64,000 nt of DNA from Caecitellus pseudoparvulus (taxonomy: Eukaryota > Protista > Bigyra: Bicosoecida), in assembly GCA_965644315.1 (NCBI GenBank), contig CBFFRQ010000067.1:620001-684000 (forward strand), in the 5' to 3' direction. Within the stretch, counting starts at the first letter, position 1. Each line of letters starts with the position of its first letter. A program made the translations under genes and the position numbers. Under the pieces are notes generated by a model. It saw only the letters and a program-made list of their open reading frames with translations. It was not told the origin of the DNA and searched no databases. Positions 1-64,000 of this stretch are shown piece by piece.

Positions 1-81
1 TGCCGCGGCCTGGCGAGGAGGGCGTGCCTCTGGTTCTGTCTGCGGAAATCGACAAGCGCCTCGCTCCTCGCCTACGCACAG

Positions 82-2187
82 ATCTACTCTGGCGTGGCAG
101 GCCTGTACGATTTCGGCCCCCCCGGCTGTGCCCTGAAGGATAACTTCCTGAACAACTGGAAGCGCCACTTTGTGCTGCAGGAGGGCATGCAGCAGCTCGA
201 GTGCACGACGTTGACTCCGTACCACGTCCTGCAGGCGTCAGGGCACGTGGAGAAGTTCTCTGACCTGATGGTGAAGGACACCAAGACAGGCGAGTGCTTC
301 CGCGCGGACAAGCTCCTGGAAGACACCATTGACAACCTCCTCACGGGGCCCGGCGCCGAGACCATGCTGTCTGCGCAGCGTGAGGCGCTCAAAACCACCC
401 GTGCCCAGGCCGATGCGTTCACGCCAGAGGAGCTGCACGCAAAGCTGACGGAGCTGGAGGTCGTGTCTCCCTCTTCTGGCGCACCCCTCACGGAGCCCTT
501 CCCTTTCAACCTCATGTTCGCGACGTCCATCGGCCCCGCTGGCAACATGCCAGGCTTCCTGCGCCCCGAAACGGCTCAAGGCATGTTCGTGAACTTCAAG
601 CGCCTCCTGGCCAGCGCAGGCGGCAAGGTGCCCTTTGCCGCAACACAAATTGGCACTGCATACCGGAATGAGATTTCCCCCAAGAACGGACTGCTGCGTG
701 TGCGCGAGTTCACGATGGCGGAAATTGAGCATTTCGTGCACCCTGAGGAGAAAGACCACGCCTCCTTCGCCACGGTGGCAGACCTGGTCCTGACCCTGTT
801 CCCCGCAGACAAGCAGCTGGGCGATGGCAAGACTGTGCAGATGACCGCTGGCGAGGCCGTTGCTGCTGGCATCATCGCCAACGAAACGCTGGGCTACTTT
901 GTGGCACGCACGGCGCTGTTCTTGACGCAGTGCGGCATCCGCCCCGAAGGCCTGCGCTTCCGCCAGCACCTGGCCAACGAAATGGCGCACTATGCCTGTG
1001 ACTGCTGGGACGCTGAGATCCTCATGGCCTCCGGGTGGGTGGAGTGCGTGGGGCACGCGGACCGCAGCGCGTACGACCTCAAAGTGCACTCTGCCGCGTC
1101 AGGCACCGACCTGAGTGCCAGCCGCGTCCTGCCCACGCCCCGAGTGGAAGACATCGTGGAGATGAAGGCCAACCGCGGCAAGATGGGCAAGACCTTCATG
1201 GGCGACAACAAGGCCGTGCAGGCTGCGCTCACGGCGGCGGTGGAGGCGGGCCAGCCTGCGCTGGACCTGGAGGCTGCTCTGGCTGCTGACGGTGAGGTGG
1301 CTCTGGACATCGGCGACGGCAAGACCGCCACCCTCACGCGGGACATGGTGTCCTTTGCACCCGGCCAGCGCAAGGTCTTTGAGGAGACCTTCACGCCCTC
1401 TGTCATTGAGCCGTCTTACGGCGTGGGGCGCATCCTGGAAGGCATCTTCCAACACACCTTCTACGTGCGACCTGAAGTCGGCGCGGGCGGCGACGCCCCT
1501 GCCGAGGCGGCGGACAAGCCCGCCAAGAAGGCCAAGAAGGCCAAGAAGGCCAAGAAGGGGGCCGCCTCGTCAGGCGGCGGCATGGAGATGGAGCGCACGG
1601 TCTTTGCATTCCCACCCGCCCTGGCGCCCACCAAGGTGGCAGTGTTCATCCTGGACGGCCGTGTCCCTATGACGGTCGTGCAGCCCCTGGTGGCAGGCCT
1701 CACGCGCCTGGGCGTGACCTCCGTCACTGACAACGCCACTGCAGCCATCGGCCGCCGCTACGCCCGATCTGACGAGCTGGGCATTCCCTTCGGTGTCACG
1801 GTGGACTTCGATACCGCCACCACAGGCAAAGTCACCCTGCGTGAACGTGACAGCACTGCACAGGTGTACCTCACTGTGGCCGAGGCACCAGCCGTCATCC
1901 GCGACCTCGCCGAAGAAACGCTCTCCTGGGCCGACGTCTTCGCGAGTCGGGAGGTCAAGTCTGAGGGCATGCCGCTGCACCCCTTCGCAGCACGCCCTGT
2001 GCCAGTGTGGGCCACACCACAGGCGGCGCAGGGCTCCGTGGCGGCTGCAGGCGCTGGAGTGGCCGAGGCCGCCACACCTGCGACAGCGCAGGCCAGCCAC
2101 GCCGGCGCTGCCTCTGACGCTGTCGTGGTAGAGGGCAAGGAGCGCACTGCAGGGCGCTTCACCCGCCCCGCCGTGCCGCTCATCTGA
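82..2187 (+). CDS. GARS: Glycyl-tRNA synthetase, eukaryotic homodimeric type (5' end lies outside the window)
   Basis: IYSGVAGLYDFGPPG, FNLMFATSIGP, LRPETAQGMFVNF, YRNEISPKNGLLRVREFTMAEIEHF, VIEPSYGVGRI and anticodon domain IGRRYARSDELGIPFGVTVDF. The exon begins after the acceptor ...cgcacag at 81. Confidence 0.97.
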   Translation: MYSGVAGLYDFGPPGCALKDNFLNNWKRHFVLQEGMQQLECTTLTPYHVLQASGHVEKFSDLMVKDTKTGECFRADKLLEDTIDNLLTGPGAETMLSAQREALKTTRAQADAFTPEELHAKLTELEVVSPSSGAPLTEPFPFNLMFATSIGPAGNMPGFLRPETAQGMFVNFKRLLASAGGKVPFAATQIGTAYRNEISPKNGLLRVREFTMAEIEHFVHPEEKDHASFATVADLVLTLFPADKQLGDGKTVQMTAGEAVAAGIIANETLGYFVARTALFLTQCGIRPEGLRFRQHLANEMAHYACDCWDAEILMASGWVECVGHADRSAYDLKVHSAASGTDLSASRVLPTPRVEDIVEMKANRGKMGKTFMGDNKAVQAALTAAVEAGQPALDLEAALAADGEVALDIGDGKTATLTRDMVSFAPGQRKVFEETFTPSVIEPSYGVGRILEGIFQHTFYVRPEVGAGGDAPAEAADKPAKKAKKAKKAKKGAASSGGGMEMERTVFAFPPALAPTKVAVFILDGRVPMTVVQPLVAGLTRLGVTSVTDNATAAIGRRYARSDELGIPFGVTVDFDTATTGKVTLRERDSTAQVYLTVAEAPAVIRDLAEETLSWADVFASREVKSEGMPLHPFAARPVPVWATPQAAQGSVAAAGAGVAEAATPATAQASHAGAASDAVVVEGKERTAGRFTRPAVPLI
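1522..1557 (+). repeat. Coding minisatellite (GCCAAGAAG)x4 encoding AKKAKKAKKAKK
   Basis: Perfect 9-bp tandem repeat read directly inside the GlyRS gene. Confidence 0.9.
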
Positions 2188-2226
2188 ACGCAATGCAGGA
2201 AGGAACGCTGCTGCTGAGGGGCCAGC

Positions 2227-3044
2227 TCACGCCTCACCTGGCCCGCCAGAGCCCGCAGCAGCAGCAGGCGTGGCCGCCTCCTCACCGCCCTCGTCCTTCT
2301 CCTCTGCAGCCGCCTCGCCCCCTGCTTCCTCCGCACCACCCTCCTCCTCCACACCGCCCTCACCCGCCAGCGCGGAGGTGAGCTGCCGCAGCAGTGTGCG
2401 GCGCTCCCGCTCCCGAAGGCCCAAAGTGCCTCGTTCAAGCGCCTCCAGCAACTCCTCTGCGTCCATGCCCAAGTCATCCAGAGCTGCCTGCAGAGGGTGG
2501 CCAGCTGGCAGCACCAGACCACCGCCGCCGCCGCTGCCGCCACTCCCTCCGTACTCAGGGTCGTCCTCAGACATGCCGCACTTGCCGCAGACGCGCTTGT
2601 CGGCGATGCACTGCTCGCAAAACATGATGTATGCTGCCTTGACGTTCTTCTGCCCGCATCCATTACTGCGTTTCGGACGAAACTCTGACGTGCCCACCGG
2701 CAGGCGAGAATCCGGGAACTCGCGGCAGACCGCGAGTTGCACACGACCTGTTGGATTCACTTACCATCTACCAAGTACTGTGCGGGGCTTGTACTTCCTG
2801 TACTTCTGCGCGTTGCGAGTGGCGGCCCATGCCGAACAGCCGCGCTGTGAGCGGAAATTGGTTCGCCACACACCTTGCGCCACTCCAGCTGATCATGGCA
2901 CCGGCGGCACACGTTGTCAAGAGGGATGGCTTCGATGCGCTTGCTGACCTTGCTGTGCTTGTTATGTCTGAAGCCCCAGGAGTTCTGGTGCGCAGGGGCG
3001 CCCTTCTTGGCGCCGCCCTTGCGGGAGCTCACAGCGTGAGGCAT
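2227..3044 (-). CDS. C9orf85/DUF2039-like Cys-rich protein (2 introns)
   Basis: Spliced reading PAHQNSWGFRHNKHS..VCRRCHDQLEWRK|KYRKYKP..RC|NGCGQKNVKAAYIMFCEQC..VCGKCG; both introns are GT-AG. Confidence 0.85.
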
Positions 3045-3270
3045 GACTAGTGCTGAATGCCGACACGCGGTAGGGGCTGGGGGCCAGCGGGGGGTCGCTG
3101 CAATTTTCAAGAGGGGTCAAAACTTGATATTGCGTGCCAGAGCCACGCTGTGATGTTGTTTTGTCCATGCCTTGCATTCTCAGCCTCTGTTCGTGCACGT
3201 CCACATCAGCAGTGGACTCACGCCCAACACAAAGCTCCCCCACGTGCAGCTAGCCAGCCTCCCGAGCGCC

Positions 3271-4144
3271 ATGGCAGCAGATGCTGGCACTGACACAGCA
3301 GCCACAGCATGCACTGGTGATGTGGACTTCTTCAAGTTCCCGCGCACTCACCACATCGCGGACGCGGGCGGCAGCGGCGTCACGCGTGACGATCTCGTCA
3401 TGTCCAGTGGCGACGCGGAGCAGTTCCTCGCCAAAGGCAGCGCCACTGTCAGCGTTGAGGAGAAGGTGGACGGAGCCAACCTGGGCTTTTCAGTGGACCC
3501 CACTACACAGCAGTTGATGATGCAGAACCGAGGGCACTTTGTGAACGAAGAGACGGCAGCCCAGTGGAGGTGCGTGCGGATTTTGCACACCCCGGTTCAA
3601 CACGCCAAGTCCCCGCTGTGCGCCAGCACACATCGGCAACGCCGCCCACATGCACAGTGGACTCAAAGAGTGGCTTCAGGTGCACCGCTTTGAGCTGTAC
3701 GACATCCTGCAGCCCGCAGGACGGCACATCCTCTTCGGGGAGTGGTGCTACGCAGTGCATTCCCTGGAGTACAAAGCCCTGTCGGACACATTCCTGGCAT
3801 TTGACGTGTATGACCGCGAGGAGGGCTGCTTCTACTCCATCAAGCGGCGCAACGAGTTCCTCGCCGAGACGTCCATTCGCACCGTGCCGCTGATCCGCTC
3901 CTCCACCTTCCGAACTGTGGCGGAGTTGCTGCCCTTGCTCGACACGCCGTCTGCCTTCCGCGGAGATGGGGAGCCAGTGGAAGGACTGGTGCTGCGTGTG
4001 GACTCAGAAGAGCAAGAGGACAGCGCGGGTGTCCCAGGCAAGTGCCTCAGGCGCACAAAGCTCGTTCGCCCTGACTTCGTGCAAGGCATTACGGAGCACT
4101 GGATGGCGCGGAAGTTGAAACGCAACACAGTCAAGCTGGGCTGA
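3271..4144 (+). CDS. ATP-dependent RNA ligase family (nucleotidyltransferase) protein (1 intron, ~3570-3657)
   Basis: KFPRTHH..TRDDL, motif I EEKVDGAN, LFGEWCYAVHS, FLAFDVYD, VEGLVLR, KLVRPDF. The two ORFs join via a GTGCGT..CACAG intron. Confidence 0.85.
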
Positions 4145-4148
4145 CGCG

Positions 4149-5691
4149 TCACTTGTGCGCGGAGCAGTCCTTCAGTGCGCGCAGCAGGCCCAGCGTCGCA
4201 GCCAGCAGCGTCTTATCGAAGGATGCTGCCTCCTGGCGTGCACCCTGGATCGTGGCAAGGCAGCCGTCCACGTCGATTTCCGAGCCGTTTCGCGCCTTGC
4301 TCAGCGTTGCTGCGCCCAGCGCTGCCAAGGCACCACGCAGTGCGGGATCGTGGCACATCATGAAGACGTTAAACGATGCTTCCTCTCGCAGGGTTGTAAC
4401 AGCCGTGCACCGCGGGGGGCTGCCTTCCCGCCTGCTCAAACACCAGGCACGCTTGGCCTGCACAGCGCCGTTCTCTGGCAGCAGCCACCTGCAGAAATCC
4501 AAATTGTCCACGCTGTACTCGTGCCCCGTCAGCACCAGCGCGTCCAGGGGCAGGTGAGTGTCCACGAATTCAGACGGTGCCCCAGTGCTGCCAGCACCGA
4601 CAGCGGCCCCCCCTACACGGTACAAGTTTGTCACCATTTGGCTCGGCTGCCCTTCAAACAGGCGCCCAATGCCGCCGACGAACAGCGTGTCCCCGGAGAA
4701 GAGGATGCCAGGGCACTTGCCACACTTCGCATCGGAAAACTCCGCAATACTCCGCACACGCCCCGCACATTCGGCGGGCAGGTCGCGGTGCCGTGATGGA
4801 CTGCCTGCCGTTGTGACGTAGAACCAAACGTGCCCCCGAGTGTGACCAGGCACACCCCGCACGTGAGCCACGAGGCACTCTGCCGTGGACCCTGGTGCAA
4901 AGCCATCCCCATGCTGCGTCAAGTGCACTGTGGCCCCCTCCCACACTTGCCGAGTCGCATGGGGGGTGGGATCCAACGCTGACGCCACCACCTCAGGGCA
5001 GCGGCGACCAGGGCGCTCCGACGCCCACTCCGATAGCAGCAGCGCCAGACCACCGCAGTGGTCCATGTGGCGGTGGGTGATGAGGACGTGCGTCAGATGC
5101 ACTGCGCGACCGGTGGACTCCTCCACCTCTCGCAGGGTGCCAAACAGCACCTCAGCGTCGGCCACATCCACTGCGAAGGCTGTGCTGGGCAAGCCGTCTG
5201 CCTTGGGGGTGTGCAGCACAAGGTATTGCTGCAAGGGGGCGAGCCGAGGAAAGCTTAGGCAGTGCTGCTGCAGCCTTGCAAAGCATTTTCCAGGGGTGCG
5301 ATGCACTCACGTAGTTGTCCTTCAAGCACGGCAAGGGGATGACGGTGACTTCCACGCCATCAGCCTCGTCAGCCGTCGGGCAAATGCTGACCTCCAGGCT
5401 CTCCACGGCGGAGTGGAATGCACCTGACGCTTCACCTGCTTTCCTTGCTTTAGCCGCACGCTGGCGCACTTGCGCCAATTGGAGGTTGTGGATCCATTGC
5501 CCCAGGGCCGTGTTCACATACACGAAGTAGCCGAGGTCCAGCAGGGGATTCTTCCGTGTCGTGAACACGAACGCCACGATGCACAGCAGGCACACCAAGC
5601 AAGCACATCCAAAGTATGCGATGCCAGTGAGCAGCCACTCCGGCCCAGCGGCGTGCTCCTGCCCGCTGGCAGCGTCGGCAATGTCTGCCAT
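4149..5691 (-). CDS. Hydroxyacylglutathione hydrolase-like (PNKD-type) metallo-beta-lactamase fold protein with N-terminal TM helix (1 intron)
   Basis: IPLPCLKDNY|QYLV, THRHMDHCGG metal motif, PGHTRGHV, LFSGDTLFVGGIGRLFEG, GHEYSVDNL, TTLREEASFNVFM. Confidence 0.88.
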
Positions 5692-5846
5692 GTCTCCGTC
5701 GAAACGCTGTCAAAACGCAAGCACACAGTCGGCTGCGGCTTGAACAGGGCTGCTCACAAGGAGTCAGGGGCAAAATTTCCGTGATGTTTGGCTTTAAATT
5801 TTGTTTCTGATCGAGAGTCAGGCCATCCTTTGCGCGCCTCCCCCCT

Positions 5847-8117
5847 TCACTCCGCTTGCTCTGGCTCCCAGCCAGCTGCTTCTTCTGGCGGGTAGTAGTT
5901 TCCCTCCGCATCCGTATAGCCGCCGTGTTCGTCGGTAAACCCACCGTGCTCATCCCACTCACCTTCCCACTCCGCTTCATCGCCCCAGCCTTCCTCCTGC
6001 TCGTCGGGAAGCGGCCCACCAGCCTCACCCTGCCACTCCTCTTGGGCCACATGCTCCGCCTCCCACTCTTCGTATTCGCCCTCATCTGCTGCTACCTGGC
6101 CCCATTCCGGAACCTCAGTTCTGTACATGTCTTGTCCATCGTGCTGGGATCCTGGAGCTTCAGCTGCAGGCTGCGTGTCATGCAGTTCAGCATCCGATGC
6201 AGACGTTGCCACTTGCTGCTGCTCTTCACTCTGCCACGTTGCGGGTACTTCACGCCGCTCCCCGTCTCGCCACGTCGGAGACGCCTGGTGGTGCTCTTCG
6301 TCAACTCTGTTGCGACCTGGGCTGCTACCTGAGAATCCGCTTGGGAGGTAAGAACTCCTTGCCTTGGGGGTCTGAGCGAAGAACATGCCGTCATCACCGT
6401 CCGGAGAAAGGGGGCTGCTTGCAGCGTGTAGAGGGGCCCAGGAATGCCTCGGTGTGACGTGATCTTCTGGGCTTCCAGTGGAGGATGCAGGGGATGCTTC
6501 CGCTCCTGGCTCTGAGCGCTGCGACCCGAACGGGCGCCCTTCGACGGCCTCATGCGCGTCACTCTGATCAGCGCTTTCAACACGAGGCCTGGGACTTGTC
6601 TCCGCAGCAGTTTGCTGCGCCTCAGGCGATGGTATATGCCCTTGCTGCGTGGGTTCGACTGCAGCAACCGCGGCTTGCCTGGCCTCCCGTCGGCGCGCGA
6701 TCTGCAGAGCAAGCCGCTCGTTCCCTGGATGCTTCAGGCGCCACCTCATGATTGGCACGAAGGCACCCCGCTCAGCGAGTTCCTTTGTTTCGCGTCGAAG
6801 TCTCCGCTGCAAGGCATGCTCATCGGCAATGACACACAGCGCAGCGTCGATTCGCTCCACAGTTGCCGAGTCGACAGGCAAGGTGCTCACTTTCAGCCTG
6901 TTCCCAATGGACACTCTGCACTTTCCGACCTTGTCCTTGAAGGTAAGCAGCTCGCTGTCGTCTTGCTCATGAGCAAGCTGCCCTTCTCCTGGCGTGTTCA
7001 CCTCTTTTCCAAGTTCTGTCGCTTGAGCAGGCTGGGTGGGGGCGTGGCGACCACACTCTTCAGCGCACAGCGCAGCACAGACGCTGACTTCATCGGCAGG
7101 CACATTCATTGCCTTCCACACTTGATCGAACTGCTTGTGTACCAGCCACTTCGTGTCCCTGGCCATCTTCTCCACATAGTTCCTGCCTCTCCAGAGGAAC
7201 GGCTGCGGTCTCCACAGGGTGGTGCGCCACTCTCGCAGGTGCTCGGTGAACGATATCGTGAGCCTGAGCAAGGAAAGCAGCATGACGCGCACCTGGGCTC
7301 TGAACGTCCGCCGAATGGTGTGCCACTCGTCATCCTGACCAATAGCTGGACGAGGTCGCTGGGCTGCAACCCGCTCGTACGCCGCCTTAGCTTCGGAGAA
7401 AGCTTGCAGCTTGCTCCTCAAAAGCTTGAGGCACCTTTCTCTCTCCACCAGTGTGGCCCATGCTGACGTCTTACTCTGCATGTGCAGCACTAGAACCTGC
7501 AAATGCAAGGCCAACGCCAAGGCCTTGCTCACAGTCATGCCGCCCAGGCAATGTGTCTTGCGAAATAGCTGCCTGTCCGCCTGGGCAACGTGCGCACACT
7601 GCCACAGCCGCTCCAGTTGCTCCTTCGCTCGAGAAAACCACATGAGCTGGCGCTTGCTGTCCAAGTGCTCAAACGCACGTGCGAAGGCCTTCAGTGCGAT
7701 GCCCCTCGGAGGCGCAGCAGACGGTCCCGAGGACTGGCTCGGTGCTGTCTCGGGCAGGGGATGCTGGTGGCGATGTGCAGCACTAGAGCTACCGCCTACC
7801 TCGGCGGCACTGTCTGCTGTTGGCCGTAGGGCAGCATGCAGCGGAACACCAGGTGCCCTGCTGGCAGCCACCGCTCCTGCCACGTGCACGTCATCAAGTG
7901 TGTGATGGTGCTGTGATGCAGCGGGCGCCTGCCCAAGCGTGGCTGGTTCGTCCACATCGGCAGTGAGGGACGCAAGGGAAGGTGTCTTGCCGGTCTGTGC
8001 TGATCCTGGAAACAGCGTTCGTTCCCTTGCATGCTGTTCCGGTCCACGTGCAAAGTCAAAAGAGTAGGAGAACCCGAGGTCGGAGTTTGACTGGCTATTG
8101 CTTGCTTCCAACGCCAT
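5847..8117 (-). CDS. Hypothetical coiled-coil protein, possibly CCDC87-like, with acidic C-terminus
   Basis: Long ORF with ATG at 8117. LERLW..DRQLFRK and WR..PFLWRGRNYVEKMARD resemble the CCDC87-type C-terminal motif (from memory). Family call is tentative. Confidence 0.6.
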   Translation of the reverse strand: MALEASNSQSNSDLGFSYSFDFARGPEQHARERTLFPGSAQTGKTPSLASLTADVDEPATLGQAPAASQHHHTLDDVHVAGAVAASRAPGVPLHAALRPTADSAAEVGGSSSAAHRHQHPLPETAPSQSSGPSAAPPRGIALKAFARAFEHLDSKRQLMWFSRAKEQLERLWQCAHVAQADRQLFRKTHCLGGMTVSKALALALHLQVLVLHMQSKTSAWATLVERERCLKLLRSKLQAFSEAKAAYERVAAQRPRPAIGQDDEWHTIRRTFRAQVRVMLLSLLRLTISFTEHLREWRTTLWRPQPFLWRGRNYVEKMARDTKWLVHKQFDQVWKAMNVPADEVSVCAALCAEECGRHAPTQPAQATELGKEVNTPGEGQLAHEQDDSELLTFKDKVGKCRVSIGNRLKVSTLPVDSATVERIDAALCVIADEHALQRRLRRETKELAERGAFVPIMRWRLKHPGNERLALQIARRREARQAAVAAVEPTQQGHIPSPEAQQTAAETSPRPRVESADQSDAHEAVEGRPFGSQRSEPGAEASPASSTGSPEDHVTPRHSWAPLHAASSPLSPDGDDGMFFAQTPKARSSYLPSGFSGSSPGRNRVDEEHHQASPTWRDGERREVPATWQSEEQQQVATSASDAELHDTQPAAEAPGSQHDGQDMYRTEVPEWGQVAADEGEYEEWEAEHVAQEEWQGEAGGPLPDEQEEGWGDEAEWEGEWDEHGGFTDEHGGYTDAEGNYYPPEEAAGWEPEQAE

Positions 8118-8667
8118 AGCAGCCCGTTGCTCGCCTCCAGCTTGGCCAGCGTCGAGATGAACGCACTCGCAACTGAACTGGGTGAGTGTCACGCCTACAA
8201 GACCTGCTAGAAACGGAGCAAGCAATTGTGGGCGGTGAGCTTTGCGAGTAGGAAGCTGTAAATGGAGGCCAACGAGTACAGAAACGCAGCGTTGAAACTC
8301 CCGTACCCTTTGGCCTGCACTGCATCTGACAGGCCACTAGCGGCAAAGATTCAGGTAAATTTAGGCACCGAAATATAGAATTTTGCCGCCAATCCAGCAG
8401 CTGTAGGGGCTGCGCAGGTGCACCGTTGCCATCCCACGCGAAGGAGTCGTTTGACCAACAAGAAGACCCCTTCCGCTCCCCCACAAGAAGCAAAGCAGCC
8501 TCCGACCAAAACGAAAGGCGCCAGTTCTCTTCCTGTCCTCGTTTTGTCTGCTGTAGCAGCATAGCACAGCCCGTGAAGCCCAGGTTGCGGCAAGAGGCAG
8601 TGCTTCTGCGTGAGCAGGGGTGGGTCAACCCCCGCAGCTTCGGGTAGGCTCCCGGCACCCGGCGCTG

Positions 8668-11600
8668 ATGGCGGCCCCGCTGCAGCTGCAGACTGACTTG
8701 ATCCAGACAGTGACACAGGCAAAGTATGTGGCCCAGCGAGCGCAGGATGCATACTTGATGCGCACTTGGCAGGGCAGGCAGAAGCACAGACTTCAGTTCG
8801 CGGGTACCCTCGTGGTGCTCATGGCAGTTGTTTCTGTCCTGCGCCTTGATGCTGGACTGTTCCCTGGGTGGTCCACTGAGCGCCTCGTCTCAGCAGCAGT
8901 TGTGGAGCTCATGGCTTCCGTGGGGCTTTTTGCCGCCACATACTTCGTAAGAGGCAGCCAGGCCGTTGCTGGTGCCGCTGCACTGCACTTCCCACACAAT
9001 TCCAACCGCAGACGACGTTTCAAACTCGCCACGTCCTGCACCACACATCGGCCGGAATATACGTTGTCCTTGTCATTGCCCTTCTCTCCTTCAATGTGCT
9101 CGCGGGAGCTCGCCTGGGACTGCTCAGCATCCTCGTGCTAACGCAGCTTGTGTATGCCTTCCCAGCTGCTTTCCCCATGCCTCTCGGGCACTACAGCGCC
9201 ACGACTGTGCTGGTTGTCGTCATCATCGCTGCTTTCCTTGCGGCGTCTCGTACCTTCACCTCGTACACTGGCGGAGTCACAGTGCTCCTCCTCGTGCTGT
9301 TTGTTGCGCTGACAGGTGAGGGGCACGGGACTGCGTCCGCTGCGTTGCCAATGACACGCTGGTGCATGCCCCCCACACGCAGCTGTGCCACAAGTCGCGT
9401 TGGCCAGGGGCCAAGACCGCCAGCTCTCCCTTCTCAGCAATTTGGAGCGGCAGTCCTTCACCCAGCTGCTGCTATTGCAGCGTGTGATACCCAGGGTGGG
9501 TGATGCGGGCGCGTCGAGCATGGTGCTGGCCGATTCGAACCACCCCTCCTGTCCCCAACACGACAGCAATTTATCGGACAGCTCTTCACGCATGAACGGA
9601 TTGTCTCAACTCGCGAGAAAGTGTCTGTTCTGTTCTGTGAAGTGCTGTTGGCATCTCGGGCGTCAGACGGGTCTGTGACCTGGAGCAAGATGGGCAGCAA
9701 CCTGAACCCCAGCACCCTCAGCCTGCTAGGCGACGTGTTCACGAAGCTGGATGCAGTGGTGAAGTACCACGGTGTCTTCAAGGTCGAAACCATTGGGTCG
9801 GAGTACATGGTGGTGTCTGGTGTGTGGGGCTGCGCATTGGATCACAACCACTTGCATGCACAACCCCCTCGCTACATCACAGGGCTGCCTGCTGGGGCGC
9901 GCCACGCGTCCAACTCAGCCGTTGCACTCATACTCACAGCAATTGACATGATGAACCATGTTTCGAAGCACCCATCATTCTCTTCTGTGTGTGGCTGCCG
10001 CACGGGGCCCTCGCACTCCCCCAGTGCTCACGCTCACACCACTTGACCCGCAGGTGGCGCTTCAAATCGGGATCAATTCGGGGACTGTCGTGGAGACCAT
10101 TCTTGGCCGGGAGCTGCTCCCACGATGGAAGCTCTTTGGGGACACTGTGAACACAGCGTCTCGCATGAAGTCGCATGGAGGACCCGGCCGCATCCACGTG
10201 TCGTTGTCGACGCGGGGATTGGTCATGGAAACTGTCATGTCTACACTCAAGCACACCCACGGAGAGCAAGTGAGCGAGTGGAACCGAAGAAACAGCCCTT
10301 TGTCTCAACTGATTGCGGGGCCCGATATGGTGCGACCTCGGTGGGCAGCCACGCAGCTAGACCGTCTGCTTCCGGACCTGCTTGGCTTCAAGCTTGAGCC
10401 TTTAGAGTCGATGCACATAAAAGGAAAAGGGCTGATGCAAACGTTCCATGTGTTGGCTGGAGGAAGAGGTGAAGGGTTGATGCCGCTGGACTGGGAGGAC
10501 AGCACTCACCTCGGCAGGGTCGAGGAGGCTGTGCTGGGTTGGCAGGCTCCGAGTGTGGAAGGGGGCACCCCCTCCGACACCAGCCTTGACGAGGGCACAC
10601 GGGCAAGCCTTGCACAGACACTTCGGAGGAATGCGCTGCGCATGGTTACCTTGGTGGATGGTGTTCGGCAGGAGCTGGCCGTCTTGGCATCGCGGGACAG
10701 CCTGGACGAAGTGTCGGTGTGGGGAAGCACAAGCGCACACGTGCCTGTTGAGCACGGCCAGCAGCCTTCAAGCGTCACAGGCACCCCAAAAGCAGAGCTC
10801 GGCGATGCGGGGCGCTCCAAGGGAAGCAGTCAGGCTGCTATGGCTGGCCTGCAGTTCATGCGGGTGCTGAGCATGCCCACGCACGCTGCAGACCGGGTCA
10901 GCCCGATGCCTTCCCTGCCATCCCAGCAGAGCTTCCACAGCACCCAGGCGTTGAGGGTCACAACTTCCACGTCAACAGCAGCCAAAACCACGAGCAGACA
11001 AGAATCTGTGGTTGACATGTCGGAGATCGCCGCTGGAGGTGAAAGTACACACCCTCAGCCGGCGCCTCGGAAACTGGCGTGGGTGGAGCCGGCCGAGCAA
11101 GCGCCCCACGAAGTCCAAGCCTCAGAAGTGGTGCCGCCCACACGAGCACCCAAGTTGGGACAGGCGCGTACCGGCGGCAGACGCGTTTCTGCGAGGGGTT
11201 CTGTGTTGGCCGGGTCGCGAAGGGCGGGCTTGGGGAGAGGTGGGGGGCTGGGCGTGTCCATGCGCATGCTGGAAGCTGCCGGGGCCTGGACGCTGCCAAA
11301 ACAGGAAATGGATGAGATGGTTCAGACGCAGGGCCTGAGCAATCGCAGCCTCGTCGAGGACTTCCCCATCACAGCCTCTGCAGACCTGGCCGGCGCTTCC
11401 GAGGCCACGGGAGTCGCGGACGCGGACCCCCATGAGGTGCACGCATCTCCCGAGCAAGTTTCCAACGCCATACCAGTTCCGGACCTCTCCCCTTGGACCC
11501 TCCACTTCAAGGGAGAGGAAAACGAGCGGCTGGAGGCCTTGTTCCGCGCCTGGACGACAGGGCGCCACGAGTTGTACCTTCGCGGAGTGTTGGGCATCGG

Positions 11601-13098
11601 AGCCCTGTCTTTGGCTTCCGTGGCATGCACAACGTCTTCACTCTTTGTGCACGACATCTGGATCCCCAACATGGTGGTGGAGTGCTGCCTGAGCCTCCCA
11701 GTCATGTGCACTCTCTACGCAGTGCACCGGAACATTCTGGACTGCCCAGCTCGGCACCTGCCTGAGTGGTTGCTGGGACGCCTTGGTGTGAATAGCCCCT
11801 TTCGTGACAAAGCTGGGAGCTGCTTTATCGTAGTTCAGGGAGTTCTTGCGGGCATCGTCGTGCTCCTCCTCCTCCTGCACTCCCTCCTCATCATGCAGGT
11901 CGCTGGCGCTTGCAAGGGATTTTGCGCTGCGAGCGCAGCCAGTGGCGGTCTCATGACAGGTGCAAACTTGGATCTGACGACGTATCACTCGGCAGCTCTC
12001 CACCAAGTTGGACTGCTTGTGTTGAGTGAAGTCTTGATGTTGCCACTGTCCCTCCTGGCACCGCTTCAAGTGGCTCTCAGCGTGGTGGTGAGCCTGTCCC
12101 TCGCGATGCGCAGCGGCCCGAATTGGGAGTGGGCCGTTGGGTGGGTACTGATGAATGCCACACTTGGTCTGCTCGTCGTGCGCTCTAATGAGACGCGGAA
12201 GCGCAAGGACTTCTTCCTGAACTTTGTCTCAGAGGAAGGGACGAAAGAGACGCTCAACATGCTGTTCGCCATGCTTCCTGCGACGTTTGCCCAGCCACTG
12301 CTTGAAGCCTTGCAGCAGCACCATGGAGACAGCCACGACGAGGGACAGCCTTCAAGGCAATCCTACGCGTTGTCCTGCTGGGGCCTATCCAAGACGTCCC
12401 CAGTGCAACCGGTCTTGCCGTCAAGCTCAGAGCCTCCCTGCGTGCCTCTCCGTGGAGAGCGGGTGCACCCAGCGCCCCCACCTGCTCCCCTCCTGACGGC
12501 CCCAGCCCACCAAGCTTCCACGCAATCAGTGGCCCTGCTGATGTTCGACCTCGTAGGCTTCACGAAGCTCTCGGCGGCCATCGGCCCCCACCGACTTGTT
12601 TCCCTGCTGGACAAGCTGTACGCATCGTTTGACCGCATCGTGTCCAAGCGCGAAGCGTACAAGGTGGAGACGATTGGTGACGCGTTCCTCGTCTGTTGCG
12701 GAGCACCCATTCCAGTACCACCCTCGAAATCGGCCGTCATTGTCGCCAAGTGCGCCGTGGACATGCTCCGCAAGCTGTCCAGCATGGAGGCCCCGCGTGG
12801 CCACACGCTGCAAGCACGCATCGGTATCCACGTGGGGCAGGTCATGGCCGGCGTAATCGGCTCACAAATGCCTCGGTACCAGCTTTTTGGAAAGGCGGTG
12901 GACCACGCCATGCTCATGGAGAGCAGTGGCCAGCCAGGCAGAGTGCATGCCTCTGCAGCCATACTGCCCTACTTGGAGGATTGCCCGCTGCTGGCCGTTG
13001 AGGAAGCTCTGGACGATGGATCTGCATTCATCGGTATGGCCCCGTCCAGCTCAAGGCGCCGACGGCTGGGCAGCTTCTCGCTGGACAGCTTGTCGTGA
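8668..13098 (+). CDS. Membrane class III nucleotide cyclase, TM-C1-TM-C2 architecture, probably guanylyl-type (5 introns)
   Basis: C1: VFKVETIGSEYMVVSG, IGINSG, PRWKLFGDTVNTASRMKS, IKGKGLMQTF. C2: MFDLVGFTKLS, YKVETIGDAF, RIGIHVGQVMAGVIG, PRYQLFG. Two hydrophobic blocks. Start codon uncertain. Confidence 0.9.
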
Positions 13099-13176
13099 AA
13101 ATACAGTCTTTCATGCAAGTTGCTTTGAATGCCGACTGCCCGCGCAGCTCCTCTTCTTGGCACCGCCGCACCCCCA

Positions 13177-14502
13177 TCAGTGTTTCCTCTTCCCTGGAGT
13201 GACTTTCGGGGTAGCAGGTCGCTCCTGTCGCATTGCACGGGCCCGCTGTGTGCGCTCCTTGAACACTTGCGGCCTGTAGCTGGACTCCACCGCTCTGGTG
13301 ATGCGGCGCCCGACGGCTCGCAGGCGGTAGTACTGCGCCATGACAAACCAGTACGAGCTGCGCTGCACCAGCTGTTCGTGGATTTCCTCTGCTTTGTGCA
13401 GGGCTTTATGGTACGTGTCTGTGCAGGAAGCGGGTGGGGTGAAGGCGTCAGGCAAGCGCGCGTGTAAGGCGCAGTGTCCGCATAGCCGCCTGCCACGCAC
13501 GGTGCTCGCTCTCAATGCTGACGAAGATCCCATGCAAGAGACGAATGGCTCGCCATGAAAGGACAGCGACGAGAAACCCAGCTGCGCAAGAAGCGGGGGG
13601 CCGGCGTGCGTGCAAAGTGCGCTCGGCGGCTACAAGCGGGCGCAGCTCACCCGCAGTACTCGAGATGGCAGTTTCGAGCACCAGCGCCACGACGATGACG
13701 ACGAAGTCCACCATAAGCGCATACTTTCGGCAGTAACCGCGACCTGCACGCAAGGCGCAGGCAAGGGGTGCAGGCTGCGGCGGAACGAAGGCGGCAGCTC
13801 ATGCACTCACCCAGTGCGTACATGAGCAGAAACTGCTGCACGAGGAACACACACAGGATGGAGACAGAGGTCCAGTGCAGAGCAGCTTCAATGTGGTGCA
13901 CGACTTCGTTCTGGTGCTCCACTTCGCCCTCAACGGAGTCCCCCGTTCCCGACATGCGGCGATGTCCGCCACTGCCGTGAGTGGACACTTCACACACGTT
14001 GGCCAGCATCAGCTCACACGCCACCGCGACGACGTCGATGATGATGAGGAACAAGTTGACCAGCGTCACGCGGTGGCTTTCCAGGAAATTGGCAAGCTTC
14101 AGGCGGCAGGAGCGCTCACGCTGACCTTCCTTCACTCCCCACGTGATGGCTTGTGACTCGATGTCAGCATCGGTGTACCGGTTGAAGTCATCAGCCGTCA
14201 TTTTGGAGACAGTGGGCTTGCCCTTGATAAGGGCTGCCCGGTGGCCCTTTGGGCTCAGCTCGAAAGCTGCGGCAACAGCGACAGCACAGGTGCGGCACCA
14301 CTCTCGCAGCCTGGCCACTCGCTCCCTCACCTGTGGCAGCTTCAATCACACCGGCAGCTTGTCTGTCTCTCATGGTCTGGGAACCGCGACGTGGCTCTCT
14401 GGCCGCCCCTGCAACAATTGGCTTCAGTGTTCTGTCCTGGGTTGACGAGCCTTCCAGCGGATTGGCCGCGATGCCCTGCCGGCCATGCTTTGCTTCAGCC
14501 AT
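13177..14502 (-). CDS. Voltage-gated proton channel (Hv1-like voltage-sensor-only protein; 4 introns)
   Basis: S0/S1 FLESHRV..FLIIIDVVAVACEL, S2 LHWTSVSILCVF, S3 VDFVVIVVALVLE, S4 LSWRAIRLLHG; no pore domain follows. Confidence 0.85.
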
Positions 14503-15064
14503 GCTGGGCTGATTGCGGAAAATGAAGCCCACCTACACCCAGCAAAGCACTCGACAGCCTGCGCAAGGCAACGAGAATACTGGTGGAAATCATACCAAAC
14601 ATGGTATTCTATGCAATCCCCGCACGTGCGCTCTGTGCAGGGACGCCACTGCTCACCTGGGGCCCGGTGCTGCACTTCGTGAGGTGTCTTGTAATCCGCG
14701 CCGGGGTTCCACAGCTCGATGCAAACAACAGCGTGCCAGATCAGGTCGTGTGCAGGCAGAGAAAGGGGTCGCCAATTTCAGAAGGCAAAACTAGGAATGG
14801 AGTGGCGGGTGGTGAAAAGGGAAGTGCCGAGCACACTTGTTGGTGTTGCGATTTCTGCCGGTGTCATGGTCGACACATCTGCCTCTATCGCCACACTGAC
14901 ACAGCAAAGCTCAGCGTGCCAAATATCGCAATGCGAATAACCTGCAGGGTATTTGCAGTGGTTCCACCTTCTTCTCGTAACCCGTCGCATTTAGCTGGGT
15001 TTCCTTCCCCCGGCAGACGCGTTTCTCTCGCGTTTCATTGGCAAAACTTGCGGCGCCTGGACAC

Positions 15065-15715
15065 ATGGCAGAGGAATCTGCTGAGCTAAGCAGGGCCCTC
15101 AAGCTGCTGCGTCTCGCTGTCAAGTACTCGACTGCCATTGATTGTGCTCTGCGCGATGCGGCTCATGACGTGGCGGCCGCCTCAGCGCAAGGGCACGCCT
15201 CCCAAGCCAGGCTCTTCACTGGTTCGTTGCAGCCTGGGCTGGTGGTGCAGCGCGATGCAGCCGGCATGCTGCACCTCGTTCCCCCATCACTTCCTCTGGA
15301 AACTACCATGCCATGCGAAGTGCCAGCTCGGGCTGAAGGCATGCGGCGGCGGGGCCGTGCCGCCCAATCTGCGCCGGCTGGCTCTGCCTCTGCAGTGCCC
15401 GCAGGGCAGGGAGAGGCTGCTGTGCCGGCACACGATCCACAAAACTCACACCCCTTGGGTTTGGAACACTTGGTGGGGCGGGACTGCCCTGCTGGAATGC
15501 GGCTGGCGGCGGGCCGGGGGCGTATTGCGCTGAAACTCGCTGTGCGCCTGGCCAATTTGCGCGGCGTGACGTGTCCCAGGCAGCTGGACATGGGGTCAGT
15601 CCCGCGACTGCCAGGCGAGAGACTGGAGCTGGCTGCTCCTGTCTGTGACGTGGAAGCGCTGCCGGAGCCTGGGCGCGTGAAGGACGTGACTGTGAGGTTG
15701 GAAGGTGCTGGGTGA
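15065..15715 (+). CDS. Hypothetical protein (~216 aa)
   Basis: ATG-initiated ORF filling the gap between the Hv promoter region and SMC3, with plausible composition; no motif recognised. Confidence 0.5.
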   Translation: MAEESAELSRALKLLRLAVKYSTAIDCALRDAAHDVAAASAQGHASQARLFTGSLQPGLVVQRDAAGMLHLVPPSLPLETTMPCEVPARAEGMRRRGRAAQSAPAGSASAVPAGQGEAAVPAHDPQNSHPLGLEHLVGRDCPAGMRLAAGRGRIALKLAVRLANLRGVTCPRQLDMGSVPRLPGERLELAAPVCDVEALPEPGRVKDVTVRLEGAG

Positions 15716-15916
15716 AGGGGCGTTGCCAATTCACCGGCGGCACACAATTCAGACACCGCGCCATCTATGGAGTGCGCGGGCTTCGTGCAAACGCCTGAAC
15801 GGAGCTCCCCCCTGCTCCCCTTTCTGGGCTCTGCTGCTGCAGCAGGGTCGCCGGCGCGGCTTGCGCGTTTTGCCTGCGTTTCGGGCTGCTCTCGCCTGCG
15901 GCACTTTTGACGCGCC

Positions 15917-18900
15917 ATGCACATCAAGCGCATCACCATCAGCGGCTTCAAGTCGTACAAGGAGGCGGTCGTGTTGGACGACATCAGTCCCCGACACAGC
16001 GTTGTCCGTGCGTGCAGCCTGCGGTGCTGCACAGCCGCCTGGCCCTGACGGCTTCAAATGCTCCGGCGCAGTTGGCAAGAATGGGTCTGGCAAGTCCACT
16101 GTGTTTGAGGGTGCGTACTGCCCGCTGGCGCGCGCTAGGCCCTGCCACGCACCACCTGATCACCCACATGGATCGCAGCTGTGAAGTTCGTCCTGTCGGC
16201 GCACATCCGGGACCTGCGCGTGTCGAGCAACGAGGATCTGCTGCATGTGAGCAGTGCGCGCTCGGCGTTTGAAGCGCCCAGCGCCAGGCAACATAGCAGG
16301 TGCTTCACGCGCCCCGGCGCCCTCAACCTGCGCAGCAAAACGAGACACGCACAGAAAAGATCACAAGCGCCTATGTGGAGATCGTCTTTGACAACTCCGA
16401 CGGCCGCATCCCAGTGCGTGCGAGGCGCAGCTCTGAGCTGGCGTTTCATCCTCGCACACCCTCGCCTGCCCTCTCACACTCCTTGCCACAGCAAGACACT
16501 GGCGAAGTTGTCATCCGCCGGGCCATCGGGCAGAAGAAGGACGAGTTTTTCATCAACCACAAGCACGTCTCCAGGGTGCGTCGTGCAGGCGTTGACGCCC
16601 CTCGCTCTCCACTGCGCAGCTCAAACACCGCTCAAAACCGCGGCCCTCGCGCAGGCTGACGTGACGCAAATGCTGGAGAGCGCGGGCTTCAGCCAGAGCA
16701 ATCCCTACTACATCGTGCAGCAGGGGCGTGTGCAAGAGCTCTGCACGATGCGCGACACGGACCGCCTGGCCATGCTGAAACGCGTAGCTGGCACGTCAGT
16801 GTATGACGCCAAGCGGCAGGAGTCACTGCACATCCTGGAAGAGAACCTGGGCAAACGCAGCCACATCGACGAAGTCATCGCATACCTCGAGGAGCGCCTG
16901 CGCGACCTGTCTGCGGAGCGCTCAGAGCTGACTGCCTGGCAGGCACTGGATCGCCGCCGCCGTGCCATCGAGTACGCACTGCACTCCAAGGAGCTGGCGA
17001 CAGCCAAGCGCCACCTGGACGACCTGGCCCACGTGCGTGAGGAGGAGGCGGGGCAGGAGTTCTCCCTGCAGGCAGAGATGACGCAATTGTCCCACGACCA
17101 GGCTGAGGTTGCCGGGCAGCTGGAGGTGCTGCAAGCACGTCTGAAGGCGGCACAGGAGGAGCGAGAGGCACTGACCGCTGCCCTGGCGCCCCTGACGGCC
17201 ACGAGGGTGCAGACAGAGGGCGCTGTGGCGGAGCTGCGTGCAGCTGTGGCAGAGGATGTGGAGGGTGAGGCGTCAGCTGCCGCCGCGCTGGACCGTGTGC
17301 GAGGCGAGATGCGGGGGCTGGAGGAGCAGTTGGCAACTGCCCTGCGTCCAGCGTACGCCGAGGCAGAGGCTGCGTACGTGGCCGCCAAGGCCGCCGCTGA
17401 CGCCAACACTGCGGACATGGACGCCCTGTATGAGCGGGCTGGTCGCTCAGCCCAGTTCGACTCGGCAGAGGCCCGCGACGCCTGGATCGCAGAGCGCAGT
17501 GCCGAGCTGCAGAGCAGCATTCGCAGCAAGGAGAGCGGCGCGGAGGCCGCTGCCGCAGAGGCAGCCGACGCGACGGCCCAGCGGGATCGCTGTCTGCAAG
17601 AGGCGGCTGCGGCGTCTGCCGAGCTGGCTGAGTGCCAGAGCCGGCTGCAGGTCGCACAGGGCGAGGCGGCCGACGTGCGTGCCAAGCTGGGCGTGGCGGT
17701 GCAGGAGGCGCGTGTGGCGCACTCTACTCTGGACGGCGCCGAGCGCCGGTTGGCAGAAGCCACAGACAGCGTGGGGCGCTGCCGCTCAGCCATGGACCGC
17801 CTGACCCCGCCCGGCGTGCGCACGGGCCTGGCTGAGCTGAAGCGTCTAGTGGAGGAGGAGGGGTGGACGGGCATCCACGGGCCGGTGCTGGACATCGTGC
17901 GGGCGGCAGACTCGCGATTTGACATCGCGACGGAGGTCATCGGGCGCAACCAGCTGTTCAACGTGGTGGTGGACAATGTGGAGGTGGCTGCGCGGTGCAT
18001 CACACACCTCACCACCCACAAACGCGGGCGCGTGACATTCATCCCCCTGGATGCGGTGGACCCCCCCGCCATGCACGTGCCTGCAAACCAAGAGGACTGC
18101 CTGCCCCTCATGGACAAGCTGACCTTCGAGGAACACCTGAAGCCGGCGGTCTTGTCCGTGTTCGGCCGTGCTCTCCTGTGCCGGGACCTGACCATTGCGC
18201 GCAAGTATGCTGCGGAATCCGGGATGAACTGCGTCACCCTGGACGGCGACGAAGTCAGCGGGAAAGGCGTCATCTACGGCGGTTTCCAGAGCGTCCGTGA
18301 AAACCGCCTTGCAAACCGGCGGTCGCTGCAAACCGCCAGCGCTGAGTTGGACGCCGCCACAGAGGCGGTGACGGCGGCGCAGCAGACTGTTCTGCGGTGC
18401 GACCAAGCCTCCACGGCCCTGCGCGGACAGCTGGAAGCGCTCACGGAACGACAGGCGTCTGCTCGCAAGCGGCTGGAAGAGTGCCGTGGCAACGAGGCAG
18501 CGCTGACGGCAGACGCCGCTGCACTGACTGCCCAGCACGAGCGTGCGACAGCCCGGGCCGCTCGCTTGACGGGTGAAGTGGAAGCCCTGTCTGCACAGCT
18601 GGCGTCCCTACAAGAGGAGCTGGGCACAGCTCTGATGTCAGGCATGCCTGCCGCGCAGCGCAAGCAGCTGGTGGCACTGCAGAGCCGTGCACAGGAGCTG
18701 GCGGCGGGCGTGGCGGCAGCCCTGACGGCGCGGGACGCGGCACGAGCAGCCAAGGCCGCCGCAGAAGCGGAGTTGACTGAGAACCTGCGCAAGCAGGAGG
18801 AGAACCTCCTTTCACAGATGTCTGTGGAGGGCGGCGGCACCGGCGGCACCGGCGCTGAAGAAGCCTCACGACGGCGGGCAGACCTCGCGGCAGCGGAGGA

Positions 18901-20260
18901 GGCGGCAGCCGCCGCGGCCAATGAGGAGGCCGACACTCGTCGGCGCCTGGGCACGGTGGTGGACAATGTGGACACTCTGCAAGGGCAGGTGGCGGAGTGC
19001 CAGGAGAGTCTGGAAGGCATCAACAGCAACCTCAGCGGCATCGCCGACCGCTTGGCGCGCACGAGCCGCCACACGGAGAAAATTCTCCAGAAGCGCGCCA
19101 CTGCCGTGCGCCAGCGTGATGCCGCCATGCGGGCCATTCGGGCGTTGGGGGCCCTGCCTGCTGAGCTGGGCGATTTCGAGGGCAAGTCCCGGAAAGTCCT
19201 GCTGCAGGCGCTGGAAGACGTGTCGCAGTCCCTGAAAGCCTTCGACCACGTGAACAAGAAGGCCCTGGACCAGTTCGCGAACTTCTCCGAACAGCGGGAA
19301 GCGCTTGTGGCGCGCCGTGAGGAGCTGGCGCGCGCCAGCAGCCGCATCCACGAGCTGGTCGCGCACCTGGACGCGAAGAAGGACGAGGCAATCCTGCGCA
19401 CATTCAAGGGCGTCGCGCGCCACTTCAAGGCCGTCTTCGCGGAGCTCGTGCCCAAGGGCTCCGGCACCATCCTCATCAAGCGCTCCATCGACCCCGCTGA
19501 TGAAGACGAGGATGTGGCCGGCGACCGCAGCGTCGTGACGGAGTCGTTCGCTGGGTCAGAGGCGGCGGCCGGCGCTGCGGCGAGCGAAGAGGCCCCCGCC
19601 TCGGCGGTCAGCTCGGACATTGCCCGTCTGGCCAAGCGCGTGGACTCCTTCCGAGGCGTGGCCATCAAGGTGTCCTTCACTGACGCCGGGGAGAGCCAGA
19701 ACATGAAACGGCTGTCCGGCGGGCAAAAGGCCCTGGTGGCGCTGGCACTCATCTTCGCCATTCAGCGCTGCGACCCCGCGCCGTTCTACCTGTTCGACGA
19801 GATTGATGCGGCATTGGACGACACCCACCGGGCAGCAGTGGCCAACCTCGTGCACCGGCAGTCTCTGGCTGAGGAGAACCCTGCCCAGTTCATCACGAGC
19901 ACGTTCCGCCCTGAGCTGGTGCACGTGGCAGATGCCGTGTACGGAGTGCTTCACCAGCACGGCGTGTCCCACGTCATCACCCAGAGCCGCGAGGAGGCAC
20001 TTGCTTTCATCCACACCATTCACGCCGAGGGCGGCGGGGTGGCGCCACAAGGCACCAAGACACCTGCTGCTTCAAACGGCACCCTGGCCCGCCTGCCAAC
20101 GTCAGCCATGGCTGACCTTGACGACTCACCCGCCAAGGCCTCCTCACCCGCCAAAGCAGCAGCTGCTGCAGGAGAGGCAGGGAGCAGTGATGAGGAGGGC
20201 GCTGCGTTGGAGAGCAAGCAGCCCAGCCCGCCTCGCCGCAGCAAACGCTCCCGCAGGTGA
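15917..20260 (+). CDS. SMC3: Cohesin subunit SMC3 (5 introns at the 5' end)
   Basis: MHIKRITISGFKSYK, Walker A GKNGSGKS, SAYVEIVFDNSDGRIP, acetylation site IGQKKDEF, LESAGFSQSNPYYIVQQG, hinge GRVTFIPL, LSGGQKALVALALIFAIQRCDPAPFYLFDEID. Confidence 0.97.
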
Positions 20261-20327
20261 ATGGGGCCTGCGCTGCACCTGGGCAATGCATCCTGTCGCG
20301 CTCACTGCATTGCATTGCCAGGCACAC

Positions 20328-21581
20328 TCACCGCCCTCGTGAACCGCCCTCCCGCTCCACTCTGGGCGAAGGTGTGCGTTGTTGCAGACGTGCCAGTGCC
20401 GCAGCTGGCGGGTGTTGAGCGGCCACTTGCAGAACGCGCGACGTGTCAGGCCCAGCCAGGAAACGCACGAGGGGCACCTTGAGGCAGGGAAACGTGCTGG
20501 ACAGCACACCCAGGGCCATCACCCCCGCATCAATGTGCACGTGCACTGGCCCGCCGACGCTCTGCACGGTGCGTGCGATGGCTCGGGCGACGGTGGCGGG
20601 GGACACGCGGCTGGTGAGAAAGTGGCGGTGAATCGTGGCTGGCGTTGCCTGGGACGTCACAAAAGGCGTCTCGACGGCGGGGGGGATGACGTCACACACG
20701 CTGATGTCCAGGGGCGCCCACTCCAGCGCCAGCGTCTCCGTCAGTGCCCGTTGTGCGGCCTTGCTCGCGGCGTACGCCCCGTACTCGGGCAGCGCCCAAG
20801 GGTAGCACGTAGCCGACCCGACAGACAGCAGGCGGGACGCAGGCGTGACTTTCAGCAAGGGCAGGAAGGTGTGGCACAGGCGCACCATGCCGCTGGCGTT
20901 GACTTCCATGGCCAACAAGTGTGCCGCCAACGGCACATCCTCAAACAGGCCTTCGTTCGCGGCACCTGCAGCGGTCACGAGGGCATCCAGGCGGGGCGTG
21001 AGGTGGTCAGAGTCAGACGACTGCAGGCCCAGGCCACGCTGGGCCTGCACGCGCAGTACGTGCGCAGCCAGATCCTGCACAGACGCGTCACTGGTCAGGT
21101 CCACAGTGCAAGTGCTGCTGCGCCCCACCCCCAGCTCATGCTGCAGGTCCGACAGTGCTTCCGCGTTAAGGTCGGCCAGCACGACGAAGAAACCCTCTTG
21201 CACCAGTGCACGCGCGGTGTGGCTGCCTATGCCCCCCGCGGCCCCAACCACCAGTGCGATGGGCTGGCCGTGGGCTCGTTTGGGCGAGGCAGGCCAGCCG
21301 AATGCGAGGCAGCCCGCAAGCAGGAGAGGCAGCAGGGCGCCAAGGATCAACGCATGCACTGCAGCGTCTGACACCTCATGAGCATCAAGCAGTCCCGTGC
21401 CAACCACAGCTGTGGCGACAGCGTCAAGCACCGTGCGGTGCAGTGCTGCCGCGGTCTGCATTTTGCGGAGCGCCTGCGGAAACTGATCCCTTCCGCCACC
21501 ACGCTGCTCCGTGCCTGCAGCGAGTACCTCAACAGAACGTTCTGATGCAAAGGAAAGCACCTTCAGCATCGTCAGGGGCAT
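20328..21581 (-). CDS. Short-chain dehydrogenase/reductase with N-terminal TM segment
   Basis: VVGAAGGIG Rossmann motif, VDLT, AAG, catalytic YAASK; start uncertain. Confidence 0.88.
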   Translation of the reverse strand: MPLTMLKVLSFASERSVEVLAAGTEQRGGGRDQFPQALRKMQTAAALHRTVLDAVATAVVGTGLLDAHEVSDAAVHALILGALLPLLLAGCLAFGWPASPKRAHGQPIALVVGAAGGIGSHTARALVQEGFFVVLADLNAEALSDLQHELGVGRSSTCTVDLTSDASVQDLAAHVLRVQAQRGLGLQSSDSDHLTPRLDALVTAAGAANEGLFEDVPLAAHLLAMEVNASGMVRLCHTFLPLLKVTPASRLLSVGSATCYPWALPEYGAYAASKAAQRALTETLALEWAPLDISVCDVIPPAVETPFVTSQATPATIHRHFLTSRVSPATVARAIARTVQSVGGPVHVHIDAGVMALGVLSSTFPCLKVPLVRFLAGPDTSRVLQVAAQHPPAAALARLQQRTPSPRVEREGGSRGR

Positions 21582-21621
21582 TGCATTTTTAGCGGCCTGC
21601 GCCTGCCGCGTGTCTGCTGCT

Positions 21622-22953
21622 CTAGGATGCGCCGGCCCCTTCCACCCTGCGTCGCTTGGCACGCGACGCTGGCTCCAAGGGCTCTGGCGCACCGGGTGGT
21701 GACGGCAGGCTGTCCATGTGCTGCACACTACCAAATGGCGCCTCCACGCCCGGGCGCAGCGCCCGCAAGATGCTGTCAGCTTGCTCTGCGAGGTCTGGAC
21801 GGGAAGCCGCAGACACCATCAGCGCAGTGGCCTGGTCCACTGCCGTGGGTGTGGCGGGGCTGACATCGCCCCCTGCGAGGAGGGTCGCGCAGAAGGTGGT
21901 GACAGCCTTTGCCAGGTCCGTGTGCTCCAGGGGGGTGTCCAGGGGGGGGTGCGTCCCGACGTGGCCTCTCGGAGCGGCCTGCAGTGCAGCCAGGGCCACC
22001 TGAGCAGGTGTGAAGAGCAGAGGGCAGTCTGTCGTCTGTGCATGGGACGGAAAGGGGAGGGGGGGTGCTTGTGGCCTGGGTGGTGGTGGGGCTGTTTCAG
22101 GCAGCGCTGCAACGCACAAGGGAGTGCATGACCAGCAACCGTGCTCTCGCGTGCAGCTCACGCCACGCCTGCAAGGGAACCTCCAAGCCAGCAGCCTGGT
22201 CCTGGGCTGTGCCTTCCGGAGCGATGGCGGCACCTGCAGACGCCCTCAGCCGAATGCCCGCTGTGTCTTTGAACTTGGCCATGAGCCCCCGCAGTGGCCT
22301 GTATGGATGGTGCAGCGTCAGGTTGAAGCGCACGCCTTGCATGAACTCCATCTCGTGCTGCACGACAGAGGACTGCTCCATGGAAAGAAACTTGGCAGCT
22401 CTAGCCAGGAAGGGCCTGGTCTCGTTGAAAGGACACGCTTCCGCCTTGATGGCCAGCGCAAGTGCAGCAGGCCTGTGCAAAACGCAGGCGAAACGTCGCC
22501 TTCCTGCAGGAATGCCGGCCTACGCTCGCACGCACACGATGTCGCCAGGGTACACGCGCGCAGGGTGCCGATGGAGGAAGTATCTCTTGAATAGCACGAC
22601 CGCTGATGCCTGCAGCACCTCGTCCATCTGCAGCGCGGCAGTCAAACGAAGGAGCACCTGCTCAAAGTGCCGCAGCACCAGCGCACTCTCCTCCTCCGTC
22701 AATGCATGTCCATCCTGAGGGGCAGATGCACACAGGGTGTGCAAGCAGAACATCACACATGTGTTCGGAATCGTGGAGCTTACCTCCTTTGCCGATTCGA
22801 ATGCCTTGCCTCGAAAAGAGCCTGTGCGCAAAGGGAGATCGAGGTGGCTGGCGCACGCTTGGCGCGAGCGCTTCGCCAAAGCGGCGCCTCACCCAGCTGC
22901 TCTGGCGTGAACTGCCACTGCTTGGCCTGGCTGCTGCCACTGAATGCCGCCAT
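21622..22953 (-). CDS. CCNH: Cyclin H (4 introns)
   Basis: Spliced reading MAAFSGSSQAKQWQFTPEQL, LTEEES, ASAVVLFKRYFL, ALAIKAE, EMEFMQGVRFNLTLHHPYRPLRG, TDCPLLFTPAQVALAAL. Confidence 0.88.
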
Positions 22954-23044
22954 GGCGACATGCCGGCCTGTCCCGCTGCAACTATTGGGTTCATTTCTCT
23001 TGTGGTGTGTTTTGTTGCGAACGCGAATCGGAAGACGAAACGGG

Positions 23045-25110
23045 GAGTGCAGTGCTCGGCGCCTTGGCGAGCACTTGTGCGGCGTGTCAAGAAGGCGTCT
23101 TCACAGTGCTGCATTTGCTGCCCAACACCTGCACTTGCCCACACACCCTTGCCCACAAGGGCAGAGCCCTGGACATGACTGGCCGCCCTCTCCTGCCATA
23201 CGTGGTCTAGCCCGGGGTGCAATGCTGACTTGCGCGGGATCACGCCACGTAGCTCCCACTCTCACATCGCCACAAACCTGCCACACATGCATTTCCGGAC
23301 ACCCTTTTTCCGTGCACTCACAATGCATGCCCCAGCTGCACTGTGCGCGCAAGTCTCAAGTGGCCACTTTGTTCCAGCGGTCATGACCCTTCATGAGCTC
23401 GGCAAACGATGATTCCCTGCACTGTCCCATGCACACCCCACGTGTGTGCTCTTTCTCAATCAGAGCGTGGGGCTTTCCCTGCTGGTGGCAAAGCTGCCGT
23501 GCCCGTGTGTGGGCGTGGCCGCTTCCTTGCTCTCCGGGCAGCTCGCAGCAGCAGCATGGCGCGTCGTCCCTGCCGAGTGCTGGTACCAATCCACAAGACA
23601 TTCCTAGCTTCGCGCACAGCGATCGAGTACTTTTGCCTGACACTCAACGTGATGGAACGGCGTCCAGTCAAAGCTACCAGCTCACGCACGATGTCTGTGT
23701 GGCCCCTGGAGCATGCCTCTTCGAAGGCGGCCTCAGGCCCATCCTCATCCGCTGCGTGCACATCCACTTCCCGCGCCCCAGTCAAGGCCAGCAGCTCACG
23801 CACAACGTCTGTGTGGCCATTCTCGCATGCCAGTCGGAAGGCGGCCTCAGGCCCACGCCAATCCGCCGCGTGTACATCCACTTCCCGCGCCCCAGTCAGG
23901 CCCAGCAGCTCACGCACGATGTCTGTGTGGCCATTCTCGCATGCGTCTCGGAAGGCGGCCTCAGTTCTACCCTCATACCCCGCGTGCACATCCACTTCCC
24001 GCGCCCCAGTCAGGGCCAGAAGCACACGGAAGGAGTCTGTGTGGCCATAGCGGCATGCCCGTCGGAAGGCGATATCAGGATCAAGCCTGTTCACAATACG
24101 ATACAGTACCATCCCGCTGGTGAGGCCCAGAAGCTCACGCACGATGTCTGTGTGGCCTTCGAAGCATGATTCTCGGAGCGCGGCCTCAGGTCCAGCGGGA
24201 TCCGCCGCATGCACATCCGCTGCCCGCGCCCCAGTGAGAGCCAGCAGCTCACGCACGATGTCGAGGTGGCCATTCTCGCATGCCCATCGGAAGGCGGCAT
24301 CAGATCCTCTCCAATCTGCCGCATGCACATCCACTGCCCGCGCCCCAGTGAGAGCCAGCAGCTCACGCACGATGTCTGTGTGGCCACCCTCGCATGCCTC
24401 TCGGAAGGCGGCCTCGGGTCCGTCCTCATCCGCCGCGTGCACATCCACTTCCCGCGCCCCAGTGAGGCCCAACAGCTCACGCACGATGTCTGTGTGACCA
24501 TGCTGGCATGCCTCTCGGAAGGCGGCCTCAGGTCCACGATCATCCGCTGCGTGCACATCCACTGCCCGTGCCCCAGAGAGGGCCAGCAGCTCACGCAGCA
24601 ACTCAATGTGTCCTTCCTTGCACGCAACAAGAAACCCTTTCGTTGTGTCAGATCTGGACAAGCACTCCAGCTCTGCGCTAGACCACTGATGAAACATAAG
24701 CAGCAGTGCATCTGGCCGCGAAAGCTCACATGCGTCTAGCCATTCCACCCTCCGTCTCGACCAGCCGTCGGGTTGAGCCATGGCGGGGTGATGTTGCAAT
24801 TGGCGCGAGTGCTTTCGCTGACTGACACCCCTGCACGAACGGCACAATCTGCACAGCACAAGATCACAAGAGTGGTTCAAATCACAAGTTCAATTGCAGT
24901 GAAAAGTGTTGGCGTTGGTTTTGTCAGACTCTGTACAGTGCCTTGTTTGGCTGCGGGGGTGCTCAGAAGACCCACCCCCCCCCCCCCCCCCTGGCGAAGC
25001 AATCGAACCCGATCACAGGGATGTTGTCGACGCGTGCTCATTGAGCCTCATTGAAGTAACTTACCTGCTCATCACCTCGGTCAGCCACGCAAAAGTACTT
25101 CTAGACACGA
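23045..25110 (-). repeat. Dispersed duplicated cassette, copy 1 (ankyrin-repeat gene plus conserved flanks)
   Basis: Colinear similarity to 39661-41835 across ~410 bp downstream and ~330 bp upstream of the ORF; boundaries approximate. Confidence 0.9.
23456..24781 (-). CDS. Intronless ankyrin-repeat protein, N-cap plus 8 repeats of ~38 aa
   Basis: Unit VDVHAADxxGPEAAFRxACxxGHtDIVRELLxLTGARx; first ATG at 24781; basic C-terminal tail. Confidence 0.9.
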   Translation of the reverse strand: MAQPDGWSRRRVEWLDACELSRPDALLLMFHQWSSAELECLSRSDTTKGFLVACKEGHIELLRELLALSGARAVDVHAADDRGPEAAFREACQHGHTDIVRELLGLTGAREVDVHAADEDGPEAAFREACEGGHTDIVRELLALTGARAVDVHAADWRGSDAAFRWACENGHLDIVRELLALTGARAADVHAADPAGPEAALRESCFEGHTDIVRELLGLTSGMVLYRIVNRLDPDIAFRRACRYGHTDSFRVLLALTGAREVDVHAGYEGRTEAAFRDACENGHTDIVRELLGLTGAREVDVHAADWRGPEAAFRLACENGHTDVVRELLALTGAREVDVHAADEDGPEAAFEEACSRGHTDIVRELVALTGRRSITLSVRQKYSIAVREARNVLWIGTSTRQGRRAMLLLRAARRARKRPRPHTGTAALPPAGKAPRSD

Positions 25111-25895
25111 TGTTGCTATCACCCAACTGGGTGCTGTGCAGAGGAGCCGGCTTCGCCTGCAATTCGTGTTCCTGCAATCCGCCAGTGTCTCACCTTGCGA
25201 CTGCTGGACCTGCCTTTACCCACCCAAGTGCACCTCCGAAACCCTACAGGGATGCCATGCAGCGGCAAGGGAGCTTTGTGAGCGTGCTGCTCACCTTCGA
25301 CATGAACAGCCTGTTTTCACGCCTGCTGGCGGCCGGCACGGCTGCGTGGGAGAACCACCGTCCCGCCGCCGCACAAGGCCACTGGCATGTCGCCAAAGTG
25401 TTCTACTTCCACTTCGCCACCTGCACCTTGCCTTCGTACCACTTCGTTGCCCCCTACCCGCACACTTCCGCAGACAGCCGTGCAACAGACTGCATTCCTC
25501 GTCGAAAGATCCAAGTCGACGATGCAGAGGAAGGCAGTGAACCCCGCCTGGAGCCCCTGCACATCGCTACCACCCGATGACTCATCGGACGACACGCCAC
25601 CGCTGGAGTACTGCTGCCAGTCCAGCTGCAGTGCTCCTGCACCGTCGGCCGCACTGAGCGCGTCAGGTGCAGCCTCGGCGGCCTTGTCAGTCGACTCTCG
25701 CGCAGCGCCCGACCGTGGCACGGCCTGGGGCGACTGCTCCTTGGCCTGTGCCACGACGGGTGGGCTGCGGTGCGTGGTGGAGGAGAACTGGGCGCCAATG
25801 GGGCGATCCCTGTGTAGAGCCCTGAGGCGCAGAGCCAAAGCAGTCCTTCCCAGGCACAAATGCCTTGGTCAGGGAGGGACGCCAGCACGCGGGTT

Positions 25896-28800
25896 TCATT
25901 CTCCCGGGGTTCGCTTGGGAATGCGCCCTTCTGACGTCAGCTCCCCGCCTGCGGCACGAGTCGCGCGGCAGCACATGTCTTCGAACTGGGACAGGGACAT
26001 GGCTGGCACCAGCGTCACATGCGGCAGGGCTTCGTTCGGCACAGTGGGTGACGCCTGAGCTTCGGGCTGTGCAGGGGCTTCTATTTGCTCTGGCCTGCCC
26101 AGCTCGACGCATGACGGCGCAGGTGCAGCAATCGCAGGCAGCGGAGTCACCGCCACGGCACCACTCACACTGTCAGCTGCACACGCAGCATTTGGTTCTT
26201 TGGACAAGGAGGCGTCTGCATGGCCAGCGTTGGCTCGGCCATCAAAGGGACACCGAGCCGCCCCGGGCGAGAAGAGGACCTCCACTCGGTGCCGGGCAGG
26301 GTGGGTTTCGTCCACTTCCAAGTTTTCATACACACGCAAGACGATGTGCGTGAGGTAGTCCAGCTCGGGCGTTGCGGAGAGGAACTGCCGCACTTCTGGT
26401 GCAAGGCCAGGCTCACCTGGCACAGCCCAGCACCGCACGACGTTCAGCAACGTGTGCAAGTGTGACTCCGATGTGAAGTACAGTCTCGTGCGAATGGGCG
26501 GGTCAGCGGCGCTGGTCGCTTGCCCGGGCTCTGCCCAAGCCTGGGAGGCTGCAGAGCTGCACCAGCTCTCACCGGTCGTCGCGTGCACGGCTGCTGCGGG
26601 GGACTGGCACGAAATGGGGCGTGGGGGGCTGCTGCGCCGTGGGATGACTATGGCTGGCGAGGCAGCCTCGGGCGAGGCGGAGGCTGGCACCTCGACAGGG
26701 GAGTGCACGAACGGGGTCACGGGCGCAGTGGACACGACCGCCCTTCCATGCAGAGGCATCGTGCCCCCCTGGAAGTCTTCAGAAGCCCCTGCAGTGCCCC
26801 CCTCGCATGACGAGTTCTGCTGCGGCTCTGCGTCACCCCAGAGGGCCACTGAGCCCACGCCCCGCAGGCGCGGACTGATGAGGGGTTTGTGGGCAAGGCT
26901 TTGCAGCGTTTCCGGGGCGCTGTGCCGGCGCTGGCGTGCGTACGGGTGCTGCGTGTGCTGCAGGCGGGAAGGGGAGGGCGTGGCTGCGGCACCTGCCGCC
27001 GCCGTTGCCGTGCTGACGCGCACTGCAGGGGCAGGGGCAGGTAGAGCCAAAGGCGTGCCAATCTCTCGTGCAAGACTGTGGAGCGGGGCAGAGACGTCAC
27101 CGGCACCGTGGGCATGGGGCGTGACTTGTCCCGTTGCGGGAGGGGGGGCGTGTGCAGGGGGGTGTTCGGGCGAGGTGGGCGTGGACGCTTCGTCGACGCC
27201 GTGGGCTGCAGTGCGCACGTCAAAGTACAGCTTCCGCAGGAGGTGAAAGCACACTGCCGCCGCGATGGTCTGCTTGTCCTGCAGAGTGATGCCGTACTCC
27301 TGTGGCACGACCAGGTTCGCCAGCGCGCCAGCAAGGGTGTAGATGGGCAGCAGCGTTTCCCGCCCCAGAAGTTGCCAGTTGTGCAGGGCGTCGTACTTGA
27401 TGCAGTCGTACACGTCGGGGATCTTGGAGATGTCAAATGACCCAGTCCGCGCATTGAACACTTCCTCAGCCAGCTTCCGCCACCGGTGATGCATGAGCCA
27501 CAGCGTTTCGCCGGCGTAGTACTGAGGCTGTGCACGTGGCGCTATGAGCCGACCAATGGTGAAGTCGGCAGCAATGACGGACGCCATGCCAGCCGTGCCT
27601 GCTGACTGTGCTGCTGAGGGGGGGGCGGGGCGTGGCGGCACTTGAGCAGACGGCCGCAGCGTGGAAGGGGGTTTCCGCACACACCGCACCCCCGCGGCGC
27701 CGCCACTTCCTTGCACCTCGTCCAGGGCCTGCTTCAGCCTCTGCGTCAGCTGTTGGATGAGGGAATGCAGGCGTGTCAGCGCTGCGCGTGGGTCATTCCC
27801 TATGCTCTGCAGGGCCCTCAGCTGCGAGGTGGCCCCGTGTGGCGCCACTGCCCGCACAAGGGCTGGGCTGACTGAGGCGCACTCACCTGCCAGAAGTGGG
27901 TGCACGCCAGTGCCCTCGTCTTGCCCGCAGGGGTACTCTCCCTCGTGCAGCAGGGCAGCTCGCAAGCGCTGCTTGTTCGCACCTTGCAGCTTGCGCGCGT
28001 CGCCTTTGGAGTCCAGCATGGTGCCGGTGTTGTCGTACCGCACGAGGGAGGCTAAGATTGGGGTCAAGTCCCCCTCCAGGTCTAGGAAGCCCTTCGTGAA
28101 GCTGGCTGCCGTCATTTGCACGCGCCCTTCGTCTGATGCGTAGATTTTCAGGTCGTGGCGGTGGGACGAGTGCAGGCGAAGCTGTGCCGAGGATTCGTCA
28201 GGGTACAGCACTTGGCGGAAATGCCGGCCCAGCGCCTCCGCCTGCTCCCGCCCACGGTGGGTAAGGACGCCACCCCACTTCACGACCAGCAGTGCTTCCA
28301 CCGGCACCTCTTCCCCGCCGCCCTCTGACGCCGTGAGGCTTGGGTCCCTGCTGGCGCTGATGCTGTCGCAGCGAGGTCGGCACGTGGTCGCAGAAAACGC
28401 CGACGAGCTGCCCTTGCTGGCCACTGCGCCGACCCTGGGGCCCGAGAAATCCCTCGAGTACGCCCGAGATGGCCTGCGTGGCAGCGACACGGCTGACTCT
28501 GGCACTCCGCTGAGCACTCGCAGACGCTGCAGCATTTCCGGCGTGCCAAGCGCCTCGCCCTCCGCCAGCCCCCCCTGTGCGCCCAGCACGCTGGCATTGT
28601 CTGGGCCGACATCCCACGCGCCGCTGGAGCGCCGGGAGGCATCTGTGTCAAAGCGTCCTCGCCCGCCCTCTGGCGTCAGTGGTGCGGCGGGCAGTGACCC
28701 GGGCTCCACCACAGCTGCCGCCGACAGCGCCAGGGGGGAGGACTTGGCCATGCCGGGCTGGCTGGCACAGTCCTCCAAGGCAGAGACGCAGTCAGAGACG

Positions 28801-30389
28801 ACGGCTTCGACGGGAGGTGCGGCGGCGGCCCACTTGGTGGGCTTTAGCTGCACCTTGCGGTTGGTGCCCGAGAAATTTCCGCCCTTCTCCAGCACAGCCC
28901 GAATCTGCCGCAGCTTCTCCACATCCTCCCCGCCCAGCCCGCAGCCTGTGCCGCCGTCGGTGGCGTGCTCTGCGCAGACCCTACCGTCTGCCTCCTCCAC
29001 CAGGGCACGCACGACAGCCAGCACTTGACCCAGAGCGATGGCAGACTTGAGTTTGGCTTCCGATCGCGGGTTGGGGGCGTGCTCCCCGAGCAGGGCCAGG
29101 AGGGCGGGGTGGGACACCTTCATCTTGATCTTCTGCTTAGGTGTGCGGTCGCCGTGCCGGATGACGGCAGTGATGCCGCGCAGCACCTCACCTGACGGCA
29201 GCGGCGTTTCGGGAGTGCTGGTGCTGGACAGGGGGCGGTCAAGGCGGGGCCGGGACGCCGAGCCACGCCTGCGGGGCCCGCCAAACCGCCCACCCATGAT
29301 GGCGTGCAGTGGAGGCAGGCCAGCACCACGCAGGGAGTGTGCAGCACGCGTGGCCACTGGGCCCAGCACCTTCAGCCGGTGCGGTGCTACGGAGCGCAGC
29401 ATGATGACCGCCAGAATGGAAGCGGCGTCGTCGTAGTACTTGCCCGACTTCTTCACGAAGGACCAGCCGTTCACATCGCAGACATACGACTGTGTGCCTG
29501 TGCGCAGCATGTCGAAGCCGCAGACGTTCTGCTTGAACGCGAGGCAGACCTGCCGTGCGATGCGTTTCTCAGCAGGCGTGAGCAGGATTGGGAAACGCAT
29601 CTCCTTGCCCTCCGCGTCCCGCTGCACGACGCCGTCCACGACGGGGCTCTTGCGGGCTTCTGCATGGGCATAGTCAGGCCCCACAAGGTACAGCTTGATG
29701 TCTGTTCCCTGCGTCATGATGAACTCCTCGTAAATGAACGAGCCCTCCCGCCGCACGGAGTTGATGTGGGGGTAGAACTGCGAGGACTTGTTGGCAACTT
29801 TCCGGAACAGGCGCTTGCTGCCGCCCCCCAACCTGCGTGGGTAATAAATGTACACGCCGTGGTCCTCTGCGTCCACCGGCTTCTCCACGAAGGGCTTGTC
29901 GAGCCGCTCGCCGTTGATTTCAATGTAGTCTTCGGCTTCCACCACGACGGGCTGCGCCGCCCCGTCGCGCGAACACACGATGTGGCGCGGGGTGGGGATG
30001 CCTGCCCGCACGAGTTTCGTGTAAAACGCACGGCGGTCCCGCAGAGTCAGCTCCGAATGCAAATTGTTAACGCAGAACGGGCGGCGCAGGCGCACATACC
30101 GCAGGGCTTTCTCGAGGGGGAAGCCGCTGGAAAAGAAGGCGATGAGGCAGTCCACGACGGGCCACTCTTCCACGGGGGTGTCTGCCAGCATCGCGTCGCC
30201 GAAGTACACCGCTTGGAAGTGCCCCGTGGCTTGCAGGCGCTTGAGAATCTCCTGCATGGGCTTGCTGCGGGCTTTCTTGTCCCGTGCGCAGATGCCCAGG
30301 GAGAGGGGCGCGAGAGTAATGGACTCCGAGCCCTGTCCGCCTCGGCCGGCACTTCGTGAGCGGGATGGAGTGCCCGGTGATGCCGCCAT
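25896..30389 (-). CDS. VIP1: Inositol hexakisphosphate/diphosphoinositol-pentakisphosphate kinase (ATP-grasp kinase plus histidine phosphatase domain)
   Basis: KKARSKPM, DCLIAFFSSGFPLEKA, KPFVEKPVDAEDH, HAEARKSPVVDG, CDVNGWSFVK, RHGDRTPKQK, FDISKIPDVYDCIKYD, RTRLYFTSESH. Confidence 0.97.
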   Translation of the reverse strand: MAASPGTPSRSRSAGRGGQGSESITLAPLSLGICARDKKARSKPMQEILKRLQATGHFQAVYFGDAMLADTPVEEWPVVDCLIAFFSSGFPLEKALRYVRLRRPFCVNNLHSELTLRDRRAFYTKLVRAGIPTPRHIVCSRDGAAQPVVVEAEDYIEINGERLDKPFVEKPVDAEDHGVYIYYPRRLGGGSKRLFRKVANKSSQFYPHINSVRREGSFIYEEFIMTQGTDIKLYLVGPDYAHAEARKSPVVDGVVQRDAEGKEMRFPILLTPAEKRIARQVCLAFKQNVCGFDMLRTGTQSYVCDVNGWSFVKKSGKYYDDAASILAVIMLRSVAPHRLKVLGPVATRAAHSLRGAGLPPLHAIMGGRFGGPRRRGSASRPRLDRPLSSTSTPETPLPSGEVLRGITAVIRHGDRTPKQKIKMKVSHPALLALLGEHAPNPRSEAKLKSAIALGQVLAVVRALVEEADGRVCAEHATDGGTGCGLGGEDVEKLRQIRAVLEKGGNFSGTNRKVQLKPTKWAAAAPPVEAVVSDCVSALEDCASQPGMAKSSPLALSAAAVVEPGSLPAAPLTPEGGRGRFDTDASRRSSGAWDVGPDNASVLGAQGGLAEGEALGTPEMLQRLRVLSGVPESAVSLPRRPSRAYSRDFSGPRVGAVASKGSSSAFSATTCRPRCDSISASRDPSLTASEGGGEEVPVEALLVVKWGGVLTHRGREQAEALGRHFRQVLYPDESSAQLRLHSSHRHDLKIYASDEGRVQMTAASFTKGFLDLEGDLTPILASLVRYDNTGTMLDSKGDARKLQGANKQRLRAALLHEGEYPCGQDEGTGVHPLLAGECASVSPALVRAVAPHGATSQLRALQSIGNDPRAALTRLHSLIQQLTQRLKQALDEVQGSGGAAGVRCVRKPPSTLRPSAQVPPRPAPPSAAQSAGTAGMASVIAADFTIGRLIAPRAQPQYYAGETLWLMHHRWRKLAEEVFNARTGSFDISKIPDVYDCIKYDALHNWQLLGRETLLPIYTLAGALANLVVPQEYGITLQDKQTIAAAVCFHLLRKLYFDVRTAAHGVDEASTPTSPEHPPAHAPPPATGQVTPHAHGAGDVSAPLHSLAREIGTPLALPAPAPAVRVSTATAAAGAAATPSPSRLQHTQHPYARQRRHSAPETLQSLAHKPLISPRLRGVGSVALWGDAEPQQNSSCEGGTAGASEDFQGGTMPLHGRAVVSTAPVTPFVHSPVEVPASASPEAASPAIVIPRRSSPPRPISCQSPAAAVHATTGESWCSSAASQAWAEPGQATSAADPPIRTRLYFTSESHLHTLLNVVRCWAVPGEPGLAPEVRQFLSATPELDYLTHIVLRVYENLEVDETHPARHRVEVLFSPGAARCPFDGRANAGHADASLSKEPNAACAADSVSGAVAVTPLPAIAAPAPSCVELGRPEQIEAPAQPEAQASPTVPNEALPHVTLVPAMSLSQFEDMCCRATRAAGGELTSEGRIPKRTPGE

Positions 30390-30756
30390 GTCGCTGGGTG
30401 GGACCTAGGGAATACAGCGTCGCCAAGCAATTTCCGCTGCCCGTCCGCACCAAGCCAGCACTGCAGGCCTGGAGCGACGCAAGCAGGCTGGGCAGCTCAG
30501 TGCCGAGAAACTGGGATGATGGGGGGTGTGATAGCTGCCAGCAGCCTTCCCCAGCTTCTGCCTGTGGGCTGCAGGAACCAGCCACGCTCTGTAGCTGCGA
30601 CTGCTCACGAATCTTGCCTCAACTCAGTGCCAGGCAGCGCAAGCAATGCGTCCCACTCCCACCTCAGCACACTGCGCAAAGTGGGCGGGGAAGGGGCTGC
30701 AGCGCGAAAATGAGGTCCTTTTAATTGTGTCATGCATTAGCTGTACCCTCCGCACC

Positions 30757-33700
30757 TCACGCGTCGCTGCGTGGGCTGTCTTCCCGCCGTGGCGTGGCTG
30801 CCTGCGCCAAGGCCTGGTTCGTGGCTGAGATCTTGTCCAGGGCCGTCATGAGCGTGGTCACGCGCGCCAAGTTCACCGACGTGGGGGACAGCACGGGCGC
30901 AGACAGCTCCGCCTCGATGCCGTCGTCGTGGGTGCGGGAGCGAAGGGGCATCACCCCTACCGCCCTCGCGGCTGGACCAACACTGCCCCCCGGACCCCGT
31001 GAAGCCCCCGACCCGGCTCCCGTACCAGAGCCCGTGGAGAAGGATGACGTGAGCAGGCCAGACGCACCCCGCGCGGCCACGGGGCTGGGGGGGGGCTCCT
31101 CCCCCTCACCCCCCCCCGCTCCAGCCGCTGCCAGGATCCGCTCTCGGGCTGCAGCCGTCACTAACACAGACCTGCTCAGGCGCTGGTACCTGGCGGCAGG
31201 GCCATCCCCGGGACTGTGCCGAGGGGGGTGGCCCAAGGCGGCAGTGGGCGGCACCTCACTCACAGACAGCGTTCGCCCAGTGCCCCCCCCTAGACCCAAG
31301 TGAGGGGGGGGTGCCTCAACCCCCTCGGACACGGCGTCCAGGCCTGTGGCTGAGCTGTGGCCGGGCGTGGAGGCCTTGGAGACCGACCCGTTGCCGCCCG
31401 TGCCCTGACTCGTCGGGGACTCCGCCCCCGTGCTGCGTTTGCTCAGTGACTCCACCGTGCTGACTCGCGCCGCCGACAGAGGCCCGCTGTCCATGGAGTC
31501 CTTGCGAGATACCAAGGACATGCGGGTGACTGCGGACAGCTTGGAGCGCGCCCTGGACAGCTTGGCGCTTGAGCCGGCAGACAGGTGCACTGACTTGCGG
31601 CGAAGGCGTGTGAGCATGCGGCGTGCGACGATGTCCAGGCCCTGCCCCAGTTGCTGAAACGCAGGAGTCATGCTCTCGATGCTGGCCGACACAGCTGCCC
31701 GCGCAGCTAGAACCTCCGCACGTTCAGACGTCATGAGGTAGGTCGTGGCAGCGGCGCTGGCTGCTGCGGGTGAGGGGGTGTTGGGGGGGGGTGGGCTGGG
31801 CCCCGCACTCTTCGTGCCCAGCCTGCCCAGGAAGGAGCTTGCGAACCGCCCCAAACCCGTCCCTGGCGCCCCGCCGCCGCCGCCACTGGGCCCACCTGGG
31901 CTGTACCACGAGCCAGTGTCACTGCCCGGACTGGAGCCCTCGAACACTTTGTGCAGCTCCGTGCCTGGCCGCGGCAGTGTCCCGCCAGCTGCGGCGGCGG
32001 CTGCGGCGGCAGCTGCGGTGCCACTGGCACTGGCAGGGGTGCCGCCCCCGCCTCGGGGATGGGATGCGCGGAAGGACCGCTGGAGCTTCTGCACGCCACT
32101 GGCGGCGGCGACGACAGCGGAGAAGCGTGCCACTGCTGCCAGGCTGCGACGGCGTGTGGAAACCTCTGGGGCGGGGGCGGTGGGGCTGGTGCCGGCAGTG
32201 GGGGTGGTGGAGGAGGGGGTGGAGGGGAGGTTGGGAGGGGTGTCAGGGGGGGGGTCGGCAGCTCCCTGCTTCCCCTCCCCAGCCTCATCCACCCCTGGAC
32301 TGGGCGTCTGGTCTTCAGTCACTTCCACCACGAGGGGGGGTGCCAGGCTGGCCCGGTGGCGCCGACCCCCCCCCTCGGACAGCAGACTGGCCAGGGCGTG
32401 ACCAGGCGTGGAAAAAGCGCCGTTTCCACTGCCCCGGGCAGGCGAGTATCCGGAACCGTGGTGTGAGGATGCGAAGCTGCCAGTGCGACTGCCCCCCACT
32501 TCGGGCGACCCGGCATCCGTACTAGCGTGGCTGCCGAGGGTGGAGGCGGAGGGGAGGGAGACGCCAGACTGGGCCGTGAGGAGGGACGTGCTGCTGAGCA
32601 CTTTGGACAAGGACTTGACGCCGCCCCCCATGCGGCCGACGATGCTGCGGCGGCGAGCGGTGTTGTTCAGGGCGTTGAACCACGTGGGCTTGATGAGTGA
32701 CCGGGCAGCTGCACGTGCCACTGCCATGTCGAAGTTGACGGCTTCGTCCGACAGAGCCGCTCGCGGAGGGGGTGTGGCGTCGGCAGCAGTGTGTGTTTGT
32801 GCAGGTGGTGCTGGGTGCAGAGTGTGGCGCGCAGGGGGGGGTGGGGCGTGCTTGCGAGGGGGGGGGGCAGCTGGGGTTGTGGAGCCAAGGACTGGGTTGC
32901 TGGCCATGGCGCCGCCCCGACGGGGGGATGTGCCCCCTGACGTGCTCTCCTGTATAGTGTGCAGGTCTGTGCCGCCTGCCACCTGCGCAGCGGGTGTGCC
33001 CCCGTCCCCTGCCGCGAGCTGGCCCCCCTTCAACCGCACGGACTGCGACAGAGCCGTCATGGCCGCCACGCCACGCAGCCGCGCACGAACGGCGGGAATG
33101 GCCGGCCGCTTGTCATCTGAGCGGGGCAGGAAGCCCCCCTCGTCATCGCTGTCTGCAAAGAGCTCTGATGCCTGGATGATGCCGTCTGGCGGCGCCAGGG
33201 CACGGGCCAACTGACGCTGGCGCAGTTGCCGCAGGAGGCGGAAATTCTTCACCGCTGCAGCCGTGGCAGAGGATGACGCGGCCCACGTCCACACCAGGCG
33301 TGTGGACTCCAGTGACGTGTGGTGCGCATAGATGTCATTCAGCGAGCTGAGCGCCTCCGCCAGCAACTCACTGATGTTGCTCAGGCGTTCGCGCATGGCC
33401 AGCCCCACGCGCACTTGTGTTTCCGCCACCTTCTTGGGGCTGCGCTCCTGCCGCAGGGCGTGCAGCTTGCGCTCCTTCATCTCCAGGTCCAGGCGTATCT
33501 CCTCTTCCAGCTTGAACTGGGCCTCCGCCATGGTGATGAGAATGACTGCGTGTGCGGAGGAAGGGCGTTCGCAATGCTGCCCAGGCTGCGACGCCAGGAT
33601 CGGCCGCGGCACGCACCACCAATGAACAGGTTCAGCACCAGCAGGTTAGCGAGGACACAGAAGGAGACGAAGAAAATGGTCGCCAGGAGCGGCTGCGGGT

Positions 33701-34792
33701 CGCTCCAAATGCACTGGTCCTGGTGCCCGCTGTAGCCGTACACTTCGCATCCCTCGATCTGGGTGTACATGACGTCCGTCCAGTCCTCCAGTGTTCCAGC
33801 TTGGAACAGGGACAGGAACGCCACGTGCAGGGTGCCCATGCCAATGGGGTCGTTCTTGGCGTACAGGGACACTGCCAGCACAGCGAAGAAGTAGTACAGC
33901 AGCCCAAGCAGCATGGCAATGTAACCGATGGAGGACAGCGCCTGAGCCAGCCCCAGCACCAGCACGCGCAGCTTGGGCAGCGCCCGCACCAGGCGAAGCA
34001 CACGCACGACCCGAATGAGGCGCACTGTGCTGACCGCAGCGGCATCTGCGCGGGGGCGGGGAGCGGAGGCACGTGTGCAGCTGACGGGGCGTCGTGGCGA
34101 ACGCCGCTTCCGACTGGCCACGCACCGACAGGCATGTACTGCACCAGCACGACGAGGAAGTCAAAGACGTTCCAGTAGTCCTTGAAGAAGTCCAAGGGGC
34201 GGTTGCCTGGGGTGGGGGCAGGGCGAGCTGGTGAGCAGGGGCTGGCCAGGTGCAGCAACGCCCTTCGCACCTTCCGCAGCGATCTTGAAGACCACCTCGA
34301 AGGTGAAGATGCCCACCAGCACCCACTCAATGCCGGAGGAAAATGCAGCGAAACCTGGCTGACTTGTCACCGAGTCGTACAAGGACACGCCCACCTGGGG
34401 ACGGAGGGGCGGCGGGGGGCAGGGTGTGCAGGTGGCCACGTCGCGTGCGGCCGGGGCGTGCAGAAACCACACACCAGCACGCCCGTGAAAACGATGGCCA
34501 GGATGAAGAACGTGACGAAGGCTGTGCTATCGCGGATGATCTGCAACTTCAACACCAGTTCGTGGTGCCAGTCACTGCCCCAGTACCCCAAGTGCTGAGG
34601 CGGGCCTTCCTCGTCATCGCTGCCCACGGCACTGTCTCCAGTCAGAGACGACACAGTGGACGGCTGCCGGGCAGGCTTGTGCGGCACTGGCGAGCGGGGC
34701 GCCCCTGTGCTGCTGTCGTCAAGCAGCTGCACCGAGGAGCCACCCCTGCTGGCGCCGCCTGCGGCCGGAGCACCGGCCCGTGAGGCTGGCAT
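30757..34792 (-). CDS. Single-domain (6TM) voltage-gated Na/Ca-type channel with very long low-complexity C-tail (4 introns)
   Basis: S2 IFTFEVVFKIAAEG, S3 FFKDYWNVFDFLVV, S4 VRLIRVVRVLRLVRALPKLR, filter TLEDWTD, S6 LVLNLFIGVI; only one repeat domain. Confidence 0.9.
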
Positions 34793-34975
34793 GGCCACGC
34801 CGGACGCGGCGGCGAAACGCCAATGTGCTGCTGCGGTGCCGCAAGGCGGATCAGCTGGGCGAGTGGAGGTGCAGCGGGGCGCTGAACACGAGCGCCAGAT
34901 CCCTCGCCAGCACTGTAACACTGCATTGTGAGTTGTGACGCAGGGGGCGCGCTGCTCGGGCCGCCGGCAGCGAGG

Positions 34976-36450
34976 TCAGCTCATGCGCAGCTGGTAGTCA
35001 CCGTTCTGCGTGATGTAGCGCACCCACGGCAGGGCTTGGTACCCGCTCTTCTCGATGATTTTCAGGTACCGCACCTGCAGGCCGGAGACAGTGAAGTAGG
35101 GGATTTCGAAGCGCAGGGAGATGGGGCGGCGCCAGGAGGCCTTCTCCTCATCCGTGTGCGTGACTGAGGGCAGGCCGAAACGCGCCCGCATGGCGTACTC
35201 GCGCTGCCCGTGGAACTGCTTGATGGTCCACTTGATGGCGTCCAGCGCGGGAACGTAGGAGACGCTGCCGACGCTGGCTTTGAACTGTGGCGTGTCCACA
35301 TCCTTGGGCACTGGAATGAGGATGTCCACGTTGTTTGCGGAGGAGCGGGCTTTGAACTGGCTGCGCGCCTTCACGACGTAGTCCACCTTGGAGCGCCCCT
35401 CCTGCACGACGGTCTCCACCCAAATCAGGGGCTTCACCTTGGTGTTCAGGCGGTAACTCATCAGCTCAAAATCGCCGTCGGGAGGGATGAAGGAGATGGT
35501 GCGGTTCTGGTCGAATTTGGTCAGGCGCACGCACTGGTGGAATTTGATGTCCTCCAGCTCCACAGACTTGCCGGCGCGCCCTGTCGCCGAGAACAGCGTC
35601 TTGTCATTCAGGCCCAGCTTCAGCTCCGGCATGCCGCTCAGCACGCTGCGCATCTGCACACTGCCCAGGATTTCGCTGCTCAGCACAGAGCCGCTGGAGG
35701 AGACGAGCAGGTTCAGCTTCTCCACGACGTCCAGGAACACCTCGTTCTTGGGGTGCACAATGCCTTCTGGACGCCAGCTGACGACGTTGGTGGCGGCTGC
35801 AGGCGGCTTCACGGCGCGCGTCAGCTTGGCCCCCCGCTGGAAGACGAACTCCTTCAAGATCTTCACCTCGCTCAGCTGGGGGTACCCGAAGTCACACACC
35901 TCGTCCAGCAGCTCGTAGATCAGCACGAAGTTGTCCCGGATGCTCTCTTCCTCCACAGACCCCAGGTAGTCCTTCAAGATCTGGCAGCGGCGGGTGTGGC
36001 AAGGGTGTGCGGCGCCAGCCCACGCGCTGTGCACTGGCAGCACGCACATCCATGAGCTTGTACAGGAACAGCAGCACTGTCGTCACATTGGAGTTGTGGC
36101 GGGACAGTGCCAGGACGTACAAGTTCCGGTGCTGCTCAGCAAAAGGGCGCGGCGTGCAGGCGACGAGAGCGGAATTTGCAGCGGCAGCCCCGCACCTGGA
36201 TGTACACGTAGTTCACGCCGTCCTCAGTGTACACTGGCTTGAGGTCCTCCGGACTGGTCTCTTGGATCTTCAGGGAGAACCTGTGGAGTGTACGCCAGAC
36301 GGGCAGTGCAGTGCTGGGAAGGGCGCAGTCACCTCGCCTGCCTGCGGCGCCGTACTTGTCTGCGTGTGAGCGAGGCAGGTCGCCCCGGTAGTCACGGAAG
36401 ATGAGGATCTTCCCCTTTGTGTCGAGGAAGTAGATGGCGGACAGCACCAT
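34976..36450 (-). CDS. AP1M: AP-1 complex mu subunit (3 introns)
   Basis: SAIYFLDTKGKILIFRDYRGD, EEESIRDNFVLIYELLDE, VSWRPEGI..KNEVFLDV, LSGMPELKLGLND, FEIPYFTVSGLQVRYLKIIEKSGYQALPWVRYIT. Confidence 0.97.
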
Positions 36451-36667
36451 GGCGGCGGGCGTGGAGGGCAGCCACAGGGAAGGCCACAGCACCAGGGTAG
36501 GGCGTGGTGAAACGCCAGCGACCTTGCCAACACACGCAGGCAGGCTGCAGCGCCAAGACGAGCAGGCTTTTGCGAGCAGGGGGTGCAGCAGGCAGTGCGC
36601 GCGAGAGCCAGTCCCAGGCGCAGAACTTAGAAAGTGTACATTACGCGGGGCCGTGTTACCGTGTGCG

Positions 36668-37869
36668 TCAGGGCGCTGGCCCTGCCGCCGCTTGGCCAGC
36701 TGCGCTGCCACCTGGCAACGGAATGTCACTGTGGTTGGCTGGGAGGGGCTCCGTCGTGAACCACTCGTGCTGCAGGGCAGCCTCCATGGACACCCGCGAG
36801 GCGGGGTTCAGCGCCAGCATCTTGGACAGCAAGTCTGTGGCCTGGGGCGTCACTCGCGGCACGATGCTGGGCCAGGCTGGTGCCGGGATGGTGCGTTTCG
36901 GCGGCGCCCACCCCGGCAGCAGCGCATGGCCAGGCCAGGCCTCCTCTGTGGGCGTCCCCAGCACACGCCAGATCTCCTTCACCTGTGCTGCGTTGCCCTC
37001 CTCCGCGGCCTGCAGGAGGGGGCGGCGAGTCAACACCTCCGCCGCAACGCAACCGGCAGCCCACACATCCACAGCTGGACCATAGTGCCGCGCTCCCATA
37101 CACAGCTCCGGCGGCCTGTACCACTGCGTGAGCAGCTGAGGGTGCTGGGCCTTGCGTCCTTCGGGGATGGGTGCAGCCAGTCCGAAATCTGCCACTTTCA
37201 GCACACCGTCGCTGTCCAGCAAGCAGTTGTCAGGCTTCACATCGCGGTGCAGAAAGCCGGCCGCATGCATGGCCGCCAGGCCACGCAGCATGTCTTGAAT
37301 GAGCGTCTTGGCGTGTGCCTCGGTGTACTTGATGCTGCGGGTGGACACCACCGCCTTCAGGTCTGTCTTGGCCAGGTCTGTGCCGTGAGAGTGGGGGCAA
37401 GTGCTGGAGCTGGCGAAACGTGTGCTTGCCAACGCTGCCCGCACCGATGACGAGGTTGACACGGTCGTTGAGGAAAAAGACATCCAGCATGCGCAGGCAG
37501 TTGGGGTGGTCCAGCTCAGTCAACACCTGCAACTCCTTCACGGCGGCGATGTTCACTCCCTGTGGCGAATCGGGGGATGGCTGGCCTGCCGAGTTTCGCC
37601 AGCGTTTCGACACGCTCACACTCACGTCTTGGTACTTTTCCCTGGAGACTTCCTTGATGGCCACGCGCCTGCCTGTGGCCTTGTGCTCCTGTGGGTGACC
37701 GGGGCCAAGGGGTCATGTCCGCCTGCGCTGCTCTGCCCAGCGCCCTCCTCACGTATTCGTGCACCTCGCCATACGCGCCCTTGCCCAGGAAGCGCACGTG
37801 CTCATACTCCTTCAGCCGAGCACGCCCCTCTACATTCACGTCCACCACCAATGCAAGCTCTTCTGCCAT
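36668..37869 (-). CDS. CDK7: Cyclin-dependent kinase, CDK7/CAK type (3 introns)
   Basis: [32 protein letters not shown] (cf. DGINRTALREIKLLQEL), [29 protein letters not shown]-terminal F..EPLP..IPLP. Confidence 0.8.
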
Positions 37870-38377
37870 GCCGCTGAGGTGTCCACCGGCCTGCCCCGCA
37901 CTCAGAGGCAGCCGTGCCCTACGAGGGAGTGGCCAGCCGGCCGTGCCTCTCTGTGTGTGGGCTGTGGCTGAGGTGGCAACAATTGCTGCATGAAAAGTCT
38001 GGCACTCATGGGCAGCTAGGCACATGTACAGTGTGTGTGTTTTATTTTGTTTGGCTGACTGACGCGCCCCCCCTGGCACGGTGCTGGCCCGAGGGCTCGC
38101 CTGTCTGTGCGGAGTTTGGCTCCTGCGACAATCCACAAGTCAAGCGGGCAGCGCACTCACTTCACACTCCACCCTGAAATGAACCCCATCGTTGGCACGT
38201 GGTGCGTCCATTCCAGCTCATCCGTTGCTTGCACAGCCCCGCCCCTGCATTGCGCTTCCACAGCGGCAGTCGCAGCGTGAGGCCACCAGCACCAGCAGCA
38301 CAGCTCTGCTGAAACGCGCGCCCGGCAGCAAACCACGCGCCGGGCAGTGTCCCATCCAGAAGCACGAACCCGCAACC

Positions 38378-39536
38378 ATGGCCGCCGATGATGCCGCCCG
38401 TGGGGAGCTGTTTGCTGGTGCTGAATCAGACACGCCTCAGTTCGGGTACGTGCTGTGGCTGCCGGGCAAGTTACGGAGTGTGCAGTGCAATTCCCGCACC
38501 AGGCCCAGCCTCTGTACGGCACAGGATTGACACGGAGGTGTTGTCCAGCATGAACGAACGGTGCAAACTCATGACAGAGCATGTCGACTCCATCAAGTGC
38601 GTCTCACTGCCGGGTGCCAATCGCCAGACGCCGCCGGCCTCGCCTGCGGCTGGCGCAAAGGCAAGCCTCCCCACCTCATGCACCACCCTGGCCGCCGCTT
38701 CCTGGGCACAGTGCCGACACACAACGCATTGAAGAGTGCACAAGCAGGACCGGCACCGCCTTCACACCCGAAGCCATGGATGGTGCGTGCTCGACACCTG
38801 CCGCCGAGCGCTGTGCCACACACTTCGCACCTCCGCACCTGCAGGGCTGACGAGGGAGGTCAGCGAACTCACTGAATCCTCACGCTCCAGCACGAAACAG
38901 TGCAAGGGCCTGCTGGAGGAACTGAAACGCATGGGCGTGCAGCTGCGACAGGGCGCCTCTGGCGCTGACCCACGGGGCCAGGCTCAGTACCGCCTCTTCC
39001 AGAACCGCTACCACGCCATGTTCTCCATCTTCCACAAAGCCGTTTCGGACAACCAGGTCGCACGTGCGACCTTCAAGGAACGCGTCACGGAGCGAGCCGT
39101 CTCCCAGGCCAAGCTGCTGTTCCCTGACAAGTCGGACGAGGAGCTGTCCAGCATGGTGACGTCCAACCCGCAAGCGCTGGAGCAGCACCTGCAGGCGCCA
39201 GAGGTGGTCGCACACGCCGAGGTGCAGGATGTGTACGACGAAGTGCAGGAGCGCAACCAGGCCATCAATGAGCTGGTGCGCAGCATCAAGGAAATCAACG
39301 ACATGATGAGTGACCTGGCTGTCCTGGTGCAAGAGCAGAGCGAGCAGCTGCAACGCATCGACGCACAAGTGGGCTCGGCAGTCGTCCGCATCGAAAAGGG
39401 GAACAAGGAGCTGGAACGGGCCATCCAGTACCAGAAGGCAGCCCGGCGCAAGTACTGCTGCATCGCCATCGTCGGAGTGGTCATCTTGCTGGTCATTGTG
39501 GGCTCGGTCATCCCCGCCACAGTGTCCAGGGGGTGA
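38378..39536 (+). CDS. Qa-SNARE, plasma-membrane syntaxin-like (introns at the 5' end)
   Basis: SNARE helix EVQERNQAINELVRSIKEINDMMSDLAVLVQEQSEQLQRID, then YQKAARRKYCC and a C-terminal TM helix. Confidence 0.92.
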
Positions 39537-39660
39537 AGCTCCCATGCCTGGCCACACACCCCACTGGAATGCAGCGTCGTCGTCACACCCCAATAGGGAG
39601 GCTTCCCTGCACAATGTCCTTGCCCTATCCTGCATTGCGAACGTGGAGTAGGAGGGGGGA

Positions 39661-41835
39661 GGAGTGCCCAGGTCGGCGCCTTGGCGAGCAGGGGTGCAGC
39701 GTGTCAAGGAGGAGCCTTCACAGTGCTGCATTTGCTACCCAACACCTGTACTCGCACACACACCTTTGCCCACGGACACGGAGCATTGGGCGTGACTGAC
39801 CACCCTCTCCCGCCATACGCGGTCTAGCCTGGGGTGCAATGCAGACTTGCGCGTGATCGCCCCATGAAGCTCCCACTCTCACATCGCCACATACCTGCCA
39901 CACATGCATTTCTGGACTTCTTTTTCCGTGTGAATGCAATGCATGCCCCAGCTGCACTTTGCGCGCAAGTCTCATGTGGCCACTTTGTTCCAGCGGACAT
40001 GACCCTTCATGAGCACGGCAAACGATGATTCCCTGCATTGTCCCATGCACACCCCACGTGTGCGCTCTCTCTCAATCAGAGCGTGGGGCTTTCCCTGCTG
40101 GGGACGCCGCTGCAGTGCCTGTGTGTGGCCGTGGTCGCTTCCTTGCTCTCCGCGCAGCTCGCAGCAGCAGCATGGCGCGTCGTCCCGGCCGAGTGCTGGT
40201 GCCGATCCAGGAGGCATCCTCAGCTTCGCGCACAGCTTCTGGGTATTTACGCCTACACCACAGTGGGATCGCTCGGAATCCAGTAAGTTTTAGCAGCTCA
40301 CGCACGATGCCTGTGTGGCCATTGCGGCATGCCTCTCGGAAGGCGGCCTCAGGTCCACCCAAACCCGCCGCATGCACATCTACTTCCCGTGCCCCATCCA
40401 GGCTCAACAGCTCACGCACGACGTCAAGGTGGCCAGCCTTGCATGCCAATCGAAAGGCGATCTCAGGTCCACTCGCATCCGCCGCGTGCACATCTACTTC
40501 CCGTACCTCGCTCAGACCCAGCAACTCACGCACAATGTCTGTATGGCCTCTGTAGCATGCCCATCGGAAGCCAGCTTCAGGTCCAATCCCATCCCCCCCG
40601 TGCCCATCGACTACCCATGACCCAGTCAGGTGCAGCAGCTCAAGCACGATGTCTGTGTCGCCACCCGCACTTGCTGCCACAGTTCCACACCAATCTGCTG
40701 CGTGCACATCCACTTCCCGCGACCCAGTGAGGGCCAGCAGCTCACGCACGATGTCGAGGTGGCCATACACGCATGCATGTCGGAAGGCAGCCTCACGCTT
40801 TGCATGAACATCCACTTCCCGTGCCCCGCTCAGCGCTAGCAGCTCACGCACGATGTCGAGGTGGCCATTGCGGCATGCCCATCGGAAGGCTGCCTCAGGT
40901 CCATCCTTATCTGCTGCGTGCACATCCACTTCCCGTGCCCCGCTCAGCGCTAGCAGCTCGCGCACGATGTCGAGGTGGCCATACACGCATGCATGTCGGA
41001 AGGCAGCCTCACGCTTTGCATGAACATCCACTTCCCGTGCCCCGCTCAGCGCTAGCAGCTCGCGCACGATGTCGAGGTGGCCATTGCGGCATGCCCATCG
41101 GAAGGCTGCCTCAGGTCCATCCTTATCTGCTGCGTGCACATCCACTTCCCGTGCCCCGCTCAGCGCTAGCAGCTCGCGCACGATGTCGAGGTGGCCATTG
41201 CGGCATGCCCATCGGAAGGCTGCCTCAGGTCCATCCTTATCTGCTGCGTGCACATCCACTGGTCGTCGACCACCCTTCAATGAAAGCAGCTCACGCACTA
41301 CATGCACGTGTCCATTCTCACAAGCTGCCCGGAAGCCAGCCTCAAATCCGGAGCAATCTCGCTTATGCACATTTACCTTCTGTCGACCGGTTAGAGCGAG
41401 GAGCTCCTGCACCAACCCAATGTGCCCTATCTTGCAAGCGATAATAAACCTTTTCGTCGCGTAGTGACTGGATAAGCTTTCCAGCTCCGCGCTGCCACCT
41501 GTCAGAGGCATAGCGTGGTGGCGTTGCAGTTGGGGGAAGTGCTTTCGCAAACCTTCACCCCCGCACGACTGGCACAAGCTGCACAGCACAGGATCCCGAG
41601 TGGAGCCGAAATTCCACGTTCAATGCAAGTCGAGGAGCAGGGTTTTGGTTTGTCAGAGTCTGTGCAGTGTCCTGCCTGGCTGCTGGGGTGCTCGGCTGAC
41701 ACGCAACCCCCCCTTCGCGAAGCAGTCGAACACGTTCCACCGCTGGGCTGTCAACGCGAACTTCATCAGCTTCATTGAAATGTCCCACCTGCTCATCCCC
41801 TTTTCTCGCCACTCTCAGGAACATACAGACGCGAT
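39661..41835 (-). repeat. Dispersed duplicated cassette, copy 2
   Basis: Colinear with 23045-25110 in the same orientation; boundaries approximate. Confidence 0.9.
40072..41511 (-). CDS. Intronless ankyrin-repeat protein, N-cap plus 10 repeats (38- and 34-aa units)
   Basis: Same unit as 23456-24781, near-identical C-tail, ATG at 41511. Confidence 0.9.
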   Translation of the reverse strand: MPLTGGSAELESLSSHYATKRFIIACKIGHIGLVQELLALTGRQKVNVHKRDCSGFEAGFRAACENGHVHVVRELLSLKGGRRPVDVHAADKDGPEAAFRWACRNGHLDIVRELLALSGAREVDVHAADKDGPEAAFRWACRNGHLDIVRELLALSGAREVDVHAKREAAFRHACVYGHLDIVRELLALSGAREVDVHAADKDGPEAAFRWACRNGHLDIVRELLALSGAREVDVHAKREAAFRHACVYGHLDIVRELLALTGSREVDVHAADWCGTVAASAGGDTDIVLELLHLTGSWVVDGHGGDGIGPEAGFRWACYRGHTDIVRELLGLSEVREVDVHAADASGPEIAFRLACKAGHLDVVRELLSLDGAREVDVHAAGLGGPEAAFREACRNGHTGIVRELLKLTGFRAIPLWCRRKYPEAVREAEDASWIGTSTRPGRRAMLLLRAARRARKRPRPHTGTAAASPAGKAPRSD

Positions 41836-42407
41836 GACGCCCATGATTTTCTGAGAGACCTGCATCAGAACCCACTTTCACCACCCACGCTTGCCACACC
41901 CCTTTGCCCGTCGAGCATGGCATGGGACAGGACACAGCACTCACAGCACGCAAACCCCTATGCCTGGGCAAGTCGTGATCAGCTGCTGTGTGACACACTT
42001 CACTACAGTGACGTGCACTGCACAGACTACGTTCCTGCGGCCAACTCTGCCGAAGTCACCGATCCTTCACAATCTTCAGCCCCACTGCCAACATCAAGTG
42101 TCGACTGGATGCCGCCTCCGCCCCTGGTCCGCAAGATGGTGCCGACTGCAAGATCACTTCATGCAACGACCCAATGCATGTTGCTGTCTGCCACTATCTG
42201 CTCAGCCCTGCCTCGCTCTGCACGCACAGCAGCCAAGAATGGCCGCCCATTGCGAGCACCTGCTACCACTCCACCCAACACACGACACCTTCATCATGTT
42301 GACGCGTTCACAACTCACGCTCTGTTGGCTGGACAACGAAGCTGCACACACCTTGCTTGCCATGCTTGCATTCAAACCCTGAGTCTCGCCCGGCATCGTC
42401 GCGCTGC

Positions 42408-43730
42408 TCAGGCTTTCTCACCTCCTGCGCCAGCAGTGTTGCCCAACATGTTCGTAATGGCGTCGATGTCCCCGCTTTCAATAGAGGCGATGTCTGCCAG
42501 ACGCTCCAAGCTTTCCAAGCTCCAGTCCCGCTTCATGCTGGAGCCCACCTTGGCAGCTGGCGCGGCACTGCCACCGGCCGCCGCCGCAGTGGCCTGGGCC
42601 GGGGTGGAGGCGGGGGCTGGCGTGGACGCAGCGGGAGTGGCCGTCTCTGCCGCGCCGTCTCCACCTCCTCCCTCCACAGGGCCCAGGCCCAGTGACGAGG
42701 CGAGGTGCCTGGAGGCGGCAGCCGCTGCCGCCGACGCCGACATGCCTTGTGCAGGTGCAGAGGCGTGGGGCAGCGCGGGGGCGGTGGGCCCACCCAGCCC
42801 GGGGGGGTCCATGGACGGCGGACCCCCCCCTCGCCCCATGAACCCGTGCAGGGAGCTGGGCGGGGGCAGGGTGGTGGGCGGCGCTGCCATGCCTGCCGTG
42901 ACGCCCAGCGACATGGGCGGCCGAAGGCCCATGCCGGGTCCGGGGCCCTGCAACGCACCTCCGATGCCGGCGGAGAAGGCGCCCAGAGGTCCCAGTGAGC
43001 TCTCCACGCCTGGCGCAAAGGCGAGGGGGTCGGGGTGCAGCCCCCCCCCAAAGGCGCCGGGCATGCCCCCCCCCCCAAAGCCCAGGCTGAGGGGGGCATG
43101 GGAGGGGTACATGCTGCTGCCTTCCAGCCCCGTGGCGAGGCCGCGGGAAGCGAGGGGGTCCAGGCCTCCTCCGGCGTGGCGTTTGTGCGCAGAGGCGGTG
43201 TCCCCCCGGCGGCTGCGGCCCCGCTTGCCTGACCGCACGCTGTCGTCATCCGAGTCCTTGTGCTTGCGGCGGGGGAGGAGCAGGTGCCCCATGGACTTGT
43301 TCAGGCCGCGGCGGGAGACGAGCTTCTCGAAGAACTCCTGGCTGCGCTCCATGGAGGGGCAGACGTACAGGCGCATGGCCTTGGCCAGTTCCCCCTTGGA
43401 CACCTTCAGCTCGCCGCCGCGGACCCGGGAGATGAACTCTTCCACACGCTCGCGCTCGGCGGGCTCCAGCTTGCCCTTGCGGCTGCCGCCTCGGGCCTGC
43501 AGGCGCACCAGCGCCACGCGGCGTGCCTCCTCTTCCGCCATTTTCTCGCGCACAAGCAGCTCGGAGACGCCAGGTGTGCCAGGCGCGCCGTCGCCGCCCA
43601 CAGCGGAAAGGCGCGCGAGCAGGGCCTTGCGCTCTGCGTCCATGGCCGCCAGCTGGGCGTCTCGCTCGGCCAGTTGGGCGGTGAGGGAGGCCACTTGGGC
43701 CTTCAGGCTGGCCACCGTGGGCTCAGGCAT
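42408..43730 (-). CDS. Hypothetical protein: N-terminal coiled coil, basic patch, Gly/Pro/Met-rich low-complexity region
   Basis: ORF from ATG 43730 (MPEPTVASLKAQVASLTAQLAERDAQL); helical N-terminus; RRKHK..KRGRSRR basic patch. Confidence 0.7.
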   Translation of the reverse strand: MPEPTVASLKAQVASLTAQLAERDAQLAAMDAERKALLARLSAVGGDGAPGTPGVSELLVREKMAEEEARRVALVRLQARGGSRKGKLEPAERERVEEFISRVRGGELKVSKGELAKAMRLYVCPSMERSQEFFEKLVSRRGLNKSMGHLLLPRRKHKDSDDDSVRSGKRGRSRRGDTASAHKRHAGGGLDPLASRGLATGLEGSSMYPSHAPLSLGFGGGGMPGAFGGGLHPDPLAFAPGVESSLGPLGAFSAGIGGALQGPGPGMGLRPPMSLGVTAGMAAPPTTLPPPSSLHGFMGRGGGPPSMDPPGLGGPTAPALPHASAPAQGMSASAAAAAASRHLASSLGLGPVEGGGGDGAAETATPAASTPAPASTPAQATAAAAGGSAAPAAKVGSSMKRDWSLESLERLADIASIESGDIDAITNMLGNTAGAGGEKA

Positions 43731-44409
43731 GTTGGAGAGAGAGAGCCAGTGCCGTGAGCCCGCAAGACCGCTTTGGACCTGCGTGGGAGGGAAGCGAAGG
43801 TGCCCAGCGCATGCACATGCGCGCCATGCACAGAAATGCACAGACAACAGGAGTTGGCGATGTTTATTTCGCTGCGCAGGGGCACTGCACCGTGCCGGCT
43901 ACTGCTGCAGTGCAGTTGGAGCCGGCTGTGGATGAAGGCAACCGCAACAGGGGAAAACAAACAAGGCACGGCCCGGGCCAGACGCCAACATGGCCAGCAC
44001 AACTGGACTGCGAAAAGAAAATCACTCCCAGCGCCTAACGTACTGAGGAAGGCGCAGATCGGCGGTGCGAGACGGATGCGGAAGCGGCCTGCGGCAGTGC
44101 ACTTGGTGGGCGTGGCAGTGCCAGGCGGAGGCAGCCTCCACGCAAACTGGGGGCCCTGACAGGAGGGGGGGGTGTCAGAGGCGTGCAGGAGTTGAGGTGA
44201 GCAAGTCCCCCACTCAGGCACTTGGTTTTATATTTGCGCACCCCTGCCACTTTCCCACCCCTTCACCGTGGCGTCGCAGCAGCAGTTGAGAGCAGCAAGC
44301 CTCGCCACTCCGCGGCCACCGGGACAGGCAGGGAACACAGGCAGCTCCACGTTGCGCCCAACGGCGGCCCTGTGTAGCCAGTGCCGATCCTCATCCGCAA
44401 GCCGCAGCC

Positions 44410-47400
44410 ATGGCGAACATGGGCAGCGTCATTGCGGGGGACGAACCCATCAAAGTGCTGCTGGTGGGAGACAGTGCGTGCAGCAGCGCCAGGCTCTAGG
44501 CGCCGGTAATACGGCAGGCGCTGCAGGCACACACGGCCATGCGCGCTGCACCGCACGGCAGGTGGAGTCGGAAAGAGCACGTTTGTCGCCACCTTCGTCC
44601 AGGACGACGTCGTGAGCGAGGTGCGCGCGGCAGGCCGCCCTGTGTGACGCTCCTCAACGGCCGCGGCAGCACGTTGCAAACACTCCTGCGCAGGTGGCGC
44701 CGGTGGAGGAGCCTGTGCGCATGCCCTGCAAGGCCAACCTCGTCGTGCTGTATGACACGGATCCCAAGAAGCTGGCGACGGAGGATGACATCCTGCGTCA
44801 CGTGGACCTGGTGCGTGTCGGCGTTTCGCGTTTCATGGGCAGCCAGCACATCCACGCGCCCTCCTTTCCTTGGCAGGTGAAACCACATATCGTGGCCATG
44901 TGTGTGGACATCGTCTCCAAAGAGAGCATGGTCAGGGCTCGGGAGTTCTGGCTGCCAGCCCTGTCCAATTCCCCGCTGCAGCCCACCATCGCCTTGCTGG
45001 TGCTGCGCTTCGACGAGGGCGGCAACCTGTCCTGCATTGCCGCCGACGGCGAGCCCCAGACTGCTCTGGAGGACCTGGCCAACCCCCTCATGCACGCCTT
45101 CCCCTTGAACTGTGCGTTGCGCCGCTGCACCGTGCGGCCTCGCCCCTCACACGCACCGCCAGACGCTCCTGCGCAGCCGTTACCACCTACGCCAACGCCG
45201 TGGCATCGCCCGTGACAGTGACCAACGCCGTGGGGGACCTCGTGCACCACTCGCAGTTTCCTCACCGGCCCCTTGTGGAGGAGGACGAGCGCCTGCCGAC
45301 GCCTGGCTTCAAACGCGCCTTGAAACGCATTTTCCGCTCCCTGGACATGCGCGGCCACTCCCTGCTGGGGGTGCAGGAGCTGTCCCGCCTCAAGCAGTAC
45401 GTGTACGGCATTCCAGAGAAGTCCTCCGAGAGCGTGGGCCTCATTGCCTTCGTGCAGGACAGGTTCCCAGATGGCGTGGCGGCGCTGCCAACAGCCACGT
45501 CGGTGACGAGTGTGGACCCACACACAGGGCTCACCACCACCACCACCACGACGGCAGCCGCCGCGACATCGACGCCCCCTGGCACGACTGGCAGCGGCAT
45601 CACCTTCGACGGGTGGCAGTCCTTGAACATCTCCCATCTGCACGACAACTGGGAGGAACTCGTCTGGAGCATGCTGCGCGCCATGCACTGTGGCATGGCC
45701 CCCCCTCGCGACCTGCAGCCCCCTGCCGCCGCGGTCCTAGACGCCGTGGCGGCGGCTGCCCCTGGCCGCCTCCCCGCGCCCTCTGCCACCCTCCTGCGGT
45801 ACCTGCTCTTGCGGCGGGGCGTGAGGGCGGGTCTGGCTCACTGCCCACCCCCCGCCGTGGCTGCCTGGGGGACCGCCCATGCAGACCAGCTGGTGACCCT
45901 GTCAGTGGAAGGCACGACCTTCTTGGAGCACCTGTTCGACCACTACACGCGCTTCGCGCTGTGTGGCGAGACTGGGCGCCTGGTGCGGGACAGCGAGGCT
46001 GGCGACGGCGACATGCCCGTCCTGACGCCATCCTGCGTCGACCGAGTGTTCGCGACGCTGGGCGTGGTCGTGGACGTGAACGCAGCGGGGTCCGCCAAGG
46101 CCGCTGCGGCGTATTACGGCGCAGGCACCACCGCCCTCCTGCCCTCCGTGGCTGCACCTGGAACCCCCCCCGGGCACGCTGTGTCATACACCCCCCCTGA
46201 CGGGGTGGAGGCGGCCCCAGGCAGCAACGCTGTGTACGGCTTCACTGCAGCGCGGCAGCTGGGTCCAGGCGTCACCTGCGACGTGCCAAGCGACCAGCCC
46301 ACACAGGCCGAGCTGCTGGTGGGTGAGCCCCGTGAGGACGCTCTGCTGAAGGTCGCTATGGGGTGGTGGGGGCACCCCTTTGGCCCCACCTTCCCCTGGA
46401 CCGTACCCCACGCCGTGCTGGCCAGCGAGGACGCCGAAGCAGACATCTCCCAGGCAGTGGCAGTGGCACAGCAGTACGGGTCTGGGTTCGCTGCGCGGGC
46501 GGGTGCTGCGGCCTGCCTCTCAGCACAGGTGGCCATGAACACGGGTGAGGCGCTGGCGGTGGCCACTGCGGCCGCCCAGGCCTCAGGCGTGGATCTGCCT
46601 CTCCCGACAGACCCAGAGGGGGCAGCGGACCCTGACACGGCAGCGGCTGCACTCGCCGCAGTCCCAGAGGACCCCCTCCTCGCCGACGTCGCCTCCGCAG
46701 TGCAGGTGTGGCAGCACTGGACGCACGCCCACAGGGCCGTCGCGGCGTGGGCTGCAGCGGAGCAGCAGGCAGTGCCCCTGCGCACGTGGGCCCTGAACAA
46801 AGAACAGTGGCTGAGCGCCTGGCACCTCCTGGCGGCAGTATACCCCCAGATCGCCCTACGGTGCCTGGCGGGCCTCGGTTTCCTGACGCACTCCCGTGGC
46901 GGGCGGGGCGGTGGGCCCACCCGGGCTGGGCGTGACTCCAAGGCAGCCGCCCTCGCCGCAGCGCGTGCTGCTGGCCCAGACTTCTCCATCGCACCCGACG
47001 CCGTGGCGGGGTGGCTGTCAGAGCCGCTCGCCGTGGCTCATGGCGCAGGGGACAGCCTGCTGCCCGCCGCCCTGGATGAGCTGCGAGGGGATGCGGAGGC
47101 AGTGGCTGCTGCCGAGCGCCTCACTGCCGCGACACAGGACCCACACCTCGCCCTCACCTGCACGCCAGCCCGCAAGGCCGCCCCCTTCATCCCCTGCCCC
47201 ACCCGCACCGTGTACGTCCTCGGCAGCCCCGGCGTGGGCAAGACCAGCCTGCTGCAAAAGAGCCTCGCTCGGCGTGAGGCACGGCGCCTGCCCTGGCCCG
47301 CTGCACGCGCAGCTGTCGCCGCCGCGCCCACAGAGGGTGAGCCGGCCCCCGCCCTGTCCACTGTGGAGGCCGCCGCCGTGGCGTGCCAGGTGCAGGGGGG

Positions 47401-48106
47401 GGTGCCCCAGCCCATCCTGCTGCCCGCGCCGCTGCTGAACCTGGAACAGGAGCGCGCCAGTGCCAAGCAGCACGGCGAGGACTGGGACCAGCGGCGGGAA
47501 GAGCTGCGCAGTTGGCCCCAGCACCTGCTGGCCATCGAGTGGCCGGCAGACCACCTGGGCACCGCCATGGCCAAGGCCCGTTGGGAGGCGGACGTCGTGG
47601 TGGTGCTGGTGGACCCCTCGGACGCGGGCAGTGTGCAGTTCATGGACAAGGCTCTGTCCTCTGTCCCCGATCAGACGCCGTGTGTCGTGGTCAAGGCAGT
47701 GCGCCCGGGGGCCGGTGCCACTGGGCGGGACGACGCTGCCGCCGTCACTGCCGCCTGTGACACGCTGGGTGTGGAGGCGCACTTTACGTATGTGGACGGG
47801 TCCACGTCGGCCAAGCAGGTCAAGGAGTCGCTGTGGCGCTCTGTCGCGTATTACGCCTGCGACCACCGCGAAGGCTCCCCCCTCACGCCTGAGCGCCTGG
47901 CCCGTGCAGCTGACGCCAAGTGGCGGTCTGAGCTGCACACTGCTGCCAAGACTTTGGCTGTGGTGGGCGTGGTCGCGGCTGGCGCCAGTGCAGCCTACGT
48001 GTATCGCAAGGAGCTGTCGCAAGGCGCTGCTGCGTTGCGGCGCTGGGTTGTCGGGCTGTTCACCGCTGAGGCAGCCGAGCCTGCGCCAGCACCTGCTGCG
48101 AAGTAG
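44410..48106 (+). CDS. Mitochondrial Rho GTPase (Miro)-like protein, divergent (4 introns)
   Basis: GTPase1 KVLLVGDSGVGKST, ALKRIFRSLD..QEL, ELVWSMLR, FLEHLFDHY, WLSAWHL..LRCLAGLGF, GTPase2 VLGSPGVGKTSLL, C-terminal TM anchor. Confidence 0.85.
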
Positions 48107-48466
48107 CGGCTGTGAGAAGATAGAGCACGGCAAGTACCCTGTTATGGTTGTAACGCATCCGTGCCTGACCCTGCCCCCTGCGCAGCAGTCTCAGTGAAGA
48201 CTGAAAGGGTGGCGCATGGTAGTGGCTACGGGGCTGTCAAAGTGCGTCGTTGTCTTACATTCAAGTTCTGAGTGTGATCCAATGCAGTCCAACCACACTG
48301 GGAGCTGTAGACTGCTGTTTCGTTGCACGTGGAGCAGCACAGTGAACGCCACAAGCACCGGTCGCCACCGATTTCCGCAGACCTGCCCCTCGCTTCGGGG
48401 TCAACCCGCGCCACCAAGCACGCCCTGTGCAGGTTACCACCTCACAAACTCCATTTCACCTGAACA

Positions 48467-50404
48467 ATGGAGCCTCCACCCGACTCATTGGCGAGCTTAC
48501 TGTCGGCGCTGAGGAGCTTGGCCTCGCCGCCCAAGCCTGGCGCTGCAGCGTCTCACACACCTGCAGCAGCAAAACCCTGCGACCCGCACCCAATCGCGTC
48601 CGCCCTCCAGCACCGTCACACGCCGTCTGTCGCCCAGGCACATGCCAAGGCACTGCTGGCGGGCTGTGAACAGCTGCAGCAGCTCGGCCTGCTTGACGCC
48701 ACAGCACCCGCCACGCTGGCAGTGTGTCCCGGACGAGATCGGGTGTTCATGGGCCACACAGACAGCCCTGGGCTAGGCGGCTGCACCATCAACGCCGCGA
48801 CGGAGGGAGAGATCGCCTGCCTGGCCCAGAGCGGCGGCCCTGCCGGCACGCTCACCCTCCTTAGCCCTGACACCGCGCAGTACGCACCACTATCCCTGCA
48901 ACTGACAGCGCTGGTGTCCGCTGCAGACGCCGTGACGCAGACGGCACTCAGCGCATCACACGATGCTTCGCTTCTGGCGGTGGGTGCGGCGTCAGACCTG
49001 CCGGCGCGTGCCAGGGGGCTACAAGCCCTGTGGCGTGAGGTGGGCTGGGCGGGCTACGCAAGCGCAGCGCTAACGACCATGCTCAGCAGTGTGTGCAGTA
49101 CTGCAGCACAGCTCAAGGCGACCTTGGAAGCGGCTGAGAGTGGAGTCACACTTGCCTGCGTTAGTCTGGGCCTGCCGGCCACAGGCGGGGTCAGTTCCAG
49201 TGCTGCGTTGACGGGTGCGTTGGCACAGGCCCTGTGGAGTCACTGCAGTATCACTCACGAAAGGCAGCACCTCTGCGAGGTAGACTTGTGCGAGTACCTG
49301 CTCGGGAAGAGCGCTGGGGTGGCTGACAAGACGGCGCAGGTGTTCGCGCTGCCTGGTGAAGTGAGCGTCGTGACATCGTTCCCAGAAGCCTTCCAGGCGT
49401 CTGTGCCCATGCCGAAACACGCTGTTTCAGTGCTCATGGCCTATGGCCCTACACCACGCCTGACCACGTCTGCGGGGCTGGCTTGGCTGCGTGCCAACTG
49501 CGATCCTGACACGGCAACCCGAGTGCGCAGTTGGGCTGAGCGAACCATGCGCAGCTGCGCCAGTGGAGCCTACCTGGCAGCTGTGGAGGCCCTGGTGCGC
49601 GCCCTGCAGCAAGAACCCCCCAGCTTGTTGACAGAGGAGGAATTGGGGGCAGTGTTGCGCGCCGTGGGGGTGGAGAACCCGCTGCTTCGAGGGCTTGGCC
49701 CGAACGGCCCACTCGCACACACCATGCCAAACCCCGCCCGCCACGCTCTCATCTACAAGTGCCTAGCCCTCATTCCCAACGAAATCACACGAAATGGCAC
49801 CCAGCATTGGCCCAGGGCAGCTGCATTGTACGGCCTGTCAGAGTTGGAGCGGGGAGCGGAGTATGTGGCTGCTCTGCACCGCCTCGCCAGCCCAGACTCC
49901 ACAGACCATGACACGGCCTTCCAACGCCTCTTGGAATGTGTTCAGAGTGCGCATGATGGCGATAGGGCCCTGTTTGACGCGTGGGCAGCGCCTTGTGCCG
50001 ACACTGGCTCTTTAGCGAGCACTGAATGGGGCAAGCGTTCCGCCGCCGGTCTGGTGGCCGCACACCATGTGACTTCAGAACAGCTCCTTGAGTGGGCAGA
50101 AGCCCCGGAGAAGCACCCCTTGCACCTGAAGGCGGGGTCCTTCCAGCGAAGCTTGCCCAGCATTGACGCCGTGGTGGATGCGTTGGCTGAGGCGTTCCCT
50201 GGACAGGCGGCAGGCCGTGTGGCAGCGGCGGGGCTGGGCGGCTGCATGACCCTGCACTGCCGCCCAACTGTGGCCAAGGCAGTGCAAGCATTCCTGCAAG
50301 ACTTGGGCTGGCAAGTGCGGCCGGTTGTGCCTGCCCTGCCCTGCCAGGTGCTGCATGCATTGCGTGGGGGGCAACCACAAGGCGCTGCCCGCGCAGCCGA
50401 GTAG
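48467..50404 (+). CDS. GHMP-family, galactokinase-like sugar kinase (divergent)
   Basis: PGRDRVFMGHTD, ATP loop LPATGGVSSSAAL, EYLLGKSAGVADK, AGRVAAAGLGGC. Confidence 0.8.
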   Translation: MEPPPDSLASLLSALRSLASPPKPGAAASHTPAAAKPCDPHPIASALQHRHTPSVAQAHAKALLAGCEQLQQLGLLDATAPATLAVCPGRDRVFMGHTDSPGLGGCTINAATEGEIACLAQSGGPAGTLTLLSPDTAQYAPLSLQLTALVSAADAVTQTALSASHDASLLAVGAASDLPARARGLQALWREVGWAGYASAALTTMLSSVCSTAAQLKATLEAAESGVTLACVSLGLPATGGVSSSAALTGALAQALWSHCSITHERQHLCEVDLCEYLLGKSAGVADKTAQVFALPGEVSVVTSFPEAFQASVPMPKHAVSVLMAYGPTPRLTTSAGLAWLRANCDPDTATRVRSWAERTMRSCASGAYLAAVEALVRALQQEPPSLLTEEELGAVLRAVGVENPLLRGLGPNGPLAHTMPNPARHALIYKCLALIPNEITRNGTQHWPRAAALYGLSELERGAEYVAALHRLASPDSTDHDTAFQRLLECVQSAHDGDRALFDAWAAPCADTGSLASTEWGKRSAAGLVAAHHVTSEQLLEWAEAPEKHPLHLKAGSFQRSLPSIDAVVDALAEAFPGQAAGRVAAAGLGGCMTLHCRPTVAKAVQAFLQDLGWQVRPVVPALPCQVLHALRGGQPQGAARAAE

Positions 50405-50419
50405 CGAGGGACCGCAAAC

Positions 50420-53400
50420 TCACGCTCCTGGCATGTCAGGCACGATGGGGGCTTCCTCCCGCTCGTACCCAGTGTACTGGAGACGGTCCACATCGTCGTC
50501 ATACAGTCGTGCGGTGATTTTCCGCTCTGACGCACGCAGGCGTGTCGCAACATCGTCGAACAGTCGAGCGAAACCGACATCCGTCAACTGCGCCATTTGG
50601 GTGCGCAAGCCGCCCGCATCGTAGTACCGCGCGCTGACGCTGTTGTCTTGCGTGGGGGGCACTGCTGCCAACTGCCGTGCACGGCTGCGCACTGTGCCCT
50701 GGCCAGGGGCCGTGCTGGCGCTGTGCTGCAGTCGCCCACGTGCCGAGGCGCCGAGCAGTTTCGGCACAATGGTCTTCACGGGGTCCTCATCCAGACGCCC
50801 GCCTGCGCCAGACACCACCATGCGCCGCACTTGGGCCGACGCAGACAAGTCACTTGCGGCGGCAGTGCGCTCGCCCCGTTTGCGGGCAGCACGCGTCGCA
50901 GTGGTGGCGTCGAACACCGTCGAGCCGGGGCGCATGGAGCCACGGGTGAAGTAGGGAGACTCCTCCACCACTGCCTTGGGGTGGGCGCGCAACCACGCTG
51001 CGTGCTGGGCCTGCATGGCGTGCACGCCTTCATCCCGCGTCTGGTCAATGGTCACTTTGCCTGTCAAACTGCGTGTGTCGGACGCTGCGCCAACTTTGCT
51101 GCTGCCGGTCGCGATGGCCCGGGCAACAACGCGCGCATCCACCCCCGCCTTCAAGCGCTGCACAGGCGGGGCCCGTGCCGAACCGATGGGGCCCTCTGGC
51201 GCAGCGGTGGGGGGTGCCGGTAAGGAGGCACTGGGGGTGAGCAAGGCGACGCTGGACCCGCCCGTCGCCTGCGACCCCGCATCGTCCACCGCCCCCGCCA
51301 AACCCGACACCCTCGCAACGCTGGAGCAATACACACTGGCGGGATGTGCGTGGCGTGACACGGGCAACAGGTGCAGGGCACGAAGCTCCACACTGTCGCG
51401 GGTACTACCCTGCTGCACGGGAAGGAGCTGCTGCACAGCCGTTTCGCTGTGCTCAGCCTCATGCAGCGTTTCCATGACGTCACGAAACGTCACACTGGGC
51501 GTGCCCCGCGGGTTCGTGCTGCCAAAGCCGCCCACACCATCAGGCAGCACCGGTGTCGGCTGAGACCCCGGCTCGTGTGGAGTGGACGTCGCGGTCGCGC
51601 CTGTAACGCCGATGGGTTCCACGCCCCCTCTGGCCAGGCGGCGGACATACCTCGACCCCAGTTGCGACCACGTGTCCACTTGCCGCTCGGCGCCTTGAAT
51701 GGAGTTGTGCACGTGTTCCTGTGCCAGCTCGTCAGCTGACGGCTGCAGGGACGCCGCATGCTGCAGTGCGAACAGCAGGTACAGGGGGTCGGGCAAGTCT
51801 TCCACAGCCTCCGAGTCAGCGGCGGCCATGCGCTTGGCGGCATCGGAGGCGCGCTGGAAGGCCTCCACGCCACCCCGCAGCTCCAGCGTGCTGCTGCCTC
51901 GGCCGCGCGCCTGGGCGGCCTTGGAGTCACCGCCCCGGCCACCCTGCGCCTTGCCTGCCCGCGCCGAGTCAGTGTTGATGAGGGTCGCGGCATCGTACAC
52001 GAGGCGGTGCAGGTTGTTCTGGGACAGGCGCAGGACTGTGCAGCGCTGCGTGGCAACTGCTGTGAAGGTGCGGGTGGTGTCGTGGGGCTGGATGATGATG
52101 CGCCCGTTGTCGTCCAGACGCCAGGGTTCGCGCCCCTCGCCGATGGGGAAAATGTGCGCATCAGTGGCGCGCTTGCGCTGCACGTCGGCAGCACCCCCCA
52201 TGCCCCACTCTGCGTCGTCGTCCCCAGACAATACCCCGCCCTGGCGAACTGCTGGCGAGGGTGTCGGCGACTGCTGGCCGTCAGCCACGGCGTGTCGCAC
52301 AGCGAATGCAGCCTCCTCCCCGAACCACTCCCCCGTCGCCACGCGCCGGACGCGCACAGACATGTGCTTGCACCACAAACTGTGTCGACTGGCCCGGGCT
52401 GACCTGGCGGCAGCTGCGAGGCGTTTCCGCTCAAAGTCGGGGTCGGGGATCTCTGCCCGAACGGGGCTGCCGCCTTGCCGTTTGCCGACTTGTCTGTTCG
52501 CGGCCAGCCGGCGCAGCTTGCGATCCTGTCGCCCTGCCGCCTGCACGGGGGACGACGCCCCGTACAGCAGGTCTTCGTACGTGTCCAGGCTGCTGGCACT
52601 CTCCATGCCCACGCCCACCGGCACGTCGTCCTCTGGACGGTGTGTCGGCACAGCGTGCAGCACTCGAACTGGCACCGTGGCAAAGACCTCCACGCCACCC
52701 TGTGACAGCATGCAGAGACTGTCTGCGGGCTCGCCCTGGTTGAAAATCACCTGCCCTGCCTCGAATTCCGTCACTTCGAACTGCCGCGCGAGGGCCAGTA
52801 GCTTTGCTCGTGGCCAGGAACTGAACGTGGGCACACGCTGCCGCAGCCACTGCGCGATCTGCCGTGACCGCCGCTGGTGCTCTTGGATGACACATCGCTC
52901 GTAGTCTGCCATGCTCAGGCGCACCAAGCTCACGCCCAGCGTGGACGCAATGTCGTACTCGTCGCCACCCACACCACGAACACGCCCCTGGTGTTCCAGC
53001 GCCGCAGACCCCCCGTTCGCAGAGGAAATCATGTTCTCCAGCACTTCCCTGTCCAGTGCCGTCGAATCCCTGCCTTTGGCGCTCCAAATGGCCGCCGCGC
53101 TGCGTGTGCCAGCGCGCTCCCGTTCCGCAGCCTGCATAGCCAGCTGCTTGGAGAACAACGCCGCAGCAGCGGCACTTGCGACGGAGCCCTCTGTCGGCGG
53201 CGGCGCAACGACCACTGTCGGCAGGCTGGTGTTGCCGACATTGAACGTTCGCGAAATCTGCACTGTGGCGTACCTGCGCCCGCCCGGCAACCGCACATTC
53301 GCTGCAGCAGCCTTGTACACATCGCCCCAGACGGAGTCAGAAACGCCAGCCTCCGTCCCCTCTGCATCATGCTTGACGGTGCCGTGGCCCGCCAAACTCC

Positions 53401-54892
53401 CCAGGCGACCAGACTGCATAGCGGCGGTCACCTTTGCCTGCAAGGCACGCGGGCTGCTCGACACCCGGCCGCTGCCACTGGCCTGCAAAGCAGCCTTGTG
53501 CAGAGGCACTGCGGGCTGCAGCTGCACTGCCTCGCCCCACTCCTCCTCCGCCTCCACACCCGCAGAGCCAGTGAGCGTGGCCTTCTCAGCCAGGGCGGCA
53601 GCTTCTTCGGCGGTCAGCGTCCCCGGTAAAACGCCCCCCACCAGCGCAGCTCGCTGCAAATCACGGGTCAAACCGCGCAGTGCGACAAGCTTCGCCCCCA
53701 CTGCGCTCAGCACGTGCCCCTGCATCTTCGCATGCAGCAGGGCCTTGCGAATGGCCGCCAACTGCGCTGTGCGGCGGGCGGACTTGTTCTGTTCTACTGA
53801 CTGCAGCAGAGACACCCACGCTGGCGTGCCCACCATGTCCCCCACACGAAGCGTCGTCACCAACAGACCACGCAAGACAAGGAGCGCTCCAGACAGAACA
53901 AAGAACACCATGCCACCCCGTGAGTGCACCGCCGAACCTAGCTCTGCCAGCTGAGGCGGAAGGCTCAAACCGCCGCCGCGAGCTGCCAGGTCGGAGGGCG
54001 TGCGACCATGCCGAGGCGAGCCACCGCGTTCACGCTCCGTCTGTAGTGGCTGCGAGTCGAAATCGCTCATGTCCAACTGCTGGTCGGGCGCCAGCTGCAT
54101 CAGCACCAGGCTCTGCGCCATCAGTCCCTGCTGTGTCGCGGGCAGGTGGCGAAAGTGGGCGCTGTGTTGCCCCAGCCACTCCACCAGGGTCGCAATCTGC
54201 GACGCGCTGCGCTGGCTGCCCACCGTGCGCAGCGCATCTTTCACTCGTCGCTCCATGGTGCGTGTGTCGGCGTTTGAGATGCTCTCGAATTCCGCTCGAC
54301 GCGTCACCCAGGCAGGCATGAAGCTGCCGCTCACCACCTCCTCGTCGCCCTTGTCGGCTGGCAACCCTGCCTGCGACCCTGCCACTGCAGCACCTGCTGC
54401 GTCTGACTTTGGGGCAGTGGCGGCGTCAGAGACTGGCGGGCGGAGGGAGAGGCGTGAGCGTGCCCCCCGTCCAGAAGGAAGCCTGGTGATGGACTGTAGA
54501 TTGCGGGGCTTGTGGGGAGGCTTGTCCCCCCGTGGGTGTGCGTCGGACGCCTTGGGCCTGAACAGCATGTCTCGTGGCGTGGACGAGCCGAAGACTGGCC
54601 GGCGGGTCTTGACGTGCCGCACCATGCTGGGCGCAGCCGTGAACGTGCCAATTCCAGACGTACTGCGCCCTGGCTCTTGGCTGCCACTGTCACTTGCAGA
54701 ACTAGTCGGCTGCGCTGCCTTGCCCAGTGAGTGGCGCAGGGCTGCGGGGCCCGAAGCAATTTCCGCAGCGTCTTCGAGGGCGGTTCTCGCGCGTGCAGCC
54801 TCACGCCCAGCAGCAGCCTGCTCTGCGGATTCCATGCGCTCCTTGATGCTCTCGTACACCCATGGATCCTCCACGTACCATCGCTTCGCCAT
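50420..54892 (-). CDS. Cyclic-nucleotide-binding domain protein (two CNB-like domains with large insertions)
   Basis: FFVLSGALLV..TLRVGDMVG; VPTFSSWP..FEAGQVIFNQGEPADSLCMLSQGGVEV; GEWFGEEA; RTFTAVATQRCTVLRLS. First ATG at 54892. Confidence 0.8.
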   Translation of the reverse strand: MAKRWYVEDPWVYESIKERMESAEQAAAGREAARARTALEDAAEIASGPAALRHSLGKAAQPTSSASDSGSQEPGRSTSGIGTFTAAPSMVRHVKTRRPVFGSSTPRDMLFRPKASDAHPRGDKPPHKPRNLQSITRLPSGRGARSRLSLRPPVSDAATAPKSDAAGAAVAGSQAGLPADKGDEEVVSGSFMPAWVTRRAEFESISNADTRTMERRVKDALRTVGSQRSASQIATLVEWLGQHSAHFRHLPATQQGLMAQSLVLMQLAPDQQLDMSDFDSQPLQTERERGGSPRHGRTPSDLAARGGGLSLPPQLAELGSAVHSRGGMVFFVLSGALLVLRGLLVTTLRVGDMVGTPAWVSLLQSVEQNKSARRTAQLAAIRKALLHAKMQGHVLSAVGAKLVALRGLTRDLQRAALVGGVLPGTLTAEEAAALAEKATLTGSAGVEAEEEWGEAVQLQPAVPLHKAALQASGSGRVSSSPRALQAKVTAAMQSGRLGSLAGHGTVKHDAEGTEAGVSDSVWGDVYKAAAANVRLPGGRRYATVQISRTFNVGNTSLPTVVVAPPPTEGSVASAAAAALFSKQLAMQAAERERAGTRSAAAIWSAKGRDSTALDREVLENMISSANGGSAALEHQGRVRGVGGDEYDIASTLGVSLVRLSMADYERCVIQEHQRRSRQIAQWLRQRVPTFSSWPRAKLLALARQFEVTEFEAGQVIFNQGEPADSLCMLSQGGVEVFATVPVRVLHAVPTHRPEDDVPVGVGMESASSLDTYEDLLYGASSPVQAAGRQDRKLRRLAANRQVGKRQGGSPVRAEIPDPDFERKRLAAAARSARASRHSLWCKHMSVRVRRVATGEWFGEEAAFAVRHAVADGQQSPTPSPAVRQGGVLSGDDDAEWGMGGAADVQRKRATDAHIFPIGEGREPWRLDDNGRIIIQPHDTTRTFTAVATQRCTVLRLSQNNLHRLVYDAATLINTDSARAGKAQGGRGGDSKAAQARGRGSSTLELRGGVEAFQRASDAAKRMAAADSEAVEDLPDPLYLLFALQHAASLQPSADELAQEHVHNSIQGAERQVDTWSQLGSRYVRRLARGGVEPIGVTGATATSTPHEPGSQPTPVLPDGVGGFGSTNPRGTPSVTFRDVMETLHEAEHSETAVQQLLPVQQGSTRDSVELRALHLLPVSRHAHPASVYCSSVARVSGLAGAVDDAGSQATGGSSVALLTPSASLPAPPTAAPEGPIGSARAPPVQRLKAGVDARVVARAIATGSSKVGAASDTRSLTGKVTIDQTRDEGVHAMQAQHAAWLRAHPKAVVEESPYFTRGSMRPGSTVFDATTATRAARKRGERTAAASDLSASAQVRRMVVSGAGGRLDEDPVKTIVPKLLGASARGRLQHSASTAPGQGTVRSRARQLAAVPPTQDNSVSARYYDAGGLRTQMAQLTDVGFARLFDDVATRLRASERKITARLYDDDVDRLQYTGYEREEAPIVPDMPGA

Positions 54893-55445
54893 AGTGTGCA
54901 AGGTGGACCCCACCAAGCTGCCCAGCCGACCTCCGGGCACAAACGCCCCCTCAAGCAGCGGCGCCCGTGGCACCGCCACAGCGCCCCCCTCTGCGCGCTG
55001 AGATGGTCCGGACGTCGACGCCTCATGTCTGCTTGCAGCAGCTGCGCGGGGGAAGCGGGTCAGGCGTGTCACGAATGCGAGGCGCGCGCCAAGGTGCGTG
55101 GCCGACCTCGTCGCAGCGACACGCACCAATGCCAGCCTGCACGACCGGCGGCAGCAAGTGCAGCGACATGGCGCCGTGGCAGGGGTCCAATGGGAGCTGC
55201 ACAAGTCGAATTCCACTTCCTCCAGTGCCCCAGCTACCTGTGCCTGTCGGTGTGCGTCACACAGTGCCGCGTTGAGTGGGCACGTCTGGGGCGTCTGAGG
55301 CGCAGAGTCACAGCCGCGCCGCAAATCAGGCAGAGTGCAGGAAAAAAACGAAACCTTCAAGGCACCAGCTGCGTGTTCATTTCGTTTTGGTCGTTTTTTG
55401 TGCAAGGACAGTTCTTTGGCGCCATGCAGCGACACACAGGCGCAC

Positions 55446-58400
55446 ATGCGGCTGCGCCTGCCCAGTCCACTGCTGACGTTTGGGAAGAGCCTGAAGCGTG
55501 GTCAGTGGATTCCAGGCGTGAGGATGGTGCTGTCCGACAAAGATATCGTCTGGAAGACTCTGCGAAGCACTTCAGGAAGGCGATGCGGGCCGTCCCCAGT
55601 GAGCGCAGCGCTCTCGCGTGCCGGCTTCAGCGAGCCAAAATCCGCAGCAACCCTCGCACACCACGCCATTCCTGTTCCTGCAGAGGTCAAGCACCGCACT
55701 GAGCGTGTGCATCGTGCAGCTACGGCAGGCAACGCTAAGGTCCCTCTCGTGTCTCACGGCACTCACACGATGAAGCACGGTGGAGCTCGCGGCTTTGTTC
55801 AGCCTGGTGCAGATGAGAGCCACTTGGCCGGCACTTCAAGCGCGCAAGCATTGGCAGCCCTGGAGCCGTCCTCACATGAAGTCGGGCAGTTCCCCCCTGC
55901 TTCAACCGATCTCATGCGACAGGTGTCAGCAGGAACCGCTGCTCTGTACCTGAAGGAACCCGCCGAGTCCGCAGCTGCGGTTGACTTGCTTGCAGGTGCG
56001 AAACAAATCAACCGCGGCAGCACAGCAGCCTGGGGACGGCGCCAGCCTCGAGTTGAAGTGGCAGACCATGCTGCAGCGAGTGGTGACGATGTGTTTCCAT
56101 CCCTTCCTACCACTGTCCGTGGTCGTGGGGGGCGTTCTGCTCCCCCGGGATCAGTGTGGAAAGGGAAAGCGGCCGTGGCAGCACAGATGCCCATGCCAGC
56201 GCCTAGCTCAGCAGGCACGCTTGACGCAAGCGGTGAGGCAGAAACTCCCACGGCGGTTCCCTCCGGCCAAGCGGCAGAGGTGGGACAGCCCCAGCCGGCA
56301 GTGCCTCCGCCTGCTCATCCCACGCTGCGGAAATGGCGGTCCGACCAAGTTGAAGCGCGGCTTGCAGAGGCCGCTGCCGACGCTGCCCCTGTTCAACACA
56401 CGAAAATGGGGCGACGAAACACTGCAAGGTCTGCCCCCAGCACCTCCACCACTCGCGGGCTGCCGCAGCACTTGCAGGTCATGACTCCGGCTGAGCGGGA
56501 GGTGGCTGCGGAAAACGGCTGGGCGCCCACTGACACACTGGTCATCGGGCATGGCCTGCACGACATGGAAGTCCCAGGGCCCCAGTGCAGTGTCAAGACG
56601 CCCAATGGACTGGCGCTTCACATCGCCGCCAGCCTGCAGGGCACGACGATGATCCGAAGCCACTTCGTCGCGAAACCGCCCAAGTTGGCCATCGAGGTCC
56701 GCACGCCCCAACTGGGGCCGGTAGTGCAAGCGCACACCATCCTGAGCACAGCGGCCGCGGAGCGTGGCCTGCCGCCAGGGCGCAGGAGCGTGGAGCAGCT
56801 GCAAGGAGCAGACGCGCCAACACTGCATGCAGCTGCCGGCGTTCTTCCTCGCGCCTCGCAGCGCTTTCCACTCAGTGCCCACACGTACACCAGCCGGGCT
56901 TTTGATGCGACCAAGCACGAGGTGCGAAACGGGTTTTTTTATCGGCCGATCGATGCTGATTTGGCTGCTGACTATTCAGGCAGCAGGTCTGGGGTATTCC
57001 CTATCGCGCTGTCGACACTCGCTTTGCAGCGCGCGGAGACAGCTCTCGACGCGGCAAAAACGGAGCACAGCACGCCAAACCAACTCAGGAACGAAGTAAT
57101 GTTGTCGCTGATTCGCATGTTCTACTCGCAAGGCAGCAGCACTGCAAGAGAAGCGCTGGTTGCGACGTTTCCCGCTCGCTTGCTGTACATCCCCTGTGCA
57201 GGCCACGCTCGAGCGGAGGCCGACGAGTACTGGTTCGCCACAAAGGTGGCCTTGCACCCTGCACCAGCGGCCCCCGCATTGCCCACACAAGCGGGCGTGC
57301 CGCTCGTGCCTCGTTTCCGCAGCATGCCAGGCGTGCCTGAGCTGTTCGGGCCGACCACGAAACACGCAAGGGGGCTGGAGACCAGCCTGGACGCTGACAG
57401 CATCGCCCGTGGCCTGCGCAAGCAACGTGAAGAGGCGCGTCCCAGTGCGATGCCACCGGCTCCAGAGGGCCTGTTGAAGAGCCTGGCCAAGGCTGCGAAG
57501 CTGTCCCGCGAAGTGGACAGCGCTGCGACCAGCTTGCAGCGAGCGGGAGAAGGACACAGCACGCGGGTTGCGGAAGACGCACCCTCCGACCCAGAGCAGT
57601 CGACCAGCGGTGCAACCGGGGCGCAGGCAGCTGAGCAAGGGCAGCCCGGTTACATTGCGCGTGTCGTTCGCATCAAGCAAGACGCTGCCCCAGCGCCGTT
57701 GGAAAGGGGGGAGGTCGTGAGCCCGGCAGAGCAAGCGGCACTGTACAGGCTGCAGAACCAACACCGGCTCAACTACATGCAGCAGGCATGTGACGAGGCA
57801 GGCAGGGCACTTCCCTCCCTTCCCTACACCCTGGAGCTCGTGAGCGGCGGCAACGCCTTTGGTTTGCTGCTGGAGCAGGTGCGCAGTGAGCTCATCGCGA
57901 AAGGAGTGCGGCCTGCAGCCCTCACGCGGCAGGCCGCACGCGTGCCTGCCGTAAGCCTGCAACCAGCTGCACAGCACAAGGTGAACAAGTTGGGTGTGCG
58001 TGTGGAAAAGGGGGCAGTCGTGTTTCTTGGCGACAAACACGTGTCACCGGAGCATGCGCTCACGCCCAAAGGCGCCGCGGGTGCCGCAGCTGAACAGGCG
58101 GCGCCTCAGCGCGGAGATGTGTCTCTCCCCCTTGAAGCGTGCGTTCCTTGGGGAGAAGGCCTTGGGGTGACGGTGCCCGCTCCGAAACAACGGCGTGAAG
58201 CAGACTTTTCTTTCTGGAACCAGCCCAAGCCCCGGCCGAGCACAGTGATGCGCAAGGGCGCGTTGCATTTTCGAGGAACGCATGGGGTTTCCATGGGTTT
58301 CGGGCCCCACGTGCAGCCCTTGCTGCGAACACGCCCGGGCGCGTCAGGCCCTGCCGCCATCGTCCCCAGTCTGCACGCTTCGCACGCTCCCTCACCACGC

Positions 58401-61400
58401 ATGTTCAGCGTTGCGTACAGCATCGGCAGCATAGTGTTCGTGCACGGTGGCTGGGGCCCCTCGGCACGGAATGTGGTCTCCGAGGCAGAAATGGACACGG
58501 CCGCTGCCACGGTGGGTGCCCAGGCTGTGGTGGCGTGCACCCCGCTGCCGAGATCTCGGCGCCTGCAAGCGTTGCACATGAAGGGTGTCCCACTGCCAAA
58601 GGATGACCACGAGGAGGCTCGAATGGCATTCTGGGGCAGCCATTTCGTTTTGAGGGAAGCAGCCACTGCTACGTTCAACGAGCTGTTCGCTTTTAATACC
58701 GGGCGGAACACTTGGATTCCCAGAGCTGGCATTGAGCCGGCGAGTGGCGTCATGCCGGATGTCAGCGTTCCCCACCCCGGAGCGGAGCGCAGGGGCGTGT
58801 TGCGGCTGGCAACAGAGGCGCCCGATGACTCGAAGCCAAACACGCTGCCATTCTTGCCGGCCCTTCATGGCCACACTGCCACCGTGCTGCCCGGTCGACG
58901 CGTCATCCTCATCGGCGGCATGTGCGGGCCAACGGCATTGCACGCGCCGAACGAGTGGCGGGTGTACGGCAGAAAACACTTCCGACCCATGCCCCACCGG
59001 GAGGTAGACCGCGAGGCGTTGCTGCATGTGTGGCGGCGCACGGGGCTTGGTGACCGCCGCAAGTACAAGCACCAGTCCGTCGACGGAGCTGACGACTCCA
59101 GCGAGAGCAGCGACGACCTGGCTGCTGCTCGTGCGGCAGAGCTGTTCGACAGCTCAGACGACGATGAGCGGCGCGAGCAGGCTCGTGTTACGCCCAGTGA
59201 AGCCAAGTGTGTCGCCATGGAGAGAGCTGCAGCCCTGCAGCAAGCCCAGGCGCTGACTGGAAACCCCAACGTGCAAATTGAACGCACTCGCCTGCGAAAG
59301 TGGCAGTCAGCGCTTGAGCGGTTTCAGCTGGCTCACGCACCAGGCGCCGCTGCCGAGGCGCACGGCGTGGCGCTTGTGGGGCAGGGACAGGCTGCCGCGA
59401 CTGGCCCCGTGTCATTTCGCGGGCTGTCCCCTGCTGCTGAAATGCCCGTGCCGTTGCTCACAGTGGGGGATGAGATGGGGTTGTACCAAGTGCGTCGCCA
59501 GGGCTATCAGCACGTGCTGGCCCAGTTGTTCGGTTTCCGGAAAGGAAGCAGTCGCACGAGTGCACCCTCCCTGCTCATCTATGAAGTGGACCACGCAACT
59601 CACGGCGTGTTGACCCCAGAGGTCTCTGTCCACACGACGGTCGGCCCCTTGCTCAGGCGATGTGAGTGTCGAGATGCCCAGCTGCAGAAGCTGGCTCGTC
59701 GAGTTTCTGACATGGCAGCGGCCAACAAAGGCGTCGTTCCGTCGTGGGAGGCTGCAGCTGCCTGCATTCAGTCCCGCGCTCGGCCAGAGAACTTCTTCTT
59801 CTCCAGGGTCCGTGACGGAGAAGCAGATCGCGATGTGATCCTGACACCTGCTGAAAAACTTATCTCGCCAGCATACAGCGCCTGGTCCCCGGAGAGAGAA
59901 AGCGAAACGGAAATCCGCTGTGGCATGTCCATGAAGAGACCACTCCTGGATGACTACGTGTCGGACAATTCGCCAGTCGACTACATGGCTGTGGCATTGA
60001 CGGGGCACTCCGCGGTCGCTGTTGGCAGTGGCGGGGACGATGGAGTTCTTGTCATGGGCAACATTGACTCGCCCCAAAATGGTGGCCTGGCGCTGCTCAG
60101 CATTGGGCGACAGCATGCAGAACCCTTCTGGGGCTGGCCAGTGACGCAAGGCACTCCCCCTGCCCAGCGGCAGGGTCACAGCGCAACGCTCGTGCATGGG
60201 CGGTACATGGTGGTGGTGGGCGGCTACATCACCGCCCAAGGCGGCACTCGTCACACAGGCTGTGACACGTGGTTGCTGGACATCGGCCAGGAACAGCCCA
60301 TCTGGTGGCGGCTGCCCCTGGCGCCCTGCAGCACCAAGCAGCCAAGCCCCAGAGCGTTCCATTCTGCAGGCCGCGTGGGGGGTGGGCAGGTGTGCATCAT
60401 GGGAGGCGAGGCCTCTTCATCTCACGTTGCGGGGGACGTGTGGAGTCTGGAAGTCGTCAAGCGGGCGCCCGACAACTTAAAGAGCCACGTTGCAGAAGCT
60501 GAGGAACGTGTGCGCGCCGTGCAATCCGCTTCGGCTGCTCGCACGGCGGAGTCGGATGCAGCCGAGTTGGCACGGAAAGCTTACGATGCTGCTTGGGCGC
60601 CGGCGCTCAACCAAGTTCGCACGTTGACAGGTGAAACGCAGCAGAGCAATGAGGCACAGCGCGGACTGGTTGGGAGAGAAGCGCAACTGTCATTGTCTGG
60701 CATCGGCTGCCCTGTGTACGGCGTGTGGCGCCAGCAAGCCGTGACGATCTTGCCACCACAGCCCCCCCGCAGCGGGCAGTGGGTGGCAGAGCAAGGCAAA
60801 GAGGGCAAGCCCCCCGTACTCATGTACAAAAGACTGGCGACGGAGACCAAGCCCAGTCAGGCGGGAGAGCAGCTGGCTGGGCGCTCGTCAGGGGCGAGTG
60901 CCGTTGTGGGTGGGCGCATCCTCGTCTTCGGCGGGTTTCGATTCGGAGACGTCGCAGCGCAGCAAGTCATTGCCCAGGACACAGCTCAACCCAAAGGCCG
61001 CCAACTCGCCAAGCACCAGCCGCGGCGGCGGTGGGGCTCCAGGTTTTCGCAGTCAGCACACACGCAACAGCTGCCTCCCCTCGCCATGGGCGAAATGCTC
61101 AGCATTTCCCTTGGGCCCACGCACATCCCCGTGCCCGGCCCATCCCTTGTCCGTGATGCCAGCGCACTGTGGGAGGCGGCAGGCAGTGGAGAGGTGGATG
61201 CGGGCAACACTCCAGCGGACTTTGCTCTGCGCAGCGTGGAGCAGGGTGCAGCTGCCCCCCTGCCGTCCATCGTACAGGTGCGAGCAGGTGGCAGTGCGCC
61301 GCACTCTGCAGTGTGTGACGCGCTGGCTGTGTTGGGGGACGTGGATGTGGAAGAGGGCAGCTTCGTGCCTGGGGATGCGACGAGCCTCGTGCCGCCCAGC

Positions 61401-63035
61401 TGGGCTGCAGCACTGCAGGCCAGTGGGGACGCACTGGGCCACACATGTGACACGAGCAGCATCGGTGCCGTGTACGCCCACGCCTGTATTCTGGGAGGCG
61501 TGTCGTGGCTGTGGCGGCGTCGGCTGGAGGGTGCGTGGCGAGCCATCTGCAGTGAGGGTGCGGTCGAGGGCCTTGCTCCGGGCGGGCCTGGCTGCAGCTG
61601 GGTGTGGGAGACGGCGTCAGGCGTGCTGACGTTCCAGGAGCCGGGAGTGAGCGCCAGCGCCCTGAGTGCGACGCTGCAGTGGTTGTACACTGGGCAGGCC
61701 CAGTTCGACCCAGTGCAAGTGGAGGAGGTGTGCTTGCTGGTGCGCCGGTGGGGTCTGAGCGGCGCAGGCGTGCCTCGTGTGCGGCGCCCAGGCCACGCGG
61801 CGGTGGTGTGTGCGCCTGGCGCCCTGGGCGATGTGCTGCTGGCCATGCAGCACACGCATGGCTCTGCCTCTGTGGAGGTGCGGCAGGAGGAGGTGCGGGC
61901 AGGTGTGCGGCCTGCCACAATTGACATTGCCATGGGGCGGTCAGGCAGCCGAGGGCGACTGAGCCACGTGCGCAGTGTGTTGAGTGCTGTGCTGGTGTAC
62001 GGTGTGGGTGCTGATGTGCGTCTGCGAGTGCCTGTGTCGGCTGAGCTGGGCGAGCAGCTGACTGGGGCGTTGGCTCAGCACGGCACTGCTGTGGCATCCG
62101 ATGGCGTTGTGTATGGGCCTGGCAGCGTGGGCGGCGGGGAGGATGGCGTGTTGACGTTGACGCGGTGGGCGCCAGGGTGTGAGGGCGGTCTGGACATGCC
62201 GCCGCCTGAGCTGGGCATGGCACGCAGTCTGTCCACTGGCTCTGTGGTGGTGGATGTGCCACCTGTGGCTGCCACCGGGCACGCGTGGCTGCCTGCACAC
62301 CAGTGCATCCTGGCTCGTCGGTCTTTCTTCATGCGGCATGCAGTGGCTTCCGGCTTGATCAGTGCGCCAGTGGAGCCCAGTGCTGCAGCGTCCAGTGGTG
62401 GCGTGTTCAGCGGGGAGGCGGCCCTGCCCAGCACCGGCGTGGGTCTGCCTGACACCGACCTCAGCACCCACGCAGCTGCCCACATGGTGGAGTTCCTGTA
62501 CACTGACCGCATGGGGCGTCTGGCGCTGAGTCAGGCGGCAGCTGCTGGCTTGCACGCAGAGCTGGTCAGTGCACGAGGCATGACCCACGCAGTGGTGTCT
62601 GGTGCGGACCCAGCCGAAGCTCTGGCGCAAGGCACCCTGCCACCCCCTGCCGAGGCGCCCTTCTCAGCAGGGGCGGTGCGGGAGGAAGACGCCGTGGAAG
62701 ACGCACCTGCTCTGGCCCAGCTGGGCAGCATGCACATGCAGCCGCGCCTGTTGGCCCATGCCCTGCGCAGCATGGTGGCCGGGTACGACCTGTCTGACGC
62801 AGAGTCCGCGGTGGGCATGCTGCAGTTCGCGCTGGGGCTGGGCCAGGCGGGGGAGCCGCTGCGGGCTGTGTGCGAGTTCCACCTGCGGCAAACAGTGCCC
62901 CGCGAGGACTTGAAGAGCGCTGTGGAAGCGCTTCTTAGCATGCACACCGCGCCCGATGGCCATGAGGGCGGGGAGACCGCGTCCACTCTGCAGTTTCTAC
63001 AGGGCGTCCTCGAAGCCAGGGGGGTGCACGTGTGA
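55446..63035 (+). CDS. Very large Kelch-repeat plus tandem BTB/POZ protein (LZTR1-like domain order)
   Basis: Kelch motifs PSPRMFS..FVHGG, LHGHTAT..LIGG, PAQRQGHSAT..VVGGY, PSPRAFHSA..IMGG, ILVFGG; BTB motifs AHACILG..LQWLYTG and AHQCILARRS..VEFLYTD. Start uncertain. Confidence 0.8.
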   Translation: MRLRLPSPLLTFGKSLKRGQWIPGVRMVLSDKDIVWKTLRSTSGRRCGPSPVSAALSRAGFSEPKSAATLAHHAIPVPAEVKHRTERVHRAATAGNAKVPLVSHGTHTMKHGGARGFVQPGADESHLAGTSSAQALAALEPSSHEVGQFPPASTDLMRQVSAGTAALYLKEPAESAAAVDLLAGAKQINRGSTAAWGRRQPRVEVADHAAASGDDVFPSLPTTVRGRGGRSAPPGSVWKGKAAVAAQMPMPAPSSAGTLDASGEAETPTAVPSGQAAEVGQPQPAVPPPAHPTLRKWRSDQVEARLAEAAADAAPVQHTKMGRRNTARSAPSTSTTRGLPQHLQVMTPAEREVAAENGWAPTDTLVIGHGLHDMEVPGPQCSVKTPNGLALHIAASLQGTTMIRSHFVAKPPKLAIEVRTPQLGPVVQAHTILSTAAAERGLPPGRRSVEQLQGADAPTLHAAAGVLPRASQRFPLSAHTYTSRAFDATKHEVRNGFFYRPIDADLAADYSGSRSGVFPIALSTLALQRAETALDAAKTEHSTPNQLRNEVMLSLIRMFYSQGSSTAREALVATFPARLLYIPCAGHARAEADEYWFATKVALHPAPAAPALPTQAGVPLVPRFRSMPGVPELFGPTTKHARGLETSLDADSIARGLRKQREEARPSAMPPAPEGLLKSLAKAAKLSREVDSAATSLQRAGEGHSTRVAEDAPSDPEQSTSGATGAQAAEQGQPGYIARVVRIKQDAAPAPLERGEVVSPAEQAALYRLQNQHRLNYMQQACDEAGRALPSLPYTLELVSGGNAFGLLLEQVRSELIAKGVRPAALTRQAARVPAVSLQPAAQHKVNKLGVRVEKGAVVFLGDKHVSPEHALTPKGAAGAAAEQAAPQRGDVSLPLEACVPWGEGLGVTVPAPKQRREADFSFWNQPKPRPSTVMRKGALHFRGTHGVSMGFGPHVQPLLRTRPGASGPAAIVPSLHASHAPSPRMFSVAYSIGSIVFVHGGWGPSARNVVSEAEMDTAAATVGAQAVVACTPLPRSRRLQALHMKGVPLPKDDHEEARMAFWGSHFVLREAATATFNELFAFNTGRNTWIPRAGIEPASGVMPDVSVPHPGAERRGVLRLATEAPDDSKPNTLPFLPALHGHTATVLPGRRVILIGGMCGPTALHAPNEWRVYGRKHFRPMPHREVDREALLHVWRRTGLGDRRKYKHQSVDGADDSSESSDDLAAARAAELFDSSDDDERREQARVTPSEAKCVAMERAAALQQAQALTGNPNVQIERTRLRKWQSALERFQLAHAPGAAAEAHGVALVGQGQAAATGPVSFRGLSPAAEMPVPLLTVGDEMGLYQVRRQGYQHVLAQLFGFRKGSSRTSAPSLLIYEVDHATHGVLTPEVSVHTTVGPLLRRCECRDAQLQKLARRVSDMAAANKGVVPSWEAAAACIQSRARPENFFFSRVRDGEADRDVILTPAEKLISPAYSAWSPERESETEIRCGMSMKRPLLDDYVSDNSPVDYMAVALTGHSAVAVGSGGDDGVLVMGNIDSPQNGGLALLSIGRQHAEPFWGWPVTQGTPPAQRQGHSATLVHGRYMVVVGGYITAQGGTRHTGCDTWLLDIGQEQPIWWRLPLAPCSTKQPSPRAFHSAGRVGGGQVCIMGGEASSSHVAGDVWSLEVVKRAPDNLKSHVAEAEERVRAVQSASAARTAESDAAELARKAYDAAWAPALNQVRTLTGETQQSNEAQRGLVGREAQLSLSGIGCPVYGVWRQQAVTILPPQPPRSGQWVAEQGKEGKPPVLMYKRLATETKPSQAGEQLAGRSSGASAVVGGRILVFGGFRFGDVAAQQVIAQDTAQPKGRQLAKHQPRRRWGSRFSQSAHTQQLPPLAMGEMLSISLGPTHIPVPGPSLVRDASALWEAAGSGEVDAGNTPADFALRSVEQGAAAPLPSIVQVRAGGSAPHSAVCDALAVLGDVDVEEGSFVPGDATSLVPPSWAAALQASGDALGHTCDTSSIGAVYAHACILGGVSWLWRRRLEGAWRAICSEGAVEGLAPGGPGCSWVWETASGVLTFQEPGVSASALSATLQWLYTGQAQFDPVQVEEVCLLVRRWGLSGAGVPRVRRPGHAAVVCAPGALGDVLLAMQHTHGSASVEVRQEEVRAGVRPATIDIAMGRSGSRGRLSHVRSVLSAVLVYGVGADVRLRVPVSAELGEQLTGALAQHGTAVASDGVVYGPGSVGGGEDGVLTLTRWAPGCEGGLDMPPPELGMARSLSTGSVVVDVPPVAATGHAWLPAHQCILARRSFFMRHAVASGLISAPVEPSAAASSGGVFSGEAALPSTGVGLPDTDLSTHAAAHMVEFLYTDRMGRLALSQAAAAGLHAELVSARGMTHAVVSGADPAEALAQGTLPPPAEAPFSAGAVREEDAVEDAPALAQLGSMHMQPRLLAHALRSMVAGYDLSDAESAVGMLQFALGLGQAGEPLRAVCEFHLRQTVPREDLKSAVEALLSMHTAPDGHEGGETASTLQFLQGVLEARGVHV

Positions 63036-63472
63036 GGGTTTTGTGGCGTGACGCCACGTGCTGTCGGTCACCTTTGCCTGCCACGCAAGGCAATGCATTT
63101 CGCGCCCGCGTGTAAGTGTTGGAAGATGCAGGCCCTCATAAGCTGCCTGGGCGCGTACTGAAACGGAGCACCCCGTGGGGCAACTGATGCCGACAGAGCC
63201 AGCCGTCGCAGCGACAGTGAGCACCCGTCTCACTTCCCAAGGCGCAGCGTGCCAGTGCATTCAACTTACAAGTGCCCATACTTCCCTTCATCGCAGCATA
63301 TCATACGAGGGCTGTGGATGTTTGCTTTTTTGCGTTTCACGGCGGTTTGCTGCAGGTGGCAGCGGCTACCAAGCTGCCGCCACTTCTTCGCACGCAAGCC
63401 TCGTTACGCACAACGCCAACGCGTAGGGGGAGGGGGGGATCCATCGAATCCGCCCCGCATGCACTTCCTTCC

Positions 63473-64000
63473 CTATGTGACCATGTCGAGGTTGGGCCTT
63501 GTACCCACACGTGATGCAGGCACAGCCCAGAGTTCCAGCCTCAGCATCCGTGTGCGGCAACCTGTCGAAGTCTTCGCTAGCCAGCCGGAGGCTCGAGAGA
63601 CCACGCCGCCTCCGCGGAGCTCACAGTCGCCTTGGGGGCGCAAGGTCGCTGTGGTGTCACAGGCCCGCTGCTTTGGGGCGCTGCTGTTGCTGGCGTGTCT
63701 GCGAAGCGCAGTGTCCCAGTCCGACCCAAGCAACCGGACAGCCCCCACGCTGCCATGCACTGCCTTTGGGGGCCTGATTGAGCTGGACTCTCCATCTGCA
63801 GTGACGAACTCCACCTCCAGGTGGTACAATGGCCTCTGCCTGCCCTCTGCCCAGCCACCTGGCTCCAGCGCCGTGTACCTGCCCTGCCCGCGACGAGGCT
63901 CCTGCGCACCCCAACGCCAACGCCCCGGCGAGTGTGCACCTGGGCACGAGGGGTTGGTCTGTGGCTCGTGCAAGTCAGGTTGGGCCGCCGCATCTCCATG
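63473..64000 (-). CDS. Possible 3' end of a gene entering from beyond the window
   Basis: Open minus frame ending at 63473 with plausible composition (PLYHLEVEFVTADGE); no motif recognised. Confidence 0.3.
   Translation of the reverse strand, partial: HGDAAAQPDLHEPQTNPSCPGAHSPGRWRWGAQEPRRGQGRYTALEPGGWAEGRQRPLYHLEVEFVTADGESSSIRPPKAVHGSVGAVRLLGSDWDTALRRHASNSSAPKQRACDTTATLRPQGDCELRGGGVVSRASGWLAKTSTGCRTRMLRLELWAVPASRVGTRPNLDMVT

Follow-up and report, generated by a model that had tools for sequence, protein, structure and literature searches.

Among known systems, the genes described here come closest to the ankyrin arrays of fungal NLRs, which are highly conserved and in which concerted evolution is combined with positive selection on the concave face of the ankyrin repeats (PMC4986451). 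Hypervariation at surface positions is, moreover, generic to ankyrins (PMC1261162). Giant viruses (Mimiviridae, Marseillevirus, Pithovirus) encode multigene families of ankyrin proteins with arrays of a non-TPLH type, some of which also carry an F-box or a RING domain. In ankyrin proteins that serve cullin-RING ligases as substrate adaptors (ASB/SOCS, FEM1, poxvirus ANK-PRANC), a variable array is joined to a short constant C-terminal module. To our knowledge, little is known about the intracellular recognition of viruses or other invaders in free-living heterotrophic protists.

Here, two ankyrin genes (A and B) of the bicosoecid Caecitellus pseudoparvulus were analyzed, which lie among eukaryotic housekeeping genes in a window of 64,000 nucleotides (contig CBFFRQ010000067.1). 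It is rather likely that they belong to an expanded, lineage-restricted family of stand-alone ankyrin binders with a variable face under selection. The principle itself is not novel in view of generic ankyrin hypervariation (PMC1261162) and the fungal precedent (PMC4986451), but in this case it is seen in a stand-alone family that has an undescribed tail and relatives in giant-virus-like genomes. Like the fungal arrays (Podospora Pa_3_8560 type; PMC4986451, PMC13449251), genes A and B have highly similar units, probable positive selection at about five inner-helix and hairpin positions, changes of repeat number, and a probable exchange of repeats between genes. Unlike the fungal NLRs, they lack a NACHT/NB-ARC domain and an N-terminal effector domain, and they have units of 38 and 34 aa, a C-terminal motif of their own, and a stramenopile host. 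A scan of the neighboring ORFs, in which spliced genes are read as separate pieces, retrieved no NACHT/NB-ARC domain either.

Architecture of the two genes

Both paralogous ORFs proposed by the initial annotation are intact, open, and located on the minus strand (Table 1). They are also intronless, as had been stated, but this observation is weakly informative because the neighboring GlyRS and PPIP5K genes are likewise long uninterrupted ORFs. In both ORFs, ankyrin models were the only Pfam models to score above the cut-off (Ank_2, E 7e-53 and 8e-49), and the profile match is accompanied by the stacked helix-turn-helix-hairpin fold.

Table 1. Features of genes A and B and of their flanks, in positions of the window
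Feature	Position	Strand	Remarks
Gene A 3' non-coding flank	23044..23455	-	87% identity to gene B flank
Gene A CDS	23456..24781	-	441 aa; short N-cap, ankyrin array, basic C-terminal tail
Gene A C-terminal motif	23522..23662	-	family-defining
Gene A ankyrin array	23654..24676	-	1 cap-like unit, 7 canonical 38-aa units, 1 aberrant 37-aa unit
Gene A aberrant 37-aa unit	about 23996-24109	-	
Gene A 5' flank	24782..25077	-	71% identity to gene B; presumed promoter/UTR
Gene B 3' flank	39661..40071	-	common to gene A
Gene B CDS	40072..41511	-	479 aa
Gene B C-terminal family motif	40138..40278	-	
Gene B ankyrin array	40270..41490	-	38-aa and 34-aa units
Gene B deletion-broken unit	about 40612-40713	-	
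Gene B 216-bp block, recent internal tandem duplication	40693..41227	-	2.5 copies, 94% matches
Gene B 5' flank	41512..41801	-	common to gene A

The units are not of the canonical 33-aa type, and the replacement of TPLH noted initially is borne out by their sequences. The proposed length of 38 aa applies to most of them, the exceptions being the aberrant unit of gene A and, in gene B, two 34-aa units and one 39-aa spacing, in addition to the broken unit. Tandem Repeats Finder detected a period of 114 bp (8.1 copies) in gene A and several arrays in gene B, one of which has the 216-bp period that corresponds to one 38-aa unit plus one 34-aa unit. Three units of gene B with the variable residues KD/W/RN are exact recent copies (0-1 nt differences), so that the number of distinct canonical units is about 12. 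Tandem duplications and deletions that keep the reading frame add or remove units, and both kinds of change are evident in the arrays. Compared with the threshold that defines conserved ankyrin arrays in fungal NLRs (internal identity of at least 85% over 100 aa), a segment of gene B reaches 100%, and gene A has 86% identity to its consensus and 76% pairwise.

Variable positions and structure

Positions 8, 9, 17, 20, and 21 of the 38-aa units of the window have an entropy of 2.0-2.8 bits, compared with mostly 0-0.9 bits elsewhere (1.2-1.8 bits at positions 11, 24, 32, and 34), in agreement with the nearly fixed framework and few variable sites of the initial annotation, and every variable residue listed there was found in the units. 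The variable codons sit at the tip of the beta-turn and in helix 1, and both the register and a model of three units place them on the ankyrin binding face, as had been expected. The fold of this model is that of an ordinary ankyrin, with a pLDDT of 94 and a TM of 0.78 to designed ankyrins; a beta-bridge at positions 7 and 10 flanks the variable positions 8 and 9. The full-length model is mediocre (pLDDT 71) because its alignment was out of register.

Positions 8, 9, 17, 20, and 21 align with positions 2, 3, 10, 13, and 14 of ANK-N5C/DARPin. Canonical position 10, to which the residue after FR (position 17) corresponds, is fixed in classic DARPins. In the ANK-N5C library, by contrast, it is among the randomised positions (PMC4308713). 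The window units share the fold and the variable positions with natural ankyrins in general and with the two libraries (PMC1261162, PMC4308713). Unlike all of these, they contain five extra residues, one at the exit of the hairpin and four after helix 2, where the model has a short extra helix; TPLH is replaced, and canonical position 5 is invariable.

Selection and homogenization

The scaffold DNA is homogenized within the arrays, silent sites included. Framework differences average 11/87 nt within gene A and amount to 15.5/87 between A and B, whereas the value for the variable codons is 8.6/15 nt in each comparison made. The framework omega is 0.1-0.2 in both ORFs. In gene A, the diversity at the second position of the variable codons is 0.57, versus 0.19 at four-fold framework sites, a contrast that does not depend on a tree; four-fold sites reach 0.51 across species and are thus not saturated. 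A like contrast was found in L002 (0.63 versus 0.24, four units) and in L003, but it is weak for the pre-chosen position set in A and B together (P about 0.10). Silent sites are saturated in the older paralogue sets, which leaves this test blank there. Codon models gave an LR of 36 for M2a versus M1a (p 1.5e-8) with an omega of 5.9 at positions 8, 9, 20, and 21 (and 32), and an omega of 3.1 versus 0.39 for the pre-chosen DARPin position set (p 1e-5). It should be noted that position 32, which is also scored as selected, lies off the binding face, a sign of homoplasy driven by gene conversion.

These results have to be weighed against the possibility that the genes are ordinary ankyrins without any arms race, with an unconstrained surface, a scaffold that looks fixed owing to recent duplication, and multi-base changes brought in from unseen paralogues by short gene-conversion tracts. 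Variability at surface positions is indeed what ankyrins in general exhibit (PMC1261162). A codon model with double and triple substitutions fitted better and removed most of the signal, the LR falling to 6.5 for A and B together (p 0.04) and to non-significance for gene A alone; in addition, changes between near-identical copies from different samples were not enriched at the variable sites. However, neutral sites would be expected to follow silent diversity, and in gene A they are about three times more diverse; neutral simulations with gene conversion, in the parameter sets completed, attained the observed gap in only 0-2% of the runs; and diverged conversion tracts should bring silent framework differences along, yet the neighboring framework codons are nearly invariant. 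This alternative is therefore judged fairly unlikely. The diversifying selection that had been proposed finds support in an omega of about 6, the diversity gap, and the simulations, but this support is reduced to p 0.04 at the concave-face positions under the multi-hit model. Thus, the binding-surface codons are probably under diversifying selection.

Distribution of the family and its relatives in giant-virus-like genomes

The tail contains the motif W-x-G, a variable loop, and R-x-G-R-x-x-M-L-L-L-R. It had no match in Pfam or PDB, including any SOCS, F-box, or PRANC model. In a search of 1.84 billion proteins, the tail profile matched 46 clusters alone; among 10 new matches checked, six had ankyrins, two were tail-bearing fragments, and two were noise. 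No literature was found on an ankyrin family with this motif or on GVMAG-S-1103017-74 (see below). Of the C. pseudoparvulus genome, only the two copies in the window are seen. The postulated multi-paralogue family is well represented in related genomes, which have many copies, often in tandem: clusters occur in L005, L027, and L028, one metagenome has 13 family loci, and L010 contains seven ankyrin ORFs within 9.7 kb. As judged from these sequences, the family appears to be lineage-restricted and expanded in several related protist genomes. No prokaryotic relatives were confirmed in GTDB contigs, and PADLOC matches appear to be explained by shared ankyrin repeats alone. The window repeats cluster with P0009 (support 96/93), but the end of the tail resembles the P0013/P0094 type, suggesting shuffling among family members. 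A pseudokinase assignment for the 500-aa N-terminal region of P0009, P0036, and P0076 was rejected (hhalign probability 0.6%, no PDB match).

The same repeat type is present in the giant-virus MAG GVMAG-S-1103017-74, with a signature identical to that of the window genes, and in two ORFan-rich virus-like contigs. P0006 was not found in IMG/VR, so that its viral origin is deduced from gene content only. Among viral models, the top structural neighbors are giant-virus ankyrin proteins, and non-TPLH arrays in multigene families are common to both sides; the identity to named viral ankyrin proteins is only 15-28%. Unlike giant-virus ankyrins, the window genes have eukaryotic neighbors, and they contain neither an F-box nor a RING domain. 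The family could have been acquired from giant viruses, or exchanged with them more than once; it would spread by duplication, undergo birth-and-death turnover, and have little present function in the host, the viral proteins acting as host-manipulation adaptors encoded near ubiquitin-system genes. In line with this, one copy adjoins a cullin gene and others lie near RING genes, some relatives have broken units and split ORFs, and the GC3 of genes A and B is atypical (0.58-0.63 versus 0.79-0.84 in neighbors). Against it, both window ORFs are intact with a constrained framework, the tail profile did not match the viral copies, the branching of the tree does not give the direction of host-virus transfer, and the Skp1 likeness of one viral neighbor is non-significant (E 1.7) and was dismissed. 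Taken together, this origin seems quite unlikely. The low GC3 and the broken unit of gene B would also be compatible with low expression or decay.

Putative function

In the favored reading, that of a selected stand-alone binder family, selection would maintain diversity at the binding-face codons, for which there is statistical support, and unequal crossing-over and gene conversion would homogenize and shuffle the remaining sequence. The products might be cytosolic protein-recognition adaptors (no hydrophobic leader was seen by inspection), the variable concave face of which would bind fast-evolving partners, most likely ones that stem from viruses or from other invaders of the cell. The constant tail would dock onto one common host partner or effector and might thereby substitute for the NOD domain of NLRs. 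Antiviral or prey sensing, as suggested initially, is a plausible candidate role. The layout of a variable array and a short constant tail resembles that of the cullin-RING ligase adaptors; unlike these, genes A and B have no recognizable Skp1- or Elongin-binding box, and a ligase link of the tail is conjecture.

A bolder version, which we regard as unlikely, would be a NOD-free intracellular recognition repertoire of one lineage of bacterivorous flagellates, in which repeat shuffling and selection would have diversified a large number of stand-alone ankyrin binders. Their tails would link them to one shared effector, for which ubiquitin-mediated destruction is a possibility, and they would be engaged in an arms race with repeat-bearing giant viruses, whose copies would be mimics or counter-measures. 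The family is a concrete candidate for invader recognition in protists, with a probably selected face, a constant tail, and virus-borne relatives. It would extend the regime of concerted evolution plus selection from fungal NLR repeats to a stand-alone stramenopile protein, and genes A and B supply a natural 38-aa ankyrin scaffold.

Charge and flanking sequences

The initial annotation had also considered a code-like nucleic-acid binder. A TALE-like reader, in which the variable residues of each repeat specify one base, would fit the near-identical scaffold with few variable residues per unit and the basic tails (+16 and +12), but the arrays are acidic (net -30 and -12; pI 4.9 and 6.1), D/E outnumber K/R at the variable sites (35% versus 15%), and five variable sites are spread over a flat protein-binding face of canonical ankyrin geometry rather than forming one recurring pair, which makes such a code highly improbable.

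Equally improbable is that the 2-kb unit is mobile or is subject to directed mutagenesis, as by a diversity-generating retroelement: the copies do share both non-coding flanks, but terminal inverted repeats are absent among the inverted repeats listed, the flank alignments have no visible poly(A) tail or target duplication, the ORFs scanned include no reverse transcriptase or transposase, the variable columns are not restricted to adenine (all majority bases vary), there is no separate template repeat, and none of the related loci or viral contigs compared contained a match to the flanks.

No open frame was found in the 3' flank of gene A, and the idea that this conserved sequence encodes a structured RNA was rejected (fold z -0.56, no Rfam match), as was a coding remnant in the flanks, which, the N-cap aside, matched no family protein. 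The duplicated unit is larger than the CDS, as the similarity continues for about 430 bp on the 3' side (87% identity) and for about 300 bp on the 5' side (71%). The 3' flank of gene A ends about 90 bp before a cyclin-like gene begins (the name was given by inspection); for gene B, the distance between the end of this flank and the stop codon of a convergently oriented syntaxin gene is about 125 bp.

Gene structure and genomic setting

Both ankyrin open reading frames recognised in the initial annotation (genes A and B) are uninterrupted and, above the cut-off, match ankyrin models only; the variable residues listed there are present in the sequence. Unit length is less uniform than had been claimed: gene A carries an aberrant unit of 37 aa beside its seven canonical 38-aa ones, and in gene B 38-aa and 34-aa units are mixed, one unit is disrupted by a deletion, and a 216-bp block occurs in 2.5 copies (94%). 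Similarity between the duplicates extends past the coding sequence, over about 430 bp on the 3' side (87%) and 300 bp on the 5' side (71%); no coding content or structure was found in the 3' flank, and no transposon hallmarks in either flank. The simplest reading would be a whole-gene duplication with subsequent homogenisation of the 3' end.

The window is eukaryotic and gene-dense (GC 58-72%), with genes for GlyRS, SMC, an adaptor mu subunit, a protein kinase, PPIP5K and syntaxin. The closest database relative of its GlyRS has only 70% identity and stems from the sample that holds the top ankyrin match; in a quick single-gene tree, both GlyRS sequences group with that of Cafeteria roenbergensis (SH-aLRT 100 for the clade), which makes an uncultured stramenopile related to Cafeteria the most likely host. 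GC3 of genes A and B (0.63 and 0.58) is far under the 0.79-0.84 of neighbouring housekeeping genes.

Features of the window and of loci (L) carrying relatives
Feature	Location	Strand	Remark
Gene A	window 23456-24781	-	441 aa
Gene B	window 40072-41511	-	479 aa
Cyclin-H-like gene	window 21800-22953		spliced, directly after gene A; subfamily named by inspection
CDK7-like kinase gene	window 36668-38139		about 2 kb from gene B; named by inspection, Pfam supports kinase domain only
Long ORFs	window 42408-43847, 30757-33612, 48467-50404		zero Pfam matches
C run (G on coding strand)	window 24974-24992		in the 5' flank of gene A, with a shorter counterpart in B; may be a homopolymer error of sequencing
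P0009	L002:1078-3231		ankyrin relative
Tandem family genes	L028:342-2122		two near-identical 256-aa genes 1010 bp apart, differing mostly in the final 20 residues
Ankyrin and cullin genes	L032:10001-14576		tail-to-tail, cullin gene uninterrupted; cyclin and two kinases nearby
Ankyrin cluster	L008:787-8864		GVMAG-S-1103017-74; with eIF5/eIF2B-domain and RING genes
Identical starts	L007:25-672, L008:25-654		both GVMAG-S-1103017-74; first ~35 codons identical, then divergent; possibly a repeated end or joining artefact

A family with its own C-terminal motif

A search at the protein level yielded 92 relatives; the top ~60 share the repeat type at a spacing of 34 or 38 aa. One marine metagenome series (ZHEN20-1) harbours an expansion of the 38-aa form, with tandem clusters of 2-5 genes on eukaryotic contigs. 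The 34-aa form is expanded in other assemblies: Ga0307982 has 13 loci, L010 contains seven ankyrin ORFs, and L001, L003 and L035 carry gene pairs. No prokaryotic member was confirmed. Most members terminate in a feature absent from the initial annotation, W-x-G, a variable-length loop and R-x-G-R-x-x-hydrophobic-hydrophobic-L-x-R, which has zero matches in Pfam and PDB; against 1.84 billion proteins, a profile of this tail retrieved only 46 clusters, essentially this ankyrin family.

The window repeats cluster with those of P0009, a protein without the tail whose 500-aa N-terminus is different, while the tail end of the window proteins is of the P0013/P0094 type, suggesting that modules have been exchanged among family members. 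The repeats nearest to the window's, in P0009, P0036 and P0076, are fused behind a ~500-aa N-terminal region with no match in Pfam or PDB; a pseudokinase identity for it was tested and lacks support.

Fold and diversity of the variable sites

A confident model of three units, built from 33 in-register sequences (pLDDT 94), resembles designed ankyrins (TM ~0.78). A beta-bridge between unit positions 7 and 10 puts variable positions 8 and 9 at the turn; helix 1 carries positions 17, 20 and 21. The sites match the ankyrin binding face, as had been proposed. Aligned to ANK-N5C, they are canonical positions 2, 3, 10, 13 and 14; that library randomises 2, 3, 5, 10, 13 and 33, said to make a continuous binding surface (PMC4308713), and 2, 3, 5, 13 and 14 rank among the most variable positions of 15,000 natural ankyrins (PMC1261162). 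Their placement is thus ordinary for ankyrins.

Framework codons are almost invariant, silent positions included, whereas changes at the five variable codons involve more than one base. In our codon model, M2a was preferred over M1a (LR 36, p 1.5e-8), with omega 5.9 at positions 8, 9, 20, 21 and 32; the DARPin position set, chosen beforehand, gave omega 3.1 (p 1e-5). Without a tree, second-position diversity of the variable codons of gene A was 0.57, compared with 0.19 for its four-fold sites in the framework. The latter are not saturated, since such sites reach 0.51 across species. Neutral simulations including gene conversion attained this gap in 0-2% of runs. The variability thus probably exceeds neutral expectation. 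However, the five variable sites had been picked after inspection of the data, a better-fitting multi-hit model lowered LR to 6.5 (p 0.04) and left no signal for gene A alone, and near-identical copies from other samples carry no excess of changes at the variable sites. Diversifying selection on the face has statistical support and is likely, but not established. Directed mutagenesis as the source of variation is unsupported.

Relatives in virus-like genomes

The same repeat signature recurs in the giant-virus MAG GVMAG-S-1103017-74, where several genes have it, and in L032 and L037, two high-GC, ORFan-rich contigs whose gene content looks viral. The L032 contig (175 kb, 61% GC, ORFan-rich) looks like an unclassified giant virus; a search of IMG/VR did not find it. 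In these genomes one family copy adjoins a cullin gene and others lie close to RING genes; the Skp1 likeness of an ORF in the L008 cluster is faint and not significant (E 1.7). Because the tail profile does not match the viral copies, the repeat tree does not resolve viral and host branching, and bins are open to contamination, the virus connection is a lead only.

Proposed function and known systems

Genes A and B most likely encode cytosolic adaptors: the variable ankyrin face would bind changing protein partners, the constant tail would dock on a partner common to the family, unequal crossing-over and conversion would generate new arrays, and selection would keep the face diverse. Demonstrated parts of this scheme are the fold, the variable positions, the duplication and the tail, and selection has statistical support; we infer the partners, the expression of the genes and a role in defence, if any. 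The suggestion that the arrays read nucleic acids in a code-like manner is unlikely, since they are acidic and their variable sites favour D/E.

A literature search found no publication on the family, which, with its tail and virus-borne relatives, appears undescribed so far. Genes A and B are not NLRs, as they have no NOD domain; nevertheless, they would work like the sensor module of Podospora NLRs, the ankyrin array, in which a conserved scaffold with a selected face is already known: these arrays are internally conserved, differ in repeat number and show positive selection at the corresponding face (PMC4986451). Exchange of highly conserved NLR-type repeats and their presence outside fungi are on record, and highly conserved repeats likewise occur in ~6% of the repeat proteins that lack an ATPase domain (PMC13449251).
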